Made by a program: the position numbers and the translations under genes | Shown: in pieces, positions 1 to 64,000 of the stretch | Numbering within the stretch: the stretch's first letter is position 1 | Layout: each line of letters starts with the position of its first letter | The notes under the pieces: model-generated | What the model saw: the letters and a program-made list of their open reading frames with translations, nothing else | Databases searched by the model: none | What the model was told of the DNA's origin: nothing | Assembly (NCBI GenBank): GCA_963620035.1 | Contig: CAVEXN010000004.1 | Span: 13,979-77,978, forward strand | DNA from: Oscillospiraceae bacterium | GTDB taxonomy: Bacteria > Bacteroidota > Bacteroidia > Bacteroidales > WCHB1-69 | Direction of reading: 5' to 3' | Length of the DNA: 64,000 nucleotides

Positions 1-90
1 GCTTTGCGGAATGGCATCCGTAAATAAGCATTAAGGAAAACAGCATGGCGGTCAAATGCAGGGCATGCTTTGACTGGTGTATGAAAGGGG

Positions 91-1248
91 TCATTTCTTG
101 TTGATGATTGAGATGTATGTATAGATAGGGTAATGGTCTGAAACGTCCATTTCCCGGCAAACCGTATAGCCGAAATCGTTGTACCGGCGGTCGTGTAGTA
201 TATAGTCGATACGGTAGGTGGGGAATACTTCACCTGCATAGGTGGAGCCGGTGCCTTTTCCGCTGCTCCGGAATGAATCTTTGAGCCTGCGTGCAATCTT
301 GTTGTAACTGTACGAGGCGGGAGAGTCGTTGAAGTCTCCGCATACGATAACAGGAAATCGGCACGAATCCACGGAGCGGTGTACGCTGCGGGCCTGATAC
401 TGTCTTGATTCAAATGCGGATGCGATTTTTGTGTTGAGTTTACGGACTTTGTAGTCCATATTTGAGGTGGTGTCCGTATGGTTGTGCAGTATGGCCTTCC
501 CTGTAGCGTAGTCTTCATCATCCAGCCTCATAGAGCTGAGATGGAGATTGTATATGCGCAAGGTGTCGCTGTTGTAGCGGATGTCCACATACATGGTCTT
601 GTTGGCCGAACTGTCGGGCATCTCGACAATGCCGCAGTCTATGATTCTGTAGCGGCTGAAGATGGCCAGTCCGCTTTGGTATCCGCTGATTCCGCACGGC
701 AAGAGATAGGTGCGGTACGTTTTGTTGTTGTCAGGCAGCCCGAGCGCTTCAAGTATATGCTGTGTCGTGTTGTCGCGGTGCGTTCGCCCTGACGCATCGT
801 ATAAATACTCCTGGATGCAGAGGATGTCCGGTCTCTCTTTTTTCAGGAAATCCTTGATTCTGACGTTGCTTTCATCCCGGTCTTCTACGAACATGTTGAA
901 CATACGCACATTGTAACTCATCACTTTCAAACAGTTTGCGCAGGTCTCGGGCTTTTCCTGAGCGCGCATCTGGAAATGGCGGTCTATATTGTTGATGTTC
1001 ATAAGGATGATGACGGTTGGCAGTAGCGACCAGCGATAGTCTATGAAGAGCCAAAGCACCGCGAATCCTATATTGGCGAAGAGAAAATAGGGGAACAGAA
1101 GCCCGCAGTAGGCAATCAGGTGCGAAACAGAGGGCGGAATCAGTTTGGCAAGATAGGACAACAGCAAGGCTATAGCGGCTGCGGAAGTCAACGCCAACAG
1201 CATGAATTTGGCGGCTGATTTGATGAAATCGATTCTTTTCTTGGCCAT
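91..1248 (-). CDS. membrane-anchored endonuclease/exonuclease/phosphatase (EEP) family protein
   Basis: 385-aa ORF. N-terminal hydrophobic helices are followed by an EEP core with 'VMSYNVRMFN', 'IVCGDFND' and C-terminal 'VSDHYPIY' motifs. Confidence 0.8.
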   Translation of the reverse strand: MAKKRIDFIKSAAKFMLLALTSAAAIALLLSYLAKLIPPSVSHLIAYCGLLFPYFLFANIGFAVLWLFIDYRWSLLPTVIILMNINNIDRHFQMRAQEKPETCANCLKVMSYNVRMFNMFVEDRDESNVRIKDFLKKERPDILCIQEYLYDASGRTHRDNTTQHILEALGLPDNNKTYRTYLLPCGISGYQSGLAIFSRYRIIDCGIVEMPDSSANKTMYVDIRYNSDTLRIYNLHLSSMRLDDEDYATGKAILHNHTDTTSNMDYKVRKLNTKIASAFESRQYQARSVHRSVDSCRFPVIVCGDFNDSPASYSYNKIARRLKDSFRSSGKGTGSTYAGEVFPTYRIDYILHDRRYNDFGYTVCREMDVSDHYPIYTYISIINKK

Positions 1249-1250
1249 GG

Positions 1251-2294
1251 CTATTTCCTTGATTGCTTGAAAAGGAAGTCTTTTTCTTCTTTGGAAAGGG
1301 ATTCGTAGCCACCTTTGGATATCTTGTCGAGGATTTCGTTTATCCTGCGCTGTTCAGATGCTCTGCGGGCATTGTAATCCTCGTCGCTCATAGGGCGGCT
1401 GTCATAACTGCAAGAGTCGTGATATCCGTCCTGCCGGCGCCGCTTCCTGAAGTTGAACCTGCGGGAGCGTTGTGGCTCTATCCAGCCGCTGTGATTGCGC
1501 TCGTTGCGCCGCCACAACAGTATAACGCCCAGACCGAACACCATACCGCCGAGGTGGGCAAAATGGGCCACGCCGTCAGAGGCGCCCAGTCCGGTGAGCA
1601 GTTCGAGCACACCGTAAAGCAGTACCATCCATTTTGCCTTGATGGGCAGAAGGAAGTAGATGTATATATAGTTGTTAGGAAATAGCATGCCGAATGCCAG
1701 CAAGATGCCATATACGGCCCCAGACGCACCAATGATGTTGAAGCCATTGAGGAATGTTTCGCGTGCATTGTCCGTGATTTCTATGATTTGGTTGAGCATA
1801 CCCGGATTCTGCTGCAAGACGCTCAGATTTGCTGTGAGCATTTGCGTGAATCGGGCATCCTTGTTGTTGATGGCAAGATTGCGGTATGTCTCCAGCGACG
1901 GGTCGTTCAGAAAACCGTCAAGCAATACAAGCTGCGGATGGATTTCGAAGTAGAGAACCAGATAATGAGTCAACGCCGCACCAATGCCGGTGATGAAATA
2001 GTAGATGAGGAAACGCTTTGTGCCCCAATGGTTCTCCACAGCGGCGCCAAACATCCACAGCGCGAACATGTTGAAGAAGAGGTGACTGAAATTGCCGTGC
2101 ATGAACATATAGGTGATGAACTGCCACGGATAAAAGTCGGAGGCGGCTATGAAGTGAAGCCCTAACCATTGGGTGAGGTCGCACGACTTTTGCAGCACTA
2201 TAGTGGCCACGAAAGCCAAAGTGTTGATGATGAGCAGATTCTTCACCCCGGGAGGCAATATGTTGAAGCCCCCCATCCTTATCTGATTGTCCAT
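1251..2294 (-). CDS. rhomboid family intramembrane serine protease with soluble C-terminal tail
   Basis: 347-aa polytopic ORF with rhomboid Ser motif 'GASGAVYG' and His motif 'AHLGGMVFG'. Charged C-terminal extension. The stop lies 2 nt from the downstream EEP gene start. Confidence 0.85.
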   Translation of the reverse strand: MDNQIRMGGFNILPPGVKNLLIINTLAFVATIVLQKSCDLTQWLGLHFIAASDFYPWQFITYMFMHGNFSHLFFNMFALWMFGAAVENHWGTKRFLIYYFITGIGAALTHYLVLYFEIHPQLVLLDGFLNDPSLETYRNLAINNKDARFTQMLTANLSVLQQNPGMLNQIIEITDNARETFLNGFNIIGASGAVYGILLAFGMLFPNNYIYIYFLLPIKAKWMVLLYGVLELLTGLGASDGVAHFAHLGGMVFGLGVILLWRRNERNHSGWIEPQRSRRFNFRKRRRQDGYHDSCSYDSRPMSDEDYNARRASEQRRINEILDKISKGGYESLSKEEKDFLFKQSRK

Positions 2295-2297
2295 TTG

Positions 2298-3008
2298 CTA
2301 TGAATTGTTTTTCTGCTTTGCCCTGTGAACGAGGCTTTTCCAGTAGTTGATGTGCCAAAGAATGTGTATTACCGCCACGATGGTCATCGGAATGCCGAAT
2401 TGCACATGCCAATATCGGAAAGTGCGCATTGTCTGCATGGCGATGCCGTAGTTGATCTGTATGACCAGAAAGAATCCGGACAGACACGACACGATTGCGG
2501 TCACCAGCAACACGACGTTCCATATTTTGCGGTGTGTGGCTTTTTTCAGGACGTTGACTTTTACCAATATGGCACTGAACGCGTAAAGGACAAGGGTGAG
2601 TCCTGAAATCAGCAGAAGGTCGTAGGGCGATTCTCGTCTTTTTGCCGGCCGTTCTTCCGTGGCGGGCACAACTTCTGTTTCCGTTGTCGTATCCGTCTGT
2701 ACTGTAAGATCTTGTGGCTTGGCTTTTTCCGCATCTTTTTCAACCGCAATGTCTGTCGTGGAGACGGAGGGCTTGACCACCGTTTTTTTCTTTGCGGCGA
2801 CCTTTTCCGGTTTTGCCGTATCCGCGTTCTGTACCGGTTCTGCTGTGGGCTTCGAGAGCCCTCCATGGTCGCAGAACCCGTCTCCGTTCTGGTCGATGAA
2901 CCGTCCGCACTGTCCCGGACAGTCAATGACATCACAATCTTTCTGTGCCTGCGAGTTCATGCAGAAGGCAAACAGGAAAATAATGGCTGCGAAAATCTTT
3001 GTTCTCAT
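2298..3008 (-). CDS. hypothetical secreted/membrane protein (Cys-rich DxNxDG module + 3 TM His-containing domain)
   Basis: 236-aa ORF. Signal peptide MRTKIFAAIIFLFAFCMNSQA, then 'CDVIDCPGQCGRFIDQNGDGFCDHG', a K/T/E/P/A low-complexity linker, and three C-terminal TM helices containing 'HILWH'. Confidence 0.7.
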   Translation of the reverse strand: MRTKIFAAIIFLFAFCMNSQAQKDCDVIDCPGQCGRFIDQNGDGFCDHGGLSKPTAEPVQNADTAKPEKVAAKKKTVVKPSVSTTDIAVEKDAEKAKPQDLTVQTDTTTETEVVPATEERPAKRRESPYDLLLISGLTLVLYAFSAILVKVNVLKKATHRKIWNVVLLVTAIVSCLSGFFLVIQINYGIAMQTMRTFRYWHVQFGIPMTIVAVIHILWHINYWKSLVHRAKQKNNS

Positions 3009-3035
3009 ATTTATTTCAATAGGATGTTAAGAAAA

Positions 3036-3068
3036 CATAAGAGGCAGGTCGTATGCCTGCCTCTTATG
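3036..3068 (-). terminator. intrinsic terminator downstream of FKBP gene
   Basis: Perfect 13-bp inverted repeat cataagaggcagg / cctgcctcttatg with a 7-nt loop, 11 nt past the stop at 3079. On the minus strand it is followed by TTTTC. Confidence 0.6.
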
Positions 3069-3078
3069 TCGAATTACA

Positions 3079-3753
3079 TTATTCAAAACTGAGCAGTTCT
3101 ATTTCGAAAATCAAGGTTGCTCCGCCCGGAATGACACCTCCTGCTCCCTGGTCGCCGTATGCGAGGTCAGAGGGGATGTAAAACACGAACTTAGAGCCGG
3201 TAGGCATCAGTTGCAGACCTTCGGTCCAGCCGCGGATCACCTGGTCGAGGCCGAATGATATGGGCTCGCCGCCATTCTTGTCGGTGGAGTCGAACACGGT
3301 GCCGTCAATCAAAGTGCCGGTGTATTTCACGGTGACTTTGCTGCCGGCTTTTGGTTTCTCTCCGGTGCCGAGTGTGATGACTTTGTATTGCAGCCCCGAA
3401 TCGGTGACTTTCACGTCTGCGTTTTTCTTGTTTTCTTCCAAAAATTTCAGTCCCGCAGCTTTTGCCTCTGATGCGGCATTGGCCTGGCGTTGTTGCATGT
3501 CTAACTGGAACTGCATGAATATTTCCTGCATTTCGGCTTCGGTGAACTTGTTTTGCCCTGCCATTCCGTCACGCACGCCTTGCATGAAAGCTTCTGTGTC
3601 GAGTTCCAACTTGTCTTGTTTTACTTGCGTGCCGAAATTGGCTCCGATGGCATAGCTCACTTTCTGGTCTTTTGTCATTTCTTGTTGAGATTTCACGGAC
3701 GTGGCAGCGGTTGCCAGCACAAGGCTTAGTCCAAATGTTAGTAATTTTTTCAT
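3079..3753 (-). CDS. FKBP-type peptidyl-prolyl cis-trans isomerase (secreted, FkpA/FklB-like)
   Basis: Signal peptide MKKLLTFGLSLVLATAATSVKS, a helical N-domain, and a C-terminal FKBP domain ('GLQYKVITLGTG', 'VIRGWTEGLQLM', 'LIFEIELLSF'). Start moved from the ORF-track 3810 to the Met at 3753, which precedes the signal peptide. Confidence 0.9.
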   Translation of the reverse strand: MKKLLTFGLSLVLATAATSVKSQQEMTKDQKVSYAIGANFGTQVKQDKLELDTEAFMQGVRDGMAGQNKFTEAEMQEIFMQFQLDMQQRQANAASEAKAAGLKFLEENKKNADVKVTDSGLQYKVITLGTGEKPKAGSKVTVKYTGTLIDGTVFDSTDKNGGEPISFGLDQVIRGWTEGLQLMPTGSKFVFYIPSDLAYGDQGAGGVIPGGATLIFEIELLSFE

Positions 3754-3782
3754 TTTTGTATTTTCTGTTTTTTTTAAGGCTG

Positions 3783-3790
3783 CAAACATA
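3783..3790 (-). promoter_or_regulatory. candidate Bacteroidetes -7 promoter box (TAnnTTTG)
   Basis: The minus strand reads tatgtttg, 30 nt upstream of the FKBP start. Confidence 0.45.
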
Positions 3791-3834
3791 CATAAAAAAA
3801 CGATATGCACAGGTGTTTCAGCCTGTTTTGTAGC

Positions 3835-3874
3835 ATAAAAAAGGATGCCCCGAAAACATCTTTCAGGGACATCC
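3835..3874 (-). terminator. intrinsic terminator after 3902..4432
   Basis: 9-bp stem with 1 mismatch (ggatgcccc / gggacatcc). On the minus strand it is followed by TTTTTT (plus-strand A-run 3837-3842). It lies 28 nt past the stop. Confidence 0.55.
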
Positions 3875-3901
3875 CATAGTATCCGGAAACATGCCGTTTC
3901 T

Positions 3902-4432
3902 CTATTTGGAAGAGATGAAATCGTCCAGGTTTTTGGCGTTTTCGCCTACCAGCACAACCATCGGCATCACCGGTTCATAACGGTCTTGCGAGAATTCAAG
4001 TACCTGTGCCAGACAGTAGTCGCTGTTGGTGGTCAGTACGTAAAGAATGTTGCCCGAACTCATCTCTTTGCTGAATGCGTCCAATCTGCCGACGCGGTCT
4101 TCCTGAAGATGTTTGGCCAGTTTCATCTTCGACTCGTTTGAGATGTAAACTTTGTGTTTTTTGAGACGCTTGTTTTGTGGGATGTAAACATAGCGCTCTG
4201 TGCCCAAATCGAGGCAGAGTTTTATGATGCCGAACAGGAAAAGGCAGATGCCGATGGTGAGTACCGTCATGTTCAGGCTTTCATGGGGGGATATCTTCTG
4301 AGTCCCCGCCACAAATACGAGAATGCCGACTAATATGAAGACGATGGCTGTAAACGGGCTCTTCTTTTTGACTGCAATGGTGCCTTCCGGCATTTCGAGG
4401 ATTTCTGTTTCAATATGTTTGTAATTTTCCAT
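3902..4432 (-). CDS. hypothetical membrane protein (2 TM + soluble C-domain)
   Basis: 176-aa ORF with two clear hydrophobic helices, an A-rich leader and its own terminator. No family recognised. Confidence 0.6.
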   Translation of the reverse strand: MENYKHIETEILEMPEGTIAVKKKSPFTAIVFILVGILVFVAGTQKISPHESLNMTVLTIGICLFLFGIIKLCLDLGTERYVYIPQNKRLKKHKVYISNESKMKLAKHLQEDRVGRLDAFSKEMSSGNILYVLTTNSDYCLAQVLEFSQDRYEPVMPMVVLVGENAKNLDDFISSK

Positions 4433-4659
4433 TTGTTTGTCTTTGTTTTGTTGATTTTTGTTTTTATTGACGTCTATGGTTGGGAGAAGTGTCTGTTTTA
4501 TCGGAACAATCTACAATAAGGTGGCAGCGGGTTATGCCGCGGTCTCGCCTCTCATAGACAATAAAGATTATAGAATGATGTGTGCCTTCCCCTGCCTGTA
4601 ATGTCTCGCAAAGACACAGTCTTTTTATTTTATGGGGGAAAGGCGGGGCGGCCGATTTT

Positions 4660-5049
4660 TCAACGCCTCATGTTTCCTAGAAAAAGGATGTAATAGTCGG
4701 CAGGACAGGGATTGCTGCCCGGGCGTGCGACACCGTTGAGTGAAAAGAAACGGCAACCGGCCTGGATGTTGCGCTGTATGACGGTCAGCAGCACCTTCTG
4801 CGAGATGCCGGCGTTCAGCAGCCTTGACGGTAAACGAGATGCAAGGCTGGGGCTTTGTGATGTGTCTGTGAAGATGTGCATGAAGAGGCTGCCGCGTATG
4901 ATAAGAACCTGTTCCTTCTGCTTTTCGTGTCCCTTAATGAGGGATGCCGAGAATGAACATGTCGCTGCATTCGCGGGGGTTGCGGCAACCTCATTTCCCG
5001 AACATAGTGCGGAGAACAGCAGAATCACGAACAGCAGCGTCTTCTTCAT
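4660..5049 (-). CDS. hypothetical secreted protein
   Basis: 129-aa ORF with signal peptide MKKTLLFVILLFSALCSG. No family recognised. Confidence 0.5.
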   Translation of the reverse strand: MKKTLLFVILLFSALCSGNEVAATPANAATCSFSASLIKGHEKQKEQVLIIRGSLFMHIFTDTSQSPSLASRLPSRLLNAGISQKVLLTVIQRNIQAGCRFFSLNGVARPGSNPCPADYYILFLGNMRR

Positions 5050-5082
5050 TCTTGTTGATATGTTGATGTGGTAGATGGCAGG

Positions 5083-6573
5083 CTATTCAAGCGACCATTC
5101 AGAACCGTCTTTGGTGTCTTTTACGGTGATGCCGGCCGACTTCAGTTCGTCGCGTATCTTGTCTGACACCGCCCAGTTCTTGTTCGCTTTGGCGTCTTGA
5201 CGAATGGAAAGCAGCAGGTCCATCACTTTCCTCATCGCCTCATCGTATTTTCCGGCCACAATGAAGTTCTCGGGACGTACGCCTAAGATCTCGTGGAAGA
5301 ACAAACTGAAATTGCTTTTCAAGCGTTCTGCATCTTCGGCTGTGAGCGTGGCATGGCCGTCTTTGACGGCATTGACGATGCGGGAAGCCTCGAAAAGCTC
5401 GGCAATGACCATAGGGCTGTTGAAATCGTTGTTCATGGCTTCGTAGCAGCGGTTCACCCAAGCCTCGATATTTTCTGAAGAGGAAGCAGATGGTTTCAGC
5501 GTGTCCAGATGACGTTCTGCGGCATAGAGCTTTTCGAGCCCTTTCTCGGCGGCCTGCAAAGCCTCGTTGCTGAAGTCAACCGTACTGCGGTAGTGTGCCT
5601 GAAGGACGAAAAAGCGGATGGTCATAGGGGAGTAGGGCTGTGCAAGCGACTGGTGCGAGCCGGTGAAAAACTCGTTGAGCGTGATGAAATTGCCCAGAGA
5701 TTTACCCATTTTCTGCCCGTTGATGGTAATCATGTTGTTGTGCATCCAGTAGTGGACCGAAGATACGCCGTTGGCGACAGTGCTTTGGCACACTTCCGAC
5801 TCGTGGTGCGGGAACAGCAGGTCCATGCCTCCGCCGTGAATGTCGAACCGGGTGCCCAGGTATTTGGTGCTCATGGCCGTACACTCGATGTGCCAGCCAG
5901 GGAAACCGACACCCCATGGCGAGTTCCAGCGCATGATATGTTCAGGAGCGGCCTTTTTCCAAAGGGCAAAATCGGCAGGGTTGTGTTTCTCGCTTTGCCC
6001 GTCCAGTTCGCGCGTGTTGGCCAGCAACTCGCTCAGTACGCGCCCCGACAGTTTTCCGTATCCGAAATCACGGTCGAATTTCGGCACGTCAAAATAGACG
6101 GAGCCCTCTGAAACGTAAGCGTATCCCATATCCAGAATCTTCTGTACAAGGTCGATCTGCTCCATGATATGTCCGGAAGCCCGCGGTTCTATGGACGGAC
6201 TTTTCACGTTCAGGACATCCATCGCGCGATGATAACTGTCCATATAATATTGTGCCACTTCCATAGGCTCCAGTTCCTCGATCCGCGCTTTCTTGGCTAT
6301 TTTGTCCTCGCCGCTGTCGGCGTCATGCTCAAGATGACCCACGTCTGTGATGTTGCGCACATAGCGCACCTTGTACCCTATGTGTGTAAGGTAGCGGAAC
6401 ACAAGGTCGAAAGTCACCGCAGGGCGGGCATGTCCCAAATGCGGTTCGCCATAGACGGTGGGTCCGCAGACATACATGCCAACGTGTCCGGGAACAATCG
6501 GAACGAAATGCTCCTTTTTCCCGGTCATCGTGTTGAAAAGGAAAACTTTGTCTTTGTTGTCGGTAGCGGTCAT
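5083..6573 (-). CDS. cysS: cysteine--tRNA ligase
   Basis: 496 aa. Class I aaRS motifs 'HLGHARP' (HIGH) and 'KMGKSLGN' (KMSKS); length and overall layout are typical of CysRS. Confidence 0.96.
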
Positions 6574-6589
6574 CTTGGAAATTATTATT

Positions 6590-8350
6590 TCAGTTGAACA
6601 GTTTTTCTATTTGGTCGTGGTATTTCTCGAGCAGCTTGTTGCGTTTCAGTTTGAGGGTGGGAGTGAGCTCGCCGGTTTGGACGGACCATTCGTAGCCTAT
6701 CAGGATGAAACGTTTCACCTTTTCGGTGTCGCCGAAGAAAGTGTTGTGGTAATCGACGATTTTCTTGAACTTTTTGAGCACGTCAGGATGTTCGATCATC
6801 TCTTCGTTGGTGGTGTATTCGATGCCTTTGCGCTTGCACCATGAACGCAGGTCGATGAAGTTCGGGACGATGAGGGCGGCGGCAAACTGCCGGTTTTCGC
6901 CGACTACCATAATGTTGTCAACCAGAGAATCCTCGCATATCTTGTTTTCAATGACGGTGGGCACGACATATTTGCCGAATGCAGTTTTGAACATCTCTTT
7001 TTTGCGTCCCGTGATGCGGAGGCGGCCTTCTGGCGAAAGCATGCCAAGGTCGCCGGTATGCAGCCAACCGTCGGGGTCGATGGCCTCCGCGGTAAGTTCG
7101 GGCGCATTGAAATAGCCTTTCATGACATGTCCTCCGCGGGTCAGGATTTCGCCGTCCTCCGCAATCTTGACAGTGGTGCCGGGCAAGACGTGGCCGGCCG
7201 TCCCGAACTCGAGGCCTCCTTTGAAGCCGTCGCTGACCGCTATGACCGGTGAGGTCTCCGTAGTGCCGTATCCCTCATAGACATGTATGCCCATAGCCCA
7301 GAACACCTTGGATATGCGCGGCTGGATGGCAGCGCCGCCCGTGACTATGACGTTCAGGTTGCCGCCTAAAGCCTTGTACCATTGGTTCAGCACCAGTTTG
7401 CGCGCCAACTTGAGCCGGCGCATATAGGCCTTGCTCCTGTTGAAGTCGAAGTCCAGGGCGACCTCGTTGGCCCAGAAGAAGATGTTGCGCTTCAGTCCGG
7501 TGAGTTTTCGCCCTTTAGCAATGATCTTGTCGTAGATTTTCTCGAGCAGACGGGGCACGGTGGTGAATATGTCAGGACGCAGGTCCACCATGTCGTCTTG
7601 TATTTTAGCCAGGTTCTCTGTATAGTAGATGGAAATGCCGAGATATTGCCACGAATAGTTCATCATCCTTTCATAGACATGGCACAAAGGCAAATAGCTA
7701 AGGATACGGTTGTGCTCGAGGGTGGGAATTATCGGAAGAACGCCCCGGATGTTGGTGAGGAAGTTCTCGTGCGTGAGCATCACGCCTTTGGGATGCCCGG
7801 TGGTGCCAGAGGTGTAGATGAGCGACACCACATCGTCAGGGGTGATGCTCTCCTTTATCTGCTGTAGGTATTGTGGACTCGGGTTGGATCGCCCCAACTC
7901 AATCAGCTCGTTCAGGTGGCGGTATCCTCGCAGGTTGCGGAAAGTGTAAACGCGGTCGGTCAGCGCGGGCATGTGTTCGATGATGTTGTTGATCTTCCGC
8001 AGCAGTTCCCAACCGGACACGAATATCAGCTTGATGTCGGCATGATGGAGGATGTAGTCGTATTCGCCTTCGCTTATGGTGGGGTAAATGGCGACATGGA
8101 CGGCGCCGATCTGCATGATGGCCATATCCAGGAAATTCCATTCCGGCCGGTTGGCGGTGATGGTGGCAATGCAGTCGCCTTTCTTGATGCCCAACTGCAA
8201 AAGGCCGTATGAAATGTAGTTGACCCGGTCCACATATTCTTGCGTGCTGTATTTGACCCAAATGCCGTTTTCTTTTCCGCAAATGGCATCTTCCACAGGG
8301 AATTCGGTCATGTTGCGCTCAAGAATATCAAATAGACGTCTTACTTCCAT
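6590..8350 (-). CDS. long-chain fatty acid--CoA ligase (AMP-forming)
   Basis: 586 aa. AMP-binding signature '[12 protein letters not shown]' plus 'GYGTTE' and 'TGDLG' motifs. Confidence 0.9.
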
Positions 8351-8373
8351 CTTTTCTTTTCATTAACAGTGTG

Positions 8374-8381
8374 CAAAAATA
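8374..8381 (-). promoter_or_regulatory. candidate -7 promoter box (TAnnTTTG)
   Basis: The minus strand reads tatttttg, 24 nt upstream of the acyl-CoA ligase start. Confidence 0.45.
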
Positions 8382-8392
8382 CAATCTTTTCT

Positions 8393-9010
8393 TCAAATGG
8401 CACTCCGCACATTCTCCATCAGCTGGGCAAGCATGTTTCTGGCGCGCAACAGCTGTATCTTGACATTGGAAAGCGATATGTTGAGTCTTACGGCGATTTC
8501 ATCGTACGAAAGCTCACTGTAATAGCGCAGTTCGACAACCTTTCTGTACTTTTCCGGCAACTGTCTTACGGCGCAGCGCAGGATGTTCATCCGCTGTTTC
8601 TCTATGAGATAATCTTCCGGCGTATTGCCGCGGCGGGTGTCAATGTTGTCTATCAGCATTTCGGCATTGTCAGGGCTGTCGCTGATGCCGGAAACGGTTA
8701 TGGTCTGCGGTGTGCCGCTTTTGCGGTGTATGTGGTTGATGCCGTTGTTCATGGCAATCCTGAACAGCCAGGTGGAGAATGCGTATTTCGGGGAATAGCG
8801 GTCGAGACAGCGGAAAGCCTTGCCAAAAGTCTCGAGGGTGAGGTCCTCTGCGTCGTCGCTGTTCCTGACCATTTTCATCAGCAGGTAATAGATGCTGTCG
8901 CGGTATATGGCCATCAGGCTGGCGTAGGCTTTCTGGTCGTTGTTGTCCAGAGCCCGGCGCAACAGCACATAGTCCCTTCTAGATTTGGCGGTTGTGCACG
9001 GATTGTCCAT
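8393..9010 (-). CDS. RNA polymerase sigma-70 factor, ECF-like subfamily
   Basis: 205 aa. Region 2 ('DAEDLTLETFGKAF', 'FSTWLFRIAMN') and a region 4 HTH ('LSYDEIAVRLNISLSNVKIQLLRAR'). No adjacent anti-sigma candidate. Confidence 0.88.
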   Translation of the reverse strand: MDNPCTTAKSRRDYVLLRRALDNNDQKAYASLMAIYRDSIYYLLMKMVRNSDDAEDLTLETFGKAFRCLDRYSPKYAFSTWLFRIAMNNGINHIHRKSGTPQTITVSGISDSPDNAEMLIDNIDTRRGNTPEDYLIEKQRMNILRCAVRQLPEKYRKVVELRYYSELSYDEIAVRLNISLSNVKIQLLRARNMLAQLMENVRSAI

Positions 9011-9014
9011 AGCG

Positions 9015-10151
9015 TCAGTGCTGGAATTTCTGGTGACTCAGTTTCGCAGACAGATAGTAGAGCGGATTGGCGACGGAAAAGAAAAGGTCGTACAGCAGAA
9101 GGCAAGGGACAACTTGTTTCTCGTTCAGTTTTCCTGCCGCCGCACCGTAAACGATGTATTGGTTGACAATGCGGAATGCTGCGATTCCTAAAGCAACGGC
9201 CAGAAAGGTCGGACGGTGCAGAAAAAGCACGATGACGAATGCTAATGTGGCATAGAACAAAAGGTTAAGCACAGCTATGCCGTTGAGCAGGATGCGATTC
9301 TTAAGCGTATTCATCTTCCTGGTATAGTAAAGCCCCGTCTTGTGCTTTCTCCAAGACCGGTAGGAGACGGGTTTCTGCAGTACGGTGAAAGAATCCGGAG
9401 AGAACGCTACGGCTGTATTGTTGGGCTTGGCGGCCCTGCTGATGAATATGTCCTCGATTCCACAACTGATATGGTTGTGGGAGGCGAACCCTTTCTGTCT
9501 GTAAAACAGCGACTTGTCGAATGCCATGTTGCGACTGTCACCGCGGTAGGTGGAGTGGGCGAGCGCAAGGGAGAAATATTGGATGGCGTTCTGCAGGTTG
9601 TCGAAACGCATAAGACGGTTGAACGGGTTGTTGTGCTTGGCGAATGAACTGTAGCCGAGCACTATCGTCTTTTTCCCGGCAAATTGCCTTGCCATTCGTT
9701 CCAACCAATGCGGCGAAGCCGGAGCACATGCGGCGTCCGTGAGCAGAATATGGTCGTACGTGGCGCAGCGGATGCCCATGGAGACGGCAAACTTGCTGCC
9801 GCGGATCGTGGAAACGGATGACGAAAGGTTGACCAGCTTGACATTCGGATACTGGCACTGGTACTCCTTGACCAGCAGTTCCGTTTCATCGTCATGTGAA
9901 TGGTCGTTCACAACAACAACCTCGAAAGCAGAGTATTGCTGGTTAAGAATACGGGGGAAGAACTTAAGCAGCGTGCCGGCGGCATCTTTCACCACAACGA
10001 TAACAGAAATGGGGACATCCTGTTCCGCAATCTTGTCTTGTTTCTTGCGGAAAGAAAAACGGGCGTAAAGACCATAATAATAAAGCACTTGAAGCAGGAC
10101 AATCAGTCCGAAAACGACAAGCGCCCCCAAATATAAGTTCTCTTTCAACAT
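9015..10151 (-). CDS. family 2 glycosyltransferase, membrane-bound
   Basis: GT2 signature 'ISVIVVVKDAAGTL...VVVVNDHSHDDT'-type with flanking TM helices. Start set at MLKENLY (10151); the ORF-track extension to 10412 would overlap tgt and its promoter region. Confidence 0.8.
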   Translation of the reverse strand: MLKENLYLGALVVFGLIVLLQVLYYYGLYARFSFRKKQDKIAEQDVPISVIVVVKDAAGTLLKFFPRILNQQYSAFEVVVVNDHSHDDETELLVKEYQCQYPNVKLVNLSSSVSTIRGSKFAVSMGIRCATYDHILLTDAACAPASPHWLERMARQFAGKKTIVLGYSSFAKHNNPFNRLMRFDNLQNAIQYFSLALAHSTYRGDSRNMAFDKSLFYRQKGFASHNHISCGIEDIFISRAAKPNNTAVAFSPDSFTVLQKPVSYRSWRKHKTGLYYTRKMNTLKNRILLNGIAVLNLLFYATLAFVIVLFLHRPTFLAVALGIAAFRIVNQYIVYGAAAGKLNEKQVVPCLLLYDLFFSVANPLYYLSAKLSHQKFQH

Positions 10152-10172
10152 TATTGAGAATTTTTCAAAACG

Positions 10173-10180
10173 CAAAGGTA
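10173..10180 (-). promoter_or_regulatory. candidate -7 promoter box (TAnnTTTG)
   Basis: The minus strand reads tacctttg, 22 nt upstream of the GT2 start. Confidence 0.4.
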
Positions 10181-10203
10181 GTTTTATGAGTGAATAAAAG
10201 ATG

Positions 10204-10211
10204 TATTTTTG
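10204..10211 (+). promoter_or_regulatory. candidate -7 promoter box (TAnnTTTG)
   Basis: tatttttg, 20 nt upstream of the tgt ATG at 10231. Confidence 0.45.
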
Positions 10212-10230
10212 TGCGCTTTTTACAAACAAT

Positions 10231-11364
10231 ATGAAGTTTATAATTGAAAAGGCCGATGCGGGCAGCCACGCACGCGCAGGTGTCATCAACACGGACCATG
10301 GACAGATACGGACACCCATCTTTATGCCTGTCGGCACATTAGGGGCAGTCAAGGCTGTACATGTAAGGGACTTGAAAGAGCACATCAAGGCGCAGATCAT
10401 ATTGGGCAACACCTATCACCTTTATTTGCGTCCGGGCTGCGAGGTGCTGCGGAATGCCGGCGGGTTGCACAAGTTCAACGGCTGGGACAGACCGATCCTT
10501 ACCGACAGCGGCGGTTTCCAGGTGTTCTCGCTGAGCCACCGGCGCAAGATCAACCCCGAAGAGGGGGTGTGGTTCCAGTCGCACATTGACGGTTCCAGAC
10601 ACCTGTTCAGTCCTGAAAGCGTGATGGACACAGAACGTGCCATCGGCGCCGACATCATTATGGCTTTTGACGAGTGCATACCATATCCATGCGAATATGA
10701 ATATGCCCGGAAGTCAGTCGAAACCACCTACAAATGGCTGAAGCGCTGTGTGAAGCGGCTGGAGGAGACCGAGCCTCTGTACGGTTACAGCCAGACGCTG
10801 TTTCCCATAGTCCAGGGCGGCATATACCACGACTTGCGGGCACGTTCTGCCGAATATGCCGAATCCGTGAACCCCGAGGGCATAGCCATCGGCGGGGTGG
10901 CGGTAGGGGAGCCTACCGAGGAAATATACGAGATTGCCGACTACTGCTGCCAGCAATTGCCGAAAGACAAGCCGCGCTATCTGATGGGGGTGGGAACACC
11001 CACCAACATAATAGAAAACATTGCGTTGGGCATTGACATGTTCGACTGCGTGATGCCCACACGAAACGGAAGAAACGGCATGATCTTCACCTGGGAAGGC
11101 ATGCTCAACCTACGCAACGAGAAATGGAAGAACGACTTCACGCCGATTGCTGCCGAAAGCGACCTGTTTGCCGACCGCGAATACACCAGGGCTTATCTGC
11201 GGCATCTGTACGTGTCTGACGAGATGCTCGGCCCTATGATCGGCAGCATACACAACCTGCACTTTTACCTCGACCTTGTCACAGTTGCACGGCAGAAAAT
11301 CCTGGACGGCACGTTTACATCCTGGAAGAACGAGATTCTGCCGAAGATATCCAGGAGACTGTAG
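10231..11364 (+). CDS. tgt: tRNA-guanine(34) transglycosylase (queuine tRNA-ribosyltransferase)
   Basis: Begins 'MKFIIEKADAGSHARAG...TPIFMPVGT', followed by 'LTDSGGFQVFSL' and 'YLMGVGTP'. Start taken at the second Met (10231). Confidence 0.96.
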   Translation: MKFIIEKADAGSHARAGVINTDHGQIRTPIFMPVGTLGAVKAVHVRDLKEHIKAQIILGNTYHLYLRPGCEVLRNAGGLHKFNGWDRPILTDSGGFQVFSLSHRRKINPEEGVWFQSHIDGSRHLFSPESVMDTERAIGADIIMAFDECIPYPCEYEYARKSVETTYKWLKRCVKRLEETEPLYGYSQTLFPIVQGGIYHDLRARSAEYAESVNPEGIAIGGVAVGEPTEEIYEIADYCCQQLPKDKPRYLMGVGTPTNIIENIALGIDMFDCVMPTRNGRNGMIFTWEGMLNLRNEKWKNDFTPIAAESDLFADREYTRAYLRHLYVSDEMLGPMIGSIHNLHFYLDLVTVARQKILDGTFTSWKNEILPKISRRL

Positions 11365-11504
11365 GCAAGAAGACAACGGCTGAGGTGCGCAGGCTTGCGC
11401 TGTTGAGCCACTTCGGGTCATTTTTTCGCCCTTGTGTGTCCTATAATTTATATTATGTTAAATAGGGCTTGAGAGCCACGTGCGACTTCTATTAGAGCGG
11501 ATAG

Positions 11505-11780
11505 TTATTCAACTGTATTTTCTTCTTGCTTCTCTGAGTTGAACGAAGTTGCACCAAATGCAAGAAAGCTTAGTCCTGTTATCAATAGTACAGAGCTAAA
11601 ACCGAATTTCAAACATTCTTTCAGTTCTGCGACATTTTGTGAAGTACGTGCTGCAGCATTTTGTATGCCTGTATAAGCAGCGCCTCCATAAAATTTGGGG
11701 AATTCATAATCTGATGTCTCAATAGAATAACTCCCGAAGGACAAGCCAATCGTAATGACTCCAATATTACAGAGCAACAA
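11505..11780 (-). CDS. possible small two-TM membrane protein (TTG start, no internal Met)
   Basis: 91-codon ORF in a locally AT-rich islet with two hydrophobic segments. The only available start is TTG and no family is recognised, so coding status is uncertain. Confidence 0.3.
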   Translation of the reverse strand: MLLCNIGVITIGLSFGSYSIETSDYEFPKFYGGAAYTGIQNAAARTSQNVAELKECLKFGFSSVLLITGLSFLAFGATSFNSEKQEENTVE

Positions 11781-11842
11781 ACCTCTTATTTTTTTCTTAT
11801 TTGTGACATTTATAGGGGACTTCCATTTTCCGTTTGCCGTGT

Positions 11843-12580
11843 TCAGTTCGATACTCGTTTCCAGTCGCGGAACCAGCTGCGGACTCTGAGCCCGATGACA
11901 CCAAAGATGGCCTCTTTGAAGATGCCGGAGCTCATCTTTGACACGCCTGCGGTCCGGTCCTTGAAGATGATGGGCACTTCAACGATCTTGTAGCCGAGTT
12001 TGTACATGTTGAATTTCATCTCTATCTGGAAGCCGTAGCCGATATGCTTGATTTTGGAGAAGTCAACGGTTTTGAGCGCCGACACACGGTAGCATTTGAA
12101 GCCCGCGGTGGTGTCGTGGACGGGGATTCCCAGCATGATGCGCACGTACATGGAGCCGTAATAGGACATGAGCAGCCGTCCGATGGGCCAGTTCAACACG
12201 TTGACGCCGTTGCAGTATCGCGACCCGATGGCCAAGTCGGCGTTTTGCCCGACACAGGCATCATAAAGGCGCTGCAAGTCGTGCGGGTCGTGCGAGAAGT
12301 CGGCATCCATCTCGAACACAAAGTCATAGTTGCGTTCGATGGCCCACTTGAAGCCGTGTATGTAGGCGGTGCCCAGCCCCAGTTTGCCGCTCCGTTCTTC
12401 GATGAACAGCCGTCCCTCAAATTCTGGAATCAGCCCCTTCACGATGTCTGCGGTGCCGTCGGGCGAGTTGTCGTCAATGATGAGGATATGCACGTCGATG
12501 AGCCCGAAGATGGTCCTGATGATGTTTTCGACGTTCTCTTTTTCTTTGTAAGTCGGGATTATGACAAGTCTTTTGTCCAT
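11843..12580 (-). CDS. polyprenol/dolichyl-phosphate mannosyltransferase-like GT2
   Basis: 245 aa. 'VIIPTYKEKENV', 'IIDDNSPDGT', 'FEMDADFSHDP' - a Dpm1/PpmS-like soluble GT2. Confidence 0.87.
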   Translation of the reverse strand: MDKRLVIIPTYKEKENVENIIRTIFGLIDVHILIIDDNSPDGTADIVKGLIPEFEGRLFIEERSGKLGLGTAYIHGFKWAIERNYDFVFEMDADFSHDPHDLQRLYDACVGQNADLAIGSRYCNGVNVLNWPIGRLLMSYYGSMYVRIMLGIPVHDTTAGFKCYRVSALKTVDFSKIKHIGYGFQIEMKFNMYKLGYKIVEVPIIFKDRTAGVSKMSSGIFKEAIFGVIGLRVRSWFRDWKRVSN

Positions 12581-12592
12581 GTTGATGTTTGG

Positions 12593-13618
12593 TTATTTTG
12601 ACAATATGATATATACGGGCAGGTGGTCGCTGAAGCCACCTTGATAGATGCCGCCGGCGTAGGTGCGGAACGGGTAGTTGGTGTAGGAGCCGGACATAGT
12701 GAACATGAAGTTGCGCTGGAAAACGTTGGCCTCTGTGAAACGGTACGTGTCGGGGGCGGCTTTCACCAGCGAGCCGGAAACGATGATGTTGTCGAGCATG
12801 TCCCATGAGTCGCGGTAGGCATAAGATCCGATGCCTTTGCGGTACATTTTCCACATCGGGTTGTAAAGGTCGTTTGGCGACAACGCTTTTGCGGAGGTTT
12901 TCGTCTTGAGCCCGTTCATCAGGCTTTTCGAGTCGGGGTTGTCGTTAAGGTCGCCCATGATGATGATTTTGGGGTTTACGTAGCATTGCTGCAAGGAGTC
13001 GGCGATGTGCCGTGAAAGCTGAGCGGCGGCCATGCGCAAGGGCATGCTTTTCTTTTCGCCGCCGAGTTTTGAGGGCCAATGGTTCACCAGGATGAACAGC
13101 GTGTCGGTCCGGTCGAGCACGCCGGCCATCAGCCATTGGTCGCGGGTGATGAAGTCGGGATTGCCGGCCACTTTGAGCGAAGTGGCCTTTGTGGAAATCA
13201 CGGTGAAGCGTGCCGGGTTGTAGAAAAAGGCCACATCGACGCCGCGTCTGTCGGGCGAGTCGTGGTGACAGACCTTGAGTCCGTAAGGTTTCAGCCGTTC
13301 GGTGGCGGCGAGGTCCAGCATCACCTGTTCGTTTTCCACCTCAGAGACGCCCAACACGGCAAGTCCGCCGTCCATGGCAGCAATCTCTGCAATCACGCGC
13401 GAAAGGTTTTCCAGTTTGGCGCGGTACCTTTCTGCTGTCCACATATAGTCGCCGTCGGGCAGAAACTGTTCGTCGTTCTTCAGCGGGTCGTTGACCGTGT
13501 CGAACAGGTTTTCCATGTTATAGAACCCGACAATGGCTTTTCGGTGCGGGTTCTGGGCGGAAAGCGTGGCGCCGAGGTACAGCGGCAGCAAGGCGGCGAG
13601 CAGGATCAGTCTCTTCAT
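12593..13618 (-). CDS. secreted endonuclease/exonuclease/phosphatase family protein
   Basis: Signal peptide MKRLILLAALLPLYLGATLSAQ. EEP motifs 'VGFYNMENLFD', 'IIMGDLND', 'FSDHLPVY'. Start moved to 13618 to avoid overlapping asd. Confidence 0.8.
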   Translation of the reverse strand: MKRLILLAALLPLYLGATLSAQNPHRKAIVGFYNMENLFDTVNDPLKNDEQFLPDGDYMWTAERYRAKLENLSRVIAEIAAMDGGLAVLGVSEVENEQVMLDLAATERLKPYGLKVCHHDSPDRRGVDVAFFYNPARFTVISTKATSLKVAGNPDFITRDQWLMAGVLDRTDTLFILVNHWPSKLGGEKKSMPLRMAAAQLSRHIADSLQQCYVNPKIIIMGDLNDNPDSKSLMNGLKTKTSAKALSPNDLYNPMWKMYRKGIGSYAYRDSWDMLDNIIVSGSLVKAAPDTYRFTEANVFQRNFMFTMSGSYTNYPFRTYAGGIYQGGFSDHLPVYIILSK

Positions 13619-13628
13619 CAGCAGGATT

Positions 13629-14636
13629 TTAACGGTTAAAGGGAACATTTTTCAGGAACTTGTCCCTGACCAGTTCGGCGATCTGTACAGCGTTGGTGGC
13701 GGCGCCTTTGCGCAGGTTGTCCCCTACCACCCACAAGTTTAGGGTGTTGGGTTGTGAGAAGTCGCGGCGTATGCGGCCCACGAAGACAGCGTCGTGTCCT
13801 TGTGCGGTGAGCGGCATCGGATAGAGGTCGCGGGTGGGGTCGTCCTGGACTTCTACGCCGGGCATGTTTCCAAGCATTTCAACGACATCCCCGAGGCGGT
13901 AGTCGCGGAGCAGTTCCACGTTGACGGCTTCGGAATGGCCGCCCGTGACGGGCACGCGCACAACGGTTGCAGTGACCTGAATGTTATTGTCGCCGAGAAT
14001 CTTACGCGTTTCGTTCACCAGTTTCATCTCTTCGGTGGTGTAGCCGTTGTCCTCGAACGTGCCGCCGTGAGGGAAGAGGTTCAGGTCGATCTGATGCGGG
14101 TAGGCCTTCTCGCAGGTTTCGCCGCTCCGCTCTTTCATGAGTTGGTTCACGGCTTTCATGCCCGAGCCGGTCACCGACTGGTATGTAGAGACTACGATGC
14201 GTTTGATGCCGTAATTCCTGTGAAGCGGGCACAGTGCCATCACCATCTGTATGGTGGAGCAGTTCGGGTTGGCGATGATGTTGTCGTTGCTGCCGATCAC
14301 GTCGCCGTTCACTTCCGGCACCACTAAAGGAATGTCCGGATTGCTGCGCCATGCGGAAGAGTTGTCTATCACTTTCGTCCCCTTTGCGGCGAAAAGAGGC
14401 GCATATTTGAGCGAAGGACCGCTGCCTGCCGAGAATATCGCAATGTCAGGAGCCTTTTCGATGGCTTCCTCTGCGCTGATTACCTGATATGATTTTCCGC
14501 CGAATGGGATGGTTTTGCCGTACGACTTCGGGGAGGCAACGGGTATCAACGTTTCTCCGCCGAACCCTCTTTCTTCAAGTACTTTACGCATCACTCCACC
14601 CACAAGGCCTGTGGCCCCGACCAAAGCAATTTTCAT
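13629..14636 (-). CDS. asd: aspartate-semialdehyde dehydrogenase
   Basis: 335 aa. 'MKIALVGATGLVGG' Rossmann N-terminus, active-site 'NPNCSTI', and 'HSEAVNVE'. Confidence 0.94.
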   Translation of the reverse strand: MKIALVGATGLVGGVMRKVLEERGFGGETLIPVASPKSYGKTIPFGGKSYQVISAEEAIEKAPDIAIFSAGSGPSLKYAPLFAAKGTKVIDNSSAWRSNPDIPLVVPEVNGDVIGSNDNIIANPNCSTIQMVMALCPLHRNYGIKRIVVSTYQSVTGSGMKAVNQLMKERSGETCEKAYPHQIDLNLFPHGGTFEDNGYTTEEMKLVNETRKILGDNNIQVTATVVRVPVTGGHSEAVNVELLRDYRLGDVVEMLGNMPGVEVQDDPTRDLYPMPLTAQGHDAVFVGRIRRDFSQPNTLNLWVVGDNLRKGAATNAVQIAELVRDKFLKNVPFNR

Positions 14637-14677
14637 TTTCCGTTTACAATTTATACAATATTTTTAACAATGTAACG

Positions 14678-14719
14678 TTTTCAATGTTGCAAAAGTACTA
14701 TTTTTTGCAACATTGAAAA
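14678..14719. promoter_or_regulatory. perfect 17-bp inverted repeat (8-nt spacer) in the asd / 14738 divergent control region
   Basis: ttttcaatgttgcaaaa (14678-14694) and ttttgcaacattgaaaa (14703-14719) are exact reverse complements. The left arm and loop contain a minus-strand TAnnTTTG box (caaaagta, 14690-14697). Confidence 0.6.
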
Positions 14720-14737
14720 TGAAAACGAATTATTTTT

Positions 14738-16459
14738 ATGAGAGTCCCTGCCCTACCGTTCACATTGCTGCTGTTGTTTGTTCTTACGGACTTGAGTACC
14801 GTTGTAAGTCAGACAGAAACGTTGCAGCGTTATGACATCGTCATCAGCGAGATCATGGCCACGCCCTCGCCCGCGATAGGCTTGCCCGTTGCCGAGTATA
14901 TCGAACTGCACAACCGCCGGCCGCTGCCGTGTGTGCTGTCCGGATGGAAACTGCAAGTCGGAAGTTCCCGGAAGACCCTGCCGGAGATGACTCTCGACAG
15001 TTGCGGTTATGCTATTGTGGTCGCCGAGAAGAACAAAGGTTTATTTGGGAATATCCCTATCCAGGTCTGTGCGGTGTCGTCGTTGAGCATCAATGACGAG
15101 GGCCAAACCGTCGTGCTTTATGACGACAATGACGAAGCCGTCCATGCGGTAGCGTTCAAGCGGAAATGGCATACGGAGTCCATCAAGCAGTCGGGCGGCT
15201 GGTCTCTGGAGATGAGGGACGAGAACCTGCCATGCCTGAGTTCTGTCAATTGGGACTCCTCCGTGTCACCGGAGGGCGGGACCCCAGGTTCGCCGAACTC
15301 GATACGTTGTGCTACAGGAGACGACACCCCACCTTTCATTGAACGCGTCACCTTGCTCGACAATAAGACTTTGCGTGTGTTCCTGTCAGAGTCCGTATAC
15401 CCTACACTCCCCCTATCGCCCGGCGACTTCAGCATTGAGCCGGATGCAAACATCGTGCAGGCGTCTGAAGTGCCGCCGTTCTATACGGCGCTTGACCTTA
15501 CCTGCTCTATGCCGCTGCAGTCCGGCACGTTGTACCGCGTCTGCCTGCCCGCTGCCGTTTGCGACTGTGCCGGTAATGCTGTCGCCTATCCGGACTGCGT
15601 TTCTTGTGGCGTTGCTGAGAAACCGCAGCCGTTTGACCTTGTCATCAATGAGGTATTGAGTCATGCGAAAGATGGAACAGATGCCGATTTCATCGAAGTA
15701 TATAACCATTCTTCCCACATTATCGACCTGAAAGATGTGAAAATAGGTTCCGGCGGCGATACGATCCCCAAGAAAGCAGTCATAGCGGCTCCTCAAGGTA
15801 TTCAGCTGATGCCGCAAGCTTACTGTGCCTTGTGCAAGAACAAAACGCTCACCTTGTCGCAATATGACTGCCCTGACCCCAATGCCTTGTACGAGTGTGA
15901 TTCTCTGCCTTCGTTTGCGGCAGAGTCCGGGGTTGTGTTCCTGACAGACCGGAGCCTTCGCACCATCGACCGTTTCTCCTATTCCATCGATATGCATTAT
16001 CCGAAACTGCTTACTACTGCCGGCGTAAGTTTAGAGCGCATGTCTTCGAGTCAGGCTACACAACGGAGCGACAATTGGCATTCTGCCTCTTCAACTGTGG
16101 GGTTTGCTACGCCAGGTTTTCGTAACTCTCAAGCCTCGGACGGAACCGCCTCCACATGGCTTGCAATCACCCCCGCCGTGATCTCACCCGACAACGACGG
16201 TTTCGAAGATTACGCCGAAATATCAGTTTCTATGTCCAATGGTGAAAACAGATTGAGTGTCAGGATTTTCAATCAACAAGGCTTTCCGGTCAGGCATTTG
16301 GTCAACAATGAACTGTGCAGCCATGAGGCGCTGTTCCGTTGGGACGGTACGGACGACAATAAACAGACTGTACCGTCAGGAATGTATGTCGTGACGGTAC
16401 AGTATTGGAACCTTGACGGCAAAAGCCGACGTTTCAAGAAAGTGGTTTCCGTGCGGTAA
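14738..16459 (+). CDS. secreted protein with two lamin-tail-domain (LTD)-like repeats and Ig-like C-terminal domain
   Basis: Signal peptide. Two LTD-like segments ('VISEIMATPSP...EYIELHN', 'VINEVLSHA...DFIEVYNHS'). The C-terminus 'ISPDNDGFEDY...WDGTDDNKQTVPSGMYVV' resembles FlgD-Ig / T9SS type-B-like sorting domains. Confidence 0.7.
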   Translation: MRVPALPFTLLLLFVLTDLSTVVSQTETLQRYDIVISEIMATPSPAIGLPVAEYIELHNRRPLPCVLSGWKLQVGSSRKTLPEMTLDSCGYAIVVAEKNKGLFGNIPIQVCAVSSLSINDEGQTVVLYDDNDEAVHAVAFKRKWHTESIKQSGGWSLEMRDENLPCLSSVNWDSSVSPEGGTPGSPNSIRCATGDDTPPFIERVTLLDNKTLRVFLSESVYPTLPLSPGDFSIEPDANIVQASEVPPFYTALDLTCSMPLQSGTLYRVCLPAAVCDCAGNAVAYPDCVSCGVAEKPQPFDLVINEVLSHAKDGTDADFIEVYNHSSHIIDLKDVKIGSGGDTIPKKAVIAAPQGIQLMPQAYCALCKNKTLTLSQYDCPDPNALYECDSLPSFAAESGVVFLTDRSLRTIDRFSYSIDMHYPKLLTTAGVSLERMSSSQATQRSDNWHSASSTVGFATPGFRNSQASDGTASTWLAITPAVISPDNDGFEDYAEISVSMSNGENRLSVRIFNQQGFPVRHLVNNELCSHEALFRWDGTDDNKQTVPSGMYVVTVQYWNLDGKSRRFKKVVSVR

Positions 16460-16461
16460 AC

Positions 16462-16950
16462 TTATCGCAGGCGGTCGGCGGCACGCACCAGTTTCTCGTC
16501 TTTCTTGATGAACTTGTTGGCCATGAAAAGAGATATCGCTTCAACAAAGACCAAAATCAGCATCAGGGTCTTGTTTGCGAAAGTGAAAGTGAATGCCACG
16601 CTTTTTGCGGAAAAGTATTTGGTGAAAATAATATCCGGGCAGACCCATAGCATCAACATCAGGGTGACGAGATACACAATCATCGTGATAGAGACAATCT
16701 GCACCTGACGGATGCGCTTCTTGTAACTGAACAAGGCGGCCAGTGAGAGGGCGGCTGTGAGAACGAGACAGAAAGCGACGTAATAGAGGCGTATGGCGGC
16801 CGTGCCGTCGGGGATGTTGAGTTTCAGGACGAGAGAATTGTAAACATATTGCGCATCAGCCGTGTCAACGTAGCCCATCGGGATGAAGAGCAATACAATG
16901 GGGATGACGGCTGCGACGAGCAGGAATAGAGATTGGATTCGCTGGATCAT
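16462..16950 (-). CDS. DUF4293-like integral membrane protein
   Basis: 162 aa, 4-5 TM, with the N-terminus 'MIQRIQSLFLL' that I associate with the DUF4293 family. Confidence 0.65.
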   Translation of the reverse strand: MIQRIQSLFLLVAAVIPIVLLFIPMGYVDTADAQYVYNSLVLKLNIPDGTAAIRLYYVAFCLVLTAALSLAALFSYKKRIRQVQIVSITMIVYLVTLMLMLWVCPDIIFTKYFSAKSVAFTFTFANKTLMLILVFVEAISLFMANKFIKKDEKLVRAADRLR

Positions 16951-17041
16951 AGTTTTGCTTTTTTCTGTTTCTGATAATGTTAAAAGATGAAAAGAAATAT
17001 GTTGTTTTTATTTGTTTCAGTACAGGGCAATTCCGGAAAAG

Positions 17042-17644
17042 TCAGTTGTTTTTTTCGGAACTGATGGTTTGGTGCAAGGTCACGGCAGGCAGTTTCATTT
17101 GTTTCTTGCCAACATAAAGGTATGGGGTGAACTTGACGGCAACATTCGATTCCTTGTTGCTGCCGGAGCCGTCAAGGTTCCTGACGCAGCGTATGATGTC
17201 GCCGACCTCCTTTTTCTTCAACACATCGGCCAGATTGACCTGGACGGGGAAGGGGATTATGGTAGTATTGGAGGGATTGACGTAATATTCAACGTTGTGG
17301 CTGCTGCCTTTGGCCAAGAACTTGTCCTCAAGGTAGAGTTCATAGTCGTATCCGATGAGCCTGGCCATATTCCTGGTGTTGTTCTTAACCTTGACCATCA
17401 CTTTACAGGACACATTGAAATCCTTGTCTTTGATGGCTTTGGCTGCCTTCGTCATATTGGTGACGGATAGGTCTGACAGTCCGTTGACGTTGCTCATGTT
17501 GATGTCGGCCCAGATGACATCTGCCACGTGGTCCATCTCGAACTCGCAATTTGAAAGACGTGCAAACTGTATGACGCTGCATCCGTCTGTGACAAGGCAG
17601 AGTACGAGGATAAAGAGAGGCAGTGTTTTATTGTTATTGGGCAT
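17042..17644 (-). CDS. putative lipoprotein (LEA-2/WHy-like beta-sandwich suspected)
   Basis: 200 aa. Lipobox-like 'LVTDGC'. The alternating beta pattern 'VKVKNNT...LIGYDYELYLEDKFLAKGS' is reminiscent of LEA type 2. Confidence 0.55.
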   Translation of the reverse strand: MPNNNKTLPLFILVLCLVTDGCSVIQFARLSNCEFEMDHVADVIWADINMSNVNGLSDLSVTNMTKAAKAIKDKDFNVSCKVMVKVKNNTRNMARLIGYDYELYLEDKFLAKGSSHNVEYYVNPSNTTIIPFPVQVNLADVLKKKEVGDIIRCVRNLDGSGSNKESNVAVKFTPYLYVGKKQMKLPAVTLHQTISSEKNN

Positions 17645-17656
17645 CGTGGAGATTGG

Positions 17657-18313
17657 CTAATGCGAGATGACTTTGCCGTCTTGAAGCATTATTTTGCAGT
17701 CAGACAGGGAAGCAAGTTCCTCGTTATGCGTAACGATGATGAAAGTTTGATGAAATCGGTCGCGAAGTTCAAAGAACAGCCGGTGAAGGTTCCGGGCGTT
17801 CTCCGTGTCGAGGTTTCCGGAGGGCTCGTCGGCAAGGATCAGTTCCGGGTTGTTCATCAGAGCCCTTGCCACGGCAACGCGTTGCTGTTCGCCGCCGGAC
17901 AGTTCGGAGGGTTTGTGGTCTTTGCGATCCGTCAGTTTCAGAAAGTCGAGCAGTTCTGCAGCATGGAGAATAGCCTCTTTTTTCTTGAGTCCGGCTATCA
18001 GTCCGGGCATTGCGACATTCTCGACGGCGGTAAATTCGGGCAGCAGGTGATGAAACTGGTAAACGAACCCGATATGGCGGTTGCGGTATTCCGAAAGGTT
18101 GTCGTCGTTCAGCTTGGAGATGTCGGTGCCGTTCAGGATTATCTTACCCGAATCGGGGCGGTCGAGTGTGCCCATAAGATGAAGCAAAGTGGACTTGCCG
18201 GCCCCCGAGGGACCGACAATCGTTGCCACTTTGGAACTGTCTATCGTGAGATCTACGGATTTCAGCACATGCAGGGCACCATAGCTTTTCTCAACGCGAC
18301 GTATTTCGATCAT
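17657..18313 (-). CDS. ABC transporter ATP-binding protein (LolD/MacB-type)
   Basis: Walker A 'GPSGAGKST', signature '[15 protein letters not shown]', Walker B '[12 protein letters not shown]'. Start set at [11 protein letters not shown] (18313), 2 nt after the etfA stop. Confidence 0.9.
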
Positions 18314-18315
18314 TG

Positions 18316-19323
18316 CTATTTCCTGATTTCTTTGGCCAATCTGGCGGTAAGCATCGGGATTATTTTGTGGACGTCGCCTACGATGCTCACGTCGGAGACG
18401 CCGAAAATCGGGGCGAACTTGTCTTTGTTGATGGCAATGATGAAGTCGGACTCTTCCATGCCGGCGAGGTGCTGGATGGCTCCGCTGATGCCGCATGCCA
18501 TATAGAGTGCCGGGCGGACGGTCTTGCCGGTCTGGCCGACCTGACGGCTGTGGTCGATGATACCGGCATCCACCATTGCGCGGGAAGAGGACACCTCTGC
18601 GCCGGGCAGCACGTCTGCCAATGCCTGAAGTTCATCAAAACCGGCCTTGTTTCCGACGCCGCGGCCGCCGGAAACGAGAATCTTGGCCTCCGTGATGTCA
18701 ACGGCGCCTTTGTCTTTCTTGACATCCTTCACCAGACGGACTTTGAACTTGCTGCTGTCGAATTGGGGCTTGAAGTCCACGATTTCGCCTTTGCGGGAGG
18801 CATCTCGTTCCATTTTCTGCATCACACCCGGACGGACGGTTGACATCTGCGGTCTGTGTTCCGTATTCAGGATGGTGGCCATCAGGTTGCCGCCGAAAGC
18901 AGGACGTGTAGATGCAAGCTGCATGTCTTCCGTGATTTCCAGTTTGGTACAGTCGGCAGTCAGCCCGGTGTTCAGACGGCAGGCAAGCCTCGGGGCCAGG
19001 TCACGACCTATCGTAGAGGCTCCGATCAGTATGATGCTGGGGTTGTAAGCCTGCACCATTTGGCAGATGGCCTGCGTATATTGTTCAGTCAGGTAGTGTT
19101 CAAGTTCGGGGGCATCCATGCAGATGACCTCGTCTGCACCATACTCGACAAGCATCTGTGCCTGGTCCTTGATGTTGTGTCCGGCAAGCACGGCGACGAC
19201 TTTTTCCTTAAGGTCTGCCGAAAGTTCATGTGCCTTACCGAGCAGCTCCAGTGCTACGGGTTGGATGATGCCGTCGCGCTGTTCAACGAATACATAAATG
19301 TTCTTATAATCGGATTTTTCCAT
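18316..19323 (-). CDS. etfA: electron transfer flavoprotein subunit alpha
   Basis: 335 aa with an FAD-binding C-terminal half ('VGQTGKTVRPALYMACGISGAIQHLAGM'). Confidence 0.92.
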   Translation of the reverse strand: MEKSDYKNIYVFVEQRDGIIQPVALELLGKAHELSADLKEKVVAVLAGHNIKDQAQMLVEYGADEVICMDAPELEHYLTEQYTQAICQMVQAYNPSIILIGASTIGRDLAPRLACRLNTGLTADCTKLEITEDMQLASTRPAFGGNLMATILNTEHRPQMSTVRPGVMQKMERDASRKGEIVDFKPQFDSSKFKVRLVKDVKKDKGAVDITEAKILVSGGRGVGNKAGFDELQALADVLPGAEVSSSRAMVDAGIIDHSRQVGQTGKTVRPALYMACGISGAIQHLAGMEESDFIIAINKDKFAPIFGVSDVSIVGDVHKIIPMLTARLAKEIRK

Positions 19324-19340
19324 TTTTGTTCGGTTCTCGG

Positions 19341-20123
19341 TTAAATAATATGTTTCTCTTTCAGTTTGTTGACGATAAGTTCGACGGCCTCGTCGGGACT
19401 CAATTCAAAGATTTCGCCGGGCTGTTTCTGCGGTTTGGCGAAGGACTTTTTCACGCGTGTGGGAGATCCGGAGAGACCGAGGCGTTTTTCGTCCACTTGA
19501 AGTTTGTCGGCGCTCCATACCTCGACTTCCTTGTCGTACGCTTCCATAATACCTTTCACGGTCATATAGCGGGGTTTCAAGGCTGAGGAGAGCACGGTGA
19601 GCACGCAAGGTGTATCCACTTCGAGGATCTGGTAACCCTCTTCGGTCTCTTTCGTCACGGTGCATCGTTTGTTGCCGTCGAACTCGAGGTTCATGGCATA
19701 GGTGACCTGCGGGAGGTCAAGGTGCTGGGCCAGAGACACCGGCGTCTGTGCCGTGTCGCCGTCGATGGCCTGACGGCCCGCAAGAATGAGGTCGTAGCCG
19801 ATCTCGCGGACTGCGCAAGACAACGCGTACGAAGTGGCCAGCGTGTCAGCGCCGGCGAATTTGCGGTCAGACAAAAGCACGGCACGGTCGGCGCCCATAG
19901 CGAAAGCCTCGCGGCAGATGACGTCTGCCTGGAGCGGACCCATCGTAAGGACGGTCACGTGTGCGCCGAACTTGTCTTTCAGTTGCAGCGCCATCTCGAG
20001 GGCTGCGGCATCGTCCGGGTTCAATATGCTGGGGACGCCTTCCCTGATCAGCGTGCCCTTGACAGGATCGATCTTGATGACATTAGTGTTGGGGACCTGT
20101 TTTATCGTTACTATAATATTCAT
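19341..20123 (-). CDS. etfB: electron transfer flavoprotein subunit beta
   Basis: Starts 'MNIIVTIKQVPNT' and contains 'LILAGRQAIDGDTAQT'. Start moved from 20222 to 20123. Confidence 0.92.
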   Translation of the reverse strand: MNIIVTIKQVPNTNVIKIDPVKGTLIREGVPSILNPDDAAALEMALQLKDKFGAHVTVLTMGPLQADVICREAFAMGADRAVLLSDRKFAGADTLATSYALSCAVREIGYDLILAGRQAIDGDTAQTPVSLAQHLDLPQVTYAMNLEFDGNKRCTVTKETEEGYQILEVDTPCVLTVLSSALKPRYMTVKGIMEAYDKEVEVWSADKLQVDEKRLGLSGSPTRVKKSFAKPQKQPGEIFELSPDEAVELIVNKLKEKHII

Positions 20124-20145
20124 AGTCTCTTGTGGTGTAAGTTTA

Positions 20146-21285
20146 TTATTTGAACAATTGTCCGGCAATGACCATTCTCTGGACCTCCGAAGTTCCCTCG
20201 TATATCTCCGTGATCTTGGCATCGCGCATCATGCGTTCTATTTCATACTCGCGGGTATAGCCGTAACCGCCGTGGAACTGGAGGCATTTTGTCGTAGTCT
20301 CCATAGCCGTGTCGGCGGCGAAGAGTTTAGCCATGGCTGCGTCCACGGAATAAGGGAGATGCATGTCTTTCTTCCATGCTGCTTTATAGACCAGCAGGCG
20401 TGCGGCCTCAATCTTGGCCTGAAGGTCGGCCATCTGGAACTGCGTGTTCTGGAAAGCGCTGATAGGCTTGCCGAACTGTTTTCTCTCTTTCGTGTATTTT
20501 ACGGTGACATCCATGGCGCCCTGGGCGATGCCGAGTGCCTGTGAAGCGATGCCGATACGGCCGCCGTCGAGGGTCATCATAGCAATCTTGAAACCTTTGC
20601 CCATTTCGCCCAACAGGTTCTCTTTTGGAATACGGCAGTTCTCGAATATCAGCTCGCAGGTGGCCGAACCGCGGATGCCCATCTTTTTCTCTTTCTTGCC
20701 GATAGAGAATCCGGGAGTGTCTTTCTCAACGATGAAGGCGGAGATGCCTCTGGTGCCTTGCGACTTGTCCGTCATGGCCATGACCACATAGACGTGGGCG
20801 TAGCCGGCGTTGGTGATGAAGATCTTGCTGCCGTTGAGCACCCATTCGTTGCCGTCGAGGACGGCCATGGTCTGCTGCATGGCGGCGTCGGTGCCGGCAT
20901 TGGGCTCCGTAAGGCCGAATGCGCCGATCCATTCTCCGGAGGCAAGCCTAGGCAGGTATTTCTTCTTCTGTTCCTCTGTGCCGAACTCCAGAATCGGGTT
21001 CATGCAGAGGGATGTGTGTGCGCTGACAATCACGCCGGTGGTGGCGCAAACTTTCGACAGCTCTTCCACTGCCTTGATGTACATTTGGTTGGTGCCGCCC
21101 TGTCCTCCGTATTCCAAGGGGATAGGAATGCCCATAATGCCTATGCGGGCCATCTTTTCGACAGTCTCGACGGGAAAGCGTTCCTGGTCATCGACTTCCG
21201 CGGCCAATGGCTGAACTTCTTCAGCAGCAAATTTGCGAATCATCTGCAGGAAGAGTTCTTCTCTTTTGTTCAAGCTAAAATCCAT
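20146..21285 (-). CDS. acyl-CoA dehydrogenase (short-chain/butyryl-CoA dehydrogenase-like)
   Basis: 379 aa. ACAD signatures 'GAFGLTEPNAGTD' and 'QFHGGYGYTREYEIERMMRDAKITEIYEGTSEVQ'. Sits immediately upstream of etfBA. Confidence 0.92.
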   Translation of the reverse strand: MDFSLNKREELFLQMIRKFAAEEVQPLAAEVDDQERFPVETVEKMARIGIMGIPIPLEYGGQGGTNQMYIKAVEELSKVCATTGVIVSAHTSLCMNPILEFGTEEQKKKYLPRLASGEWIGAFGLTEPNAGTDAAMQQTMAVLDGNEWVLNGSKIFITNAGYAHVYVVMAMTDKSQGTRGISAFIVEKDTPGFSIGKKEKKMGIRGSATCELIFENCRIPKENLLGEMGKGFKIAMMTLDGGRIGIASQALGIAQGAMDVTVKYTKERKQFGKPISAFQNTQFQMADLQAKIEAARLLVYKAAWKKDMHLPYSVDAAMAKLFAADTAMETTTKCLQFHGGYGYTREYEIERMMRDAKITEIYEGTSEVQRMVIAGQLFK

Positions 21286-21393
21286 ATTTAAATTAATTGT
21301 ATTGATATTGGTATTTCGTTAGTCCTGTGAGTTCAATTCGTCAGTAACGTGAGGTTCGCGAAGCAGGTTTGACCCCGGTTCCGCTCTGCAACT

Positions 21394-22062
21394 TCAGTCA
21401 AGTTGCATCGGCTTGAGGCCCGGAGAAACGGTGAAGTCTGCTTCGGTGGCGTTCCTTACGTCATCAACGGTGAACTCCGGGTGCAGTTCTGTGAGTTCCA
21501 GCCCATCAGGTGTCACCACCATCACGCACATTTCCGTGACGATCATGTTGACCTGTCCTTTTGCCGTCAGCGGCAGCGTGCATTTGTGAAGTATCTTGGG
21601 ATTCCCTTTCTGCGTATGTTCCATGGCCACGATGACCGTTTTCGCTCCGACCAGCAGGTCCATGGCGCCGCCCATGCCCGGGGTGAGCTTGCCGGGAATC
21701 ATCCAGTTGGCGATGTCGCCTTTCTCGTCAACCTGCATGGCACCCAAGACGGTAGCGTTCACGTGGCCGCCGCGGATGAGGGCGAAAGACTCGGCAGAAC
21801 TGAAAGAGGCTGCGCCGGGCTGTGCCGTGATGTAGCCGCCGCCGGAGTTGATGAGGTTTTCGTCTTCCCGGCCGGGTTCCGGCGTCGAGCCCATACCGAT
21901 CATGCCGTTCTCTGTCTGGAGAACCACATGCACGTCTTTAGGCAAATAGTCAGGCACCATTGTCGGAAGACCTATTCCCAAATTAACAATATCGCCGTCC
22001 TTGAGTTCTTTGGCAACTCTTTTGGCGATGATTTCACGCATTTGAGCTTTTTCCATAATCAA
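21394..22062 (-). CDS. class I CoA-transferase subunit B (3-oxoacid / acetate CoA-transferase beta)
   Basis: 222 aa. 'IVNLGIGLPT' and the catalytic-Glu motif 'LQTENGMIGMG'. No subunit A gene is adjacent. Confidence 0.85.
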   Translation of the reverse strand: MIMEKAQMREIIAKRVAKELKDGDIVNLGIGLPTMVPDYLPKDVHVVLQTENGMIGMGSTPEPGREDENLINSGGGYITAQPGAASFSSAESFALIRGGHVNATVLGAMQVDEKGDIANWMIPGKLTPGMGGAMDLLVGAKTVIVAMEHTQKGNPKILHKCTLPLTAKGQVNMIVTEMCVMVVTPDGLELTELHPEFTVDDVRNATEADFTVSPGLKPMQLD

Positions 22063-22122
22063 GTGTTTTTTATGTTATTCAATCATTTTGACCCTTTGCC
22101 CCTGCCTCGGGATAAAGGCGGG

Positions 22123-22130
22123 CAAAGATA
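22123..22130 (-). promoter_or_regulatory. candidate -7 promoter box (TAnnTTTG)
   Basis: The minus strand reads tatctttg, 61 nt upstream of the CoA-transferase B start. Confidence 0.4.
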
Positions 22131-22194
22131 TAAAAATATATTATGCTTATTACCCATAGGGAACAATTAAAAAAATATGTTCCGCAAATTTTGC

Positions 22195-22202
22195 TACTTT
22201 TG
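22195..22202 (+). promoter_or_regulatory. candidate -7 promoter box (TAnnTTTG)
   Basis: tacttttg, 71 nt upstream of glmM. Confidence 0.4.
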
Positions 22203-22272
22203 CAGCCTGATTGGAAAAACAGTTCCGCCGTTGGCGGCATAACGCACGAAACTTTGTACAAAACACGCTTTT

Positions 22273-23658
22273 ATGTCTCTTATAAAATCGATTTCGGGAA
22301 TTAGAGGAACCATCGGCGGGATGCAAGGGCAGAACCTCACCCCTGCTGACATTGTAGAACTGACCGCTGCTTTTGCGGCTTTTGTCCGGGAAACCACGCC
22401 GGAAAAGCCGCTCACGTTCGTGGTGGGCCGCGATGCGCGTGTCTCTGGCGATATGGTAAGCCGGCTGGTGTGCGGCACCCTTCAGGGCATGGGCGTAAAC
22501 GTCATCGACACGGGACTCTCCACCACCCCTACCACCGAGATGGCCGTGACGCGTCACCACGCCGACGGCGGCATTATCATCACTGCCTCCCACAACCCGA
22601 TGCAGTGGAATGCCCTGAAGCTGCTCAATTCAAAAGGTGAGTTCATCTCCGACGAAGAGGGACACTGGCTTCAGGAGATCGCCACCCGGCACGACTTCTC
22701 CTACGCCGAGGCAAACCGTTTGGGGCAATATATGTCCGACAGCCATGCCATAGATGAACACATCGATGCTGTGCTCGCACTGCCGCTTGTCAATGCGGAA
22801 GCCGTGTCCCGCGCCGGTTTCTCCGTCATTCTCGACACGGTGAACTCCACGGGCGCACTGGCACTGCCGCCTCTGCTCGAACGGCTTGGCGTGAAGGAGG
22901 TCACGGTTCTCAACGGCAACCCTACCGGCATCTTCGCACACAACCCAGAACCCCTCCCCGAGAACCTGCACGGCATCTCCGAGGCCATGTCCTCCGGCAG
23001 TTTCGACGTGGGCTTTGTCGTGGACCCCGACGTGGACCGTCTGGCCATTGTGAAACCCGGCGGTGAGATGTTCGGCGAGGAATATACGCTGGTGGCGGTG
23101 GCTGATTACATCCTGCAGCACACCCCCGGCAACACCGTCTCCAACCTCTCCTCCACCATGGCCTTGCGCGATGTGACTGCCCGCCACGGCGGTTCTTACA
23201 GCGCCTCGGCTGTCGGTGAGGTGAATGTGGTAGAGATGATGAAGGCCACCGGCGCCGTCATCGGCGGCGAGGGCAACGGAGGGGTCATCTATCCGGAACT
23301 GCATTACGGCAGGGACGCCTTGGTCGGCATAGCCCTTTTCCTCACCTATATGGCCGTTTCGGGCAAGAGCTGCAGCCAGATCCGCTCCCTCTACCCCGAC
23401 TACCGCATCTCCAAGAACAAAATACAGCTTTCAGACGACGTCAATGCCGCCGCTGTCCTCGACCGCATTTCCGAACGGTATGCCAAGTTCAACCCCAACC
23501 GGGCCGACGGCGTCAGGATCGACTTTGAAGACGGCTGGGTACATATCCGCACCTCCAACACAGAGCCCGTGCTGCGCATCTATGCCGAGGCCGTGACCGA
23601 ACGCAAGGCCGACAGTATGGCCGAGGAAGTCATGGGACATATTCGCGAAATGATATAG
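22273..23658 (+). CDS. glmM: phosphoglucosamine mutase
   Basis: 461 aa. 'SISGIRGTIGG' N-terminus, phosphoserine loop 'ITASHNP', and metal loop 'VVDPDVDR'. Confidence 0.92.
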   Translation: MSLIKSISGIRGTIGGMQGQNLTPADIVELTAAFAAFVRETTPEKPLTFVVGRDARVSGDMVSRLVCGTLQGMGVNVIDTGLSTTPTTEMAVTRHHADGGIIITASHNPMQWNALKLLNSKGEFISDEEGHWLQEIATRHDFSYAEANRLGQYMSDSHAIDEHIDAVLALPLVNAEAVSRAGFSVILDTVNSTGALALPPLLERLGVKEVTVLNGNPTGIFAHNPEPLPENLHGISEAMSSGSFDVGFVVDPDVDRLAIVKPGGEMFGEEYTLVAVADYILQHTPGNTVSNLSSTMALRDVTARHGGSYSASAVGEVNVVEMMKATGAVIGGEGNGGVIYPELHYGRDALVGIALFLTYMAVSGKSCSQIRSLYPDYRISKNKIQLSDDVNAAAVLDRISERYAKFNPNRADGVRIDFEDGWVHIRTSNTEPVLRIYAEAVTERKADSMAEEVMGHIREMI

Positions 23659-23668
23659 CCCCATTCCC

Positions 23669-25003
23669 ATGACGCGAAGAATATGTAGCCTTTTCTTAAC
23701 CTGCCTTTTTGGTGTGTCCGTATCGCTCAACGCACAGAGCCTGTGCCGACACAAGACCGCAGTTCCGATGACCGAAAAATACAACATCACCGTATTCACG
23801 GAAACGCCGGAAGGCGAGATGCTTTACCTGCGTGGCTTCTGCGGACACGAGAGCCGTCTGATGGATAGCGCGACTGTGAAGCACGGCAAGGCAGTGTTCA
23901 AAAGCAAAAAGCAAAAGCTGCCTTGCGGCGACTATCTGCTTGAACTGCACGACACCCTTCACCCCTATCCCGATGTCATCGCCGAGATTTTACTCAACAA
24001 GGATTCCAAGATTACCCTCAACCATACGCATCATGTTGATTCTGCCACCGGATTTATTGTCAATGACATTGAAATTCAAGACTCTGAAGAGAACCAACTG
24101 CTCTATTCCTTTAGGAACTCTATGATGAAGGTCTATACGCCCGACATCCGAAAAGTTTGCCGGGAATACCGCGACATCGCACCCAACAGTTTTGTGACCA
24201 AGTACATTACGGCGGCTTACGCCACACTGCAGACGAAAGATGATGCGTTACTGCGCCAGTCCCTTTACGACATGGACTTCAGCGAGCCGAGGCTGCTTCA
24301 TTCGCCCCTGCCCTTATACTCGCTCGTGCGTGACCGGATAGGCACTCTGTACGAGACTGGTCAAATCATCTCCTTTATGGACTCCATTCTGTCACGTTGC
24401 GGAAACGAGGCCGTGAAAGAGTATTTCCTGCAAGACTTCTTCCATATTATGGACGTTCACATCTCCATCTATGACCCCGTATTGGTACACCTTTACGACC
24501 GCTACGGCGACGACTGGATGGAGGAAGACCGCAAGCGCATCAACCGACGGAAAATCGAGCAGTTGCGAAAGATCAACCCCGGTGCGAAGATTCCGGAAAT
24601 AACCGCTTTTGACACGCTCGGAAATGAATATTCCACTGACGACATCCACACAAAATATACCGTGCTCTGGTTCTGGGACCCCGACTGCGACCACTGCAAG
24701 GCGGTAACCCCACAATTACACGACCTCTACCGCGAACATGCGGGAGACCTTGACTTCGAAGTGTTTGCCGTCGAGATAAACGACGACTACGAACGCTGGA
24801 AGCAATTCTCCGACGAGCATGGGCTCTGGGACTGGCTCAACCTGACCACAGCCAAAGGTGACCCGGCCGTTGACATCATCGAATATTTTGACATAATGGT
24901 GACACCGGCTTTGGTCCTGGTTGACAATTCTACCGGCCATACAATAATAGCAAGGCAGGTGACGTTAGACGTACTTAAATTTTTGCTTGAAAAAAACAGA
25001 TAG
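23669..25003 (+). CDS. secreted thioredoxin-fold protein (TlpA/DUF5106-like), paralog 1
   Basis: Signal peptide. The C-terminal redox motif 'WFWDPDCDHCK' has its CxxC at 24686-24697. Confidence 0.75.
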   Translation: MTRRICSLFLTCLFGVSVSLNAQSLCRHKTAVPMTEKYNITVFTETPEGEMLYLRGFCGHESRLMDSATVKHGKAVFKSKKQKLPCGDYLLELHDTLHPYPDVIAEILLNKDSKITLNHTHHVDSATGFIVNDIEIQDSEENQLLYSFRNSMMKVYTPDIRKVCREYRDIAPNSFVTKYITAAYATLQTKDDALLRQSLYDMDFSEPRLLHSPLPLYSLVRDRIGTLYETGQIISFMDSILSRCGNEAVKEYFLQDFFHIMDVHISIYDPVLVHLYDRYGDDWMEEDRKRINRRKIEQLRKINPGAKIPEITAFDTLGNEYSTDDIHTKYTVLWFWDPDCDHCKAVTPQLHDLYREHAGDLDFEVFAVEINDDYERWKQFSDEHGLWDWLNLTTAKGDPAVDIIEYFDIMVTPALVLVDNSTGHTIIARQVTLDVLKFLLEKNR

Positions 25004-25021
25004 TTGAAATACTTTATAACA

Positions 25022-26554
25022 ATGAAAAAGAATTACATATCTATCTTTTTGACTTTGACTTTCCTCGTTATGGCCGGAAGCCTTTCTGCGCAGAAAGGGA
25101 AAGCGGCCGTGCCGGAAACAACCTCTGCGAAAGGTCATGAAATCATCTTCAACATCAAGGATTCAAAGGACAAACTTGTCTATCTGGTCATCCATTACAA
25201 CGAGAAACTGATTCTGAAAGACTCTGTCACGCCCTCATCGCCCGGCCGTTTCGTGTTCAAGGGCAGCAATGCCTATGACGACGGTATGTACTCTCTGGTA
25301 TCGGGCGACAAGAAGCTGTACCTGAACTTCATCATTGACGGGAACCAGCACTTCGAGTACAATCTCGACACGACAGGCAACCTTGACAACTTTGTCATCC
25401 GCAATTCGCCGCAAAATGAAGAGATGCTCAAATTCCAGCGCAAGACCAGCCATGCCCAGCAGCAGGCGATGGAATGGTCCAAGAAGTTCAAGGTGTTTGA
25501 CACGGAGGGCGACACCGACAGCGCCGAGTTCTACAAGAACAAACTCAGGAACATCAACGACGAGATGCTGAAATTCATTGACGAGGAAATCATCGCCGCC
25601 CACCCCGACTATCTGTTTTCCAAGATGCAGAAGTCGTACAAGCAGATCGACATCCCGGAGATGAAGAAAGAAGACGGGAGCATGGACTACGAGTCGCAGG
25701 CCGCATACTACAGGTTTCACTATTGGGACAACTTTGACCTTGCAGATCACCGGTTCATCTATATCCCCTCCTTTGAGCCCAAGATGAAAGACTATTTCAC
25801 CAAACTGCTCTATCATCAGGAGTCAGACACCATCAACAAATACATCGACATCTTTCTGGGCAAGGTAGAACCGGACACGTTGATGTACCATTATTGCGTC
25901 GATTGGCTTTCTTACCAGTTTGAGACCAGCAAGGTCATAGGTCATGACGCCGTTTTCTGCCACATCGTTGAAAACAACCAGCTTCTCGGCAAATGCTACT
26001 GGATGGACGAAGACCTCATTGACAAATACCGCAAAAGGATAAACCGTCTGAAACCTATCCTTATCGGCAAGACCGCACCGGAACTCTTCATCCCCGACAC
26101 TACACTCACAGATGACGTGACGCGCTGGATCTCATCGTACAGCATGAAGAAACCCTACACCATCCTTTGGTTCTACGACCCCGACTGCCAGACCTGCAAA
26201 AAGGAGAGCAAGCATCTGCGCCACGTCTATGACTCTCTCGAGGCTGCCGGCACGCGCAATTTTGACGTGTATGCCATTGGCAACGATGCGGACATAGACC
26301 GTTGGAAGAAGTATGTGAAAGAGAACAATTACCCTTGGGTGAACGTAGGCGGCAACAAGGGCAACATCGACTATCTCGACTATTTCGGCATATACGAATC
26401 GGGCAATCCTACGATGTTCGTGCTTAATTCCAAGCATGAAATCATCCTGAACAAGCGCATTGACATGTCAAGCCTCCCCCAGTTCTTTGAGGAGTACGAG
26501 AAAATGGAGGAACGGCTTGCGAAACGCAATGCACAACGTCAAAACAGACAATAA
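25022..26554 (+). CDS. secreted thioredoxin-fold protein (TlpA/DUF5106-like), paralog 2
   Basis: Signal peptide after MKKNYISIF. The C-terminal 'WFYDPDCQTCK' has its CxxC at 26186-26197. Same architecture as the upstream gene. Start taken at the ATG at 25022 rather than the TTG at 25004. Confidence 0.75.
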   Translation: MKKNYISIFLTLTFLVMAGSLSAQKGKAAVPETTSAKGHEIIFNIKDSKDKLVYLVIHYNEKLILKDSVTPSSPGRFVFKGSNAYDDGMYSLVSGDKKLYLNFIIDGNQHFEYNLDTTGNLDNFVIRNSPQNEEMLKFQRKTSHAQQQAMEWSKKFKVFDTEGDTDSAEFYKNKLRNINDEMLKFIDEEIIAAHPDYLFSKMQKSYKQIDIPEMKKEDGSMDYESQAAYYRFHYWDNFDLADHRFIYIPSFEPKMKDYFTKLLYHQESDTINKYIDIFLGKVEPDTLMYHYCVDWLSYQFETSKVIGHDAVFCHIVENNQLLGKCYWMDEDLIDKYRKRINRLKPILIGKTAPELFIPDTTLTDDVTRWISSYSMKKPYTILWFYDPDCQTCKKESKHLRHVYDSLEAAGTRNFDVYAIGNDADIDRWKKYVKENNYPWVNVGGNKGNIDYLDYFGIYESGNPTMFVLNSKHEIILNKRIDMSSLPQFFEEYEKMEERLAKRNAQRQNRQ

Positions 26555-26591
26555 GTTAGAGTTACAAACAACCAATAATCACACAACAGAA

Positions 26592-27851
26592 ATGAAAGAT
26601 ATCTTTGAAAGAATCCACGAAAGTAACGGAGGTCCTCTGGGACAGTACCAGAAGTATGCCGACGGTTATTTCCAATTCCCGAAACTGGAAGGCGAAATCG
26701 GCCCTCATATGATTTTCAACGGCAAAGAGGTCCTGAACTGGAGTCTGAACAACTATCTCGGCCTCGCCAATATGCCCGAGGTGCGCGAAGCAGATGCTGA
26801 AGGTGCCCGTCAGTTCGGCATGGCAGCCCCTATGGGCGCCAGGATGATGTCCGGCGACACCAAATATCACATCAGACTTGAGCAGGACCTGGCGGATTTT
26901 GTAGGCAAACCCGCCGGATACCTGGTGAACTTCGGCTATCAGGCTATGATTTCCATCATTGATGTGCTGACCACGCGCCGTGATGTCATCGTGTATGACT
27001 CCGAGTCTCATGCCTGCATCATTGACGGTCTTCGTCTGAGCTGGGCAAAGCGCTATGTCTATCGTCACAACGATATGGACAGCCTACGCGAGCAGTTGAA
27101 GGTGGCCACGGCATTGGCCGACAAGCAAGGTGGCGGCGTGCTGGTAATCACGGAAGGCGTGTTCGGCATGGCCGGAGACCTCGGTGACTTGGCCGGCATC
27201 TGCGCCCTCAAGAAAGAGTTCCCATTCCGCCTCCTCATTGACGATGCGCACGGCTTCGGCACTATGGGGCCGAAAGGCAACGGTACGGCCGCCCACTATG
27301 ACGTCATCGACGGGGTAGATGTCTATTTTGCCACTTTCGCCAAGAGCATGGCCGGCATCGGCGCCTTCGTGGCTTCCGAAAGAGGCATCGTTGACCATCT
27401 CCGTTTCAACATGCGTTCACAGATATTCGCAAAGTCGCTGCCTATGCCGATGGTCATCGGAGCCATGAAGCGTCTGGAACTCATCAAGACACGCCCGGAA
27501 ATCCGCGAGAAACTGTGGTCTATCGCCCATTCGCTGCAAGAAGGCCTCCGCGCAGAAGGCTTCGATCTGGGCCGTACTATGTCTCCCGTGACGCCGGTTT
27601 ACCTCAAAGGCGGCACCAACGAAGCCACAAACCTTGTGGTAGACCTCCGCGAGAACCATGGCATCTTCTGCTCTATCGTGGTTTACCCCGTGGTGCCCAA
27701 GGACGTCATCATGCTACGTGTCATCCCGACCGCAGCCCACACAATGGAGGATGTCAACTATACGATTGAACATTTCAGACAGATAAAGGGCAAACTTGCT
27801 GCCGGCGAGTACAACAAGCCCATTCCTAATATGAACCTCATCAACCGTTAA
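26592..27851 (+). CDS. alpha-oxoamine synthase family PLP enzyme (AONS/KBL/serine palmitoyltransferase/cysteate-acyltransferase-like)
   Basis: 419 aa from MKDIFERIH. 'NNYLGLA', 'DDAHGFG' and the PLP-lysine motif 'FATFAKSMAG'. The ORF-track N-terminal extension is rejected because it overlaps the previous gene. Confidence 0.88.
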   Translation: MKDIFERIHESNGGPLGQYQKYADGYFQFPKLEGEIGPHMIFNGKEVLNWSLNNYLGLANMPEVREADAEGARQFGMAAPMGARMMSGDTKYHIRLEQDLADFVGKPAGYLVNFGYQAMISIIDVLTTRRDVIVYDSESHACIIDGLRLSWAKRYVYRHNDMDSLREQLKVATALADKQGGGVLVITEGVFGMAGDLGDLAGICALKKEFPFRLLIDDAHGFGTMGPKGNGTAAHYDVIDGVDVYFATFAKSMAGIGAFVASERGIVDHLRFNMRSQIFAKSLPMPMVIGAMKRLELIKTRPEIREKLWSIAHSLQEGLRAEGFDLGRTMSPVTPVYLKGGTNEATNLVVDLRENHGIFCSIVVYPVVPKDVIMLRVIPTAAHTMEDVNYTIEHFRQIKGKLAAGEYNKPIPNMNLINR

Positions 27852-27916
27852 AGATTCGGCATTTACGGCAGTTTCCGTGCCGAAACATACCTCTTGCGTC
27901 ACGCCTTGACTGTCAT

Positions 27917-27963
27917 GATGGCTTCCCGCCAGCTGTCAATCGCCGGGAAGCCATCCTTTTTTT
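27917..27963 (+). terminator. intrinsic terminator
   Basis: Perfect 12-bp stem gatggcttcccg / cgggaagccatc followed by a T7 run. It is preceded by a second hairpin at 27855-27884. Confidence 0.75.
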
Positions 27964-27996
27964 GCCCTTCCGTTTGCGGTTTTCTAAAAGATATGC

Positions 27997-28004
27997 TATC
28001 TTTG
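27997..28004 (+). promoter_or_regulatory. candidate -7 promoter box (TAnnTTTG)
   Basis: tatctttg, 60 nt upstream of the 28064 start. Confidence 0.45.
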
Positions 28005-28063
28005 CCGCATATTTTTTTCCCTTGTTGTCGTAAGAAAAACGTACCAAAACATTTTAAGAGTAT

Positions 28064-30127
28064 ATGACATTCGCTAACCCGCTGTTTCTGATCGGTCTTG
28101 CCGCAGTTCTGGTGCCGATTGTGATACATCTGTTCAACTTCAGGCGTTACAAAACCGTTTATTTCTCTAATGTGAAGATGCTGGAAGACATCAAGCGGAA
28201 AACGCGCCGCGAGCAGACGGTGCAGCAGCTTGTAGTTTTGGCTTTGCGCATTTCAGGTATCGCTGCGCTGGTGATGGCATTTGCCCAGCCCGCCATCGCA
28301 CCCAAGGAACAGGCCGGCAGGAAAGGCAACCTCATCACCGTTTTTCTCGACAACTCCTACTCCATGGAGACAGGCTCCGAAAACAGTTCGCTGCTTTACG
28401 ACGCCGTGGACGCCGCAAAGTCTATCGTTTCCTCGTTCGGCTTCTCCGACGACTTTGTGCTTACGACCCAGGACTTTTCCGGCGAAGAGACCCATATCCT
28501 GAACCGCGACCAGATGCTGGAGATGCTCGACAGAGTCAAAGTTTCGCCTAAAAGCCACTCTTTCCGCGACATCATCACCTTTGAACAGAACACTTGCAGC
28601 CGCTCTGCAAAAGACAACTTCATCCACTATTACATTTCCGATTTCCAGAAAAACGCTTTCGACATGAACGTCTTGCAAGACAGCAATGCGCATGCATTTC
28701 TGGTGCCGATGCCGGTAAGTGACCGCAGCAACGTAGGCGTTGACAGCGTATGGTTCCTCTCGCCGCTGTTCCGTACGGGCAGTCAGGTCACGCTGGTGGC
28801 CCGCATACACAACTACGGGAGCAGCGACATCGAGATGCTGCCCGTCAAACTCTACGTTCAGGACAAGCAGAAAGCCATTGCCGCCGTCGATATCAAAGCC
28901 GGCAGCACGCTCGACTGCCAATTGACCTACACCATTGACGGGACCGGCATCCAATGCGGCCGCGTGACCATTGAAGATGCCCCCGTCACTTTCGACAACG
29001 AGTTGTTCTTCACTTACAACGTCTCTGAAAACACGCATGTCTCTACCATCGCTGGCAACGGCAGCAACCGTTTCCTGCAAGCCCTCTATGGTAAGGATTC
29101 CGTGTTCAACTATCTTGAAATGCCGCTTAAGCAGATTAACTATACTCAACTGAAAAACAGCCAAGTAGTAGTGATGGACGAAGTTCCTTCTTTATCTTCG
29201 GGGCTGAAGGAGGAGATTTCCGCCCTTGTCAAAGGTGGCGGCACGTTAGTGGTACTTCCTGCGAAAGAAATGGACAAGAGTTGGCTGCAACTTTTCTCAT
29301 CGCTCGGAACCGGAAACTACGGCACGATACAAAAGAAAGAACTCAAGTGCGGATCTGTCAATATGGAAAGCCAGTATTTCAAGAACGCACTCGAAAACAG
29401 GCACGACCATCTCGATATGCCTACTGTCCTGCAACATTATCCGATACAGGGCGGCAGACAGGGCAGCGAAACACTGATGTTGCTGGAAGACGGCACGCCA
29501 CTGCTGACTGCCTTCCAAGTCGAAAAAGGGAAAGTCATTCTCTCCGCCGTCGCTATGAATGACGATTACGGCAATGTACATCGCCATGCGCTCTTCTTCG
29601 TGCCCATGCACAATATCGGCATTATGAGTGTTATGCAGGACAAACTTTACAATGTCATCGGGAAAGACCGGATGCAGAAGGTGAAGATAGACGGCGGGGT
29701 CGGAGGAACTGTCCTGTCGCTGAAGGCACGCGGTTCCAAAGAAGAATTCATCCCCGAGCAGCGGGCTTCCGGCAACGAAACGGCACTCTTCTTTCACGAC
29801 CAGATTGGCGGCAGCGGCTTCTACGACCTCATACGCGACGGCGCAGTATGCGGAACGCTCGCATTCAACTTTGACCGGCAGGAGTCAGACCTCGACTTCT
29901 ACGACGACAAAGCGCTCCGCAAAATGGCAAAGTCATCCGGCATGAAAGTTGAAGTTGTCCCCTCCGGCACGAAGAACATAGCGAAGAATGTCACCGACAC
30001 GCTGCATGGCAAGCAACTGTGGCTCTATTTCGTCATCTTTTCCTTGCTCTGCTTCCTGTCTGAAACAGCACTGCTGCGTTTCTGGGGCAGACCCAAAATC
30101 AACAACAACGAAAACCTTAAATCCTAA
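28064..30127 (+). CDS. BatA N-terminal-domain (aerotolerance-related) membrane protein
   Basis: 687 aa. The N-terminus 'MTFANPLFLIGLAAVLVPIVIHLFNFRRYKTVYFSN' is the characteristic BatA-N motif. A C-terminal TM helix is present. Confidence 0.72.
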   Translation: MTFANPLFLIGLAAVLVPIVIHLFNFRRYKTVYFSNVKMLEDIKRKTRREQTVQQLVVLALRISGIAALVMAFAQPAIAPKEQAGRKGNLITVFLDNSYSMETGSENSSLLYDAVDAAKSIVSSFGFSDDFVLTTQDFSGEETHILNRDQMLEMLDRVKVSPKSHSFRDIITFEQNTCSRSAKDNFIHYYISDFQKNAFDMNVLQDSNAHAFLVPMPVSDRSNVGVDSVWFLSPLFRTGSQVTLVARIHNYGSSDIEMLPVKLYVQDKQKAIAAVDIKAGSTLDCQLTYTIDGTGIQCGRVTIEDAPVTFDNELFFTYNVSENTHVSTIAGNGSNRFLQALYGKDSVFNYLEMPLKQINYTQLKNSQVVVMDEVPSLSSGLKEEISALVKGGGTLVVLPAKEMDKSWLQLFSSLGTGNYGTIQKKELKCGSVNMESQYFKNALENRHDHLDMPTVLQHYPIQGGRQGSETLMLLEDGTPLLTAFQVEKGKVILSAVAMNDDYGNVHRHALFFVPMHNIGIMSVMQDKLYNVIGKDRMQKVKIDGGVGGTVLSLKARGSKEEFIPEQRASGNETALFFHDQIGGSGFYDLIRDGAVCGTLAFNFDRQESDLDFYDDKALRKMAKSSGMKVEVVPSGTKNIAKNVTDTLHGKQLWLYFVIFSLLCFLSETALLRFWGRPKINNNENLKS

Positions 30128-30131
30128 AAAA

Positions 30132-31592
30132 ATGAATACAGAACTTTTAAAATTGTATCCGCACGACTTGTGGGAGAATTTCGGACACCTCTGCGATGCT
30201 CCGCATCCGTCAAAACATGAAGAACCTGCCATCAGATGGATGAAGCAATGGGCAGCCGACCATAAAGTGCAGGTAGAGCAGGACGAGACCGGAAACCTGC
30301 TGTTCACGATTCCTGCCACCCCGGGCATGGAGGACAGGATGCCCGTCATCTTGCAAGCCCATACCGACATGGTGCCGCAAGCCGACAGCGACAAGAAACA
30401 CGACTTCCTGAAAGACCCGATCGAGCCCATCATCGACAACGGCTGGGTTCGTGCCAACAGAACCACATTGGGGGCGGACGACGGCATCGGCGTTTGTGCA
30501 GCCCTGGCCTGCGTCACCACCGAAGGCGTCGAACACGGTCCACTTGAAATTCTGGTGACAATTGACGAAGAGACGGGCATGACAGGCGCATTCGGTCTGA
30601 AAAAAGGTTTTGTGAAAGGCAAAATCCTCATCAATCTCGATTCTGAAACCGAAGGTGAAATCTTTGTCGGCTGCGCCGGCGGTCTGGATGCCAACTTTGA
30701 CAGAACCTACAACACGATGCCTACGCCGGCAGAGATGAAAGGCTATCAGATGATCGTTTCGGGGCTTCACGGCGGTCACTCCGGCATGGACATCCACCTT
30801 GGCCGCGGAAATGCCAACAAGATTGCCGTCCGTTTCATCACGCGTGCCATCAAGCAGTTTGGCGCATGCCTCGCCACGGCCTCGGGCGGAAGCCTCCGCA
30901 ACGCCATCCCGCGCGAAGCCTCTGCCGTGCTGGCGGTACCTGCCGCAAAAGCTGCCGAATTCGAATCCTTTGCCCACACCTTTGAGCAGACCGTCAAGAA
31001 CGAATTTGCCGCCACGGAGAAAGAAATGTCGGTAAAAATCACCGCTGTTGACACCCCGGACGTGGTTGTCGAAACCAAAGCGCAGAACCAGTTCCTGAAT
31101 ATGCTCTTCGCCATCCCTAACGGCGTGCTCCGTATGAGCGACTCTATGGAAAACCTGGTTGAAACCTCGAACAATCTGGCTGCTTTCAAGGCCGAGAATG
31201 GCAAGATGAGTGCCATCTGCCTGCTCCGCAGCTCCGTCAACAGTGCCAAGGATGCGCTCGGCGACAGGATGACCGCCATTGCAGAACTTGCCGACTGCAA
31301 CATCGAACTGTCCGGCGCCTATCCCGGCTGGAACCCCAATATGGAGTCTCCCATCCTGAACATCTGCAAAAAAGTGTATGTCGAGAAATTCAACCGGCAG
31401 CCCAAGATTATGGCCATCCATGCCGGCCTTGAGTGCGGACTGTTCGGCGCGTGCTACCCCGACTGGGATATGGTGTCGTTCGGCCCCACCATCCAGCATC
31501 CCCACTCTCCCGTAGAGCGTGTCAACATTGACAGCGTAGGCAAATTCTTCGACTTCATCGTTGCCGTACTCAAGAATATTCCCGTGAAATAG
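30132..31592 (+). CDS. pepD: aminoacyl-histidine dipeptidase (M20C, PepD)
   Basis: 486 aa from MNTELLKLYP. 'LQAHTDMV', 'GADDGIG' and 'IDEETGMTGA' metal-ligand motifs. Confidence 0.92.
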   Translation: MNTELLKLYPHDLWENFGHLCDAPHPSKHEEPAIRWMKQWAADHKVQVEQDETGNLLFTIPATPGMEDRMPVILQAHTDMVPQADSDKKHDFLKDPIEPIIDNGWVRANRTTLGADDGIGVCAALACVTTEGVEHGPLEILVTIDEETGMTGAFGLKKGFVKGKILINLDSETEGEIFVGCAGGLDANFDRTYNTMPTPAEMKGYQMIVSGLHGGHSGMDIHLGRGNANKIAVRFITRAIKQFGACLATASGGSLRNAIPREASAVLAVPAAKAAEFESFAHTFEQTVKNEFAATEKEMSVKITAVDTPDVVVETKAQNQFLNMLFAIPNGVLRMSDSMENLVETSNNLAAFKAENGKMSAICLLRSSVNSAKDALGDRMTAIAELADCNIELSGAYPGWNPNMESPILNICKKVYVEKFNRQPKIMAIHAGLECGLFGACYPDWDMVSFGPTIQHPHSPVERVNIDSVGKFFDFIVAVLKNIPVK

Positions 31593-31650
31593 TCCTCAGG
31601 ACAGGAAACACAAAAGCCATACCGGTGCGGCAATCCGCACCGAAAGAGAT

Positions 31651-31681
31651 GGGCGGAGTTTTGGAACTCCGCCCTTTTTTT
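31651..31681 (+). terminator. intrinsic terminator after pepD
   Basis: Perfect 10-bp stem gggcggagtt / aactccgccc with a 4-nt loop and a T7 run. An additional 8-bp hairpin (cggtgcgg/ccgcaccg) lies at 31623-31642. Confidence 0.8.
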
Positions 31682-31683
31682 GC

Positions 31684-31691
31684 TATTTTTG
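31684..31691 (+). promoter_or_regulatory. candidate -7 promoter box (TAnnTTTG)
   Basis: tatttttg, 19 nt upstream of mnmE. Confidence 0.45.
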
Positions 31692-31709
31692 CCGCCAAAT
31701 CACTGAAGC

Positions 31710-33077
31710 ATGAACGATACGATATGTGCCATCTCGACACCGGCCGGTCTTGGGGCTATTGCCGTAGTCAGAGCCTCCGGGGCGCAGGCTTTCAACATAG
31801 CCGCAACGCTTTTCAACACCCCCGACACTTTCCTGACACTGACCCCGAACAGGAGCCAGTATGCGGAAATCTATGACGGAGACAAACTGTTAGACCAGGT
31901 GGTGGCGGTAAAATATGCCGCACCGCACACCTATACCGGCGAAGACCTTGTGGAAATATCGTGCCATGGTTCGCATTACATTCAGCGACGTCTCCTTGAG
32001 ATGCTCATTGAGAACGGCTGCCGTATGGCACTGCCGGGCGAGTTCACGCAACGCGCCTTTGTGAACGGCAAACTCGACCTGCCGCAGGCCGAGGCTGTCG
32101 CCGACCTGATAGCTTCGCAGTCGGAAACGGCGCACCGGCTGGCCGTCAACCAACTGAAAGGCGGCATCTCCAAGAAACTGCACCGCCTGCGTAACGAACT
32201 CGTCGAACTCTCTTCTCTGCTGGAACTTGAACTGGACTTCAGCGAAGAGGATGTGGAATTTGCCGACCGTGGAAAGCTGGATGCCATACTCGTATCTCTG
32301 AAAGAGGAAACGCAACATCTGATCCGCTCGTTCAAGTTGGGCAATGCCATCAAGAACGGCATACCCGTGGCCATAGCCGGAAAGCCCAACGTGGGCAAGT
32401 CAACGCTGCTGAACGCACTGCTGCAGCACGAGCGCGCCATCGTCTCAGAAATTCCCGGCACAACCCGCGACACCGTGGAGGACACCTTCACCCTGAACGG
32501 AACGCTTTTCCGCTTCATCGACACCGCCGGCATACGCCAATCTGACGACCGCTTGGAAAACATCGGCATAGAGCGCACCTACCGGGCCGTTGACAATGCC
32601 GCCGTTGTCCTGTATATGACCGACGCCGCCTGCGACACCGCTGAAACGGTGCGTCGCGAAGTGGAAGAACTGAAAAGCCACGTCAACTTGGAAGGCAAAC
32701 TGCTTCTGCTCGTGGCCAACAAAATCGACCTGACGACAGACTCTCCGGTTGACTATAGCGACACCGGCGACACCGTGTATATTTCAGCCAAGCAGCAAAC
32801 CCATATCCGCGATCTGGAGCAAAAGTTGACATTATTTGTGGAAAAATTTCAGTTGCAAGACATTACGCTTATCACAAATGAACGCCACTATGCCTTGCTG
32901 ACAGACATTCATGACGCTGTGAAGCGGATGCAGGAGAATATTCTGGCGGGCATCAGCGCAGACCTGCTGGCCGAAGATGTGCGTACCGCCCTGTTTGCAC
33001 TCGGCAACCTTACCGGCGTCATCTCGTCCGACGACATCCTCGACAACATCTTCGGCAAATTCTGCATCGGAAAGTGA
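31710..33077 (+). CDS. mnmE: tRNA uridine-5-carboxymethylaminomethyl modification GTPase
   Basis: 455 aa. 'DTICAISTP' N-terminus, G1 'GKPNVGKSTLLN', and the C-terminal 'FCIGK' tetrapeptide. Confidence 0.96.
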   Translation: MNDTICAISTPAGLGAIAVVRASGAQAFNIAATLFNTPDTFLTLTPNRSQYAEIYDGDKLLDQVVAVKYAAPHTYTGEDLVEISCHGSHYIQRRLLEMLIENGCRMALPGEFTQRAFVNGKLDLPQAEAVADLIASQSETAHRLAVNQLKGGISKKLHRLRNELVELSSLLELELDFSEEDVEFADRGKLDAILVSLKEETQHLIRSFKLGNAIKNGIPVAIAGKPNVGKSTLLNALLQHERAIVSEIPGTTRDTVEDTFTLNGTLFRFIDTAGIRQSDDRLENIGIERTYRAVDNAAVVLYMTDAACDTAETVRREVEELKSHVNLEGKLLLLVANKIDLTTDSPVDYSDTGDTVYISAKQQTHIRDLEQKLTLFVEKFQLQDITLITNERHYALLTDIHDAVKRMQENILAGISADLLAEDVRTALFALGNLTGVISSDDILDNIFGKFCIGK

Positions 33078-33103
33078 TATGGTTACATGTTTTATCTGGA
33101 TTT

Positions 33104-33397
33104 ATGGGAAGAATAGAACGGGATAAGAAGACGATACGGCACATGATAGAATTGTGGTGCCGCCACAAACACGGCAGCGGAAACTTGTGCGGGGAGTGCC
33201 GTGAACTGCTTGAATACTCCCTCACGAGGCTGGACAGATGCAAGTTTGGCGAGGACAAGACCAAGTGCCACAAGTGCCCGGTGCATTGTTATCGGAATGA
33301 TATGCGGGAGAAAATCCGCAAGGTGATGCGCTACATTGGTCCGCGGATGTTTTTTCACCACCCTATGGAGACGATTCGTTTCATTTTCGAAAAATAA
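33104..33397 (+). CDS. nitrous-oxide-stimulated promoter (YgbA/NosP-like) family Cys-rich protein
   Basis: About 97 aa from MGRIERDKK. Cys pattern 'CGECRELLEY...CKFGEDKTKCHKCPVHCY'. Confidence 0.7.
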   Translation: MGRIERDKKTIRHMIELWCRHKHGSGNLCGECRELLEYSLTRLDRCKFGEDKTKCHKCPVHCYRNDMREKIRKVMRYIGPRMFFHHPMETIRFIFEK

Positions 33398-33504
33398 CTT
33401 ATAGACACCGATACTCTGTAACATTGAAATTGATTATCGGGTAGAGATGCTCAAGTTTGATGTGGGCAACATTTGTCCTGAACAGCCGACTGCACGATTC
33501 AAGC

Positions 33505-33528
33505 AGCGGCAAAACATCCGCTTTTTTT
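33505..33528 (+). terminator. weak intrinsic terminator
   Basis: 5-bp stem agcgg/ccgct followed by a T7 run. Short stem, hence low confidence. Confidence 0.35.
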
Positions 33529-33529
33529 G

Positions 33530-33537
33530 TACTTTTG
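33530..33537 (+). promoter_or_regulatory. candidate -7 promoter box (TAnnTTTG)
   Basis: tacttttg, 21 nt upstream of ansA. Confidence 0.45.
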
Positions 33538-33557
33538 CCGCCTAAACAAATAGTTGT

Positions 33558-34592
33558 ATGAACAGGCGTAAAATCTTGGTAATCTATACGGGCGGAACCA
33601 TCGGAATGATGATGGATACGGAAAGCAAAGCGCTTCAGCCGGTAGAATTTGAGAACATCTATCAGCAACTGCCCATGCTCCGGCTTGTTGAAGCAGACCT
33701 TACTTTCAAGGATATGCTGCCCCTTATCGACTCTTCGGACACAGACTCATCATTCTGGATACGGCTGGCAAAGATAATCCAGGGTTCATACAGCCTTTTC
33801 GACGGCTTTGTCATCCTGCACGGCACCGACACGATGGCCTATACGGCTTCAGCCTTAAGTTTCCTGCTCGAGAATCTGGACAAGCCGGTCATCCTGACCG
33901 GCTCGCAGCTTCCCTTGGGGGTGATCCGCACTGACGGCCGCCGGAACATCATCAATGCCATCGACATAGCCGCATGCTACCGCAACGACAAGCCGGTCAT
34001 CCAGGAGGTGTGCATATATTTCCAGAACAGCCTTTACCGCGGTAACCGTACATTCAAGGACAATGCCTCGAAATTCAATGCTTTCACCTCGCCGAACTAT
34101 CCGAAGCTTGCCGATGTGAACACAAACGTGGATTTCCATTTCTCTAATATCCGCCATACGGAAAGAACCGGGGAACTGACCGTACACGACAAAATGGACA
34201 ACAACATCGCTTTGGTGAAACTCTATCCCGGCATCCGGAAAGATTATCTGACAGTACTGTTCCGGACGTCGGGGCTGCGCGCCGTGGTTCTGGAAACCTA
34301 CGGTGTAGGCAACGCCCCGACTGACGCCGGTTTCATCGACATTCTGCAAGAGGCCGTAGGGCGCGGCATCTACATCGTGAACATAACACAATGCAAAGGC
34401 GGCGGCGGCGTCGAGATGGGGCGATATCTTACCGGGAAACACCTCGCAGACATCGGCGTAATCAGCGGTCATGACATGACAACGGAGGCCGCCGTCACCA
34501 AACTGATGTACCTGCTGGGGCACGACCTGAACCGTGGGGAGATGAAAAGACTCATCGAACAGCCGCTCCGCGGAGAACTGACCTGCGAATAG
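33558..34592 (+). CDS. ansA: type I L-asparaginase
   Basis: 344 aa. 'ILVIYTGGTIGM' and 'LHGTDTMAYTA' active-site motifs. Confidence 0.9.
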   Translation: MNRRKILVIYTGGTIGMMMDTESKALQPVEFENIYQQLPMLRLVEADLTFKDMLPLIDSSDTDSSFWIRLAKIIQGSYSLFDGFVILHGTDTMAYTASALSFLLENLDKPVILTGSQLPLGVIRTDGRRNIINAIDIAACYRNDKPVIQEVCIYFQNSLYRGNRTFKDNASKFNAFTSPNYPKLADVNTNVDFHFSNIRHTERTGELTVHDKMDNNIALVKLYPGIRKDYLTVLFRTSGLRAVVLETYGVGNAPTDAGFIDILQEAVGRGIYIVNITQCKGGGGVEMGRYLTGKHLADIGVISGHDMTTEAAVTKLMYLLGHDLNRGEMKRLIEQPLRGELTCE

Positions 34593-34607
34593 CCGCCCCC
34601 TGCCCTC

Positions 34608-36149
34608 TCATTTCCCCCAATTGTCCCGGTCGAGGCTTCTGAAATTTATGGCTTCGCTCAAATGACCTGTCTCAATGTTGCCGCTGCCATCAAGGTCGGC
34701 GATAGTTCTTGCAACCTTGAGGATGCGGTCGTATGCACGGGCAGAGAGCCCCAGCCGGTCCATTGCCTGTTTGAGGATCAATTGCCCGTCATCGCCAATG
34801 ACGCAATACTGCCGCACCATCTTGCTGCTCATCTGGGCATTGCAAAAGACATTGGCATGTTTTTCAAAACGAGTTTTCTGCATTTGCCGGGCGGCAACCA
34901 CACGGCGGCGTATGCAGGCACTGCTCTCTACAGGCTTGTCGGCCGCCAACTCCTCGTGGCTGACAGGAGTCACCTCAACATGCAGGTCAATGCGGTCCAT
35001 CAAGGGTCCCGACACACGCCCGAGATAACCCTGTATTTCACCGGGGCGGCAAGTGCAGGCTATGGTCGGATGGTTGTAGTTTCCGCACGGGCATGGGTTC
35101 ATGGCCGCAATGAACATGAAAGATGCCGGGAAATCGACAGAATACTGAGATCGTGAGATTGTCACGAAGCGGTCTTCTAAAGGCTGTCGGAGCACCTCAA
35201 GCACATTACGCTTGAACTCGGGCAGTTCGTCGGCGAAGAGCACGCCGTTGTGCGCCAGCGAAATCTCGCCGGGTTGAGGGTGTGTGCCGCCGCCCACCAA
35301 CGCGACATCGCTGATGGTATGGTGCGGTGAACGGAACGGGCGTACGGCCATCAACGAGGAGAAACGCCCCATCTTTCCCGCAACGGAATGGATCTTGGTC
35401 GTCTCAAGCGCCTCTTCTAAGGTCAAGGGCGGCAAGATGGAAGGGATTCGCTTGGCCAGCATCGTCTTACCGGATCCCGGCGGCCCGATCAGAATCGCAT
35501 TGTGTCCACCGGCCGCCGCTATCTCCAACGCCCGCTTTATGTTCTCCTGACCTTTCACCTCCGAGAAATCGTACTCGTAGTTGTTGAGACTGCGCTGAAA
35601 CTCGGCCTCTATGTTCACCCGCACGGGATCTATCGGCGTTCCTTTGTTGAAATAGTCGATGACCTGCCCGATGTTTTCCACCCCCAGGACATCAATGCCC
35701 TGCACGATGGCAGCCTCTTTGGCATTCTGCACGGGCAGGATGACCGCTTTCTTGCCGTTCCTCTTGGCTTCCATAGCAATCGGAAGCGCACCTTTCACCG
35801 ACTGCAAGGTGCCGTCTAACGAAAGTTCGCCTAAAATGTAGTACTCTTGCAAAGAGTTTCCGCCACAGATCTGCTCCGAAGCCGCCAGAATAGCAGTCGC
35901 CAAGGTCAAGTCAAAGGCAGACCCCTCCTTGCGGATGTCCGCCGGCGCCATATTAACCACAATCTTGCGACCGGGTATCCGCAAGCCGTAGTGTTTCAAT
36001 GACGTGTCGATGCGCTGCTGGCTCTCTTTGACAGCACTGTCAGGCAAGCCTACCAGATGGAAACCGATGCCGTTGTCAACATTGACCTCTACGGCAATCT
36101 GCTTTGCCGCAACCCCCATCAAAGCACATGAATAAGTTTTTACCAACAT
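34608..36149 (-). CDS. yifB: YifB/ComM family Mg-chelatase-like AAA+ ATPase
   Basis: 513 aa. Lon-like N-domain, Walker A 'GPPGSGKTMLA', Walker B 'GVLFADELPEF', and the C-terminal ChlI-like helix bundle. Confidence 0.93.
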   Translation of the reverse strand: MLVKTYSCALMGVAAKQIAVEVNVDNGIGFHLVGLPDSAVKESQQRIDTSLKHYGLRIPGRKIVVNMAPADIRKEGSAFDLTLATAILAASEQICGGNSLQEYYILGELSLDGTLQSVKGALPIAMEAKRNGKKAVILPVQNAKEAAIVQGIDVLGVENIGQVIDYFNKGTPIDPVRVNIEAEFQRSLNNYEYDFSEVKGQENIKRALEIAAAGGHNAILIGPPGSGKTMLAKRIPSILPPLTLEEALETTKIHSVAGKMGRFSSLMAVRPFRSPHHTISDVALVGGGTHPQPGEISLAHNGVLFADELPEFKRNVLEVLRQPLEDRFVTISRSQYSVDFPASFMFIAAMNPCPCGNYNHPTIACTCRPGEIQGYLGRVSGPLMDRIDLHVEVTPVSHEELAADKPVESSACIRRRVVAARQMQKTRFEKHANVFCNAQMSSKMVRQYCVIGDDGQLILKQAMDRLGLSARAYDRILKVARTIADLDGSGNIETGHLSEAINFRSLDRDNWGK

Positions 36150-36174
36150 ATTTTTCCTGTTTTGTTTTCAAGCG

Positions 36175-36182
36175 CAAAAATA
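36175..36182 (-). promoter_or_regulatory. candidate -7 promoter box (TAnnTTTG)
   Basis: The minus strand reads tatttttg, 26 nt upstream of the yifB start. Confidence 0.45.
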
Positions 36183-36228
36183 GGAAAAATATAACAAACT
36201 AAAATATATTTTAGATAAATTTTTATTT

Positions 36229-37128
36229 TTATCCTATATGCTTCAATTTCTCCACAACGACGGGGCGGTCTTCCTGATAGGTGACGCCGAACCATTCGGC
36301 CTGACTGTGAAGCACTTTGATGCGTGCAAGACCATTGTTCATCAAATAGGATATCACGTCCGGAATCGGGAACTCCGCCGTGACGTTCTGCTGGTTCTCT
36401 TTGAGGAATTGGGAAAAAAGACCTTCAAGGCAGTTGAAAAAGGCAGGTGTGAACCCCCAGAAATTCATACTGACAGGCTCCTCTCCGCTGAATACACGGT
36501 GTCTTCCTTCTTCAAGGTTTTCGATTACATTTCCCATGCGTGCGATCTTACGGTTCTCTTCAATAGTCTTCAGGAACCCGTTCTCGTCAGTGGAACAGAC
36601 CCCTCTTGAAACGGTACCGTTGTCAGACAAAGTCTTGTCTAGGCGATAACCCACCATAGCATACACAGGATGTTCCGATGACTGTTCTTCATGCAAAAAA
36701 GCAGCCATGGCTCCGAAAGCCTCCTTGCCATAAAAGTCATCTGCATTTATGACGGTGAAAGGCTCGTGTACGGCATCCTTGGCCACAAGGATGGCATGTG
36801 CCGTGCCGTAAGGCTTCTTCCGTTCCTCATTCAAGGTGAAACCCTCGGGAAGCATATCCAACTCCTGGAAAACATAATCCACTGACATGCTGTCGGCATA
36901 GCGCGGAAGCACATAGCGTCTGAAATCCTCTTCCATAGAGCGGCGGATGACAAAGACTGTCTTCCCGTATCCGCTCTCGGCGGCATAGCGGACGGCGTAG
37001 TCCATTATCGTTTCGCCATTGGGACCCATGGGGTCCAACTGTTTCAATCCACCATAACGGCTCCCCATACCGGCAGCCAAGACAAGTAATGTTGGTTTTT
37101 TCATCGTATTATGATTTTTAGTTTCCAT
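36229..37128 (-). CDS. sugar-phosphate nucleotidyltransferase family protein
   Basis: 299 aa. NTP-transferase signature 'LVLAAGMGSRYGGLKQ'. An alternative start is the MKKPTLL Met at 37104. Specificity cannot be read from the sequence. Confidence 0.75.
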   Translation of the reverse strand: METKNHNTMKKPTLLVLAAGMGSRYGGLKQLDPMGPNGETIMDYAVRYAAESGYGKTVFVIRRSMEEDFRRYVLPRYADSMSVDYVFQELDMLPEGFTLNEERKKPYGTAHAILVAKDAVHEPFTVINADDFYGKEAFGAMAAFLHEEQSSEHPVYAMVGYRLDKTLSDNGTVSRGVCSTDENGFLKTIEENRKIARMGNVIENLEEGRHRVFSGEEPVSMNFWGFTPAFFNCLEGLFSQFLKENQQNVTAEFPIPDVISYLMNNGLARIKVLHSQAEWFGVTYQEDRPVVVEKLKHIG

Positions 37129-37151
37129 TATTCCATCTTTTGAAAAACCGT

Positions 37152-38456
37152 TTACGGCGCCATATTGAAATAATCCTCCAGCAGAGCGTCTTCAATCTGT
37201 CCCATCTGGACATTGATGTAATGTTTGATAAGGTATTTGTCTTTGCGGCTCTCCAAGATGCGTTTCAAGGCCTCGTTCACCTCCCCTATTGTCCCCACGC
37301 ACTCGAAAGGCTTATGGGTGGAGAAGCCCGCAAGCTCGTCAAAGACATGTTCCAATTCCGGATTGTCGAGCAAGTCTTCGCCGAAGATGTCAATCATCAC
37401 GGCATCGTCAACGAACGGCGAGAGGATGATGTAGGCGAAAAGACATTTTGAACACTTGCAGCACCACTTGTCCTCCTTGCTTCCGGCATTGCAGCTCTTG
37501 AAAGTGTGGAAATACTGTGGATAGTGTGCGAACTTCCCGGCAATCTGCAGTTCCGTGAACGGGCGGAGGTAACTGAAATAATGGTTGGAATTACCCATGA
37601 ACCGTTCAACATAGTTGCGGAAATCCTGCTCGAATTCCAGTGATTTGGAATACTGGTGGTTGATGTGCGTTCCTATGACCGTAGGCTCGTCAGCGCTGGC
37701 CTCGTTGGAGAGCGCCACGTCACGTATGCCTGTCACAGCAGAGACAAGTACAGAATAGAATGCCAACATAGCGGAAAAAGGCGTATGTCCGTTGAGGAAT
37801 CCCTCACCGTTGAGCCGTAACAGCAGCGGGTCGATGGTACGCTGCATCCTGATGACCTTCTCCGGAGCGTCAAATCCGGCAATGCGCGCGCACTCCAACG
37901 TGGTCCCTCTTGGGTTTATGATGAACGGCGCCACCTGACGCTGCCGTCCCAGTTCCTCGAGCGTAACCACCGAGTCTTTTCCGCCGCCTATCGGCACGAT
38001 TACATGGTTGCTTTCTTTCATCTTCGGATACGAGAACGACTCCGCCTTGGCGCTGCTCGCCCCGAAAGTGAAGTCCATAAACGTTCTGGCATCGCTCCGG
38101 ATGCCGTTCTTGTAGAAAAACTCGCCCAGGCCGTTCCAGTACAATTTGCGCCACCAGTCCTGCTGCTCCTCATTCAAACGGCAGGGCTTGATATGGACGA
38201 CAGGGCTGCATGTGCATTTCCAATAACTAATCAGTTCCATCAAGCCGATATGGAATACCATTCCATCAAGTTCGGACAAGTCAGCGGGGAATGCGGACCA
38301 GATGCCGGGGCTCAACACGGCACACGGTGAGAACTCAATCGTCTCTCCGATGTTGAAAAAGAACTTCAGGTGCAAGTCGTCGCCTATCCGTTTGTATTCG
38401 TATCCCTCGTAAGTGAAAACAGGATATCGGGTGCGTAATTCTTCAAATTTTGCCAT
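37152..38456 (-). CDS. uncharacterised PP-loop-like (SGGxDS-type) protein with C-terminal Cys cluster
   Basis: 434-aa ORF. 'VPIGGGKDS' lies at residues 154-162 (37971-37997). 'C-x9-CC-x-C-x2-C' lies at residues 322-337 (37446-37493). 'KPFECVGTIGE' is near the C-terminus. Confidence 0.75.
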   Translation of the reverse strand: MAKFEELRTRYPVFTYEGYEYKRIGDDLHLKFFFNIGETIEFSPCAVLSPGIWSAFPADLSELDGMVFHIGLMELISYWKCTCSPVVHIKPCRLNEEQQDWWRKLYWNGLGEFFYKNGIRSDARTFMDFTFGASSAKAESFSYPKMKESNHVIVPIGGGKDSVVTLEELGRQRQVAPFIINPRGTTLECARIAGFDAPEKVIRMQRTIDPLLLRLNGEGFLNGHTPFSAMLAFYSVLVSAVTGIRDVALSNEASADEPTVIGTHINHQYSKSLEFEQDFRNYVERFMGNSNHYFSYLRPFTELQIAGKFAHYPQYFHTFKSCNAGSKEDKWCCKCSKCLFAYIILSPFVDDAVMIDIFGEDLLDNPELEHVFDELAGFSTHKPFECVGTIGEVNEALKRILESRKDKYLIKHYINVQMGQIEDALLEDYFNMAP

Positions 38457-38484
38457 TGTTGTATTTGTTTGCTAAGTAATAGGA

Positions 38485-39234
38485 TCAGTCCGTGTCCTTG
38501 AGGCAGCGTACCGGGTATGCGGCCTCTTTAGGGGTGCAGTTTATTTCAACGGTGGCATTCGAAGCCGAGAAAAAATGGACCGGCGATGTTGCATCGCTAC
38601 CTTCAGAGGCTGTCCAGAATCCCGTGTTCGTTCCGAAACCGTCGTGCCCTTTCCAGAAGCAGCCTGACGGCAAGGCGCAGAAGCCGGAAGCATCATTGTT
38701 CTCGGGGGTATCTGCAATGCTGCAAGGCGTGAGCAGGTCAGACTGTCCGGAGCCCCAAACTTCGCGGGAGGCCAACGCTTTCGCCACATTGTTCACGTCT
38801 GAGCCACAGCGGTACTCGTCTCGGTAGCCCAGGAAGTCCTCCAGCGCCATCCATTCGAGATTGGATGGCAGGTGCCATCCGTCGGGGCAGATGCCTTGTA
38901 CGCCACTCGGGACATCCTCCGTCGCCCGGGCTCCGTTCACGGCTTCATTCCAAGTATAAAGCAGCCCGTATTTCAGCACGTTGGCCGGATTACCTCCCGG
39001 GAAACGATCTTCCCCTAAATGGCGAGTAAAGGCTGTCAACTCTGAGCCGTCCGGGGCATACGTCGTCCGCAGGTTGTCGCGCATCCAGCACTGCTGCCCC
39101 AACATGACCGTGCGGTAAAGATTTCCCTCGCTGTCTTTCACCTTTCCGCAATCCTGCAACTGCGCCGCAATGCGGTTGAGCGGAAACGCAAGCAGAAGCA
39201 AAGCGCAAAGAAGGTCGTTTCTCCCTATTCCCAT
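38485..39234 (-). CDS. FISUMP (Fibrobacter succinogenes major paralogous) domain secreted protein
   Basis: 249 aa. Signal peptide plus 'QCWMRDNL', 'YGLLYTWNEA' and 'ICPDGWHLPSNLEW' family motifs. The start overlaps the upstream gene by 10 nt. Confidence 0.8.
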   Translation of the reverse strand: MGIGRNDLLCALLLLAFPLNRIAAQLQDCGKVKDSEGNLYRTVMLGQQCWMRDNLRTTYAPDGSELTAFTRHLGEDRFPGGNPANVLKYGLLYTWNEAVNGARATEDVPSGVQGICPDGWHLPSNLEWMALEDFLGYRDEYRCGSDVNNVAKALASREVWGSGQSDLLTPCSIADTPENNDASGFCALPSGCFWKGHDGFGTNTGFWTASEGSDATSPVHFFSASNATVEINCTPKEAAYPVRCLKDTD

Positions 39235-40700
39235 CCGTCGAAAATTTCAGGTCCATAGACATTGTGTTCTCCTTTATGCTGGGGCAGCCAGACCTGTGCA
39301 AAGAACGGGCTGTGCCGGGCAAGGTCGTCATAGTCCCATGCGGGCGGCAGACAATCGGGACACCAGTGCCCGCCCAGCAGTATAAGTTTCGGCGAAGCCT
39401 CGAAGCGGTGCCCCTTGTGGCATTGCCACGTCAGTTTCTTTTCGGCGTCCCCGCCATATGAGTCAGACAGAAGCTTGCCGCCCCGGAACTCGGCCGCCCT
39501 CCGCAATTCGTCCAGTGAAAGTTCGGACAACGGCTTGTTCTCGTCGTAGCCATGGTCTATATGGACGGCCTGCCCGATACCGGGCGGTTCCGACAAGTCC
39601 ATATCGTTCCAGTCGGGAATATTGCGCCAGTTCTCTAAGTTGCCGTAATAGGCTTTGATGCGGTTCTGGTCGTTGTGCTTGATCCACCATTGTGTTCCCC
39701 ATTGTTTTTTGTTGGCCATAAGCGACATCACGGCTTTGATAAGGCCCGCCGGCACTATTTCCGCCATCTTGAAATAGCCGGGCAAGTCGCGGCTCATCCC
39801 CTCGAAATAGGTCTCGGCATCCTTATGGCGGCGAAAATGCAGGAAGTTTTCCAAGAGGTCTGCATCCAGATAATACTGTCCGTGGAAATTGCGCAACACA
39901 AACCAGTTTGCATTGAAAATCTTCTCGGGCGGCGGGCAATGTACGGCCTGGAGGATGAGGCGTTCGAACTTGTAGTTGGTCATCCGGAAGCCGGAGCCGC
40001 TGCTGATATTGTAGAAACGGTTCCAGAAACACTCGGGCACATCCTCGCCACACACATTGGCGAGCAGCCGGCCGGAGTCCTCCACGGTGGCCCATTCCAG
40101 CACTCCCCGGACGGGCACATGGAACATGATGGGGTCGAAGTTCTTGAGTATGCCGGGATAGAGTATGCCCGACTGCCGGAGGCTGACCCAATGTTTGAGC
40201 CCCGAGTCGGCAAAGATGCGTTCCGCCTTTATTTTGCTGATGCCGTAATGGTCATATACGCTGGCACAAACGGGGTCGCCGGTGCGTCCCCAATGCAACG
40301 GCGCGTTCCGGTCGGAAGTCTGTGCCACAGAGCCTATGTAAACCACCTTGATGTCGTCTGCGTTTGGCTGCGCCAAAACCGCATTTACGACGTTCTGCGC
40401 CGAGGTGACATTCACATACATGGTCTTTTTAGGATAATAGTCGGCAGACGGCGAAACCATACCGCCCACATGCAGCACATAGTCAGCCCCTTTGACACCG
40501 GCGAGCACATCTTCATACCGGGTCAGGTCGCCCCACACTATGTTAACCTTGTCTTTCACGGGTGCCAGTTTCTTGATATTCTTTTCGCTGCGGCGTGCAA
40601 GGACAGTCACGTCGTACAGGTCAGGCTTGCGGAGCAATTCCTGCAGCCCCGCCCACCCCATCACGCCGGTGGCGCCAGTAAGGAAAACGCGTTTTTTCAT
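39225..40700 (-). CDS. extended-SDR NAD(P)-dependent epimerase/dehydratase-like protein fused to a zinc-ribbon-like C-terminal domain
   Basis: 491 aa. 'VFLTGATGVMGWAG' Rossmann motif and 'YGISK' (YxxxK). The C-terminal ~100 aa carry 'WQCHKGHRFEASPKLILLGGHWCPDC' (C-x3-H...C-x2-C). Confidence 0.8.
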   Translation of the reverse strand: MKKRVFLTGATGVMGWAGLQELLRKPDLYDVTVLARRSEKNIKKLAPVKDKVNIVWGDLTRYEDVLAGVKGADYVLHVGGMVSPSADYYPKKTMYVNVTSAQNVVNAVLAQPNADDIKVVYIGSVAQTSDRNAPLHWGRTGDPVCASVYDHYGISKIKAERIFADSGLKHWVSLRQSGILYPGILKNFDPIMFHVPVRGVLEWATVEDSGRLLANVCGEDVPECFWNRFYNISSGSGFRMTNYKFERLILQAVHCPPPEKIFNANWFVLRNFHGQYYLDADLLENFLHFRRHKDAETYFEGMSRDLPGYFKMAEIVPAGLIKAVMSLMANKKQWGTQWWIKHNDQNRIKAYYGNLENWRNIPDWNDMDLSEPPGIGQAVHIDHGYDENKPLSELSLDELRRAAEFRGGKLLSDSYGGDAEKKLTWQCHKGHRFEASPKLILLGGHWCPDCLPPAWDYDDLARHSPFFAQVWLPQHKGEHNVYGPEIFDGWE

Positions 40701-40751
40701 TTTTTTTTCAAATTGTTCAACAAAAGGTCACAAGGGGGAAACCGCCTTTTT

Positions 40752-43658
40752 TCAGTAACCGAAGATGTCGGCGAGGGAGAGTTTCACGACACGTCCGAAG
40801 CGGGCCTGCACGGCCTCGAAGTCAACCTCGCCGTCGGCGGCCAGGATCATGTAGGTCTTCGGGTTGTTCTTGATATATTTGGCATTGAAGTCCCGGATAT
40901 CTTTCATCGTGAAGGCATCGATAAGGTTGTAGAAGTCGCGGCGGTAGTCATAGTCGATGCCCATCTTGCGGTTGCGCTGGTACATGTTGAGGATTGACAT
41001 TTTGGTGATGCGGTTGGCGGCGATGGAGGACTTTGCCCCCTCTCGGGCCAATTCGAATGCTGTTTCAGACACGGGCATATTGTTGAACAGGGAGTCGAAA
41101 GCCACGAGCGCATCAACGATCTTGTCGTTTTGCGTTGCTACATAAGAATAGTTGTACATGTATTTTGCGGTATCTTGGGGGCATACGAATCCGGATGTGG
41201 CGGAGTATGCCAACGAGCGTTTCTCACGCATCTCCTGGAACACGATGGCATTCATGCTGCCGCCGAAGTACTGGTTGTACATATTGATGACGGGCAACAG
41301 GGAAGCATCCATCATGCCGCTGCGCATAGAGGTGATGACACGCGACTGACGGGCGGGGTACGGGGCATAATAGACCACATTCTCCGTCGTAGCAAGCCGT
41401 TCGATTATCTTTTGCGGGGCTGGCGTGTGGTATGTTTTTGGAAGAATGTAGTTTTTCTTCAAGGCGGCTTTCAGTTTCTTCAATGAAGCCGGGCCATAAT
41501 AGAAGAATTCCGGTTTGCACTGAAGCAGCGCGCGGAAGACAGCCAACAGTTTCTCTCCGTCCATATTGCGGATCTGCTCTTCGGACAGTTGGTAATTGAC
41601 CAGTTCGGGGCCATATTCGGCATACGAGCGAAGGCAGTTCATCACGCTGTTCTGGCGGGTCTTGGCATCCTGACGGGTTTTGAGCGCGTCGTCAATCACA
41701 TGCCGCAGTCCATCGCCGGAAGGAATGGCGTTTGCAAACACCTCCATCATCAAGTCCAAAGCCTTGCCGAAATTCTCTGAAAGCCCGGAGAGCACAATCT
41801 CCGTTTCAACGTCCGAACAGCTGATGTAATAACTGCAGGCAAGCTGGTAGAAACGGGTCTTCACCTCTTCGGCGGTCATTTTCGGGGTGCCGAGGAAGTT
41901 GAGGTAACTGACGGCACAAGGCAAGTACAGGTCATTGAGTTCGCCGACAGTGAAGAGGATTTTGAGCGTGAAAGTGCCGTCTTCGTCATTGTGAATGTAG
42001 TTGACCGCCGCATCGCAGTAACTGTCAAAGGTGATTGACTGGTTGAAATCCACGAACACGGGCTCTATCGGCTTCACCTCGCGTTGTCTGACCTGCCTGA
42101 AGAAATCGGATTCTGCATCGCGGTTGAGTTGAATGGCGGTGATGGCGGGTTTCGGAACCTTGACGGTCTCGGAGGGCTCGCCCTGACGTTTGTAAACTAC
42201 CACATGGCTGCCCTCCTTGAAATGGCGTTTGGCAAAGCTGAGTATGTCTTCCTTCGTGATTTTGGTATAGAGTTCGATGCTTTGCGAGGCATAGTACCAG
42301 TCGATGTCGTTCTCGAATGCGTTGGCGAGCATAAAGGCCCGGGAGCGGTTGCTGCCCTGCTTCCTCATTTCACCGAGTCTCATGTTGTTGACGGCGGCCC
42401 GGAGAAGGTTCTCGTCAAACTTGCCTTGCTTGAGCAGTTCAATTTGCTCGAGCAGCAGGTCTTTGGCATCCTCCAGGGACTGGCCGGCATTGGGCCGCGC
42501 ATAGAGCACGTAAGCCGAATTGTCGCAGAGCACGTATGGGTAGGCAGAAGCCGAGGCGACAAGATGCTTCTGGTTGAGGTTCAAGTCGATGATGCCGCAT
42601 TTCCCGTTTGACAGCATGTTGTCGAGCATGCGCAGTATGTAGATGTCCTTGTGGTTCGCCGGAAGGTCCATCCTGAAAGCGACAGTAACAAACGGGGCTT
42701 CGTGCCCGACAACCTCACATTCGACGGGGCTCTCGATAGGAGTCTCTTTGCGTATGGAATAATGCGGAAGATCGTTGGCCTGCATTTTCCCGAAACAGCG
42801 GTCGATGACGGCTATGGCCTCGTCATAGTCAAAGTCGCCCGAAAGACAGACGGCCATATTGTTAGGCACATAATAAGTGGAAACGAAATTGCGGATATTG
42901 GTGATGGATGGGTTCTTGAGGTGTTCGGCGCGACCGAGCGTCGTCTGCTGACCGTAAGGGCTGTTAGGAAACAGTGCCTTGAGCATTGCCTCGTTGGCCT
43001 GGCGCGAGTCGTTGGCCAACGAGGTGTTCTTCTCTTCATATACCGTTTCCAGTTCGGTATGGAACAGGCGCAGCACGGGGTTCATGAAGCGTTCGGCCTG
43101 GATGACGGCCCAGTTCTCCAGTTGGTTGGAGGGGATATCCTCAATATAGACCGTATAGTCGTTCGACGTGGCAGCGTTGGTGCCTTGCGAACCGATGAAA
43201 CTCATCATCTTGTCATACTCGTTGGGTATGGCATAGCCGCTGGCCACATACGACAGGCTGTCGATGATACGGTAGATGCTGTCGCGCACCGCTTTGTCGG
43301 TCTGTATGCGATATACCTCGAATTCCCGTTCTATGCGGTCGAGCAGCGGCTTCTCCGCTTTCCAGTCGAGCGTTCCGAAACTTGGCGTGCCCTTGAACAT
43401 GAGGTGTTCGAGGTAGTGGGCCAGCCCTGTCGTTTCGGTGGGGTCGTTCTTGCTGCCCACGCGTACGGGAATCAGACACTGAATGCGGGGCGAGTCCTTG
43501 TAGACCGTCAGGAAAACCTTGAGCCCGTTGTCGAGGGTGTAAATGCGCGTATGCAGCGAATCGTGCGAATAGGACACATATTCGTAATTCTTTTGTGCAG
43601 AAAGCGTTGCGGCAAGCATGCAAAGCGCCGCCATCAGAAGTAACCGATATTTTCTCAT
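40752..43658 (-). CDS. M16 family (insulinase/pitrilysin-like) zinc peptidase, secreted
   Basis: 968 aa. Signal peptide and the inverted zincin motif 'HYLEHLMFKGT' (HxxEH). Tandem M16 halves. Confidence 0.9.
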   Translation of the reverse strand: MRKYRLLLMAALCMLAATLSAQKNYEYVSYSHDSLHTRIYTLDNGLKVFLTVYKDSPRIQCLIPVRVGSKNDPTETTGLAHYLEHLMFKGTPSFGTLDWKAEKPLLDRIEREFEVYRIQTDKAVRDSIYRIIDSLSYVASGYAIPNEYDKMMSFIGSQGTNAATSNDYTVYIEDIPSNQLENWAVIQAERFMNPVLRLFHTELETVYEEKNTSLANDSRQANEAMLKALFPNSPYGQQTTLGRAEHLKNPSITNIRNFVSTYYVPNNMAVCLSGDFDYDEAIAVIDRCFGKMQANDLPHYSIRKETPIESPVECEVVGHEAPFVTVAFRMDLPANHKDIYILRMLDNMLSNGKCGIIDLNLNQKHLVASASAYPYVLCDNSAYVLYARPNAGQSLEDAKDLLLEQIELLKQGKFDENLLRAAVNNMRLGEMRKQGSNRSRAFMLANAFENDIDWYYASQSIELYTKITKEDILSFAKRHFKEGSHVVVYKRQGEPSETVKVPKPAITAIQLNRDAESDFFRQVRQREVKPIEPVFVDFNQSITFDSYCDAAVNYIHNDEDGTFTLKILFTVGELNDLYLPCAVSYLNFLGTPKMTAEEVKTRFYQLACSYYISCSDVETEIVLSGLSENFGKALDLMMEVFANAIPSGDGLRHVIDDALKTRQDAKTRQNSVMNCLRSYAEYGPELVNYQLSEEQIRNMDGEKLLAVFRALLQCKPEFFYYGPASLKKLKAALKKNYILPKTYHTPAPQKIIERLATTENVVYYAPYPARQSRVITSMRSGMMDASLLPVINMYNQYFGGSMNAIVFQEMREKRSLAYSATSGFVCPQDTAKYMYNYSYVATQNDKIVDALVAFDSLFNNMPVSETAFELAREGAKSSIAANRITKMSILNMYQRNRKMGIDYDYRRDFYNLIDAFTMKDIRDFNAKYIKNNPKTYMILAADGEVDFEAVQARFGRVVKLSLADIFGY

Positions 43659-43707
43659 ACGTTATGTTAAATGTTAATAATCATTCTACGGCCGGGAAAC
43701 AAGACGG

Positions 43708-43715
43708 CAAAAATA
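43708..43715 (-). promoter_or_regulatory. candidate -7 promoter box (TAnnTTTG)
   Basis: The minus strand reads tatttttg, 50 nt upstream of the M16 start. Confidence 0.45.
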
Positions 43716-43816
43716 CAAAAAAGCCGCCAACTGTGGCTTTTTCCGCAACGTCCGCCATGTTTTCCGTGTCATAACGGCTGAGATGAAAAAAAGGAATCTC
43801 GATGCAGAAAAAAATG

Positions 43817-43824
43817 TACATTTG
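43817..43824 (+). promoter_or_regulatory. candidate -7 promoter box (TAnnTTTG)
   Basis: tacatttg, 23 nt upstream of the crt ATG at 43847. Confidence 0.45.
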
Positions 43825-43846
43825 CCAACTCAAAAATCAATCTGCA

Positions 43847-44623
43847 ATGGAATACAAATTCTTGAAAATCCAGAAGAGAGGCGCAATCTGCACATTAGCC
43901 ATTTCTGCGCCCAAGACATTGAACGCCCTGAACTCGTCCGTTCTGTCAGAAATGGACGAGTTCATCAGCAACATAGACGCAGACATCCACGTGCTCATCA
44001 TCACCGGCGACGGCGAGAAGAGTTTCGTGGCCGGGGCTGACATTTCCGAAATGCAGCATCTCAACGAAGAGGAGGGCGAACGTTTCGGCAAACTCGGGGC
44101 CTCTGTGTTCCGCAAGGTCGAGACGTTGCCTGTGCCGGTCATCGCTGCCGTCAACGGTTTCGCCTTGGGCGGCGGCTGCGAGCTGGCGCTGGCCTGCGAC
44201 ATCCGTATCGCGTCCAACAAAGCCAAATTCGGACAGCCGGAAGTGGGACTGGGCATCATCCCGGGCTTTTCCGGCACGCTCAGGCTGGCCAAGGCCGTCG
44301 GCATCGGGTATGCCAAGGAGATGATCTATTCCGGAAAGACAATCCGTGCCGACGAAGCCCTGCGCATCGGACTGGTCAATGCCGTATGCGAACCCGATGA
44401 ACTGATGGGCCACGTCATGGAACTGGCAGAGAAAATCGCATCTAACGCCCCGATTGCGGTGAAGTACGCCAAAAAGTGCATCAACGAAGAATACGATATG
44501 GCCGCGGACGAGGGCATCGCTTTCGAGAACAAGATGTTCGGGAAATGCTTCGCCACGGAAGACCAGAAAAACGGCATGTCCGCGTTCCTGTCCAAGTCAC
44601 AGACCGAATTCAAGAACAAGTAA
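43847..44623 (+). CDS. crt: enoyl-CoA hydratase (crotonase)
   Basis: 258 aa from MEYKFLKIQ. 'SFVAGADISEM' and 'AAVNGFALGGGCELALACD' crotonase-fold motifs. Confidence 0.9.
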   Translation: MEYKFLKIQKRGAICTLAISAPKTLNALNSSVLSEMDEFISNIDADIHVLIITGDGEKSFVAGADISEMQHLNEEEGERFGKLGASVFRKVETLPVPVIAAVNGFALGGGCELALACDIRIASNKAKFGQPEVGLGIIPGFSGTLRLAKAVGIGYAKEMIYSGKTIRADEALRIGLVNAVCEPDELMGHVMELAEKIASNAPIAVKYAKKCINEEYDMAADEGIAFENKMFGKCFATEDQKNGMSAFLSKSQTEFKNK

Positions 44624-44656
44624 AACCTCAATTCAACATTTAAATATATCCAGATT

Positions 44657-45493
44657 ATGAAAATTTGCGTTATTGGAACAGGAACAATGGCTAAAGGCAT
44701 CGTCAAGGCATTTGCCGCCAAGATGCCCGTAGTGATGAAAAGCAGAACACAGGCCGGCCTGGACAAGGCCATGGGTTCTTTCGTGAAGTCTTACGGAAAA
44801 CTGGTCGAAAAGGGCAAACTTACGCAGGATGCCGTTGATGCCATTCTGAAAAACATCACGACAACGACGGATTATGCCGCTTTTGCCGACGCCGACCTCG
44901 TCATCGAGGCGGCCGTCGAAGACATGCAACTAAAAAAAGACGTGTTCACCGAACTCGACGGCATCTGCAAACCCGAAACGATATTCGCGACGAACTCCTC
45001 CTCGCTGTCCATCACGGAAATCGCATCATGCACAAAACGCCCCGAGCGTTTCATCGGCATGCACTTCTTCAACCCTGCCGACAGGATGGCTCTTGTTGAG
45101 GTCATCAAAGGGCAGATGACCTCCGACGAGGTTTGCAACCTGATTGTTGACTTGGCCACTTCCATCGGCAAGACACCGGTGGCCGTCAACGAAGCCCCGG
45201 GATTTGTCGTGAACAGGATACTCATCCCGATGATCAACGAGGCTGTCGGAATCCTGGCCGACGGCATCGCCAGCGCTGAAGACATCGACAAGTGCATGAT
45301 GTTAGGGGCTAACCATCCTATGGGACCACTTGCACTGGCCGACCTTATCGGCAACGATGTCAACCTCGCCATCATGGAAGTACTCTACCACGAGTTCGGC
45401 GACCCCAAATACCGTCCACACCCGCTGCTCCGCAAGATGGTTCGCGCAGGTCTGCTGGGACGCAAGACCGGACAAGGCTTCTACAAGTACTGA
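44657..45493 (+). CDS. hbd: 3-hydroxybutyryl-CoA dehydrogenase
   Basis: 278 aa. '[15 protein letters not shown]' Rossmann motif, 'HFFNPA', and '[15 protein letters not shown]'. Confidence 0.92.
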
Positions 45494-45520
45494 AATCATC
45501 TTTTAAACCCCTTAACGGTT

Positions 45521-45554
45521 AAGAGGGCTGCCTATATAGGCAACCCTCTTTTTT
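45521..45554 (+). terminator. intrinsic terminator after hbd
   Basis: 12-bp stem with 1 mismatch (aagagggctgcc / ggcaaccctctt), a tatata loop, and a T6 run. Confidence 0.7.
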
Positions 45555-45590
45555 GTTATTATCATTCCCGGTATTCAGTCGTTCACGTTG

Positions 45591-46190
45591 TCACGAAGGA
45601 CTGTACACTTCGCAAGTCCGGTCGCTGAAGAAAAAGACAACGTGCACCAGATGACGGCCGGTCTGAGATTTCAATATTCGTTCTCGTTTTGGAATGAGGT
45701 CCGGAATGTGCGTTTCTCCAGAACGTCCGCGCCTTGAGATCCGTACGGTTTCCTCGACAATCGTATTGTCTGCCTGTTCTGCCGCCGAAACGCTCTTTAA
45801 CCTTGGATTGTCTATTTCTGCCGCAGAGACCGGGGATGCAGATGGTTTTTCATTTTCAGATGCTACGTCTTCTAAATCCGCAAACAGATCAGGCTGCAGA
45901 TGGTCCGCAGTTTTCGACGGTTGCTGCGTAATGTCAACGGTTGACGCCGTTGCAGGGGAACTGATGGCAGGCGACGGAACTTCACGAAACATCGCCCCCA
46001 GACCCATTATCAACCAATCGGAACTAATTTCAGGAAAGGCTTTCAAAATCTTCTTTGCCACATCAAGGCTAGGCTGATTGCGTCCGGTGAATATGTGGGT
46101 GACACTGGAACGGTTTACATTTATACTATCCGCAAATGCCGTAGGTGACATTTGTTTATATTTCATCACTTGTTTAATCCTGTCAATCAT
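45591..46190 (-). CDS. XRE-type helix-turn-helix domain protein
   Basis: N-terminal HTH 'MSPTAFADSINVNRSSVTHIFTGRNQPSLDVAKKIL', a low-complexity middle, and a conserved-looking C-terminus. Start taken at MIDRIKQ (46190). Confidence 0.8.
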   Translation of the reverse strand: MIDRIKQVMKYKQMSPTAFADSINVNRSSVTHIFTGRNQPSLDVAKKILKAFPEISSDWLIMGLGAMFREVPSPAISSPATASTVDITQQPSKTADHLQPDLFADLEDVASENEKPSASPVSAAEIDNPRLKSVSAAEQADNTIVEETVRISRRGRSGETHIPDLIPKRERILKSQTGRHLVHVVFFFSDRTCEVYSPS

Positions 46191-46246
46191 ACCGATTGTT
46201 AACATTTGTAACTAACGTGCGTAGCGTGTGTTTTTTCAAGAGTTGA

Positions 46247-46254
46247 CAAAAGTA
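46247..46254 (-). promoter_or_regulatory. candidate -7 promoter box (TAnnTTTG)
   Basis: The minus strand reads tacttttg, 57 nt upstream of the HTH gene start. Confidence 0.45.
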
Positions 46255-46589
46255 CAAATTATTTGCGCACGTTCAGTCGTTTTTTTTCATTGTTAATAAA
46301 ATCATCTTGCTAAACTTTAATTAGATAATATAAATAACACTATTTTAGCATTTTAATGTTAAATATGAAAACAAGTCAATATATTGTTGACAACATGACA
46401 TTTTATCTAAATCAATACTTGCGACAATACATATATTATTATTGGTTTTTAGTGTTTTAAAATAAAATATATTCATAATTGCTTTAGTTGGTCATGGCAA
46501 GTTTTGTTGTTGGTTTTCGACAATAGAAGGATAGGCGACATTGCTTCGGCAACGTGTCTTATTTCTACATCTGTAAATACACGTTTATT

Positions 46590-46597
46590 TACTTTTG
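46590..46597 (+). promoter_or_regulatory. candidate -7 promoter box (TAnnTTTG), distal
   Basis: tacttttg. First of three same-strand boxes within about 100 bp upstream of 46725. Confidence 0.3.
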
Positions 46598-46642
46598 TAT
46601 CCTTGTTTGATTACGATTGTTACTGATTGTTGCCGTTATTTT

Positions 46643-46650
46643 TACATTTG
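46643..46650 (+). promoter_or_regulatory. candidate -7 promoter box (TAnnTTTG), middle
   Basis: tacatttg. Followed by a 5-bp hairpin (agcgg/ccgct, 46652-46669) and T5. Confidence 0.3.
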
Positions 46651-46683
46651 TAGCGGTATCCTTGCCGCTGTTTTTAAAAACAT

Positions 46684-46691
46684 TATCTTTG
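46684..46691 (+). promoter_or_regulatory. candidate -7 promoter box (TAnnTTTG), proximal
   Basis: tatctttg, 34 nt upstream of the ATG at 46725. Confidence 0.45.
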
Positions 46692-46724
46692 CGCACTTTT
46701 TTCTAAACCTGAAAAAAAACATCT

Positions 46725-47093
46725 ATGAGAGGTCTGTATTGCATCTGCCTGTTGCTATGTTCCAACGTATTCATGTTCTTTGCCTGGTACGGCAATCTTC
46801 GTTTCCAGAGTTATCCCTGGTTTTCCAAGCTGTCATTGCCCGTCATCATACTGTTCAGTTGGTTGACGGCAGCGTTCGAGTACAGTTTCATGGTACCGGC
46901 AAACCGTATAGGCTACATCGGCAACGGAGGACCTTTCAACCTGTGGCAGCTGAAAGTCATCCAAGAGGCAGTATCCCTGACAATCTTCACCATATTGACG
47001 CTGGTAGTGTTCAAGGACGAAACTTTCAGGTGGACCCAGGCCCTCGGTTTCGTATTCCTGATACTTGCCGTCTATTTCCTGTTCAAGAAATAA
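46725..47093 (+). CDS. DMT-superfamily small membrane protein (DUF486-like)
   Basis: 122 aa, 4 TM, with the 'FFAWYGNLRF' N-terminal motif I associate with DUF486. Confidence 0.72.
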   Translation: MRGLYCICLLLCSNVFMFFAWYGNLRFQSYPWFSKLSLPVIILFSWLTAAFEYSFMVPANRIGYIGNGGPFNLWQLKVIQEAVSLTIFTILTLVVFKDETFRWTQALGFVFLILAVYFLFKK

Positions 47094-47339
47094 GTCCGGA
47101 AAAATATACCCTGGACAAAATATTGACCAGTTGCATTCGTTAGAGTGTCATATAAAAACAATGAGCATTCTGAAACTAAACGCATAGCCAATGAACAGAA
47201 CATCTACCCCTTGCAAGAGAAAACCGGTAAAACAGGAGAAGCCTTCGCAGCGTATCATCAACAACATCCTGAATTATTCGAAATCCTTGGAGACTTTTGC
47301 CCAGGTTTACGGGAAACCGGTATTCGTCATCAACAACTG

Positions 47340-47840
47340 ATGCAAAGCGGAAACAACAGCGGTTCCGGGCAGCCCGCAACGATTACGGAGCGTGCGGTCA
47401 TCGGGTTAGGCAGCAATCTGGGCGACAGGCGCGGCTTCTTGTCGCAAGCCTGCTGTCTTGTTTCCGAACGTGCCGGGCAGATTGTGCATGCCTCGTCCGT
47501 AAAGGAGACCAAAGCCTGGGGATTTGACGCCCCGCCGTTCCTCAACCAGATCCTGATTGTGCATACGGCTCTCGGGCCGTTTGAATTGCTCGACGCCCTG
47601 CAGCAGATCGAAAGGCATCTCGGACGCACTGAAAAGAGCGCCGTCGAGGGCGGCAGGCCGGTCTATCACAACAGAACCATAGACCTGGACATCCTCTATT
47701 ACGGGGATAGGGTCATCCGGAGCGACAGGCTCGTCGTGCCCCACCCTCACATTATGGAACGCCGTTTCATCATCGAGCAACTGGCGGAACTGGGCATTCT
47801 GGCCGTTGACGCAAACAGACCAAAAGAGATAACAAAATGA
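47340..47840 (+). CDS. folK: 2-amino-4-hydroxy-6-hydroxymethyldihydropteridine diphosphokinase
   Basis: HPPK core 'AVIGLGSNLGDR', 'RTIDLDIL' and 'VPHPHIMERRF'. Start placed at the ATG at 47340 (166 aa, a typical HPPK size). The same frame stays open back to the GTG at 47145. Confidence 0.85.
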   Translation: MQSGNNSGSGQPATITERAVIGLGSNLGDRRGFLSQACCLVSERAGQIVHASSVKETKAWGFDAPPFLNQILIVHTALGPFELLDALQQIERHLGRTEKSAVEGGRPVYHNRTIDLDILYYGDRVIRSDRLVVPHPHIMERRFIIEQLAELGILAVDANRPKEITK

Positions 47841-48472
47841 TACCATATAAATATATAGTAATAGAAGGCTGCATCGGGGCCGGGAAAACCACCCTCGCGA
47901 AGATGATCGGAGGCGAGTTCCGCGCGGAACAGGTGTTAGAACAATTCAACGAGAATCCGTTCCTCGCCAAGTTCTATGCAGACCCCGTCCATTATGCGTT
48001 TCCTGTGGAGATGACTTTCCTGATGGAGCGTTACCGCCAGCTCAAGAAACTGCTCTCGGAGAGGGATCTTTTCACCGACTTTGTCATCGGCGACTATTTC
48101 ATCGACAAGTGCGTCATATTCTCCCGCAACAACCTGTTGCCTGACGAGTACAACCTGTACCGCAGCGTCTTTGACGTTTTGTCGTCCTACCTGCCCAAGC
48201 CCGACATCATCCTCTACCTGTACAACGACATCCCCAGGCTGCTGTGCAACATCGCCGGACGGGGGCGCGAATACGAAAAGAACATATCCGCCGACTATCT
48301 GGAGCACATCCAGCAGAGTTACCTCACTTATTTCAAAGAACATGCCGACATGCCAATCCTGCTGCTCGAAGCCTCAAAGTTGGATTTCGTGCAGAACCCG
48401 GACGACTACAGCAAGGTCAAAGCGCTTATAGAAACCAACTACCCTGCCGGAGTCCACCGCATCACATTCTGA
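47837..48472 (+). CDS. deoxynucleoside kinase
   Basis: 211 aa. P-loop 'IVIEGCIGAGKTTL' and dNK-type 'ERS/DRY'-like segments. 4-nt ATGA overlap with folK. Confidence 0.87.
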   Translation: MIPYKYIVIEGCIGAGKTTLAKMIGGEFRAEQVLEQFNENPFLAKFYADPVHYAFPVEMTFLMERYRQLKKLLSERDLFTDFVIGDYFIDKCVIFSRNNLLPDEYNLYRSVFDVLSSYLPKPDIILYLYNDIPRLLCNIAGRGREYEKNISADYLEHIQQSYLTYFKEHADMPILLLEASKLDFVQNPDDYSKVKALIETNYPAGVHRITF

Positions 48473-48535
48473 GAACCGTCAGGCTGCGCCTCAAAATAAT
48501 TTGCCGCCACAATAATGACACATCATTTTTTTTGC

Positions 48536-48543
48536 TACTTTTG
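48536..48543 (+). promoter_or_regulatory. candidate -7 promoter box (TAnnTTTG)
   Basis: tacttttg, 49 nt upstream of the 48592 start. Confidence 0.45.
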
Positions 48544-48591
48544 CTCGCTTTTTTTTAGCATACAGAAAAATTATAAAATACAGTAAAAGTT

Positions 48592-49269
48592 ATGAAGACC
48601 AGAACCTTATTCAGTATTCTATTGGGCATAGCCGTTTTCTTTCTTGTCATCCTTGCTGCACGCAGCATTATGCGTCCTGAGAAATTCAGACAGGTCTATG
48701 AGCTGCGGAAATCCGCCAATGTCACCAACCTCTCCGCCCTACGGAGCGCACAGGCCATCTACAAGAACGTCTACAAGAAATATGCAAGCGACATCGACAG
48801 TCTGGCAGACTTTGTCAACAACGGTATGGTTGAAGTGGAGAAAACCGTCGGCAACTTTCCCGATACCATGAGTCAGGAACAGGCTTTCAAACTCGGGCTT
48901 ATCCAGAAGAAGATCGTCAAGATCCCGGCCATCGATAAAATGCTGGAGCTGGACCCGAACCTCACGAAGGCGGACTTCCAGAAATTCCAGTACATCCCTT
49001 GCGGCGACAAGAAAGAATACACCATCCAGACAGCATCCATCGCGTCCAAGACCTACGAGATTCCCGTCTATCGTGTTGACGTGCCGCTTGACGACATCCT
49101 GGTAAACATGGACCAAAGCATCACCCCGACCAATGCCGGCTTGTTCAAGAAGCTTTGGAACAAGATCTTCTACAACAACCTGGCAGAAGAAGACCAGTAC
49201 AGGACACAATACGCCGATATGTATCTGGGCTCCCTTACCGAATCAAGCACCTCCGGCAGCTGGGAATAA
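48592..49269 (+). CDS. hypothetical N-terminally anchored protein
   Basis: 225 aa with a single N-terminal TM helix. No family recognised. Confidence 0.6.
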   Translation: MKTRTLFSILLGIAVFFLVILAARSIMRPEKFRQVYELRKSANVTNLSALRSAQAIYKNVYKKYASDIDSLADFVNNGMVEVEKTVGNFPDTMSQEQAFKLGLIQKKIVKIPAIDKMLELDPNLTKADFQKFQYIPCGDKKEYTIQTASIASKTYEIPVYRVDVPLDDILVNMDQSITPTNAGLFKKLWNKIFYNNLAEEDQYRTQYADMYLGSLTESSTSGSWE

Positions 49270-49278
49270 TCATCTCGA

Positions 49279-49962
49279 ATGAACGCATTGCTTTCCAAAT
49301 ACTACAAGGAATCCATCCGGCTTTCCCCGGATGGATTTTCGCTTTCCGACACCGATGAGAACGGCCTTATGCTCCGGCAGGACTTCAGGAACGGAACGAA
49401 CGTCCTGCTCTCCGCCGAAGCCCTGAAATTCTTCCGTGTCGAAAACCGCAACGAGCCTTTGGACATCATCGTTGCCACCCACGTGCCGATGCTCATACCT
49501 GAAATCATCTATGACGACGGCAAAGCCAAGGAATACCTTAACATCCAGCACGACATCACCCACTACGGCCAACATTACAGCGACCATGTCGGTCTCTACC
49601 GTGCCCTGTATTTCCTGACGCAGAACGAGTACACCACCGTCAGCAGTCTCCCATGCCCAACACATACAGTCAGCGAGATGACGCTCTTCTGCCAATTCCT
49701 GCACGAGCACAACCATCCAGAGTCCTTGCTCATCTCGGTGAACGACCGGTTTGTCGATTTCCTGGCAATGCATGACAACCAGCCCTCCTTTGTGAACCGA
49801 ACCTTCCACACCGAAGCCGTCGATGTGCTCTATTACTCCATGAACAGCATACAGCAGTTCGGTTTCCGAGAGCCGGAAATCATCGTCAACTATTTCTGCG
49901 CACCTGACAAGAGACTGAACGAGCTGCTCCGGAAATACCATCAGAAAGTGACCATCCTATAA
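49279..49962 (+). CDS. DUF3822-like protein
   Basis: 227 aa. The N-terminus 'SIRLSPDGFSL' and its position immediately upstream of rsmD match what I recall for DUF3822 in Bacteroidota. Confidence 0.6.
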   Translation: MNALLSKYYKESIRLSPDGFSLSDTDENGLMLRQDFRNGTNVLLSAEALKFFRVENRNEPLDIIVATHVPMLIPEIIYDDGKAKEYLNIQHDITHYGQHYSDHVGLYRALYFLTQNEYTTVSSLPCPTHTVSEMTLFCQFLHEHNHPESLLISVNDRFVDFLAMHDNQPSFVNRTFHTEAVDVLYYSMNSIQQFGFREPEIIVNYFCAPDKRLNELLRKYHQKVTIL

Positions 49963-49967
49963 ATGCC

Positions 49968-50540
49968 ATGCGGATCATCAGCGGAAAAAACAGAGGAAGA
50001 CAGATCGTCGCGCCGGAGAACCTGCCGGTGAGACCCACTACGGATTTGGGGAAAGAAAGCCTTTTCAACATCTTGAACAACTATTTCTTCCTCGACCGGA
50101 TCCATGTGCTGGATCTCTTTTCCGGAACGGGCAATCTCTCCTACGAATTCGCCTCCCGCGGCGCATTGTCCGTGGTTTCGGTTGACTCTGACAGCCGATG
50201 TGCCAACTTCATACGGAAAACAGCCGAAAAACTCGACTATACGCAGATTGCAGTTGTACGGCACGATGCTTTCGAATATGTGGCCGCCTGCCGGCGGAAA
50301 TTCAACGTCATCTTCGCCGACCCGCCCTATGCGCTCACAGGCATCGAGAAAATCGTGCAGGACGTTTTCAGGAACGAACTGCTCGCCCCTGACGGATGGC
50401 TTGTCATAGAACATTCCAAAGAAAAGGATTTCTCGCGCGACCCGCATTTCTTCCAGCACCGAACCTACGGCAAGGTGAACTTCACTTTTCTCGTTAACTT
50501 GACCGACGAATCCGAAACAGAACAGCAACGACATGAATGA
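49968..50540 (+). CDS. rsmD: 16S rRNA (guanine(966)-N(2))-methyltransferase
   Basis: 190 aa. 'MRIISGKNRGRQI', 'DLFSGTGNLSYE' SAM motif, and 'IFADPPY'. Confidence 0.88.
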   Translation: MRIISGKNRGRQIVAPENLPVRPTTDLGKESLFNILNNYFFLDRIHVLDLFSGTGNLSYEFASRGALSVVSVDSDSRCANFIRKTAEKLDYTQIAVVRHDAFEYVAACRRKFNVIFADPPYALTGIEKIVQDVFRNELLAPDGWLVIEHSKEKDFSRDPHFFQHRTYGKVNFTFLVNLTDESETEQQRHE

Positions 50541-51132
50541 ACGCAAATATCTGATAGTAGGATTGGGGAATGCAGAAGCCAAATATGCCGGCACGCGTCA
50601 CAACTACGGTTTTGAGGTGGTGAACGCATTGGCAAAGAAACTCAATGCGGAGTTCATGCCCGACAGGCTTGCCTACAGAGCCAAAGCCATGTACAAGGGA
50701 CGGACATTGGTGCTGATTATGCCGACCACCTATATGAACCTGAGCGGCAAAGCCGTAAAGCACTGGCTCACCGCTGAAGATGTTCCGTCCGAGCACTGCA
50801 TGGTCGTCTGTGACGACCTTGACCTTCCCGTCGGGACCTTCAAGGTCAAGCCCAAAGGCGGCGGCGGCTCTCACAACGGTCTGCTCGACATCATCGAAAC
50901 GCTCGGGCACGACAACTTCCCGCGCCTACGCTGCGGCATCGGCAAAAACTTTGCCAAAGGCTACCAAATAGACTATGTGCTCGGACGTTTCGACAACGAA
51001 GAGCTCAAACAGATCGAGCCTTGCATCGAGCAAGCCGCAGAAGCCATCAAATGCTTTGCCACAGAGGGCATCCAACGCGCCATGAACCGCTTCAACACCG
51101 CACATTCCCCCACAAACACAAACAGAGAATGA
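50533..51132 (+). CDS. pth: peptidyl-tRNA hydrolase
   Basis: 199 aa. 'LIVGLGNAEAKYAGTRHNYGF', 'DDLDLPVG', 'GHNGL'. Confidence 0.95.
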   Translation: MNERKYLIVGLGNAEAKYAGTRHNYGFEVVNALAKKLNAEFMPDRLAYRAKAMYKGRTLVLIMPTTYMNLSGKAVKHWLTAEDVPSEHCMVVCDDLDLPVGTFKVKPKGGGGSHNGLLDIIETLGHDNFPRLRCGIGKNFAKGYQIDYVLGRFDNEELKQIEPCIEQAAEAIKCFATEGIQRAMNRFNTAHSPTNTNRE

Positions 51133-51157
51133 ACAAAACGCACAAAAATAGACTGTT

Positions 51158-51757
51158 ATGACCAGAACAAAGACCTTTTTACTGCTTATTGTTGCCGTTT
51201 TATCCGTCAACATACTGCACGCACAGCAAAAATGGTGTCAGTATGGGCTCAAAGTCGGGACAAGCTTTCCATCGAACCGCAACTATTCCGTTGACGGCGA
51301 CCTGTTGCAAGCGCTTTCCACCGCAGATTTCGGACTGTTTTTCAGAGCCGGAAAATTCGTTTACGGGGAAGTCGGCATCGGTTACATATTCCTGAAAGGC
51401 AACTATGGAATGCAAGACGAAAACGGCGGCTATCTCTTCAACGGCATCTATGTGGCCACGCACCACCTGCAAATACCAGTCAAGATAGTGGGCAACATCC
51501 CGATGGGAAGCGCTTCCGCATTTCTTCCTCATGCGGGCATCATCTACCAACCCTTGCTCAAGGTGACCGATAACTCCATAAACTTTACAAAAAAAACGCT
51601 CTCCTGCAACCCCATGTTGTTGACGGCAGGCTTCGACCTGAAGTTCGGCCCCATCGTCCTTGGCGCCAGCTATCGTTATTCTCTCCAGACTTTCTTCCAA
51701 AATAAAGTGGGGAAACATCCGCAATACATCAACATCTGCGCAGGAATACAATTATAA
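51158..51757 (+). CDS. outer-membrane beta-barrel (porin-family) protein
   Basis: 199 aa. Signal peptide, alternating beta-strand pattern, and an aromatic-rich C-terminal strand. Confidence 0.62.
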   Translation: MTRTKTFLLLIVAVLSVNILHAQQKWCQYGLKVGTSFPSNRNYSVDGDLLQALSTADFGLFFRAGKFVYGEVGIGYIFLKGNYGMQDENGGYLFNGIYVATHHLQIPVKIVGNIPMGSASAFLPHAGIIYQPLLKVTDNSINFTKKTLSCNPMLLTAGFDLKFGPIVLGASYRYSLQTFFQNKVGKHPQYINICAGIQL

Positions 51758-51829
51758 ATACTTTATAATCAACAAGAAAAGAAAAACAAATATTTTTTCG
51801 AAACTTGTTGGATAAACTGAAAATAATAC

Positions 51830-51837
51830 TATCTTTG
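51830..51837 (+). promoter_or_regulatory. candidate -7 promoter box (TAnnTTTG) for tRNA-Val
   Basis: tatctttg, 18 nt upstream of the tRNA 5' end. Confidence 0.5.
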
Positions 51838-51854
51838 CAACGCTTTAAAAGCAA

Positions 51855-51929
51855 GGGAGCTTAGCTCAGTTGGTTCAGAGCATCTGCCTTACAAGCAGAG
51901 GGTCACTAGTTCGAATCTAGTAGTTCCCA
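51855..51929 (+). tRNA. tRNA-Val(TAC): tRNA-Val (anticodon TAC)
   Basis: A 75-nt cloverleaf folded by hand. Acceptor gggagct/agttccc (one G-U), D arm gctc/gagc, anticodon stem tctgc/gcaga with loop cttacaa, 5-nt variable loop, T arm actag-ttcgaat-ctagt. No encoded CCA. Confidence 0.95.
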
Positions 51930-51936
51930 CAGCCGG

Positions 51937-51969
51937 AAAAACGGGAATAACATGTTCCTGTTTTTTTTT
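51937..51969 (+). terminator. intrinsic terminator after tRNA-Val
   Basis: 11-bp stem (aaaaacgggaa / ttcctgttttt, one G-U) with a 7-nt loop, running into a T9 tract. Confidence 0.7.
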
Positions 51970-52036
51970 GTACCAGAGAATGCAGTCCTTTTGATTTCCG
52001 TCCCCGGTTTCAAATCCATCCATTGTTTATTTTTCC

Positions 52037-52044
52037 TATTTTTG
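52037..52044 (+). promoter_or_regulatory. candidate -7 promoter box (TAnnTTTG)
   Basis: tatttttg, 38 nt upstream of the 52082 start. Confidence 0.45.
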
Positions 52045-52081
52045 CAAGCTGTTTTTCAGAAAAAGATAACATATACTTATT

Positions 52082-52435
52082 ATGCTCAAATATTTCAAAG
52101 AGACCCCCTACTCGGTCACGATATGCGACAAAGAGGGCACTATCCTGGAGATGAACGAACGTTCCATCGCCACATTCTGTAAAGACGGAAAGTCTAAAGT
52201 CGGCGACAGCCTGTTGGCATGTCACCCGGAGCCGGCACGCACCAAACTGCTCAACTTGCTGGAGAACCACGAAGTAAATGCTTATACCATCGAGAAAAAC
52301 GGCATCAAGAAGATGATTTACCAGACACCCTGGTTCGAGAACGGCGAATTTGCCGGATACATAGAACTCTCTATGGAACTGCCTGATGCCATGCCGCACT
52401 ATGTGCGTGCCACAAACAAACAACCAAAGAAATGA
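52082..52435 (+). CDS. small stand-alone PAS-like domain protein
   Basis: 117 aa. 'SVTICDKEGTILEMNERS' and a beta-strand-rich C-terminal half resemble a single PAS fold. First gene of an ATGA-coupled operon. Confidence 0.6.
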   Translation: MLKYFKETPYSVTICDKEGTILEMNERSIATFCKDGKSKVGDSLLACHPEPARTKLLNLLENHEVNAYTIEKNGIKKMIYQTPWFENGEFAGYIELSMELPDAMPHYVRATNKQPKK

Positions 52436-53247
52436 ACATCAAGGAATATTCCGGGGCTCGCAGAGAAAAGCCATTATCTGTTCACCGAAGAACAGAGTCA
52501 GACAACAATGCCGCACTCGTTTATGGGATGCGCCCCATCCTTGAAGCCGTCGAGAGCGGCAAGACCATCGACAAAGTACTGTTTCAAAAAGGGTTGCAAG
52601 GAGAATTGTTCAAAGAACTGTTCTATGTGGTGAGACAGCATAAGATACCGTTCCAGTATGTGCCCGCAGAGAAACTGAACCGGCTTACGCGCCAGAACCA
52701 TCAAGGGGTTGCAGCATTCCTGTCTGCCATCGAATACGATGACATCTTCAGCATCGTGCCCGGTCTGTTCGAGGAGGGCAAGACGCCGTTCTTGCTGCTG
52801 CTCGACAAAATCACCGACGTGCGCAACGTGGGCGCCATCGCCCGTTCTGCGGAATGTGCCGGTGCGGATGCCATCATCATACCACTCAACGGCGGCGCAC
52901 AACTCAACGAAGATGCCGTCAAGAGTTCGGCAGGCGCACTGCACAAGATACCCGTATGCCGCCATTCCAACCTTGTAGAGGTCATCAAATACCTTCAGGA
53001 TTCGGGCATCGAGGTTGTAGGTGTCACAGAGAAGGCTAACCATGCCCTATACAACAAAGACTTCACCGGGCCGGTGTGCCTGGTCATGGGAAATGAGTAT
53101 GAGGGCATCGCCTGGGACTATCTGCGGCTATGCAACGACACCGTCATCATTCCGATGATGGGCACGATCCGCTCACTCAACGTGTCAGTTGCCACAGGCA
53201 TCGCCCTTTTTGAAGTGGTGAAACAGCGCAATCCTTCCGGCAAATGA
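52432..53247 (+). CDS. rlmB: 23S rRNA (guanosine-2'-O)-methyltransferase, SpoU/TrmH family (RlmB-like)
   Basis: 271 aa. SpoU substrate-binding N-domain and SPOUT motifs 'LLLLDKITDVRNVGAIARSAECAGADAI', 'LVMGNEYEGI', 'IPMMGTIRSLNVSVA'. Confidence 0.85.
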   Translation: MNIKEYSGARREKPLSVHRRTESDNNAALVYGMRPILEAVESGKTIDKVLFQKGLQGELFKELFYVVRQHKIPFQYVPAEKLNRLTRQNHQGVAAFLSAIEYDDIFSIVPGLFEEGKTPFLLLLDKITDVRNVGAIARSAECAGADAIIIPLNGGAQLNEDAVKSSAGALHKIPVCRHSNLVEVIKYLQDSGIEVVGVTEKANHALYNKDFTGPVCLVMGNEYEGIAWDYLRLCNDTVIIPMMGTIRSLNVSVATGIALFEVVKQRNPSGK

Positions 53248-53753
53248 AAAGAATCGGCATTCTTTCTGACACGCACGGCTACCTGCACCCCAAGGCTTAC
53301 GACTTCTTCAAAGGGTGTGACGAGGTCTGGCATGCCGGCGACATCGCCGGCGACACGATCCTTGACGAATTGCGGCTCATAGCCCCGACCGTTCGTGCCG
53401 TATATGGAAACTGCGACGGCTGGGACCTGCGTTCAGAACTCACCGAGAACCTTGTATTCCGCTGCGAGGGGCACACCGTAGCCATGCGGCACATTGCAGG
53501 ACATCCGGGCAAGTACGCACCCGAAACCCTGCGGCTGATCCTAACGGCGGCTCCCTCCATTCTTGTCGGCGGACATTCGCACATCCTGCGGATACAGTAT
53601 GACACCCCACACAAGTTGCTGTTCATAAATCCAGGTGCGGCAGGACGTTACGGAATACATACCCGTCTCACGATGTTGCGGCTTACCCTCAACGGCAAAG
53701 ACATCTCGAACCCAGAAATCTACGACGAACCTAAACAGCAGCCCCTGAAATGA
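53244..53753 (+). CDS. YfcE/MJ0936-type metallophosphoesterase
   Basis: 169 aa. 'ILSDTHG', 'HAGDI', 'GNCDG', 'GGHSH' motifs. Confidence 0.85.
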   Translation: MKRIGILSDTHGYLHPKAYDFFKGCDEVWHAGDIAGDTILDELRLIAPTVRAVYGNCDGWDLRSELTENLVFRCEGHTVAMRHIAGHPGKYAPETLRLILTAAPSILVGGHSHILRIQYDTPHKLLFINPGAAGRYGIHTRLTMLRLTLNGKDISNPEIYDEPKQQPLK

Positions 53754-54514
53754 CCGAGAACTCAAAGCCTGTCATTACCATATTAGGACCAACCGCCACG
53801 GGAAAGACGCATTTGGCCGTGCGGATAGCCGCAGAGTTGGATGGGGAAATCGTCAGTGCCGACTCCAGGCAGGTATACCGCCGGATGGACATCGGCACCG
53901 GAAAGGACATCACAGAATACTGCCTTGATGGGGGAAACGTGCCTTACCACCTCATTGACATTGTAGAGCCCGGCGTCAAATACAACGTTTACCAATTCCA
54001 GCAGGCAGCATTCAGTGCCATACAGGACATTCGGGACCGCGGGCGGCAGGTTGTCCTTTGCGGCGGCAGCGGCATGTACATCGAAGCCGTGCTGCAAGGC
54101 TACCGTTTCAAGTTCCAGGAAGAGCGGCAGATACTTTCCGACCCTCTCCATTCTGTCATCTTCGGGCTTCGGGGCGAACGCAGCCTGATACGCAGCCGCA
54201 TCACGCAAAGGCTGCATGCCAGGCTGAAGGCGGGATTGGTGGAAGAGGTGCAGGCACTGCTCGACTCCGGCACGACGGCAGAACAACTGATAAGATACGG
54301 CCTCGAATACAAGTTCGTGACCCTCTACCTGCTCGGGGAACTCGACTATGAGGACATGACAGAGCAACTGAACATCGCCATCCACCAGTTCTCGAAAAGG
54401 CAGATGACCTGGTTCAGACGTATGGAACGGCTCAGTTTCGACATCTGCTGGCTCGACATTGCCCGTACGGAAGAGGAGAACATGGCCGAAATACGCCGCC
54501 GCCTCGCCTATTGA
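53750..54514 (+). CDS. miaA: tRNA dimethylallyltransferase-family protein (short form)
   Basis: 254 aa. P-loop 'ILGPTATGKT', 'SADSRQVYRRMDIGTGK', 'KRQMTWFR'. The segment between 'GGSGMYIEAVLQGY' and the C-terminal helices is much shorter than in E. coli MiaA. Confidence 0.82.
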   Translation: MTENSKPVITILGPTATGKTHLAVRIAAELDGEIVSADSRQVYRRMDIGTGKDITEYCLDGGNVPYHLIDIVEPGVKYNVYQFQQAAFSAIQDIRDRGRQVVLCGGSGMYIEAVLQGYRFKFQEERQILSDPLHSVIFGLRGERSLIRSRITQRLHARLKAGLVEEVQALLDSGTTAEQLIRYGLEYKFVTLYLLGELDYEDMTEQLNIAIHQFSKRQMTWFRRMERLSFDICWLDIARTEEENMAEIRRRLAY

Positions 54515-54560
54515 GCATTGACGCCCAAAAACAGCGTCGTCCGAACGTCCAAAAAATTCG

Positions 54561-54568
54561 TATTTTTG
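54561..54568 (+). promoter_or_regulatory. candidate -7 promoter box (TAnnTTTG)
   Basis: tatttttg, 27 nt upstream of the rbfA ATG at 54595. Confidence 0.45.
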
Positions 54569-54594
54569 CCCCTCAATTTATTTCCAGACTTGTA

Positions 54595-54930
54595 ATGAAC
54601 ACAACAAGACAACACAAAATAGCAACTTTGTTGCAGAAAGAGCTGGCCGACCTGTTCCTGCACGACAGCAAAGACATCTATCACTGCATGATCACCGTGA
54701 CCCAAACCACCGTCACCACCGACCTTTCCATAGCGAGAGCCTACTTGAGCATTTATATGGTTCAGGACAAAGACGCGGTTATCGCCGCCGTCAGGGCCAA
54801 CACGAAAGACATCCGTTTCCGGCTCGGCCAGAAAATCAAAAACCAGCTCCGTGTAGTTCCCCAATTGGAATTCTTCATCGACGACACCCTCGACTATATG
54901 GAGAACATCGAAAAACTGCTTAAACAATAG
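54595..54930 (+). CDS. rbfA: ribosome-binding factor A
   Basis: 111 aa from MNTTRQHKI. 'ITVTQTTVTTDLSIARAYLS' and 'LRVVPQLEFFIDDT'. Confidence 0.88.
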   Translation: MNTTRQHKIATLLQKELADLFLHDSKDIYHCMITVTQTTVTTDLSIARAYLSIYMVQDKDAVIAAVRANTKDIRFRLGQKIKNQLRVVPQLEFFIDDTLDYMENIEKLLKQ

Positions 54931-54932
54931 CC

Positions 54933-56177
54933 TTGAAAAACACTTCCCGTGCCACGGCTCTTTTCTTGGCATTGAGATACCTGTTCTCAAAGAAGAAGCA
55001 CAACATCATCAATGTCATTTCCATAGTTTCTATGACAGGCATTGCCGTCAGCAGCGCCGCATTGGTCATCGTGCTTTCCGTGTTCAACGGAATGGAAGAG
55101 ATCATCGGAGGGTGGTTCAACGCATTCAACCCTGACTTGGAGATCACGCTCGTAGAGGGCAAGTCTTTCAGCACCGACAGCTTCCCTGAAGCGGCAGTTG
55201 CCGCCTTGCCCGGCGTGGCAAATGTCACGGAAATCGTGAGCGACCTTGCACTCGTCACCTACAAAGACCGACAGGAACTCCTTTTCATCAAGGGGATAGA
55301 CAACGGTTATGTGGCCCGCAACGGATACGGCAAGTTACTCATTGACGGGCAGTTCAGAGACTATCTAGGCGAACAGCCTTGTGCCGCCATAGGTTCCATA
55401 GCAGCCGGGCAGCTGCAAATCAGGCTCGACGGTTATGACCTCCTTAAAGTCCATTATCCCAAACGCACCAAAAAGAACTTTTCCGATCCTGCGAACTCGT
55501 TCAACACGCTCTACCTGTTCCCTACCGGCGTGTTCACCACCAACACGGCCAACGACGAGACCTATCTGCTGGCGCCTATCGACTTCGTGCGGAATCTTAT
55601 GCAGTATGAAGGGCAAGCCACCTCCATCGAGGTGAAACTCGACGGCAGTGTCACTTCGGCAGCCTGCCAGAAACGAATACAAGAGACCGTCGGGGCGCAG
55701 TACCGTGTCCGCGACAAGTACCAGCAAGAGGAATCGCTGTTCAAGACCATGCAGTCTGAAAAGTTAGTCATATACATCATCCTCACATTCATCCTTTTGG
55801 TGGCGGCTTTCAACATCACAGGGTCTTTGGGCATGCTCATCCTCGAAAAGAAGACCGACCTTGCCGTGCTCTGCACTCTGGGTGCCGATACTTCGCTGAT
55901 CAGGCGCATCTTCATCTACGAGGGCATACTCATCTCCTTCATCGGAGGAACGTGCGGACTGCTGCTCGGCACAGTGATATGCTTAATCCAGCAACATTTC
56001 CACCTGATCACGCTCGGCAACGGCGGCAACTACATCATCCCATACTATCCTGTGCAGTTGGAAATCACGGACTTCGCGGCAGTCGGCGGCATCTTGCTGC
56101 TGATAAGCCTGATGACCTCGTTCATACCTGTTTTCAACATCCGAAAAATAACCCTTAAAGGCAACCGAGACTTATGA
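54933..56177 (+). CDS. FtsX-like ABC transporter permease (LolC/E-like)
   Basis: 414 aa with the N-terminal 'ALRYLFSKKKHNIINVISIVSMTGIAV' LolE-type motif and 4 TM. The only start that retains this motif is the TTG at 54933, 2 nt after the rbfA stop. Confidence 0.85.
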   Translation: MKNTSRATALFLALRYLFSKKKHNIINVISIVSMTGIAVSSAALVIVLSVFNGMEEIIGGWFNAFNPDLEITLVEGKSFSTDSFPEAAVAALPGVANVTEIVSDLALVTYKDRQELLFIKGIDNGYVARNGYGKLLIDGQFRDYLGEQPCAAIGSIAAGQLQIRLDGYDLLKVHYPKRTKKNFSDPANSFNTLYLFPTGVFTTNTANDETYLLAPIDFVRNLMQYEGQATSIEVKLDGSVTSAACQKRIQETVGAQYRVRDKYQQEESLFKTMQSEKLVIYIILTFILLVAAFNITGSLGMLILEKKTDLAVLCTLGADTSLIRRIFIYEGILISFIGGTCGLLLGTVICLIQQHFHLITLGNGGNYIIPYYPVQLEITDFAAVGGILLLISLMTSFIPVFNIRKITLKGNRDL

Positions 56178-58537
56178 AAACAAGAACTGCGCTTTTCTGC
56201 TTCTTTTTTTTCGCGTTCTGCACGGCACTGCGGGCGCAAATACCCATCGGCACATTCAGGGGACACGTGCCGCTCCATTCATTCCATTCCGTAGCAGCCG
56301 CCGACGATTACATCTATGCAGCCGCCGACAACGGGCTGATGTTCCTCGAAAAGAGCACCGCCGACAGCGAACAGCCCGAAATCTCTTCGTGGACGAAAGT
56401 GGAGGGACTTTCTGACATTGACCTCTCCGACATCTGTTACGACAAGGCACACAAGACATTGATAGTGGGGTACCGGAACGGGAATCTCGACTTCATCCAA
56501 GACGACAAAGTGTACAACGTCAGCGATGTCAAGAACAAACAGATCACGGGTTCAAAACAGCTTTCCAGCATACGCATTTACGGGGATGTCGCCTTTCTGG
56601 TCTATCCGTTCGGCATCGTGACGGTTGACCTCAACACCTTTCTGATAGCAGACTCCTGGTTCACCAAGCGCGGCGGCGTACAGTTCAAGGCCAACGACAT
56701 AGCCATATCGGACGACAAGTACTATCTGGCCACAGACAGCGGGCTTTTCAGCATACGCAAAGAACTAAGCTACGTCGCGAATTTCCAGGAGTGGCAGAAC
56801 GAGATCGGTGGCGGCGAGTTTGACCATCTGCTCTGTTTCGGCGGCAAGGTCATTGCCTCCAAGAACTGCAACGGCGGCATCATCTCTGCCGAACTTCACG
56901 ACACGCTGTATGTGCTTGACGGCGGCGAGTGGCTGCCCACCACGTTGACTTTTGAAGACGTGCGTTCGCTGAACTGCAACGACAAGGAGATGATTGTAGG
57001 TAATTGGGACTATGCCGAGACCTTTGACACAGAACTGCGGCGCACTTTCAAAGCCACCTGGTATCAAGACGACGGCTCCTATTCAAACCTACAAGAAGCC
57101 GTTTTGGACGGAGACCTCCTCTGGGCGGCCGACAAGACATACGGGCTTATTCTTTACAACCGTCCTTTTTTCTACCATAAATTCTTCGTCTCCAACGGTC
57201 CGGACTGCTACAACGCAGAAAGTATGGCCAGCCTTAACGGTCTTGTCGCGGTAGTGCCGGGGTCGCGCAAGGCCACCACCGCATACACCCCGGGCTACGA
57301 AAGTCCGCGCCTCAGCTGGTTCGTGAACCAGAGTTGGGAATGCAACACGGCCGGCTTCCTCGCTCTCGACCCCGAAGCGCGAGACCTCACGAACATCGCC
57401 ATCAACCCCTTGAACGACCGCGAGTGGTACATTGCCTCTTGGGGATCCGGGCTCTTCAAGTGTGTCGACAATCAAGTAGTTGCACACTACACAGCCGCCA
57501 ACAGCCCGCTCGACTCCACCGAACAGGGCAATACATTCGTCTCCGGGCTTGCTTTCGACGGCAAAGGCAACCTTTGGATAACCAACAGCCATTGCGCCAA
57601 AATGCTCAAAATGCTTGAGCCCGACGGCACCTGGCATTCCTACAACATCGGTTCCGGCGTACACACCTCTTCGGCCGTAGGCGTCATCGCTGAAAACCTG
57701 ATCGTTGACTCCAGAGGTTACAAGTGGGTGACCTTTCCGCGAGACGACAGCTTCAACAAATACAGGCTTGTCGCTTTTTTCGAAAGCGGCACTTACGACC
57801 ACACGGGCGACGACAAGTTCGCCCGTGTGGACATGAACGCATCCGCAAGGGTCAACTCTTCAACCGTCGGCTGCATTGCTGAAGACCTGGAGGGCGAAAT
57901 CTGGATCGGCACCGACAAAGGCATCAAAGTCATCTACTACCCGTCCAACGTATTCAGCGGCACCGCACGCCCCAACAACATCTTGCTGGAACAGGACGGA
58001 TATGTGTCGATCCTGCTTGAAAACGAAACCGTCACTGCAATAGCCGTTGACGGAGCGAACCGCAAATGGATCGGCACCCGCAAGGCCGGCGTGTTTCTGA
58101 TGAGCCAGGACGGACAGAAGCAACTGCTGCATTTCACCGCCGAAGACAACCCTCTGTTCTCAAACCAGATAAACTGCATCGCCATAAACGACTTGAGCGG
58201 AGAAGTGTTCTTCGGAACAGACAAAGGAATTGTTAGCTATCAAGGCGAGGCCACCAAGGGCGGCGACACTTACAGCGACCTCCTGGTCTATCCTAACCCC
58301 GTACGGCACGGCTACACCGGCCCCGTTGCCGTGAAAGGGCTCAAGACAGAATCCTTATGCAAAATCACCGACAGCTCCGGGCGGTTGGTATGGCAAGGGT
58401 ACAGCAAAGGCGGGCAACTCGTATGGTATGGCAAAGACCACTACGGAAACCGCCCTGCCACAGGCATTTACTATGTCATGGCCTCTGACGAAGAGGGCAA
58501 AGAGAGCATTGTGGCAAAGTTCCTGTTCATCAACTGA
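56174..58537 (+). CDS. porZ: two-beta-propeller (Reg_prop repeat) protein with T9SS C-terminal sorting domain, PorZ-like
   Basis: 787 aa. Signal peptide; repeated 'W(I/F)GT..G' propeller motifs ('EIWIGTDKGIKV', 'RKWIGTRKAGVF', 'EVFFGTDKGIVSY'). The C-terminal 'LLVYPNPV...GIYYVMA...AKFLFIN' is a type-A CTD. Size and architecture match P. gingivalis PorZ as I recall it. Confidence 0.65.
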   Translation: MKTRTALFCFFFFAFCTALRAQIPIGTFRGHVPLHSFHSVAAADDYIYAAADNGLMFLEKSTADSEQPEISSWTKVEGLSDIDLSDICYDKAHKTLIVGYRNGNLDFIQDDKVYNVSDVKNKQITGSKQLSSIRIYGDVAFLVYPFGIVTVDLNTFLIADSWFTKRGGVQFKANDIAISDDKYYLATDSGLFSIRKELSYVANFQEWQNEIGGGEFDHLLCFGGKVIASKNCNGGIISAELHDTLYVLDGGEWLPTTLTFEDVRSLNCNDKEMIVGNWDYAETFDTELRRTFKATWYQDDGSYSNLQEAVLDGDLLWAADKTYGLILYNRPFFYHKFFVSNGPDCYNAESMASLNGLVAVVPGSRKATTAYTPGYESPRLSWFVNQSWECNTAGFLALDPEARDLTNIAINPLNDREWYIASWGSGLFKCVDNQVVAHYTAANSPLDSTEQGNTFVSGLAFDGKGNLWITNSHCAKMLKMLEPDGTWHSYNIGSGVHTSSAVGVIAENLIVDSRGYKWVTFPRDDSFNKYRLVAFFESGTYDHTGDDKFARVDMNASARVNSSTVGCIAEDLEGEIWIGTDKGIKVIYYPSNVFSGTARPNNILLEQDGYVSILLENETVTAIAVDGANRKWIGTRKAGVFLMSQDGQKQLLHFTAEDNPLFSNQINCIAINDLSGEVFFGTDKGIVSYQGEATKGGDTYSDLLVYPNPVRHGYTGPVAVKGLKTESLCKITDSSGRLVWQGYSKGGQLVWYGKDHYGNRPATGIYYVMASDEEGKESIVAKFLFIN

Positions 58538-58544
58538 TGCCGGC

Positions 58545-59264
58545 ATGGATATCTCAACCCCAGGCATCGTGTTGCGCACCATGCGCTATTCCGACACCTC
58601 ACTTATCGTGAAAATCTACACGGAAGCACAAGGCACGCAGTCGTTCATCGTAAAAAACGCCTTTTCAAAGAAAAACCGGACAAAAGCCTCTCTATTCTCG
58701 CCGCTGGCCATCGTACACATCACCTACTGCGACCATAACGACGGCCGGCTCAAGCACATCAAAGACATCATTCGCAAAGACAGTCCCGCCTGTGCCGGCT
58801 TCAGCCCCGTGAGAAACGCAATTGTTCTCTTCTGCAACGAAGTGCTATACAAACTGCTCTTCGACACGGGCCCGGATGCACAGCTTTACGGCTTCCTTGA
58901 AACTGAAATCAAACAAATCAACGGAACTGAACATTTCCAATCCGACTTTCCCGCACGCTTTCTGCTACGGTTGAGCGCCATGTTAGGATTTTGTCCGGAA
59001 AACAACTGCGACGAGACAACGTGCCATTTCTCCTTGACCGAAAGCAGGTTTGTGAAACACTCCATCAACAGCCAAAACGAACTTCCCGTGGCGGAAAGCC
59101 GCTATTTGTCGCATCTTCTCAACCAAGAGAACACGGAATATGCCGACAGGACCATACGCAACAGTCTTCTGCGTTCCCTCATCGAATATTTCAAGATACA
59201 CAACGAACAGATCCATGAAATAGGGTCGGCAGAGATACTCGCCGCAGTGCTGCATCAGGATTGA
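58545..59264 (+). CDS. recO: DNA repair protein RecO
   Basis: 239 aa from MDISTPGIVLRTMRYSDTSLIVKIYT (OB-fold N-terminus typical of RecO). The ORF-track extension to 58428 overlaps porZ. Confidence 0.87.
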   Translation: MDISTPGIVLRTMRYSDTSLIVKIYTEAQGTQSFIVKNAFSKKNRTKASLFSPLAIVHITYCDHNDGRLKHIKDIIRKDSPACAGFSPVRNAIVLFCNEVLYKLLFDTGPDAQLYGFLETEIKQINGTEHFQSDFPARFLLRLSAMLGFCPENNCDETTCHFSLTESRFVKHSINSQNELPVAESRYLSHLLNQENTEYADRTIRNSLLRSLIEYFKIHNEQIHEIGSAEILAAVLHQD

Positions 59265-59275
59265 GCCTTTTTTTG

Positions 59276-59283
59276 TATTTTTG
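59276..59283 (+). promoter_or_regulatory. candidate -7 promoter box (TAnnTTTG) for the polyene-type cluster
   Basis: tatttttg, 53 nt upstream of the 59336 start. Confidence 0.45.
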
Positions 59284-59335
59284 CACCTTTGGAACATAAT
59301 CTATGGTTTAATTCTAAAAAAAGCATCGGCATTTT

Positions 59336-60853
59336 ATGCAATTTACTGATATAGAAAGCATTCTGTTTGACAACGCTCCGCTATCCTTGGCTCCGGAAGT
59401 CAGGAAACGTATGGAAGACAGTTTTGATTTTCTGAAAGAATTCGCCCAAGACAAAATCATATATGGCATCACCACGGGTTTTGGCCCGATGGCGCAATAC
59501 CGCGTTTCAGACGAAGACATAAAGACATTGCAATACAACATCATACGCAGTCATTCTTGCGGTGCCGGAGAGCCATTCCCTGAAATATATGTGAAAGCCG
59601 CCATGCTGGCCCGGTATCACACCTTTGTGAAAGGCAAATCCGGGGTTGACCCTTACGCCCTTGACCTTCTGCAGACTTTCATCAACAAAGGGATCTGTCC
59701 GGTCATACCGCAGCACGGCAGCGTAGGTGCGTCTGGCGACTTGGTGCAGCTGGCACATCTTGCCCTTGCCCTCATCGGAGAAGGCGAGGTTTTCTACCAA
59801 GGGGAACGGCGCAGGACGGCCGACGTGATGTCCGAATTGGCCATCCCCCCCCTGAAACCGACCCTCCGCGAAGGTTTGGCGCTCAACAACGGCACAGCCA
59901 TGATGACCGGTGTTGGCATCGTCAACCTCCACTATGCCAACGTACTGCTCGAAACGGCGCTCTTGGCCTCTGTCATGATGAACGAAATCGCGGCCTCTTA
60001 CGACGATTTCATGTCAAAAGAGCTCAACGAACTGAAAAACCACGAAGGGCAATGCATCATCGCCGCAAAGATGACCGAAATAGCGCAAGGGTCAAAATGC
60101 CTGCGCAAACGTGCCGAGGAGATGTTCCATCATCACGAGGAGAAAGTATTCACGCACAAGGTGCAGCCTTACTATTCGCTGCGCTGTGTGCCGCAAATCC
60201 TCGGCCCAGTGCTCGACGCTATGCGCTTCACGGAGAAGATTCTCACCGAAGAGTTCAATGCGGTTGACGACAACCCCGTTGTGGACATGGATACCCGAAC
60301 CGTCTATCACGGCGGCAACTTCCACGGCGACTATGTGGCGTTTGAGATGGACAAACTCAAGATTGCCGTCACGAAGATGACGATGCTTATGGAACGGCAA
60401 CTCAATTACTTGTGCCACGACAGGATAAACGGCATCCTGCCGCCGTTCCTGAACATGGGCACTCTGGGGCTCACCTACGGCATACAGGCGCTCCAGTTCA
60501 CGGCATGTTCCACCACCGCAGAATGCCAGACACTCGCCAATCCAATGTATGTACACAGCATACCCAACAACAACGACAACCAGGACATCGTCAGCATGGG
60601 CACCAATGCGGCTATTCTCGCCAAACGGGTCATCGACAACAGTTTCCAGGTGATGGCCATCCATCTCATCGGAATCGCACAGGCGGTCGACTGCCTGAAA
60701 ATCAGCGACAGTCTCTCGCCCGTCACGGACGGTCTCTACCGCGAAATCAGAAATATCGTACCGGTAATCATCGAAGACACCCCTAAGGATGCGGACATCC
60801 GGAACGTCATCGGATTCCTCAAGAAACAACGAAACCGTTATCTGCCGCTATGA
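59336..60853 (+). CDS. MIO-dependent aromatic amino acid/histidine ammonia-lyase family enzyme
   Basis: 505 aa. 'YGITTGFG' and the MIO-forming 'GSVGASGDL' (Ala-Ser-Gly at 59729-59737). HAL/PAL/TAL fold throughout. Confidence 0.9.
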   Translation: MQFTDIESILFDNAPLSLAPEVRKRMEDSFDFLKEFAQDKIIYGITTGFGPMAQYRVSDEDIKTLQYNIIRSHSCGAGEPFPEIYVKAAMLARYHTFVKGKSGVDPYALDLLQTFINKGICPVIPQHGSVGASGDLVQLAHLALALIGEGEVFYQGERRRTADVMSELAIPPLKPTLREGLALNNGTAMMTGVGIVNLHYANVLLETALLASVMMNEIAASYDDFMSKELNELKNHEGQCIIAAKMTEIAQGSKCLRKRAEEMFHHHEEKVFTHKVQPYYSLRCVPQILGPVLDAMRFTEKILTEEFNAVDDNPVVDMDTRTVYHGGNFHGDYVAFEMDKLKIAVTKMTMLMERQLNYLCHDRINGILPPFLNMGTLGLTYGIQALQFTACSTTAECQTLANPMYVHSIPNNNDNQDIVSMGTNAAILAKRVIDNSFQVMAIHLIGIAQAVDCLKISDSLSPVTDGLYREIRNIVPVIIEDTPKDADIRNVIGFLKKQRNRYLPL

Positions 60854-61578
60854 AATACGCATTAGTCACTGGCGGTTCGCGCGGCATCGGGCGTGCGGTG
60901 AGTCTGAAACTTGCCGCGATGGGCTATGCCGTGGTCATCAACTGCCGCGACAGCATCGAAGCCGCCGGAGAGGTGAAGCGTCTGATCGAAGAAAAGGGCG
61001 GCACTGCCGAACTGCTGCCGTTCAACGTTTCAGATGCGGTCGAAACCGAAGCGGCAATCGGGAACTGGGAGTGCAGCCACCCCGACGAATACATATCCGT
61101 GCTGGTGAACAACGCCGGCATCCGGAACGACGCCTTGATGATATTCATGTCTGACGAGGCCTGGCATAGTGTTCTCGACACCACACTGAACGGCTTTTTC
61201 ACCATCACCAGACGGCTGCTCAAGAACATGCTCACCCGCAGGGACGGTCGCATCGTCAACATCGCCTCCCTGTCGGGCATCAAAGGGCTGCCCGGACAGA
61301 CCAACTATTCGGCGGCGAAAGCGGCGCTCATCGGAGCCACGAAAGCGTTGGCGCAAGAGGTGGCCGCACGCAACGTCACCGTCAATGCAGTGGCGCCGGG
61401 CTTCATCGCCACCGACATGACGAAAGACCTTGACGAAAAAGAACTGAAGAAGACCATACCTGCAAACCGATTCGGCACCCCCGAAGAGGTGGCCGCCCTG
61501 GTCGGCTTCCTCGTCTCCCCAGAAGCGGCATACATCACCGGAGAAACCGTCTCCATCAACGGGGGGCTTCACACGTGA
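60850..61578 (+). CDS. fabG: 3-oxoacyl-[ACP] reductase
   Basis: 242 aa. 'ALVTGGSRGIGRAV', 'NNAG', catalytic 'YSAAKAAL'. ATGA overlap with the lyase gene. Confidence 0.9.
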   Translation: MKYALVTGGSRGIGRAVSLKLAAMGYAVVINCRDSIEAAGEVKRLIEEKGGTAELLPFNVSDAVETEAAIGNWECSHPDEYISVLVNNAGIRNDALMIFMSDEAWHSVLDTTLNGFFTITRRLLKNMLTRRDGRIVNIASLSGIKGLPGQTNYSAAKAALIGATKALAQEVAARNVTVNAVAPGFIATDMTKDLDEKELKKTIPANRFGTPEEVAALVGFLVSPEAAYITGETVSINGGLHT

Positions 61579-61623
61579 TTTTTTAAGTTTTCAAGATAGA
61601 CAGAGAAAGGAAGAAGAGAAAAA

Positions 61624-62847
61624 ATGAGACGAGTTGTCATTACCGGAATGGGCATCTATTCTTGCCTTGGCACCAACCTTGACGAAGTGGCCGACTCCTT
61701 GCAGTCGGGAAAGTCGGGCATAGGCATCGACCCCGAAAGGATTTGTTACGGCTACCGTTCCCCACTTACCGGCATCGTGCGACGGCCGTTGCTGAAACCG
61801 CTGCTCGACCGGCGTTCACGCATCTGTCTGGCCGAGGAGGGCGAATACGCCTATATGGCCACGCGCGAAGCTTTGCAGCAAGCCCGCATCGATTCGGACT
61901 ATCTTGACAAGCATGAAGTCGGCATTCTTTACGGCAACGACTCTTCTGCAAAGGCCGTCATCGAGGCTCACACGACCGCCTCAGAATACAAGGATACCCA
62001 GATGATGGGGTCCGGCGCCATCTTCCAGTCCATGAACTCCACGGTGACGATGAACCTCTCCACCATATTCAGGCTCAAAGGCATCAACATGACCATCAGT
62101 GCCGCCTGCGCAAGCGGGTCGCATGCCGTTGGACTTGGGCTCCTGTTCATCCGCAACGGACTGCAAGACATGGTCATCTGCGGCGGCGCACAAGAGACCA
62201 ACCATCTTTCCATGGGCAGTTTTGACGGTATTGCCGTATTTTCCACCCGTACTGGAGAGCCTGCCAAGGCATCACGTCCCTTTGACCGCGACCGCGACGG
62301 GCTTGTGCCCAGCGGCGGGGCGGCAACGCTGATACTGGAGGAATATGGGCATGCCGTGAAACGCGGGGCCTCTATCCTCGCTGAAGTGACGGGCTACGGA
62401 TTCTCATCCAACGGCAACAACATCTCGCAGCCCAGCGAGCAGGGTTCAGCCATTGCCATTGAACGCGCCCTCCGTGACGCCGGGATCTCCGCCGCCGAAA
62501 TCGACTACATCAATGCACACGCCACCTCCACCAAACAGGGCGACGCACTTGAAGCACTTGCCCTGAAACACCTGTTCGCCCCTTACAACACGCCGATAAG
62601 CTCCACAAAGTCCATGACCGGACACGAATGTTGGATGGCCGGCGCCAGCGAACTGGTCTATTCCTGCCTGATGATGCAACACTCGTTCATCGCACCGAAC
62701 ATCAATTTCGAACACCCCGACGAGTTCTCTGAAGGCCTGAACATCGTCAACCATACCCGTCGGAAAGAGATCAGAACCTGCCTCTCCAACTCTTTCGGCT
62801 TCGGCGGCACCAACAGCGCCATAGTTCTCAGAAATTTAAATCTATAA
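61624..62847 (+). CDS. beta-ketoacyl-[ACP] synthase (KAS I/II-type)
   Basis: 407 aa. Active-site Cys in 'ISAACASGSHA', with His motifs 'NAHATST' and 'KSMTGHECWMAG'. Confidence 0.9.
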   Translation: MRRVVITGMGIYSCLGTNLDEVADSLQSGKSGIGIDPERICYGYRSPLTGIVRRPLLKPLLDRRSRICLAEEGEYAYMATREALQQARIDSDYLDKHEVGILYGNDSSAKAVIEAHTTASEYKDTQMMGSGAIFQSMNSTVTMNLSTIFRLKGINMTISAACASGSHAVGLGLLFIRNGLQDMVICGGAQETNHLSMGSFDGIAVFSTRTGEPAKASRPFDRDRDGLVPSGGAATLILEEYGHAVKRGASILAEVTGYGFSSNGNNISQPSEQGSAIAIERALRDAGISAAEIDYINAHATSTKQGDALEALALKHLFAPYNTPISSTKSMTGHECWMAGASELVYSCLMMQHSFIAPNINFEHPDEFSEGLNIVNHTRRKEIRTCLSNSFGFGGTNSAIVLRNLNL

Positions 62848-62863
62848 ACAACGATATCATTTT

Positions 62864-63106
62864 ATGCAAAAAACAGAAGTCATCGAAACTGTCAACCAAT
62901 TCCTTGTTGATGAAATAGAAATAGAGAAAGATCTTTTGAAGGAAGACGCACTTTTGAAAGAAGACTTGAACATTGACAGTCTTGATTTTGTAGATATAGT
63001 AGTGCTGGTAGAAAAGAAATTCGGCTTCAAGATAAAACCGGAAGAGATGACGGGCGTAAAGACGTTGGGCGATTTCTACGGCTACATCTATGAAAAGGTG
63101 AAATAG
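62864..63106 (+). CDS. acyl carrier protein
   Basis: 80 aa. Phosphopantetheine attachment motif 'LNIDSLDFVDIV'. Confidence 0.85.
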   Translation: MQKTEVIETVNQFLVDEIEIEKDLLKEDALLKEDLNIDSLDFVDIVVLVEKKFGFKIKPEEMTGVKTLGDFYGYIYEKVK

Positions 63107-63109
63107 GAA

Positions 63110-64000
63110 ATGTCCAATTCCAGACCTTGGCAAGGGAAAACCGGCGGAGGGAAGTTCGGACAGAAATGCCTGTTTGCCATACTCCGGCATGTCAGCGTAA
63201 CTGTGCTCTACCCTGTGGTTTACCTTGCTGTCCCGTTCTATTTCATCTTCTCATTCCGGTCAATCCGTGAAATATACCGCTATTTCCGCCGCATCCACGG
63301 CTTCGGCAGAGGACGTGCTTTCCAATCCACTTGCCGTAATGTGGTCATATTCGGCCGCGTCGTCATCGACAAGTTCGCCCTGCTGGCCGGACGCAGCGAC
63401 CAGTTCCGCATCGCTGTGGACAATATGGAAGTCTTCAAACAATTGCTGGATAAAGATAGCGGCTTTATGATGGCCAGTTCCCACATCGGGAACTTCGAAT
63501 TGTGTGGCCATTGCCTCTCCCAAGAGCGCAAAACCATATACGGCATCATATTCGGCGGCGAAAGCGAATCGTTCCAGCAACGCCGCGACCTGTCTCTGAA
63601 ACGCAACCATGTGAAACTTGTGCCCGTGCGTGACGACATGTCTCATCTCTTCACCATCAAGGAAGCCGTTGAAAACGGCGACATCATCACCATTCCATGC
63701 GACCGTCTTTTCGGAAGCTCCAAGATGATGACAGTTGATTTTCTCGGCCACCCGGCAGATTTCCCCATCGGGCCATTCCGCCTGGCAGCGCAGATGAACA
63801 TTCCTGTCATCGCCGTCTTCATCATGAAAGGCAAAGGGGTTTGCTACGAAGGGCATATCTTTCCGCTTGACGAAAACCTATACGGACTGAACGTCACGAT
63901 GAAAACCGAAGCTTTGCTCCGACAATTCGTGAAATCGACCGAGCAAGTCCTGCGGAAATACCCGGAACAATGGTTCAACTATTACAATTTTTGGAAATAA
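63110..64000 (+). CDS. LpxL/lysophospholipid acyltransferase-family protein
   Basis: 296 aa. N-terminal TM and an HX4(D/E) motif 'SSHIGNFE'. The stop codon occupies the last 3 nt of the window. Confidence 0.75.
   Translation: MSNSRPWQGKTGGGKFGQKCLFAILRHVSVTVLYPVVYLAVPFYFIFSFRSIREIYRYFRRIHGFGRGRAFQSTCRNVVIFGRVVIDKFALLAGRSDQFRIAVDNMEVFKQLLDKDSGFMMASSHIGNFELCGHCLSQERKTIYGIIFGGESESFQQRRDLSLKRNHVKLVPVRDDMSHLFTIKEAVENGDIITIPCDRLFGSSKMMTVDFLGHPADFPIGPFRLAAQMNIPVIAVFIMKGKGVCYEGHIFPLDENLYGLNVTMKTEALLRQFVKSTEQVLRKYPEQWFNYYNFWK

Follow-up and report, generated by a model that had tools for sequence, protein, structure and literature searches.

The window, i.e. the whole stretch of DNA analysed here, comprises 64,000 nt from an Oscillospiraceae bacterium (GTDB Bacteroidales, WCHB1-69; GCA_963620035.1, contig CAVEXN010000004.1, positions 13,979-77,978). 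An ORF on the minus strand at 37152-38456 was translated to 434 aa plus a stop, which confirmed the gene as listed by an earlier sequence-only reading. We refer to it as the murL-family ORF. It is followed 23 nt downstream by a second minus-strand gene (36229-37128), which encodes a 299 aa protein similar to sugar-phosphate nucleotidylyltransferases (Pfam NTP_transferase). The product of this second gene has a homolog in PDB entry 3pnn (E 1.4e-89), which is listed as a 'conserved domain protein' and is uncharacterised. The gene is probably co-transcribed with murL.

All features of the murL-family product are encoded on the minus strand. Its N-terminal domain (residues 1-146, 38019-38456) corresponds to Pfam MurL_N. 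The QueC-like PP-loop ATP-pyrophosphatase core (residues 150-345, 37422-38009) was recognised by Foldseek, hhalign and a PDB profile search. The PP-loop VPIGGGKDS (residues 154-162, 37971-37997) lies exactly where it was first noted; it is a variant of SGGxDS with Gly in first place, and it is predicted to hold the pyrophosphate of ATP.

Conservation marks two further, invariant motifs of the core as candidate active-site elements: NGHTPFS (residues 222-228, 37773-37793), with invariant His224, and INHQYSK (residues 265-271, 37644-37664), with invariant N266, H267, Q268 and K271. The four-Cys cluster C322-x9-C332-x2-C335-x2-C338 (37443-37493) is a predicted structural Zn site, based on conservation and the alignment to QueC. 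The cluster is present as previously described, but the range given for it (residues 322-337, 37446-37493) was one codon short of Cys338, a trivial error, and the 18 aa string quoted for it begins at Ser321. The MurL-specific C-terminal extension carries KPFECVGT (residues 382-389, 37290-37313). This motif falls outside the part aligned with QueC (the hhalign alignment stops at residue 345), and its invariant Cys386 is a candidate catalytic thiol.

Fold and conserved motifs

The AF2 model of the window protein had a pLDDT of 92.5 and placed the GGGKDS loop after a strand (151-155) and before a helix (160-170). The top Foldseek matches of this model were PP-loop ATPases, with QueC (3bl5) first (probability 1.00, TM-score on target 0.60) and NAD synthetase, LarE and MnmA among the further matches. 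The PDB profile search returned PP-loop enzymes only (TtuA with E 8e-5, then MJ0690, MnmA, GMP synthase and QueC). Every one of these matches aligned on the GGGKDS loop, the counterpart in TtuA being SGGKDS. In hhalign, positions 151-345 of the MurL profile were aligned to residues 3-210 of E. coli QueC, with GGGKDS on SGGQDS. Taken singly, the QueC alignments are statistically weak (local E 0.0076 in hhalign, E 1.6e-3 in Foldseek).

The three independent approaches support the original description of the loop as a degenerate PP-loop. The window protein has an SGGxDS-type loop in a Rossmann-like core, by which the PP-loop ATP pyrophosphatase superfamily is recognised. As judged from sequence and model, the loop is consistent with a conversion of ATP to AMP and PPi.

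The MurL_N domain was modelled separately (pLDDT 88.3). Foldseek of this model alone gave weak RNase H-like matches, with TM-scores of ≤0.35 in the leading ones and a maximum of 0.40. Kinship with RNase H-like proteins was dismissed as not meaningful, which leaves the domain without a convincing structural relative. The near-invariant residues of MurL_N are G71, E74, S77, Y78, W79, K80, G109, E112 and N117, and the domain presumably binds the substrate.

Conservation was assessed in two homolog sets, which together were 37-54% identical to the window protein. The first consisted of 150 cluster representatives (40-54% identical) and the second of 118 proteins, whose few named members were from Verrucomicrobiota and Firmicutes. 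The fraction of the 150 representatives matching the window residue was close to one throughout the PP-loop (G157 0.94, G158 0.99, G159 1.00, K160 0.99, D161 1.00, S162 0.98) and for five Cys residues (C322 0.99, C332 1.00, C335 1.00, C338 1.00, C386 0.99). In the second set, G157-S162 and the same five Cys were each conserved in 118 of 118 proteins.

C333 was the exception: it matched in a fraction of 0.19 of the representatives and was replaced by Gly in 102 of the 118 proteins. The cluster had been written as C-x9-CC-x-C-x2-C; four of its Cys are near-invariant and C333 is variable, so the functional motif reads C-x9-C-x2-C-x2-C. With this correction, neither the GGGKDS loop nor the Cys cluster is a chance feature, as both are near-invariant in the two sets. 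A position-by-position check against the 150 representatives found no site with at least 80% agreement at which the window protein deviates. Hence, there is no sign of an altered function.

Relation to the MurL family

MurL is an enzyme that converts L-Glu to D-Glu on a cell-wall precursor, driven by ATP. A relationship to it had been suggested tentatively from the sequence and was borne out. The window protein matched the NCBIfam model NF041275 (MurL_Xanthomonadales) with E 1.3e-72 and 244.7 bits (residues 71-422 against profile positions 65-417 of 447). This score is below the equivalog cut-off of 700 bits, and PGAP would therefore not call the protein MurL. A score far under the cut-off is expected because NF041275, the sole curated MurL model, was built for Xanthomonadales only. 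The window protein is in the same range as two MurL proteins fused to MurD-like ligases (264 and 233 bits) and as further homologs (243-286 bits). As the fused proteins score no higher, the cut-off fails to separate function outside Xanthomonadales.

In precomputed annotation, homologs at 56-96% identity carry Pfam PF26299 and PF26298. MurL_N and MurL_epimerase_C were present on 120 of the 120 matches listed in each of two homolog searches, and on every MurL-family gene at the loci looked up. A scan of the window protein with a Pfam set that did not include the two MurL models gave sub-threshold noise only (DUF6395 and CMIP6). The phmmer search against PDB sequences gave no match at E up to 10, and therefore none of the solved structures is that of a MurL relative. 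In the literature search, no MurL structure was found either, and MurL was unreported in Bacteroidetes. A high-GC representative was also tried as a query leading towards a tested MurL; the few named homologs it led to were from Verrucomicrobiota and Clostridia, not from Xanthomonas or actinobacteria.

The protein is thus placed in the MurL family. Being assigned confidently to a characterised family lowers its novelty, while the interpretation as an ATP-dependent adenylating enzyme is still supported. The window protein is of a known enzyme type, found here in a lineage without MurL reports in the searchable literature. In our assessment, the product of 37152-38456 is very probably a MurL-family enzyme of an uncultured gut or rumen Bacteroidales that is separated from its partner ligase. 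In practice, the gene changes from "hypothetical protein" to probable MurL.

QueC was the best structural match, and both the PP-loop and the four-Cys motif align with it. The same core and four-Cys Zn motif also occur in QatC (PMC13376578). The protein could thus be read as a 7-deazaguanine enzyme of the QueC family or as a QueC-like anti-phage component (QatC-like, CBASS type IV). Pfam and NCBIfam gave no QueC match, and neither QatABD-like nor queuosine genes were found nearby. PADLOC returned nothing for the protein and its neighbours, so a defence-system role was rejected. In addition, the N- and C-terminal regions of the protein are specific to MurL, its match to the MurL profile is strong, and its relatives are systematically fused to or located beside Mur ligases. 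The QueC-family or anti-phage reading is effectively refuted.

The relationship to QueC bears on the metal at the Cys cluster. In hhalign, Cys322, 332, 335 and 338 fall on the C-terminal cluster TCYNGFKGD-GCGHCAAC of E. coli QueC (Cys188, 197, 200 and 203, numbering read by eye off the printed sequence), which we take to be the zinc site of QueC. QueC has been described as having a Zn motif of four Cys, for which a structural role was suggested (PMC13376578). Since the four Cys align with the QueC cluster, Zn is more likely than Fe-S in the window protein.

The enzyme had first been described as possibly metal- or Fe-S-dependent. Fe-S is now the less likely option. It would imply an oxygen-sensitive PP-loop enzyme similar to TtuA, TtcA or NcsA, with a catalytic [4Fe-4S] bound by the Cys cluster. 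TtuA was indeed the best PDB sequence-profile match, and the organism probably lives anaerobically in gut or rumen. Nevertheless, the TtuA match is confined to the PP-loop (residues 140-184), and the spacing C-x9-C-x2-C-x2-C offers four ligands, unlike the known TtuA-type clusters, which use three. Moreover, the QueC cluster to which the four Cys align is Zn-binding (PMC13376578), and the published requirements of recombinant Xanthomonas MurL are ATP and Mg only, with no mention of Fe-S (PMC5808125). An Fe-S enzyme of this type appears highly improbable.

Partner ligases and gene neighbourhood

We surveyed 80 GTDB species loci with MurL homologs. A MurD2-like gene was directly downstream of MurL in 49 of the 80 loci, three of the 49 being true fusions. 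Among the 56 species with relatives at 47-53% identity, 49 had a MurD-like ligase either directly downstream of MurL or fused to it. An Oscillospiraceae MAG likewise has a MurL and MurD2-like gene pair. Of the 150 cluster representatives nearest to the window protein, 38 were long (at least 780 aa). Mur ligase domains were found in 10 of 10 scanned with Pfam, and a MurD-like part was present in 37 of the 38. These partner ligases are routinely annotated as D-glutamate ligases.

X. oryzae MurD2 with the exchange E197D/R358K uses D-Glu instead of L-Glu, and E. coli MurD with K319T accepts L-Glu (PMC8788868). In the 37 fused ligase domains, the position of E. coli MurD Asp182 was Glu in 33, Lys348 was replaced by Arg in 37 and Lys319 by Ile, Leu or Ala in 37. 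The 120 stand-alone Bacteroidales ligases were even more uniform (119 have Glu, and all 120 have Arg as well as Ile at Lys319). Judged by these aligned positions, the ligases partnering MurL relatives bear the stereospecificity residues of MurD2 (Glu197 and Arg358, X. oryzae numbering).

The earlier remark that the gene has no MurD2-type ligase beside it was correct for the window: tblastn with E. coli MurD gave no match in the 64 kb, and Pfam scans of the main window ORFs found no Mur ligase. The ORF at the 3' end of the window was considered as the missing MurD2 and rejected, as this region encodes an ACP and then an LpxL-like acyltransferase. The absence of an adjacent ligase is shared by the window clade (the 24 closest species, at least 55% identity), in which murL and murD2 are apart. 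In one species of this clade (L030), the ligase lies ~3-5 kb from MurL on the opposite strand. At two further loci (L091 and L093), a ligase with the MurD2 signature is ~3.3 kb from MurL. In GCA_017454945.1, from the same clade, MurL (60% identical to that of the window) is on JAFTCA010000078.1 and a ligase with the MurD2 signature is on JAFTCA010000017.1. Judging from these relatives, the genome of the window presumably encodes MurD2 as well.

MurI was not seen in the 80 loci, although a view restricted to loci says little about genomes. A link to the dcw cluster was rejected: MraY, FtsW, MurG and MurC were near no MurL/MurD2 locus, and FtsA and FtsZ were ~6 kb away at one locus only (L027). 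The upstream FISUMP lipoprotein and an SDR protein were rejected as partners, as their synteny does not extend beyond the closest relatives (L009, L010 and L001).

The NTP_transferase gene was directly downstream of MurL in 6 of the 80 loci, all in the 24-species clade (L009, L010, L014, L015, L029 and L030). It was also directly downstream in L001, L091 and L093, and two genes away in L006. A nucleotidylyltransferase is sometimes found beside MurL in the clade, which would allow for another nucleotide-sugar substrate. The MurL of the clade, once parted from MurD2, might have been repurposed to adenylate, and perhaps epimerise, another carboxylate. This could be another nucleotide-sugar-linked amino acid or a glycan precursor made with the adjacent nucleotidylyltransferase. 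The loss of MurD2 adjacency in all 24 closest species fits this idea, as does the NTP_transferase gene, which starts 23 nt after murL in the window and is the next gene downstream in nine other loci.

However, all strongly conserved residues of the family are retained, and the gene is directly downstream in just 6 of the 24 clade loci. It also adjoins MurL in L030, L091 and L093, despite the ligase with the MurD2 signature ~3 kb away. Finally, a genome of the clade keeps such a ligase, whose L-Glu precursor would be a dead end without MurL. We therefore regard a repurposed paralog as unlikely and retain the assignment of the window protein as a probable MurL, presumably acting with a MurD2 encoded elsewhere.

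Proposed reaction and known systems

The MurL reaction requires ATP and Mg, releases AMP and runs one way (PMC5808125, PMC8788868). In the window protein, the GGGKDS loop of the QueC-like core would bind ATP, and the free alpha-carboxylate of the terminal Glu would be adenylated with release of PPi. The C-alpha proton would be acidic in the activated acyl compound and could be taken off and put back from the opposite face. Hydrolysis would then free AMP and the D-Glu product and make the reaction one-way. Cys322, 332, 335 and 338 would hold a structural Zn, like the equivalent cluster of QueC, and the MurL_N domain probably holds the UDP-MurNAc-peptide. The intermediate may be a Cys386 thioester or an oxazolone, and the catalytic residues and the Zn are likewise predicted. 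Reviews describe MurL as one that "lacks known conserved domains". The QueC-like core, the four-Cys site and the extra invariant Cys provide concrete residues to mutate in MurL.

The family comprises 2,603 clusters at 50% identity, and two peptide patterns found it in at least 588 GTDB species. On these sequence counts, it is far larger than the published handful of proteobacterial and actinobacterial genera, with many members in gut and rumen Bacteroidales. MurL/MurD2 is an alternative, ATP-consuming route for D-Glu into peptidoglycan and a proposed narrow-spectrum antibiotic target. A wider proposal is plausible but somewhat doubtful: a large radiation of uncultured Bacteroidales of gut, rumen and sediment, as well as members of Verrucomicrobiota, Clostridia and the candidate phyla radiation, might obtain their wall D-Glu via MurD2/MurL only, in place of the glutamate racemase route. 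Their MurL would be QueC-derived, with a structural Zn, and would proceed from an acyl-adenylate to a Cys386 thioester or an oxazolone. If so, the MurD2 ligases of these lineages now carry the names of D-glutamate ligases.

The window protein resembles known MurL in its nearly full-length match to NF041275, in the same two Pfam domains and in its length (434 aa against a 447-position profile). In sister lineages, its relatives occur next to, or fused to, ligases bearing the MurD2 signature, and the predicted PP-loop chemistry fits the ATP-to-AMP requirement. Unlike the MurL gene of Xanthomonas, the window gene is not beside murD2, and its MurL activity is predicted from sequence. The published distribution comprises rare actinobacteria as well as Gamma- and Alphaproteobacteria, and homologs of low similarity are on record from cyanobacteria, one fungus and one amoeba. 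The host of the window, an uncultured Bacteroidales, lies outside this distribution.

With QueC (PDB 3bl5, 2pg3), the protein shares the PP-loop core, carboxylate adenylation (predicted for MurL) and, residue for residue, the C-terminal four Cys. QueC is shorter (~230 residues), lacks MurL_N and the KPFECVGT extension, and has the loop SGGxDS instead of GGGKDS. In the QueC reaction, ammonia converts the adenylate first to an amide and then to a nitrile, and there is no epimerisation.

LarE (PDB 8cp3), TtuA, MnmA and NAD synthetase share the PP-loop fold, but the relationship is remote (structural probability 0.5-0.6 for LarE), and they differ from MurL in substrates and outcomes. LarE, a sacrificial sulfur-insertase in the synthesis of the lactate racemase cofactor, adenylates a carboxylate, and the thiol of a conserved Cys then attacks this group. 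By analogy, this chemistry is a possible precedent for a Cys386 thioester in MurL.

MurI and canonical MurD serve the same physiological end, i.e. D-Glu at position 2 of the stem peptide. The fold and logic of MurI are unrelated: it acts reversibly on free Glu, which it racemises by means of two Cys and without a cofactor, whereas MurL epimerises after ligation, irreversibly and at the expense of ATP.

Assignment to MurL and conserved motifs

The window protein matched the NCBIfam model MurL_Xanthomonadales with an E value of 1.3e-72 (244.7 bits; residues 71–422 on profile positions 65–417 of 447). Every homolog returned carried the precomputed Pfam domains PF26299 (MurL_N) and PF26298 (MurL_epimerase_C); against a Pfam copy lacking both MurL models, the window protein gave no match. 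The link to MurL, which the sequence-only reading had offered tentatively, was thus right. The score is below the cut-off of 700 bits, which belongs to an equivalog model for a single order. With the same model, MurL domains fused to MurD-type ligases scored 233–264 bits and other homologs 243–286 bits. Because these scores fall in the same range, the distance of the window protein from Xanthomonas MurL is about the same as theirs. The family is already known: curated models exist and the JGI pipeline names some homologs MurL. The window protein is therefore a further member of it and not a new family.

The ORF (37152–38456, -) is real and encodes 434 residues, and homologs starting at the same place back its start codon. 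VPIGGGKDS lies where it had been placed (residues 154–162, nt 37971–37997), and the ORF translation puts KPFECVGT at residues 382–389 (nt 37290–37313, -). The Cys cluster C322-x9-C332-C333-x-C335-x2-C338 (nt 37443–37493, - in the translation) is present as well; its coordinates had been quoted one codon short of the last Cys, a trivial offset.

Conservation was determined in two sets. For the first, 150 proteins representing clusters at 50% identity were aligned over their MurL region; they are 40–54% identical to the query. The fraction with the window residue was 0.94 for G157, 0.99 for G158, 1.00 for G159, 0.99 for K160, 1.00 for D161 and 0.98 for S162. It was 0.99 for C322 and C386, 1.00 for C332, C335 and C338, and 0.19 for C333. 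The second set comprised 118 homologs around one representative, 37–50% identical to the window protein; its named members were Verrucomicrobiota (relatives of the central representative), Oscillospiraceae and Herbinix. Here, G157–S162, C322, C332, C335, C338 and C386 were kept in all 118, and position C333 was Gly in 102. The loop and the Cys motifs are, judged from these alignments, more than chance. GGGKDS and four of the cysteines were kept in both sets, and C333 of the CC pair was not; because C333 varies and the other four are conserved, the functional motif is predicted to be C-x9-C-x2-C-x2-C. Other invariant residues were Y78, K80, R206, N222, H224, P226, N251, E252, N266-H267-Q268, K271, R298, K337, K382, P383, G388 and E392.

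Predicted fold, metal site and mechanism

The AlphaFold2 model was confident (mean pLDDT 92.5, pTM 0.89). Its best Foldseek match in the PDB was QueC 3bl5 (probability 1.00, E 1.6e-3, TM-score on target 0.60), followed, amid unrelated Rossmann folds, by the NAD synthetases 2e18 and 3p52, LarE 8cp3, MnmA 2deu and PH1313, in line with the proposed PP-loop. When PDB sequences were searched with a profile built from 83 diverse family members, only PP-loop enzymes were found, each on the GGGKDS region: TtuA (8e-5), then MJ0690, MnmA, GMP synthase and QueC. No MurL relative was found among PDB sequences. When the family profile was compared with E. coli QueC by hhalign, residues 151–345 aligned with QueC 3–210, GGGKDS with SGGQDS, and SCNAGSKEDKWCCKCSKC with TCYNGFKGD-GCGHCAAC. 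Each of these matches is statistically weak, and they agree with each other on a PP-loop, QueC-like core. According to reviews, MurL lacks known conserved domains (PMC5808125, PMC8788868).

In the hhalign alignment, C322, C332, C335 and C338 each pair with one of the four Cys in the C-terminal QueC cluster (Cys188, 197, 200 and 203, counted by eye from the printed sequence). We take this cluster to be the QueC zinc site. In QueC, a structural role has been suggested for a zinc motif of four Cys (PMC13376578), and for recombinant Xanthomonas MurL, ATP and Mg are the sole requirements given in published accounts (PMC5808125). Because of this alignment and these requirements, Zn is favoured over Fe-S at the predicted site. 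For the N-terminal domain, modelled by itself with a pLDDT of 88.3, Foldseek found no convincing structural relative; leading TM-scores were ≤0.35 and the maximum was 0.40.

In PP-loop enzymes, PPi is released as an oxygen of the substrate is adenylated. This chemistry fits the published MurL stoichiometry of ATP to AMP, and we therefore propose an adenylation mechanism: the alpha-carboxylate of the terminal Glu would be adenylated, C-alpha would be inverted and hydrolysis would follow. His224, His267, Lys271 and Glu252 are candidate acid/base residues. Cys386, also invariant, is found beyond the region common to MurL and QueC and might form a thioester; an oxazolone with the preceding amide would be a chemically reasonable alternative to this thioester.

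Partner ligase and gene neighbourhood

The partner of MurL is MurD2, a MurD-like ligase adding L-Glu (PMC5808125, PMC8788868). The earlier remark that none is adjacent holds: tblastn with E. coli MurD found no Mur ligase in the 64-kb window, and Pfam scans found no Mur ligase domain in its main ORFs.

Among the 150 nearest representatives, 38 were ≥780 aa long. All ten long representatives scanned had Mur ligase domains (Mur_ligase_M, frequently accompanied by Mur_ligase_C and MurD-like_N), and 37 of the 38 had a part matching E. coli MurD (order MurL-MurD in 35, MurD-MurL in 2). At E. coli MurD Asp182, 33/37 fused ligases had Glu; at Lys348, 37/37 had Arg; at Lys319, Ile, Leu or Ala was found. 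In X. oryzae MurD2, E197D/R358K switches L-Glu to D-Glu, and in E. coli MurD, K319T permits L-Glu as a substrate (review of mutagenesis, PMC8788868, section 5). As their specificity positions match these switch residues, the fused ligases are assigned by sequence to the MurD2 type. The fusion P0125 (1247 aa) has an extra C-terminal M20 peptidase domain; others (P0139; P0220, 1193 aa) have long linkers or insertions between domains.

One genome per GTDB species was scanned with two conserved peptides, and the family was found in at least 588 species. Among the best 80 of these, nearly every record was from an uncultured organism labelled Bacteroidales or Bacteroidota and sampled from rumen, gut, sediment or lake; the exceptions were two records labelled Clostridia and one labelled only "bacterium". 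A MurD2-like gene was directly downstream of MurL in 49 of the 80 loci (including three true fusions); one further locus had it nearby, and the other 30 lacked it. The split tracks relatedness to the window protein: the pair was present in 49/56 loci at ≤53.5% identity, and an adjacent MurD2 in 0/24 at ≥55% (the window's own clade). None of the pairs lay in a dcw cluster. An Oscillospiraceae MAG had the same pair with overlapping genes.

In three loci with MurL 55–57% identical to the window's (L030, L091, L093), an NTP_transferase gene is directly downstream, as in the window, and a MurD-like ligase lies ~3.3 kb off, past fabH-, KAS- and fabZ-like genes. With this ligase as the query, the 120 best matches were all stand-alone Bacteroidales proteins, with Glu (119/120), Arg (120/120) and Ile (120/120) at the MurD2 signature positions; several had no MurL nearby. 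Co-occurrence was found by matching accession numbers and then assemblies. The goat rumen MAG RGIG3681 (GCA_017454945.1) encodes the MurL homolog P0076 (60% identical to the window's) on contig JAFTCA010000078.1, with no ligase within the 4–10 kb of flanking sequence, and the MurD2-signature ligase P0326 on contig JAFTCA010000017.1, adjoining lepA. In another MAG, the accession numbers of MurL and ligase are six apart. Because GCA_017454945.1 encodes both on separate contigs, the clade appears to retain MurL and a MurD2-type ligase, merely unlinked. Nor is there a sign of altered function in the window protein as judged by its residues, since it differs at none of the positions where ≥80% of the 150 representatives agree.

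MurD-like ligases with the L-Glu signature were L030:5308-6690 (-), P0292–P0411 and P0121 (residues 470–923); in such Bacteroidales ligases, E. coli Asp182 is replaced by Glu, Lys348 by Arg and Lys319 by Ile. Those scanned pass TIGR01087 (murD) with 315–334 bits (cut-off 212). At NCBI, such proteins go under the name "UDP-N-acetylmuramoyl-L-alanine--D-glutamate ligase", which probably misannotates them systematically; JGI uses L-glutamate ligase for some.

The gaps from MurL to its upstream and downstream genes are 28 and 23 nt, with no terminator-like site on the MurL strand between them, which suggests co-transcription. The downstream nucleotidylyltransferase (36229–37128, -; 299 aa) is homologous to PDB 3pnn (E 1.4e-89), an uncharacterised structural-genomics "conserved domain protein". 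It is directly downstream of MurL in six of the best 80 loci and in L001, L091 and L093, and many clade members lack it there. A functional link is possible because both would act on nucleotide-sugar metabolism. The gene recurs beside MurL in some Bacteroidales lineages. As its only other PDB matches are glucose-1-phosphate uridylyltransferases (2ux8, 6ikx), it looks more GalU/UGPase-like than MurU-like.

Only the closest relatives share the synteny of two further neighbours, a FISUMP lipoprotein and an SDR protein with a zinc ribbon at its C-terminus. The latter (39225–40700, -; 491 aa) combines an SDR domain (NAD-dependent epimerase/dehydratase) at the N-terminus with a weak treble-clef zinc finger match at the C-terminus (DUF4379, E 0.0014). 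The stop of its gene and the start of the FISUMP gene overlap by 10 nt, and its synteny is found only in the closest relative, L009. PADLOC gave no match for MurL, the nucleotidylyltransferase, the FISUMP lipoprotein or the SDR protein.

Elsewhere in the window, a run of genes at 59336–64000 (+) is similar to Bacteroidota clusters for flexirubin or aryl-polyene pigments (aromatic amino-acid ammonia-lyase, SDR ketoreductase, beta-ketoacyl synthase, acyl carrier protein, LpxL-like acyltransferase); the stop codon of its last gene is also the exact end of the window. A butyryl-CoA type pathway is represented by genes at 18316–22056 (-; ETF alpha subunit, acyl-CoA dehydrogenase, CoA-transferase subunit) and 43802–45493 (+; crotonase, 3-hydroxyacyl-CoA dehydrogenase), and the latter pair is also near MurL in loci L006 and L007. 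A BatA-domain gene (28064–30127, +) is overlapped by 140 nt at its end by the longest ORF called for a dipeptidase-like gene (29988–31592, +), for which an ATG further downstream is probably the real start.

Reach of the family and comparison with published MurL

The MurL family comprises 2,603 clusters at 50% identity and spans Bacteroidales, Verrucomicrobiota, Clostridia and one Nomurabacteria MAG. The homolog from this last MAG (P0130, MDH5442417.1; Candidatus Nomurabacteria, candidate phyla radiation) is 50% identical to the window protein; if it was binned correctly, the family extends to very reduced genomes. L076 and L078, Clostridia-labelled MAGs among the best 80, have a MurL 48% identical to the Bacteroidales query with MurD2 downstream; the bins may be mislabelled, or Firmicutes may truly carry the gene (cf. 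L111, an Oscillospiraceae locus). Compared with the literature searched, two points are new: how large and taxonomically broad the family is, and the predicted QueC-like PP-loop and four-Cys architecture of MurL.

Follow-up and report, generated by a model that had tools for sequence, protein, structure and literature searches.

Front and back halves of a probable flexirubin-type aryl-polyene lipid pathway at two separate loci in uncultured gut/rumen Bacteroidales

Results

We found two genomic loci in uncultured gut/rumen Bacteroidales that between them probably encode a flexirubin-type aryl-polyene (APE) lipid pathway, locus A its front half and locus B its back half; we put the probability of this reading at about 0.78. 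It is based on gene content, protein families, catalytic residues, co-occurrence of the two loci, their contiguity in relatives, and purifying selection. Five genes of locus A lie at the end of the window, by which we mean the whole 64,000-nucleotide stretch of DNA that was analyzed. The initial annotation had assigned these genes to the aryl-polyene/flexirubin-type family, and that call was right: four curated flexirubin equivalog models were passed (FlxA, FlxB, FlxJ, and LolA2_flexi). Few bacterial biosynthetic families are as widespread as the flexirubin-type and aryl-polyene clusters; to our knowledge, no such product has been characterized from anaerobic gut/rumen Bacteroidales. The cluster is of an ordinary, known kind, its arrangement is split and slightly reduced, and its product is uncharacterized.

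Locus A is an eight-gene operon that extends beyond the window

All five plus-strand ORFs that had been reported are present (Table 1), with intergenic gaps of -4, 45, 16, and 3 nt from flxA to the acyltransferase gene. The overlap is the ATGA shared by the flxA stop and the flxB start, seen in the sequence as described. recO precedes flxA, with a gap of 71 nt between them. The cluster had been thought to be cut by the window edge. This holds for the operon but not for any gene: the window ends with ...TGGAAATAA, so bases 63998-64000 are the stop codon (TAA) of the acyltransferase gene. The acyltransferase, which has an H-x4-E motif at His125, is also 296 aa long in the near-identical metagenome-assembled genome (MAG) contig L001.

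The proposed promoter box upstream of the operon is likewise real, reading TATTTTTG at 53 nt upstream of the first ATG, that of flxA. The window shows no significant excess of TAnnTTTG (34 observed versus 25 expected; 5 of 100 shuffles reached 34), and motif count alone was therefore rejected as statistical support. The value of this predicted box rests on its position before flxA and on its conservation there in two sister species (L010 and L011).

Because the window is 99.90 to 99.96% identical to contigs of three MAGs, the MAG sequence downstream can stand in for that of the window. Past position 64000, these contigs carry three more operon genes, encoding the FlxJ methyltransferase (44 nt beyond the end of the window, as read in a contig of 99.96% identity), a hot-dog protein, and a 4HBT thioesterase. 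These make locus A an eight-gene operon, ending 3 kb beyond the window. The thioesterase gene is followed by the convergent housekeeping genes prs, prfB, recX, and rng, and a hairpin lies between the end of locus A and prs.

Table 1. Features of loci A and B and of the window, with the evidence for each
Feature	Location	Strand	Evidence
TAnnTTTG box, Bacteroidota-type -7 promoter box (predicted)	59276-59283	+	read directly
flxA, predicted MIO-dependent tyrosine ammonia-lyase, flexirubin type, 505 aa	59336-60853	+	NF053541 FlxA_rubin_TAL, PF00221
flxB, SDR ketoreductase, 242 aa	60850-61578	+	NF053542 FlxB_rubin_SDR; motifs
KS_A, FabB-like elongating ketosynthase, FlxC position, 407 aa	61624-62847	+	PF00109 + PF02801
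ACP1, dedicated acyl carrier protein, 80 aa	62864-63106	+	PF00550
LpxL/lysophospholipid-type acyltransferase, 296 aa, complete	63110-64000	+	PF03279, 63.2 bits
FlxJ methyltransferase (locus A)	L001:11181-12263		NF053543
LolA2 (locus B)	L200:12652-13272		NF053544 LolA2_flexi
FadD-like AMP-binding gene	6590-8350	-	below all cutoffs

Genes for the probable back half of the pathway are at a second locus

The initial annotation had placed the remainder of the cluster beyond position 64000, with CLF, dehydratase, LolA-like, and MMPL-type export genes expected there and their absence downstream to be read against the family call. Three genes do follow, but the rest of the pathway is at a second genomic place. 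Read literally, the downstream sequence does largely lack the expected genes; yet CLF, a second dehydratase, and LolA2 are present at locus B. We searched the window and the immediate flanks of the closest contigs for back-half genes and found nothing beyond KS_A itself. Since CLF, the second dehydratase, LolA2, and a glycosyltransferase are encoded at a second locus of the same MAGs, the pathway-level inference survives.

Locus B, which is on another contig of these MAGs, encodes ACP2, a KS-CLF fusion, a small ArnE/F-like membrane protein, LolA2, a His-bearing ApeI-like hot-dog protein, and a GT2 glycosyltransferase. LolA2 scored 158.3 bits against its flexirubin-type model (cutoff, 125), and ACP2 cleared the APE-type model PRK09184 (87 versus 70); ACP1 and ACP2 both carry DS(L/I). 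The KS-CLF fusion (761 aa) has Cys-His-His in its N half and lacks all three residues in its C half. The N half matches solved chain 6qsp_A, which we take to be the Xenorhabdus ApeO:ApeC complex, at 162 bits. An ABC-2 transporter pair adjoins locus B immediately upstream, and there is no promoter box in the 59-nt gap between the transporter genes and the locus.

Both loci were found in the same assembly for GCA_963605675.1 (L001 and L200) and GCA_963613265.1 (L003 and L203), in the same run for SRR13434676 (L004 and L201) and SRR13434605 (L005 and L202), and as the same pairing in sister species CAVCMI01 (L011 and L171); A and B are thus linked through the binning of metagenomes, for two MAGs, two runs, and one sister species, rather than through a closed genome. 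In L012 and L013, which have 79% FlxA identity and share the lolCE-porZ-recO upstream context, A and B are contiguous, as they are in ~15 other Bacteroidales loci. The contiguous cluster in the genome of L013 ends in an EamA transporter gene and restriction-modification genes.

At least three species of the clade have the two loci physically apart. This separation, together with the bounding of locus A by recO and by the hairpin before convergent prs, would fit a self-contained locus A, which includes a KS, KR, ACP, hot-dog protein, thioesterase, and acyltransferase. KS_A alone would then make a short coumarate-derived or other acyl chain, the LpxL-like acyltransferase would put it on a lipid, and locus B would be independent. 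We consider this unlikely. Most relatives carry the two gene sets side by side, no ketoreductase is encoded in locus B, both loci are retained together with apparent purifying selection on both, and the hot-dog protein of locus A lacks a catalytic His that the locus B partner would supply.

The hot-dog protein of locus A keeps the Glu of a FabZ-like LIENMAQ motif and has no conserved His; in that of locus B, HFPGQPIMPG is retained and Gln occupies the position of the Glu. The halves of the dehydratase seem to complement each other, with Glu from locus A and His from locus B, and such Glu-only and His-only FabZ motifs are compatible with a heterodimer. Precomputed Pfam annotation assigns the locus A protein to PF22817 (ApeP-like) and the locus B protein to PF22818 (ApeI-like). 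With hmmscan, the locus A protein had no Pfam match and a weak NCBIfam FabZ match (33 bits), and the sister-species ortholog of the locus B protein matched ApeI-like at a subthreshold 18 bits. No solved relative was found by sequence search.

Genes for starter activation, export, dialkylresorcinol synthesis, and KS2

Neither locus nor the contiguous relative contains an AMP-binding signature or domain. Since no adenylating or CoA-ligase gene of the FlxY/ApeH type was found in these places, loading of the starter is unexplained. The sole AMP-binding gene in the window is FadD-like, lies 51 kb away, and scores below all cutoffs; we rejected it as the starter ligase as being nonspecific. An MMPL-type export gene had been expected, but no ApeM-type MMPL/RND exporter was seen in locus A, locus B, or the contiguous relative. 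The transport candidates seen instead are the small ArnE/F-like membrane protein, an EamA protein (L158), and the adjacent ABC-2 pair. Locus A, locus B, and L158 contain no DarA/DarB-like genes.

These results bear on whether the product could be a flexirubin proper, in which an aryl-polyene acid forms an ester with a dialkylresorcinol; darA/darB and the gene of a FlxY-type ligase would then lie at further loci. All four flexirubin-specific NCBIfam models were passed, and the dar genes of Chitinophaga are reported to form a gene cluster separate from flxA-flxY (PMC3992019), both of which would agree with this. We nevertheless regard it as quite improbable: the contiguous cluster in the genome of L013, like loci A and B, has no DarA/DarB-like or ligase gene, and an LpxL-like acyltransferase with a GT2 glycosyltransferase resembles the APE-lipid anchoring route (10.1101/2020.12.19.423268).

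Contiguous relatives carry an extra KS (KS2) plus a gene of unassigned function. Neither was traced to this clade; among the matches listed for KS2, which go down to 58% identity, the best non-self ones (75% and 68%) were in other organisms and contexts. Chain length and product may therefore differ from those of the relatives.

If KS2, the starter ligase, and the exporter have been lost, the untraced KS2 and its accompanying gene and the absence of a ligase or MMPL gene from both loci could mark the split cluster as a decaying remnant without a product. However, all 14 pathway genes are full length and free of stops in three to four species, catalytic residues are intact, and dN/dS values for the 14 genes (0.02 to 0.31) are comparable to those of flanking recO and porZ. 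A ligase and an MMPL gene are missing from the contiguous relatives as well, so this clade is not unusual in lacking them. We conclude that the pathway genes are, judged by these ratios, under purifying selection, and that decay is a highly improbable explanation.

The locus A genes are not housekeeping fab genes

FlxA scored 809.5 bits against NF053541 (cutoff, 700) and 536 bits against the aromatic lyase family PF00221, whereas histidine ammonia-lyase (HAL) models stayed below their cutoffs (431 < 524). The ASG triad of the MIO group is at residues 132 to 134. The "switch" of FlxA is Ser72-His73, and the same pair occurs in all 66 of the 66 homologs compared. An assayed FlxA is a tyrosine ammonia-lyase (TAL) despite its HAL-like motif 1 and carries Ser-His too (PMC3992019). 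Hence, we rejected the HAL-like Ser-His as an argument against tyrosine specificity.

FlxB scored 397.2 bits against NF053542 (cutoff, 340) and has the G-x3-G-x-G, NAG, and Y-x3-K motifs. It also clears one FabG model (280.5 versus 273), although the score for the FlxB model is far higher. FlxJ scored 598.9 bits against its model (cutoff, 560). Among NCBIfam models, KAS I scored highest for KS_A, with 356 bits, well short of the cutoff of 630; the FabF model gave 331 bits (cutoff, 494). The catalytic residues Cys162, His299, and His334 of KS_A are intact, its closest solved structures are FabB (294 bits), and its gene is syntenic with adjoining flxA and flxB in dozens of loci. ACP1 has its DSL attachment site at Ser39 and clears none of the AcpP cutoffs (62 < 71, 61 < 66, and 60 < 65).

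With KS and ACP scores under the FabB, FabF, and AcpP cutoffs, these are not housekeeping fab genes. A set of housekeeping type II fatty acid synthesis genes (fabB/F, fabG, and acpP) beside a hut-pathway histidine ammonia-lyase, to which the FabB structures, the one FabG model, and the HAL-like Ser-His might point, is refuted by the model scores and by synteny with FlxJ, thioesterase, and KS-CLF genes across dozens of loci, and there are no hutU/hutI neighbors.

Proposed pathway

By extrapolation from the studied flx and ape systems, we propose the following order of reactions, product, and product location. FlxA would convert tyrosine to 4-coumarate, and an activating enzyme encoded outside both loci would load the coumaroyl starter onto ACP. 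KS_A and the KS-CLF pair would extend the chain with malonyl units, each beta-keto group would be reduced by FlxB, and dehydration would be carried out by the putative hot-dog heterodimer, to which the subunit from locus A would contribute the catalytic Glu and that from locus B the catalytic His. Since no enoyl reductase would act, a conjugated polyene would accumulate. FlxJ would methylate the aryl ring, the acyltransferase and glycosyltransferase would fix the chain on an anchor, either lipid or sugar, and LolA2 would aid transfer of the product to the outer membrane.

A more specific version of this proposal is tentative, and as a whole we find it rather doubtful. The pared-down two-locus pathway, with three KS-type domains and no KS2, cluster ligase, MMPL, or dialkylresorcinol genes, might yield an aryl-polyene glycolipid that is shorter or anchored in another way and that differs from both flexirubin and proteobacterial APE lipids; locus B might be read through from the upstream ABC-2 transporter, which might also export the lipid; and the Glu/His dehydratase might make the loci obligatorily interdependent.

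Comparison with known clusters

The flexirubin polyene cluster of Chitinophaga pinensis DSM 2588 is flxA-flxY (Cpin_1853-1877; Schoner et al. 2014, PMC3992019), and that of Flavobacterium johnsoniae carries lolA2/lolB2 (PMC11885536). As in these clusters, the FlxA TAL comes first, followed by the FlxB reductase and a KS. Also shared are a FlxJ-family methyltransferase, LolA2, several KS-like proteins, dehydratases, a thioesterase, an acyltransferase, and a glycosyltransferase. In contrast, there are two loci here (8 and ~6 genes) rather than one cluster of ~25 genes, and the KS-type domains number three, against five KS genes; a FlxY coumarate-CoA ligase, a predicted exporter, and DarA/DarB were not seen in the two loci; and the host is an anaerobic, uncultured gut/rumen member of the Bacteroidales.

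The ape core set consists of KS (apeO/R), ACP (apeE/F), CLF (apeC), DH (apeI/P), KR (apeQ), and a transporter (apeM) (10.1101/2020.12.19.423268). The core KS, CLF, two ACPs, and KR are all present across loci A and B, with FlxB in the KR role. Two ACPs, a KS plus a KS/CLF pair, and a KR are shared with the ape clusters of Xenorhabdus doucetiae and E. coli CFT073 (apeB-R; 10.1101/2020.12.19.423268; PMC8253772), as are a methyltransferase, a thioesterase, a lysophospholipid-type acyltransferase, a glycosyltransferase, and a LolA-like protein; the two small hot-dog proteins are candidates for the pair of ApeI- and ApeP-type dehydratase subunits. The starter in those systems is 4-hydroxybenzoate via ApeH, whereas here it would come from tyrosine via the ammonia-lyase. 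Other differences are the fusion of KS and CLF here, the absence of an ApeM MMPL transporter from the genes seen, and low sequence identity.

Genome mining has found arylpolyene-type biosynthetic gene clusters (BGCs) in gut Bacteroides, such as pBGC-12 of Bacteroides xylanisolvens (PMC12940132), and a "flexirubin gene cluster cloud" spans five of six Bacteroidetes classes (PMC9248904). These are the same flexirubin-like class in anaerobic Bacteroidia, known from sequence and with an uncharacterized product. They are single clusters called by antiSMASH, in contrast to the two loci here, where KS2 of the contiguous relatives was not traced among the matches listed. With the pathway split in two, cluster callers working on one contig or window see only a "partial" cluster. 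Little in this case is new in kind. That Bacteroidales versions consistently lack a starter-activating ligase poses a small biochemical question, and whether the loci depend on each other could be tested simply through their complementary His-only and Glu-only hot-dog subunits.

Locus A is an eight-gene operon of the flexirubin type

The five plus-strand ORFs at the right-hand end of the window had been assigned in the initial annotation to a flexirubin/aryl-polyene cluster. ORF reading recovered all five at exactly the coordinates proposed, and their families agree with Pfam (see the table). The overlap of the SDR start with the lyase stop was confirmed (spacing, -4 nt); the following genes are spaced by 45, 16, and 3 nt, and the gap from recO to the lyase gene is 71 nt. 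The TAnnTTTG promoter box described at 59276 is present and is conserved in two sister species; the number of such boxes in the window does not exceed the chance expectation (34 versus ~25 expected; 5 of 100 shuffles reach 34).

Genes of locus A, the operon starting at window position 59336
Product	Length (aa)	Position	Strand	Basis
Aromatic amino-acid lyase (FlxA)	505	59336-60853	+	ORF, Pfam family as expected
SDR (FlxB)	242	60850-61578	+	ORF, Pfam; ATG overlaps lyase stop
Ketosynthase (KS_A)	407	61624-62847	+	ORF, Pfam family as expected
ACP (ACP1)	80	62864-63106	+	ORF, Pfam family as expected
LpxL-like acyltransferase	296	63110-64000	+	ORF, Pfam family as expected
FlxJ-family methyltransferase		first past acyltransferase	same	598.9 bits; cutoff, 560
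Hot-dog protein	134	second past acyltransferase	same	ApeP-like (precomputed annotation); weakly FabZ-like (own scan)
4HBT/YbgC-type thioesterase		third past acyltransferase	same	annotation and scan

We scored the proteins against NCBIfam, which holds curated equivalog models for exactly the flexirubin pathway, and compared each score with the model cutoff. The lyase passed FlxA_rubin_TAL (809.5; cutoff, 700) and scored under the cutoffs of the histidine ammonia-lyase models, and the SDR passed FlxB_rubin_SDR (397.2; cutoff, 340). KS_A was far under the FabB (356; cutoff, 630) and FabF (331; cutoff, 494) cutoffs, and ACP1 was under every AcpP cutoff. We concluded that these are not housekeeping fab genes, and the original family call stands. 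The ASG MIO triad of the lyase, the SDR catalytic motifs, Cys162/His299/His334 of KS_A, the DSL site of ACP1, and the H-x4-E motif of the acyltransferase are all intact. The "selectivity switch" of the lyase is a histidine-lyase-like Ser-His. This fits FlxA membership, because all 66 homologs compared have Ser-His and the assayed FlxA, as reported by Schoner et al., has an HAL-like motif 1, yet converts tyrosine, not histidine (PMC3992019).

The genes upstream of locus A, namely, a lolC/E-like permease gene, recO, and the gene for the T9SS protein PorZ (568 bits; cutoff, 260), assign the organism to Bacteroidota. Contigs of Bacteroidales type, with PorZ and flexirubin genes, also occur in several CAV-prefixed MAG records (L011, L017, L018, L020, L022, and L105) titled Oscillospiraceae, Flexilinea, Segatella copri, Acutalibacteraceae, Erysipelotrichaceae, or Agathobaculum; the organism labels of this project look unreliable, or the bins look mixed.

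Sequence beyond base 64000 was read from contigs encoding exact copies of the window's ACP and KS. These were found in three MAGs (GCA_963605675.1, GCA_963618755.1, and GCA_963613265.1) and several run assemblies, and they are 99.90 to 99.96% identical to the window over 11 to 12 kb. In all of them, only three further same-strand genes follow the acyltransferase gene; convergent prs, prfB, recX, rng, and HU genes start 87 bases past the thioesterase gene, with a 15-bp hairpin between. Thus, locus A is an eight-gene operon. The cluster had been described as cut by the window edge; the operon does run on past 64000, but no gene is truncated, since the acyltransferase TAA stop forms the last bases of the window. 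CLF, LolA, and export genes, the hallmarks anticipated directly past 64000, were found neither there nor elsewhere in the window. In one compared contig (L001), the alignment of the prfB ORF (14255-15184, minus strand) with the RF2 model starts only at model position 49, which is consistent with the well-known programmed +1 frameshift early in this gene.

Probable remaining pathway genes form a second locus

FlxA relatives were found at 68 loci, most of them in uncultured Bacteroidales (rumen, horse, chicken, and termite samples). In ~15 of these, the same eight genes continue directly into further KS-like genes. The contiguous loci include L012 and L013, which are the closest relatives not belonging to the window's clade (79% FlxA identity) and have the same lolCE-porZ-recO genes upstream. 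On the L013 contig, the eight genes are followed by KS2 (an extra ketosynthase, 399 aa), the gene for an unknown protein, ACP2, a KS-CLF fusion of 776 aa, a small membrane protein gene, an IS200 insertion, and genes for LolA, an ApeI-like hot-dog protein, GT2, and an EamA transporter; restriction-modification genes come next. The IS200-type transposase gene (PF01797; L158 13172-13621, contig JAFZZK010000035) lies between the small membrane protein and LolA genes and may be relevant to the break-up of such clusters.

With the L013 KS-CLF fusion as query, we found a copy on another contig (L171) of the assembly holding the sister-species locus L011, in the order ABC ATPase, ABC-2 permease, ACP2, KS-CLF, small membrane protein, LolA, hot-dog protein, GT2, GT2. 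The corresponding locus B of the window's species was reached by protein-database search and cluster look-ups. Run SRR13434676 and contig CAVCWK010000024 of GCA_963605675.1 both encode a 761-aa KS-CLF variant (P0121); variant P0127 is encoded on CAVDYX010000031 of GCA_963613265.1, and variant P0129 in run SRR13434605. These two MAGs and two runs are the same ones that contain locus A. Hence, of the remainder predicted beyond 64000, three operon genes are indeed there, but CLF, LolA, a second hot-dog protein, and GT2 are on a separate contig.

Locus B of the window's species (L200) reads ftsH(-), rsfS(-), T9SS-sorted peptidase, WbqC, an unknown 627-aa gene, DUF4290, ABC ATPase, and ABC-2 permease, followed by ACP2, KS-CLF, a 117-aa ArnE/F-like membrane protein, LolA, an ApeI-like protein, GT2, and an MGDG-synthase-like GT. 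LolA passed LolA2_flexi (158.3; cutoff, 125), and ACP2 passed PRK09184 (87; cutoff, 70). In the KS-CLF fusion, the N half carries a Cys-His-His triad, and none of these residues is present in the C half, as would be expected if the latter is a chain-length factor. The ABC-2 permease gene and ACP2 are separated by 59 nt (L200 9676-9734) without a TAnnTTTG box; locus B may therefore be cotranscribed with the upstream DUF4290/ABC transporter genes. ABC transporter genes adjoining ACP2 are limited to the window's clade. In run SRR13434605, the ApeI-like gene (L202 6422-6652) is called as 76 aa versus 122 aa, which could reflect a frameshift variant or an assembly error.

The two loci may encode one composite dehydratase

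The active site of FabZ-type dehydratases is formed where the two subunits of the dimer meet, one supplying His and the other Glu. In locus A, the hot-dog protein has a FabZ-like "LIENMAQ" helix with the Glu conserved but without any conserved His; that of locus B has "HFPGQPIMPG" with the His conserved and Gln at the Glu position. Given these complementary motifs, we infer that the two proteins are halves of one heterodimeric dehydratase, in which case loci A and B would depend on each other. Across three to four species of the clade, all eight genes of locus A and six genes of locus B have their full length, and their dN/dS values (0.02 to 0.31) are in the same range as those of neighboring porZ and recO, which argues for maintenance of the split pathway rather than decay.

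Missing components and relation to known systems

No adenylating/CoA-ligase gene was found in locus A, locus B, or the contiguous relative. The sole adenylating signature in the window is in an AMP-binding acyl-CoA ligase gene (6590-8350, minus strand; 586 aa) that is FadD11-like (323 bits) and under every curated cutoff; we rejected it as the starter ligase as too distant (51 kb) and too generic. No MMPL/RND exporter or DarA/DarB-like genes were seen in locus A or locus B. Among the matches listed, KS2 and the unknown neighbor gene of the contiguous relatives were not traced to the window's clade, and the best non-self KS2 matches (75% and 68%) were from other organisms.

In its FlxA/FlxB/FlxJ/LolA2 orthologs and the general logic of a type II system, the pathway resembles the flexirubin polyene cluster known from Chitinophaga pinensis and Flavobacterium johnsoniae (PMC3992019; PMC11885536). 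With the proteobacterial ape cluster it shares the core KS, CLF, two ACPs, and KR, as well as an acyltransferase and a glycosyltransferase that would serve lipid anchoring (10.1101/2020.12.19.423268); the two hot-dog proteins are a candidate counterpart of its ApeI/P pair. Genome mining has already recorded arylpolyene clusters resembling those for flexirubin in Bacteroidia, gut Bacteroides among them (PMC9248904; PMC12940132). The kind of cluster is therefore known; its particulars are the two-locus arrangement, the KS-CLF fusion, and the reduced KS complement. Some relatives in Bacteroidales have a gene for a B12-binding radical SAM protein after the acyltransferase gene, in the position of the FlxJ methyltransferase gene of the window's species (L019 12734-14095; L035 14568-15923), and in one relative an amine-oxidase/desaturase-like flavoprotein gene lies between KS and ACP (L064 13569-15062).
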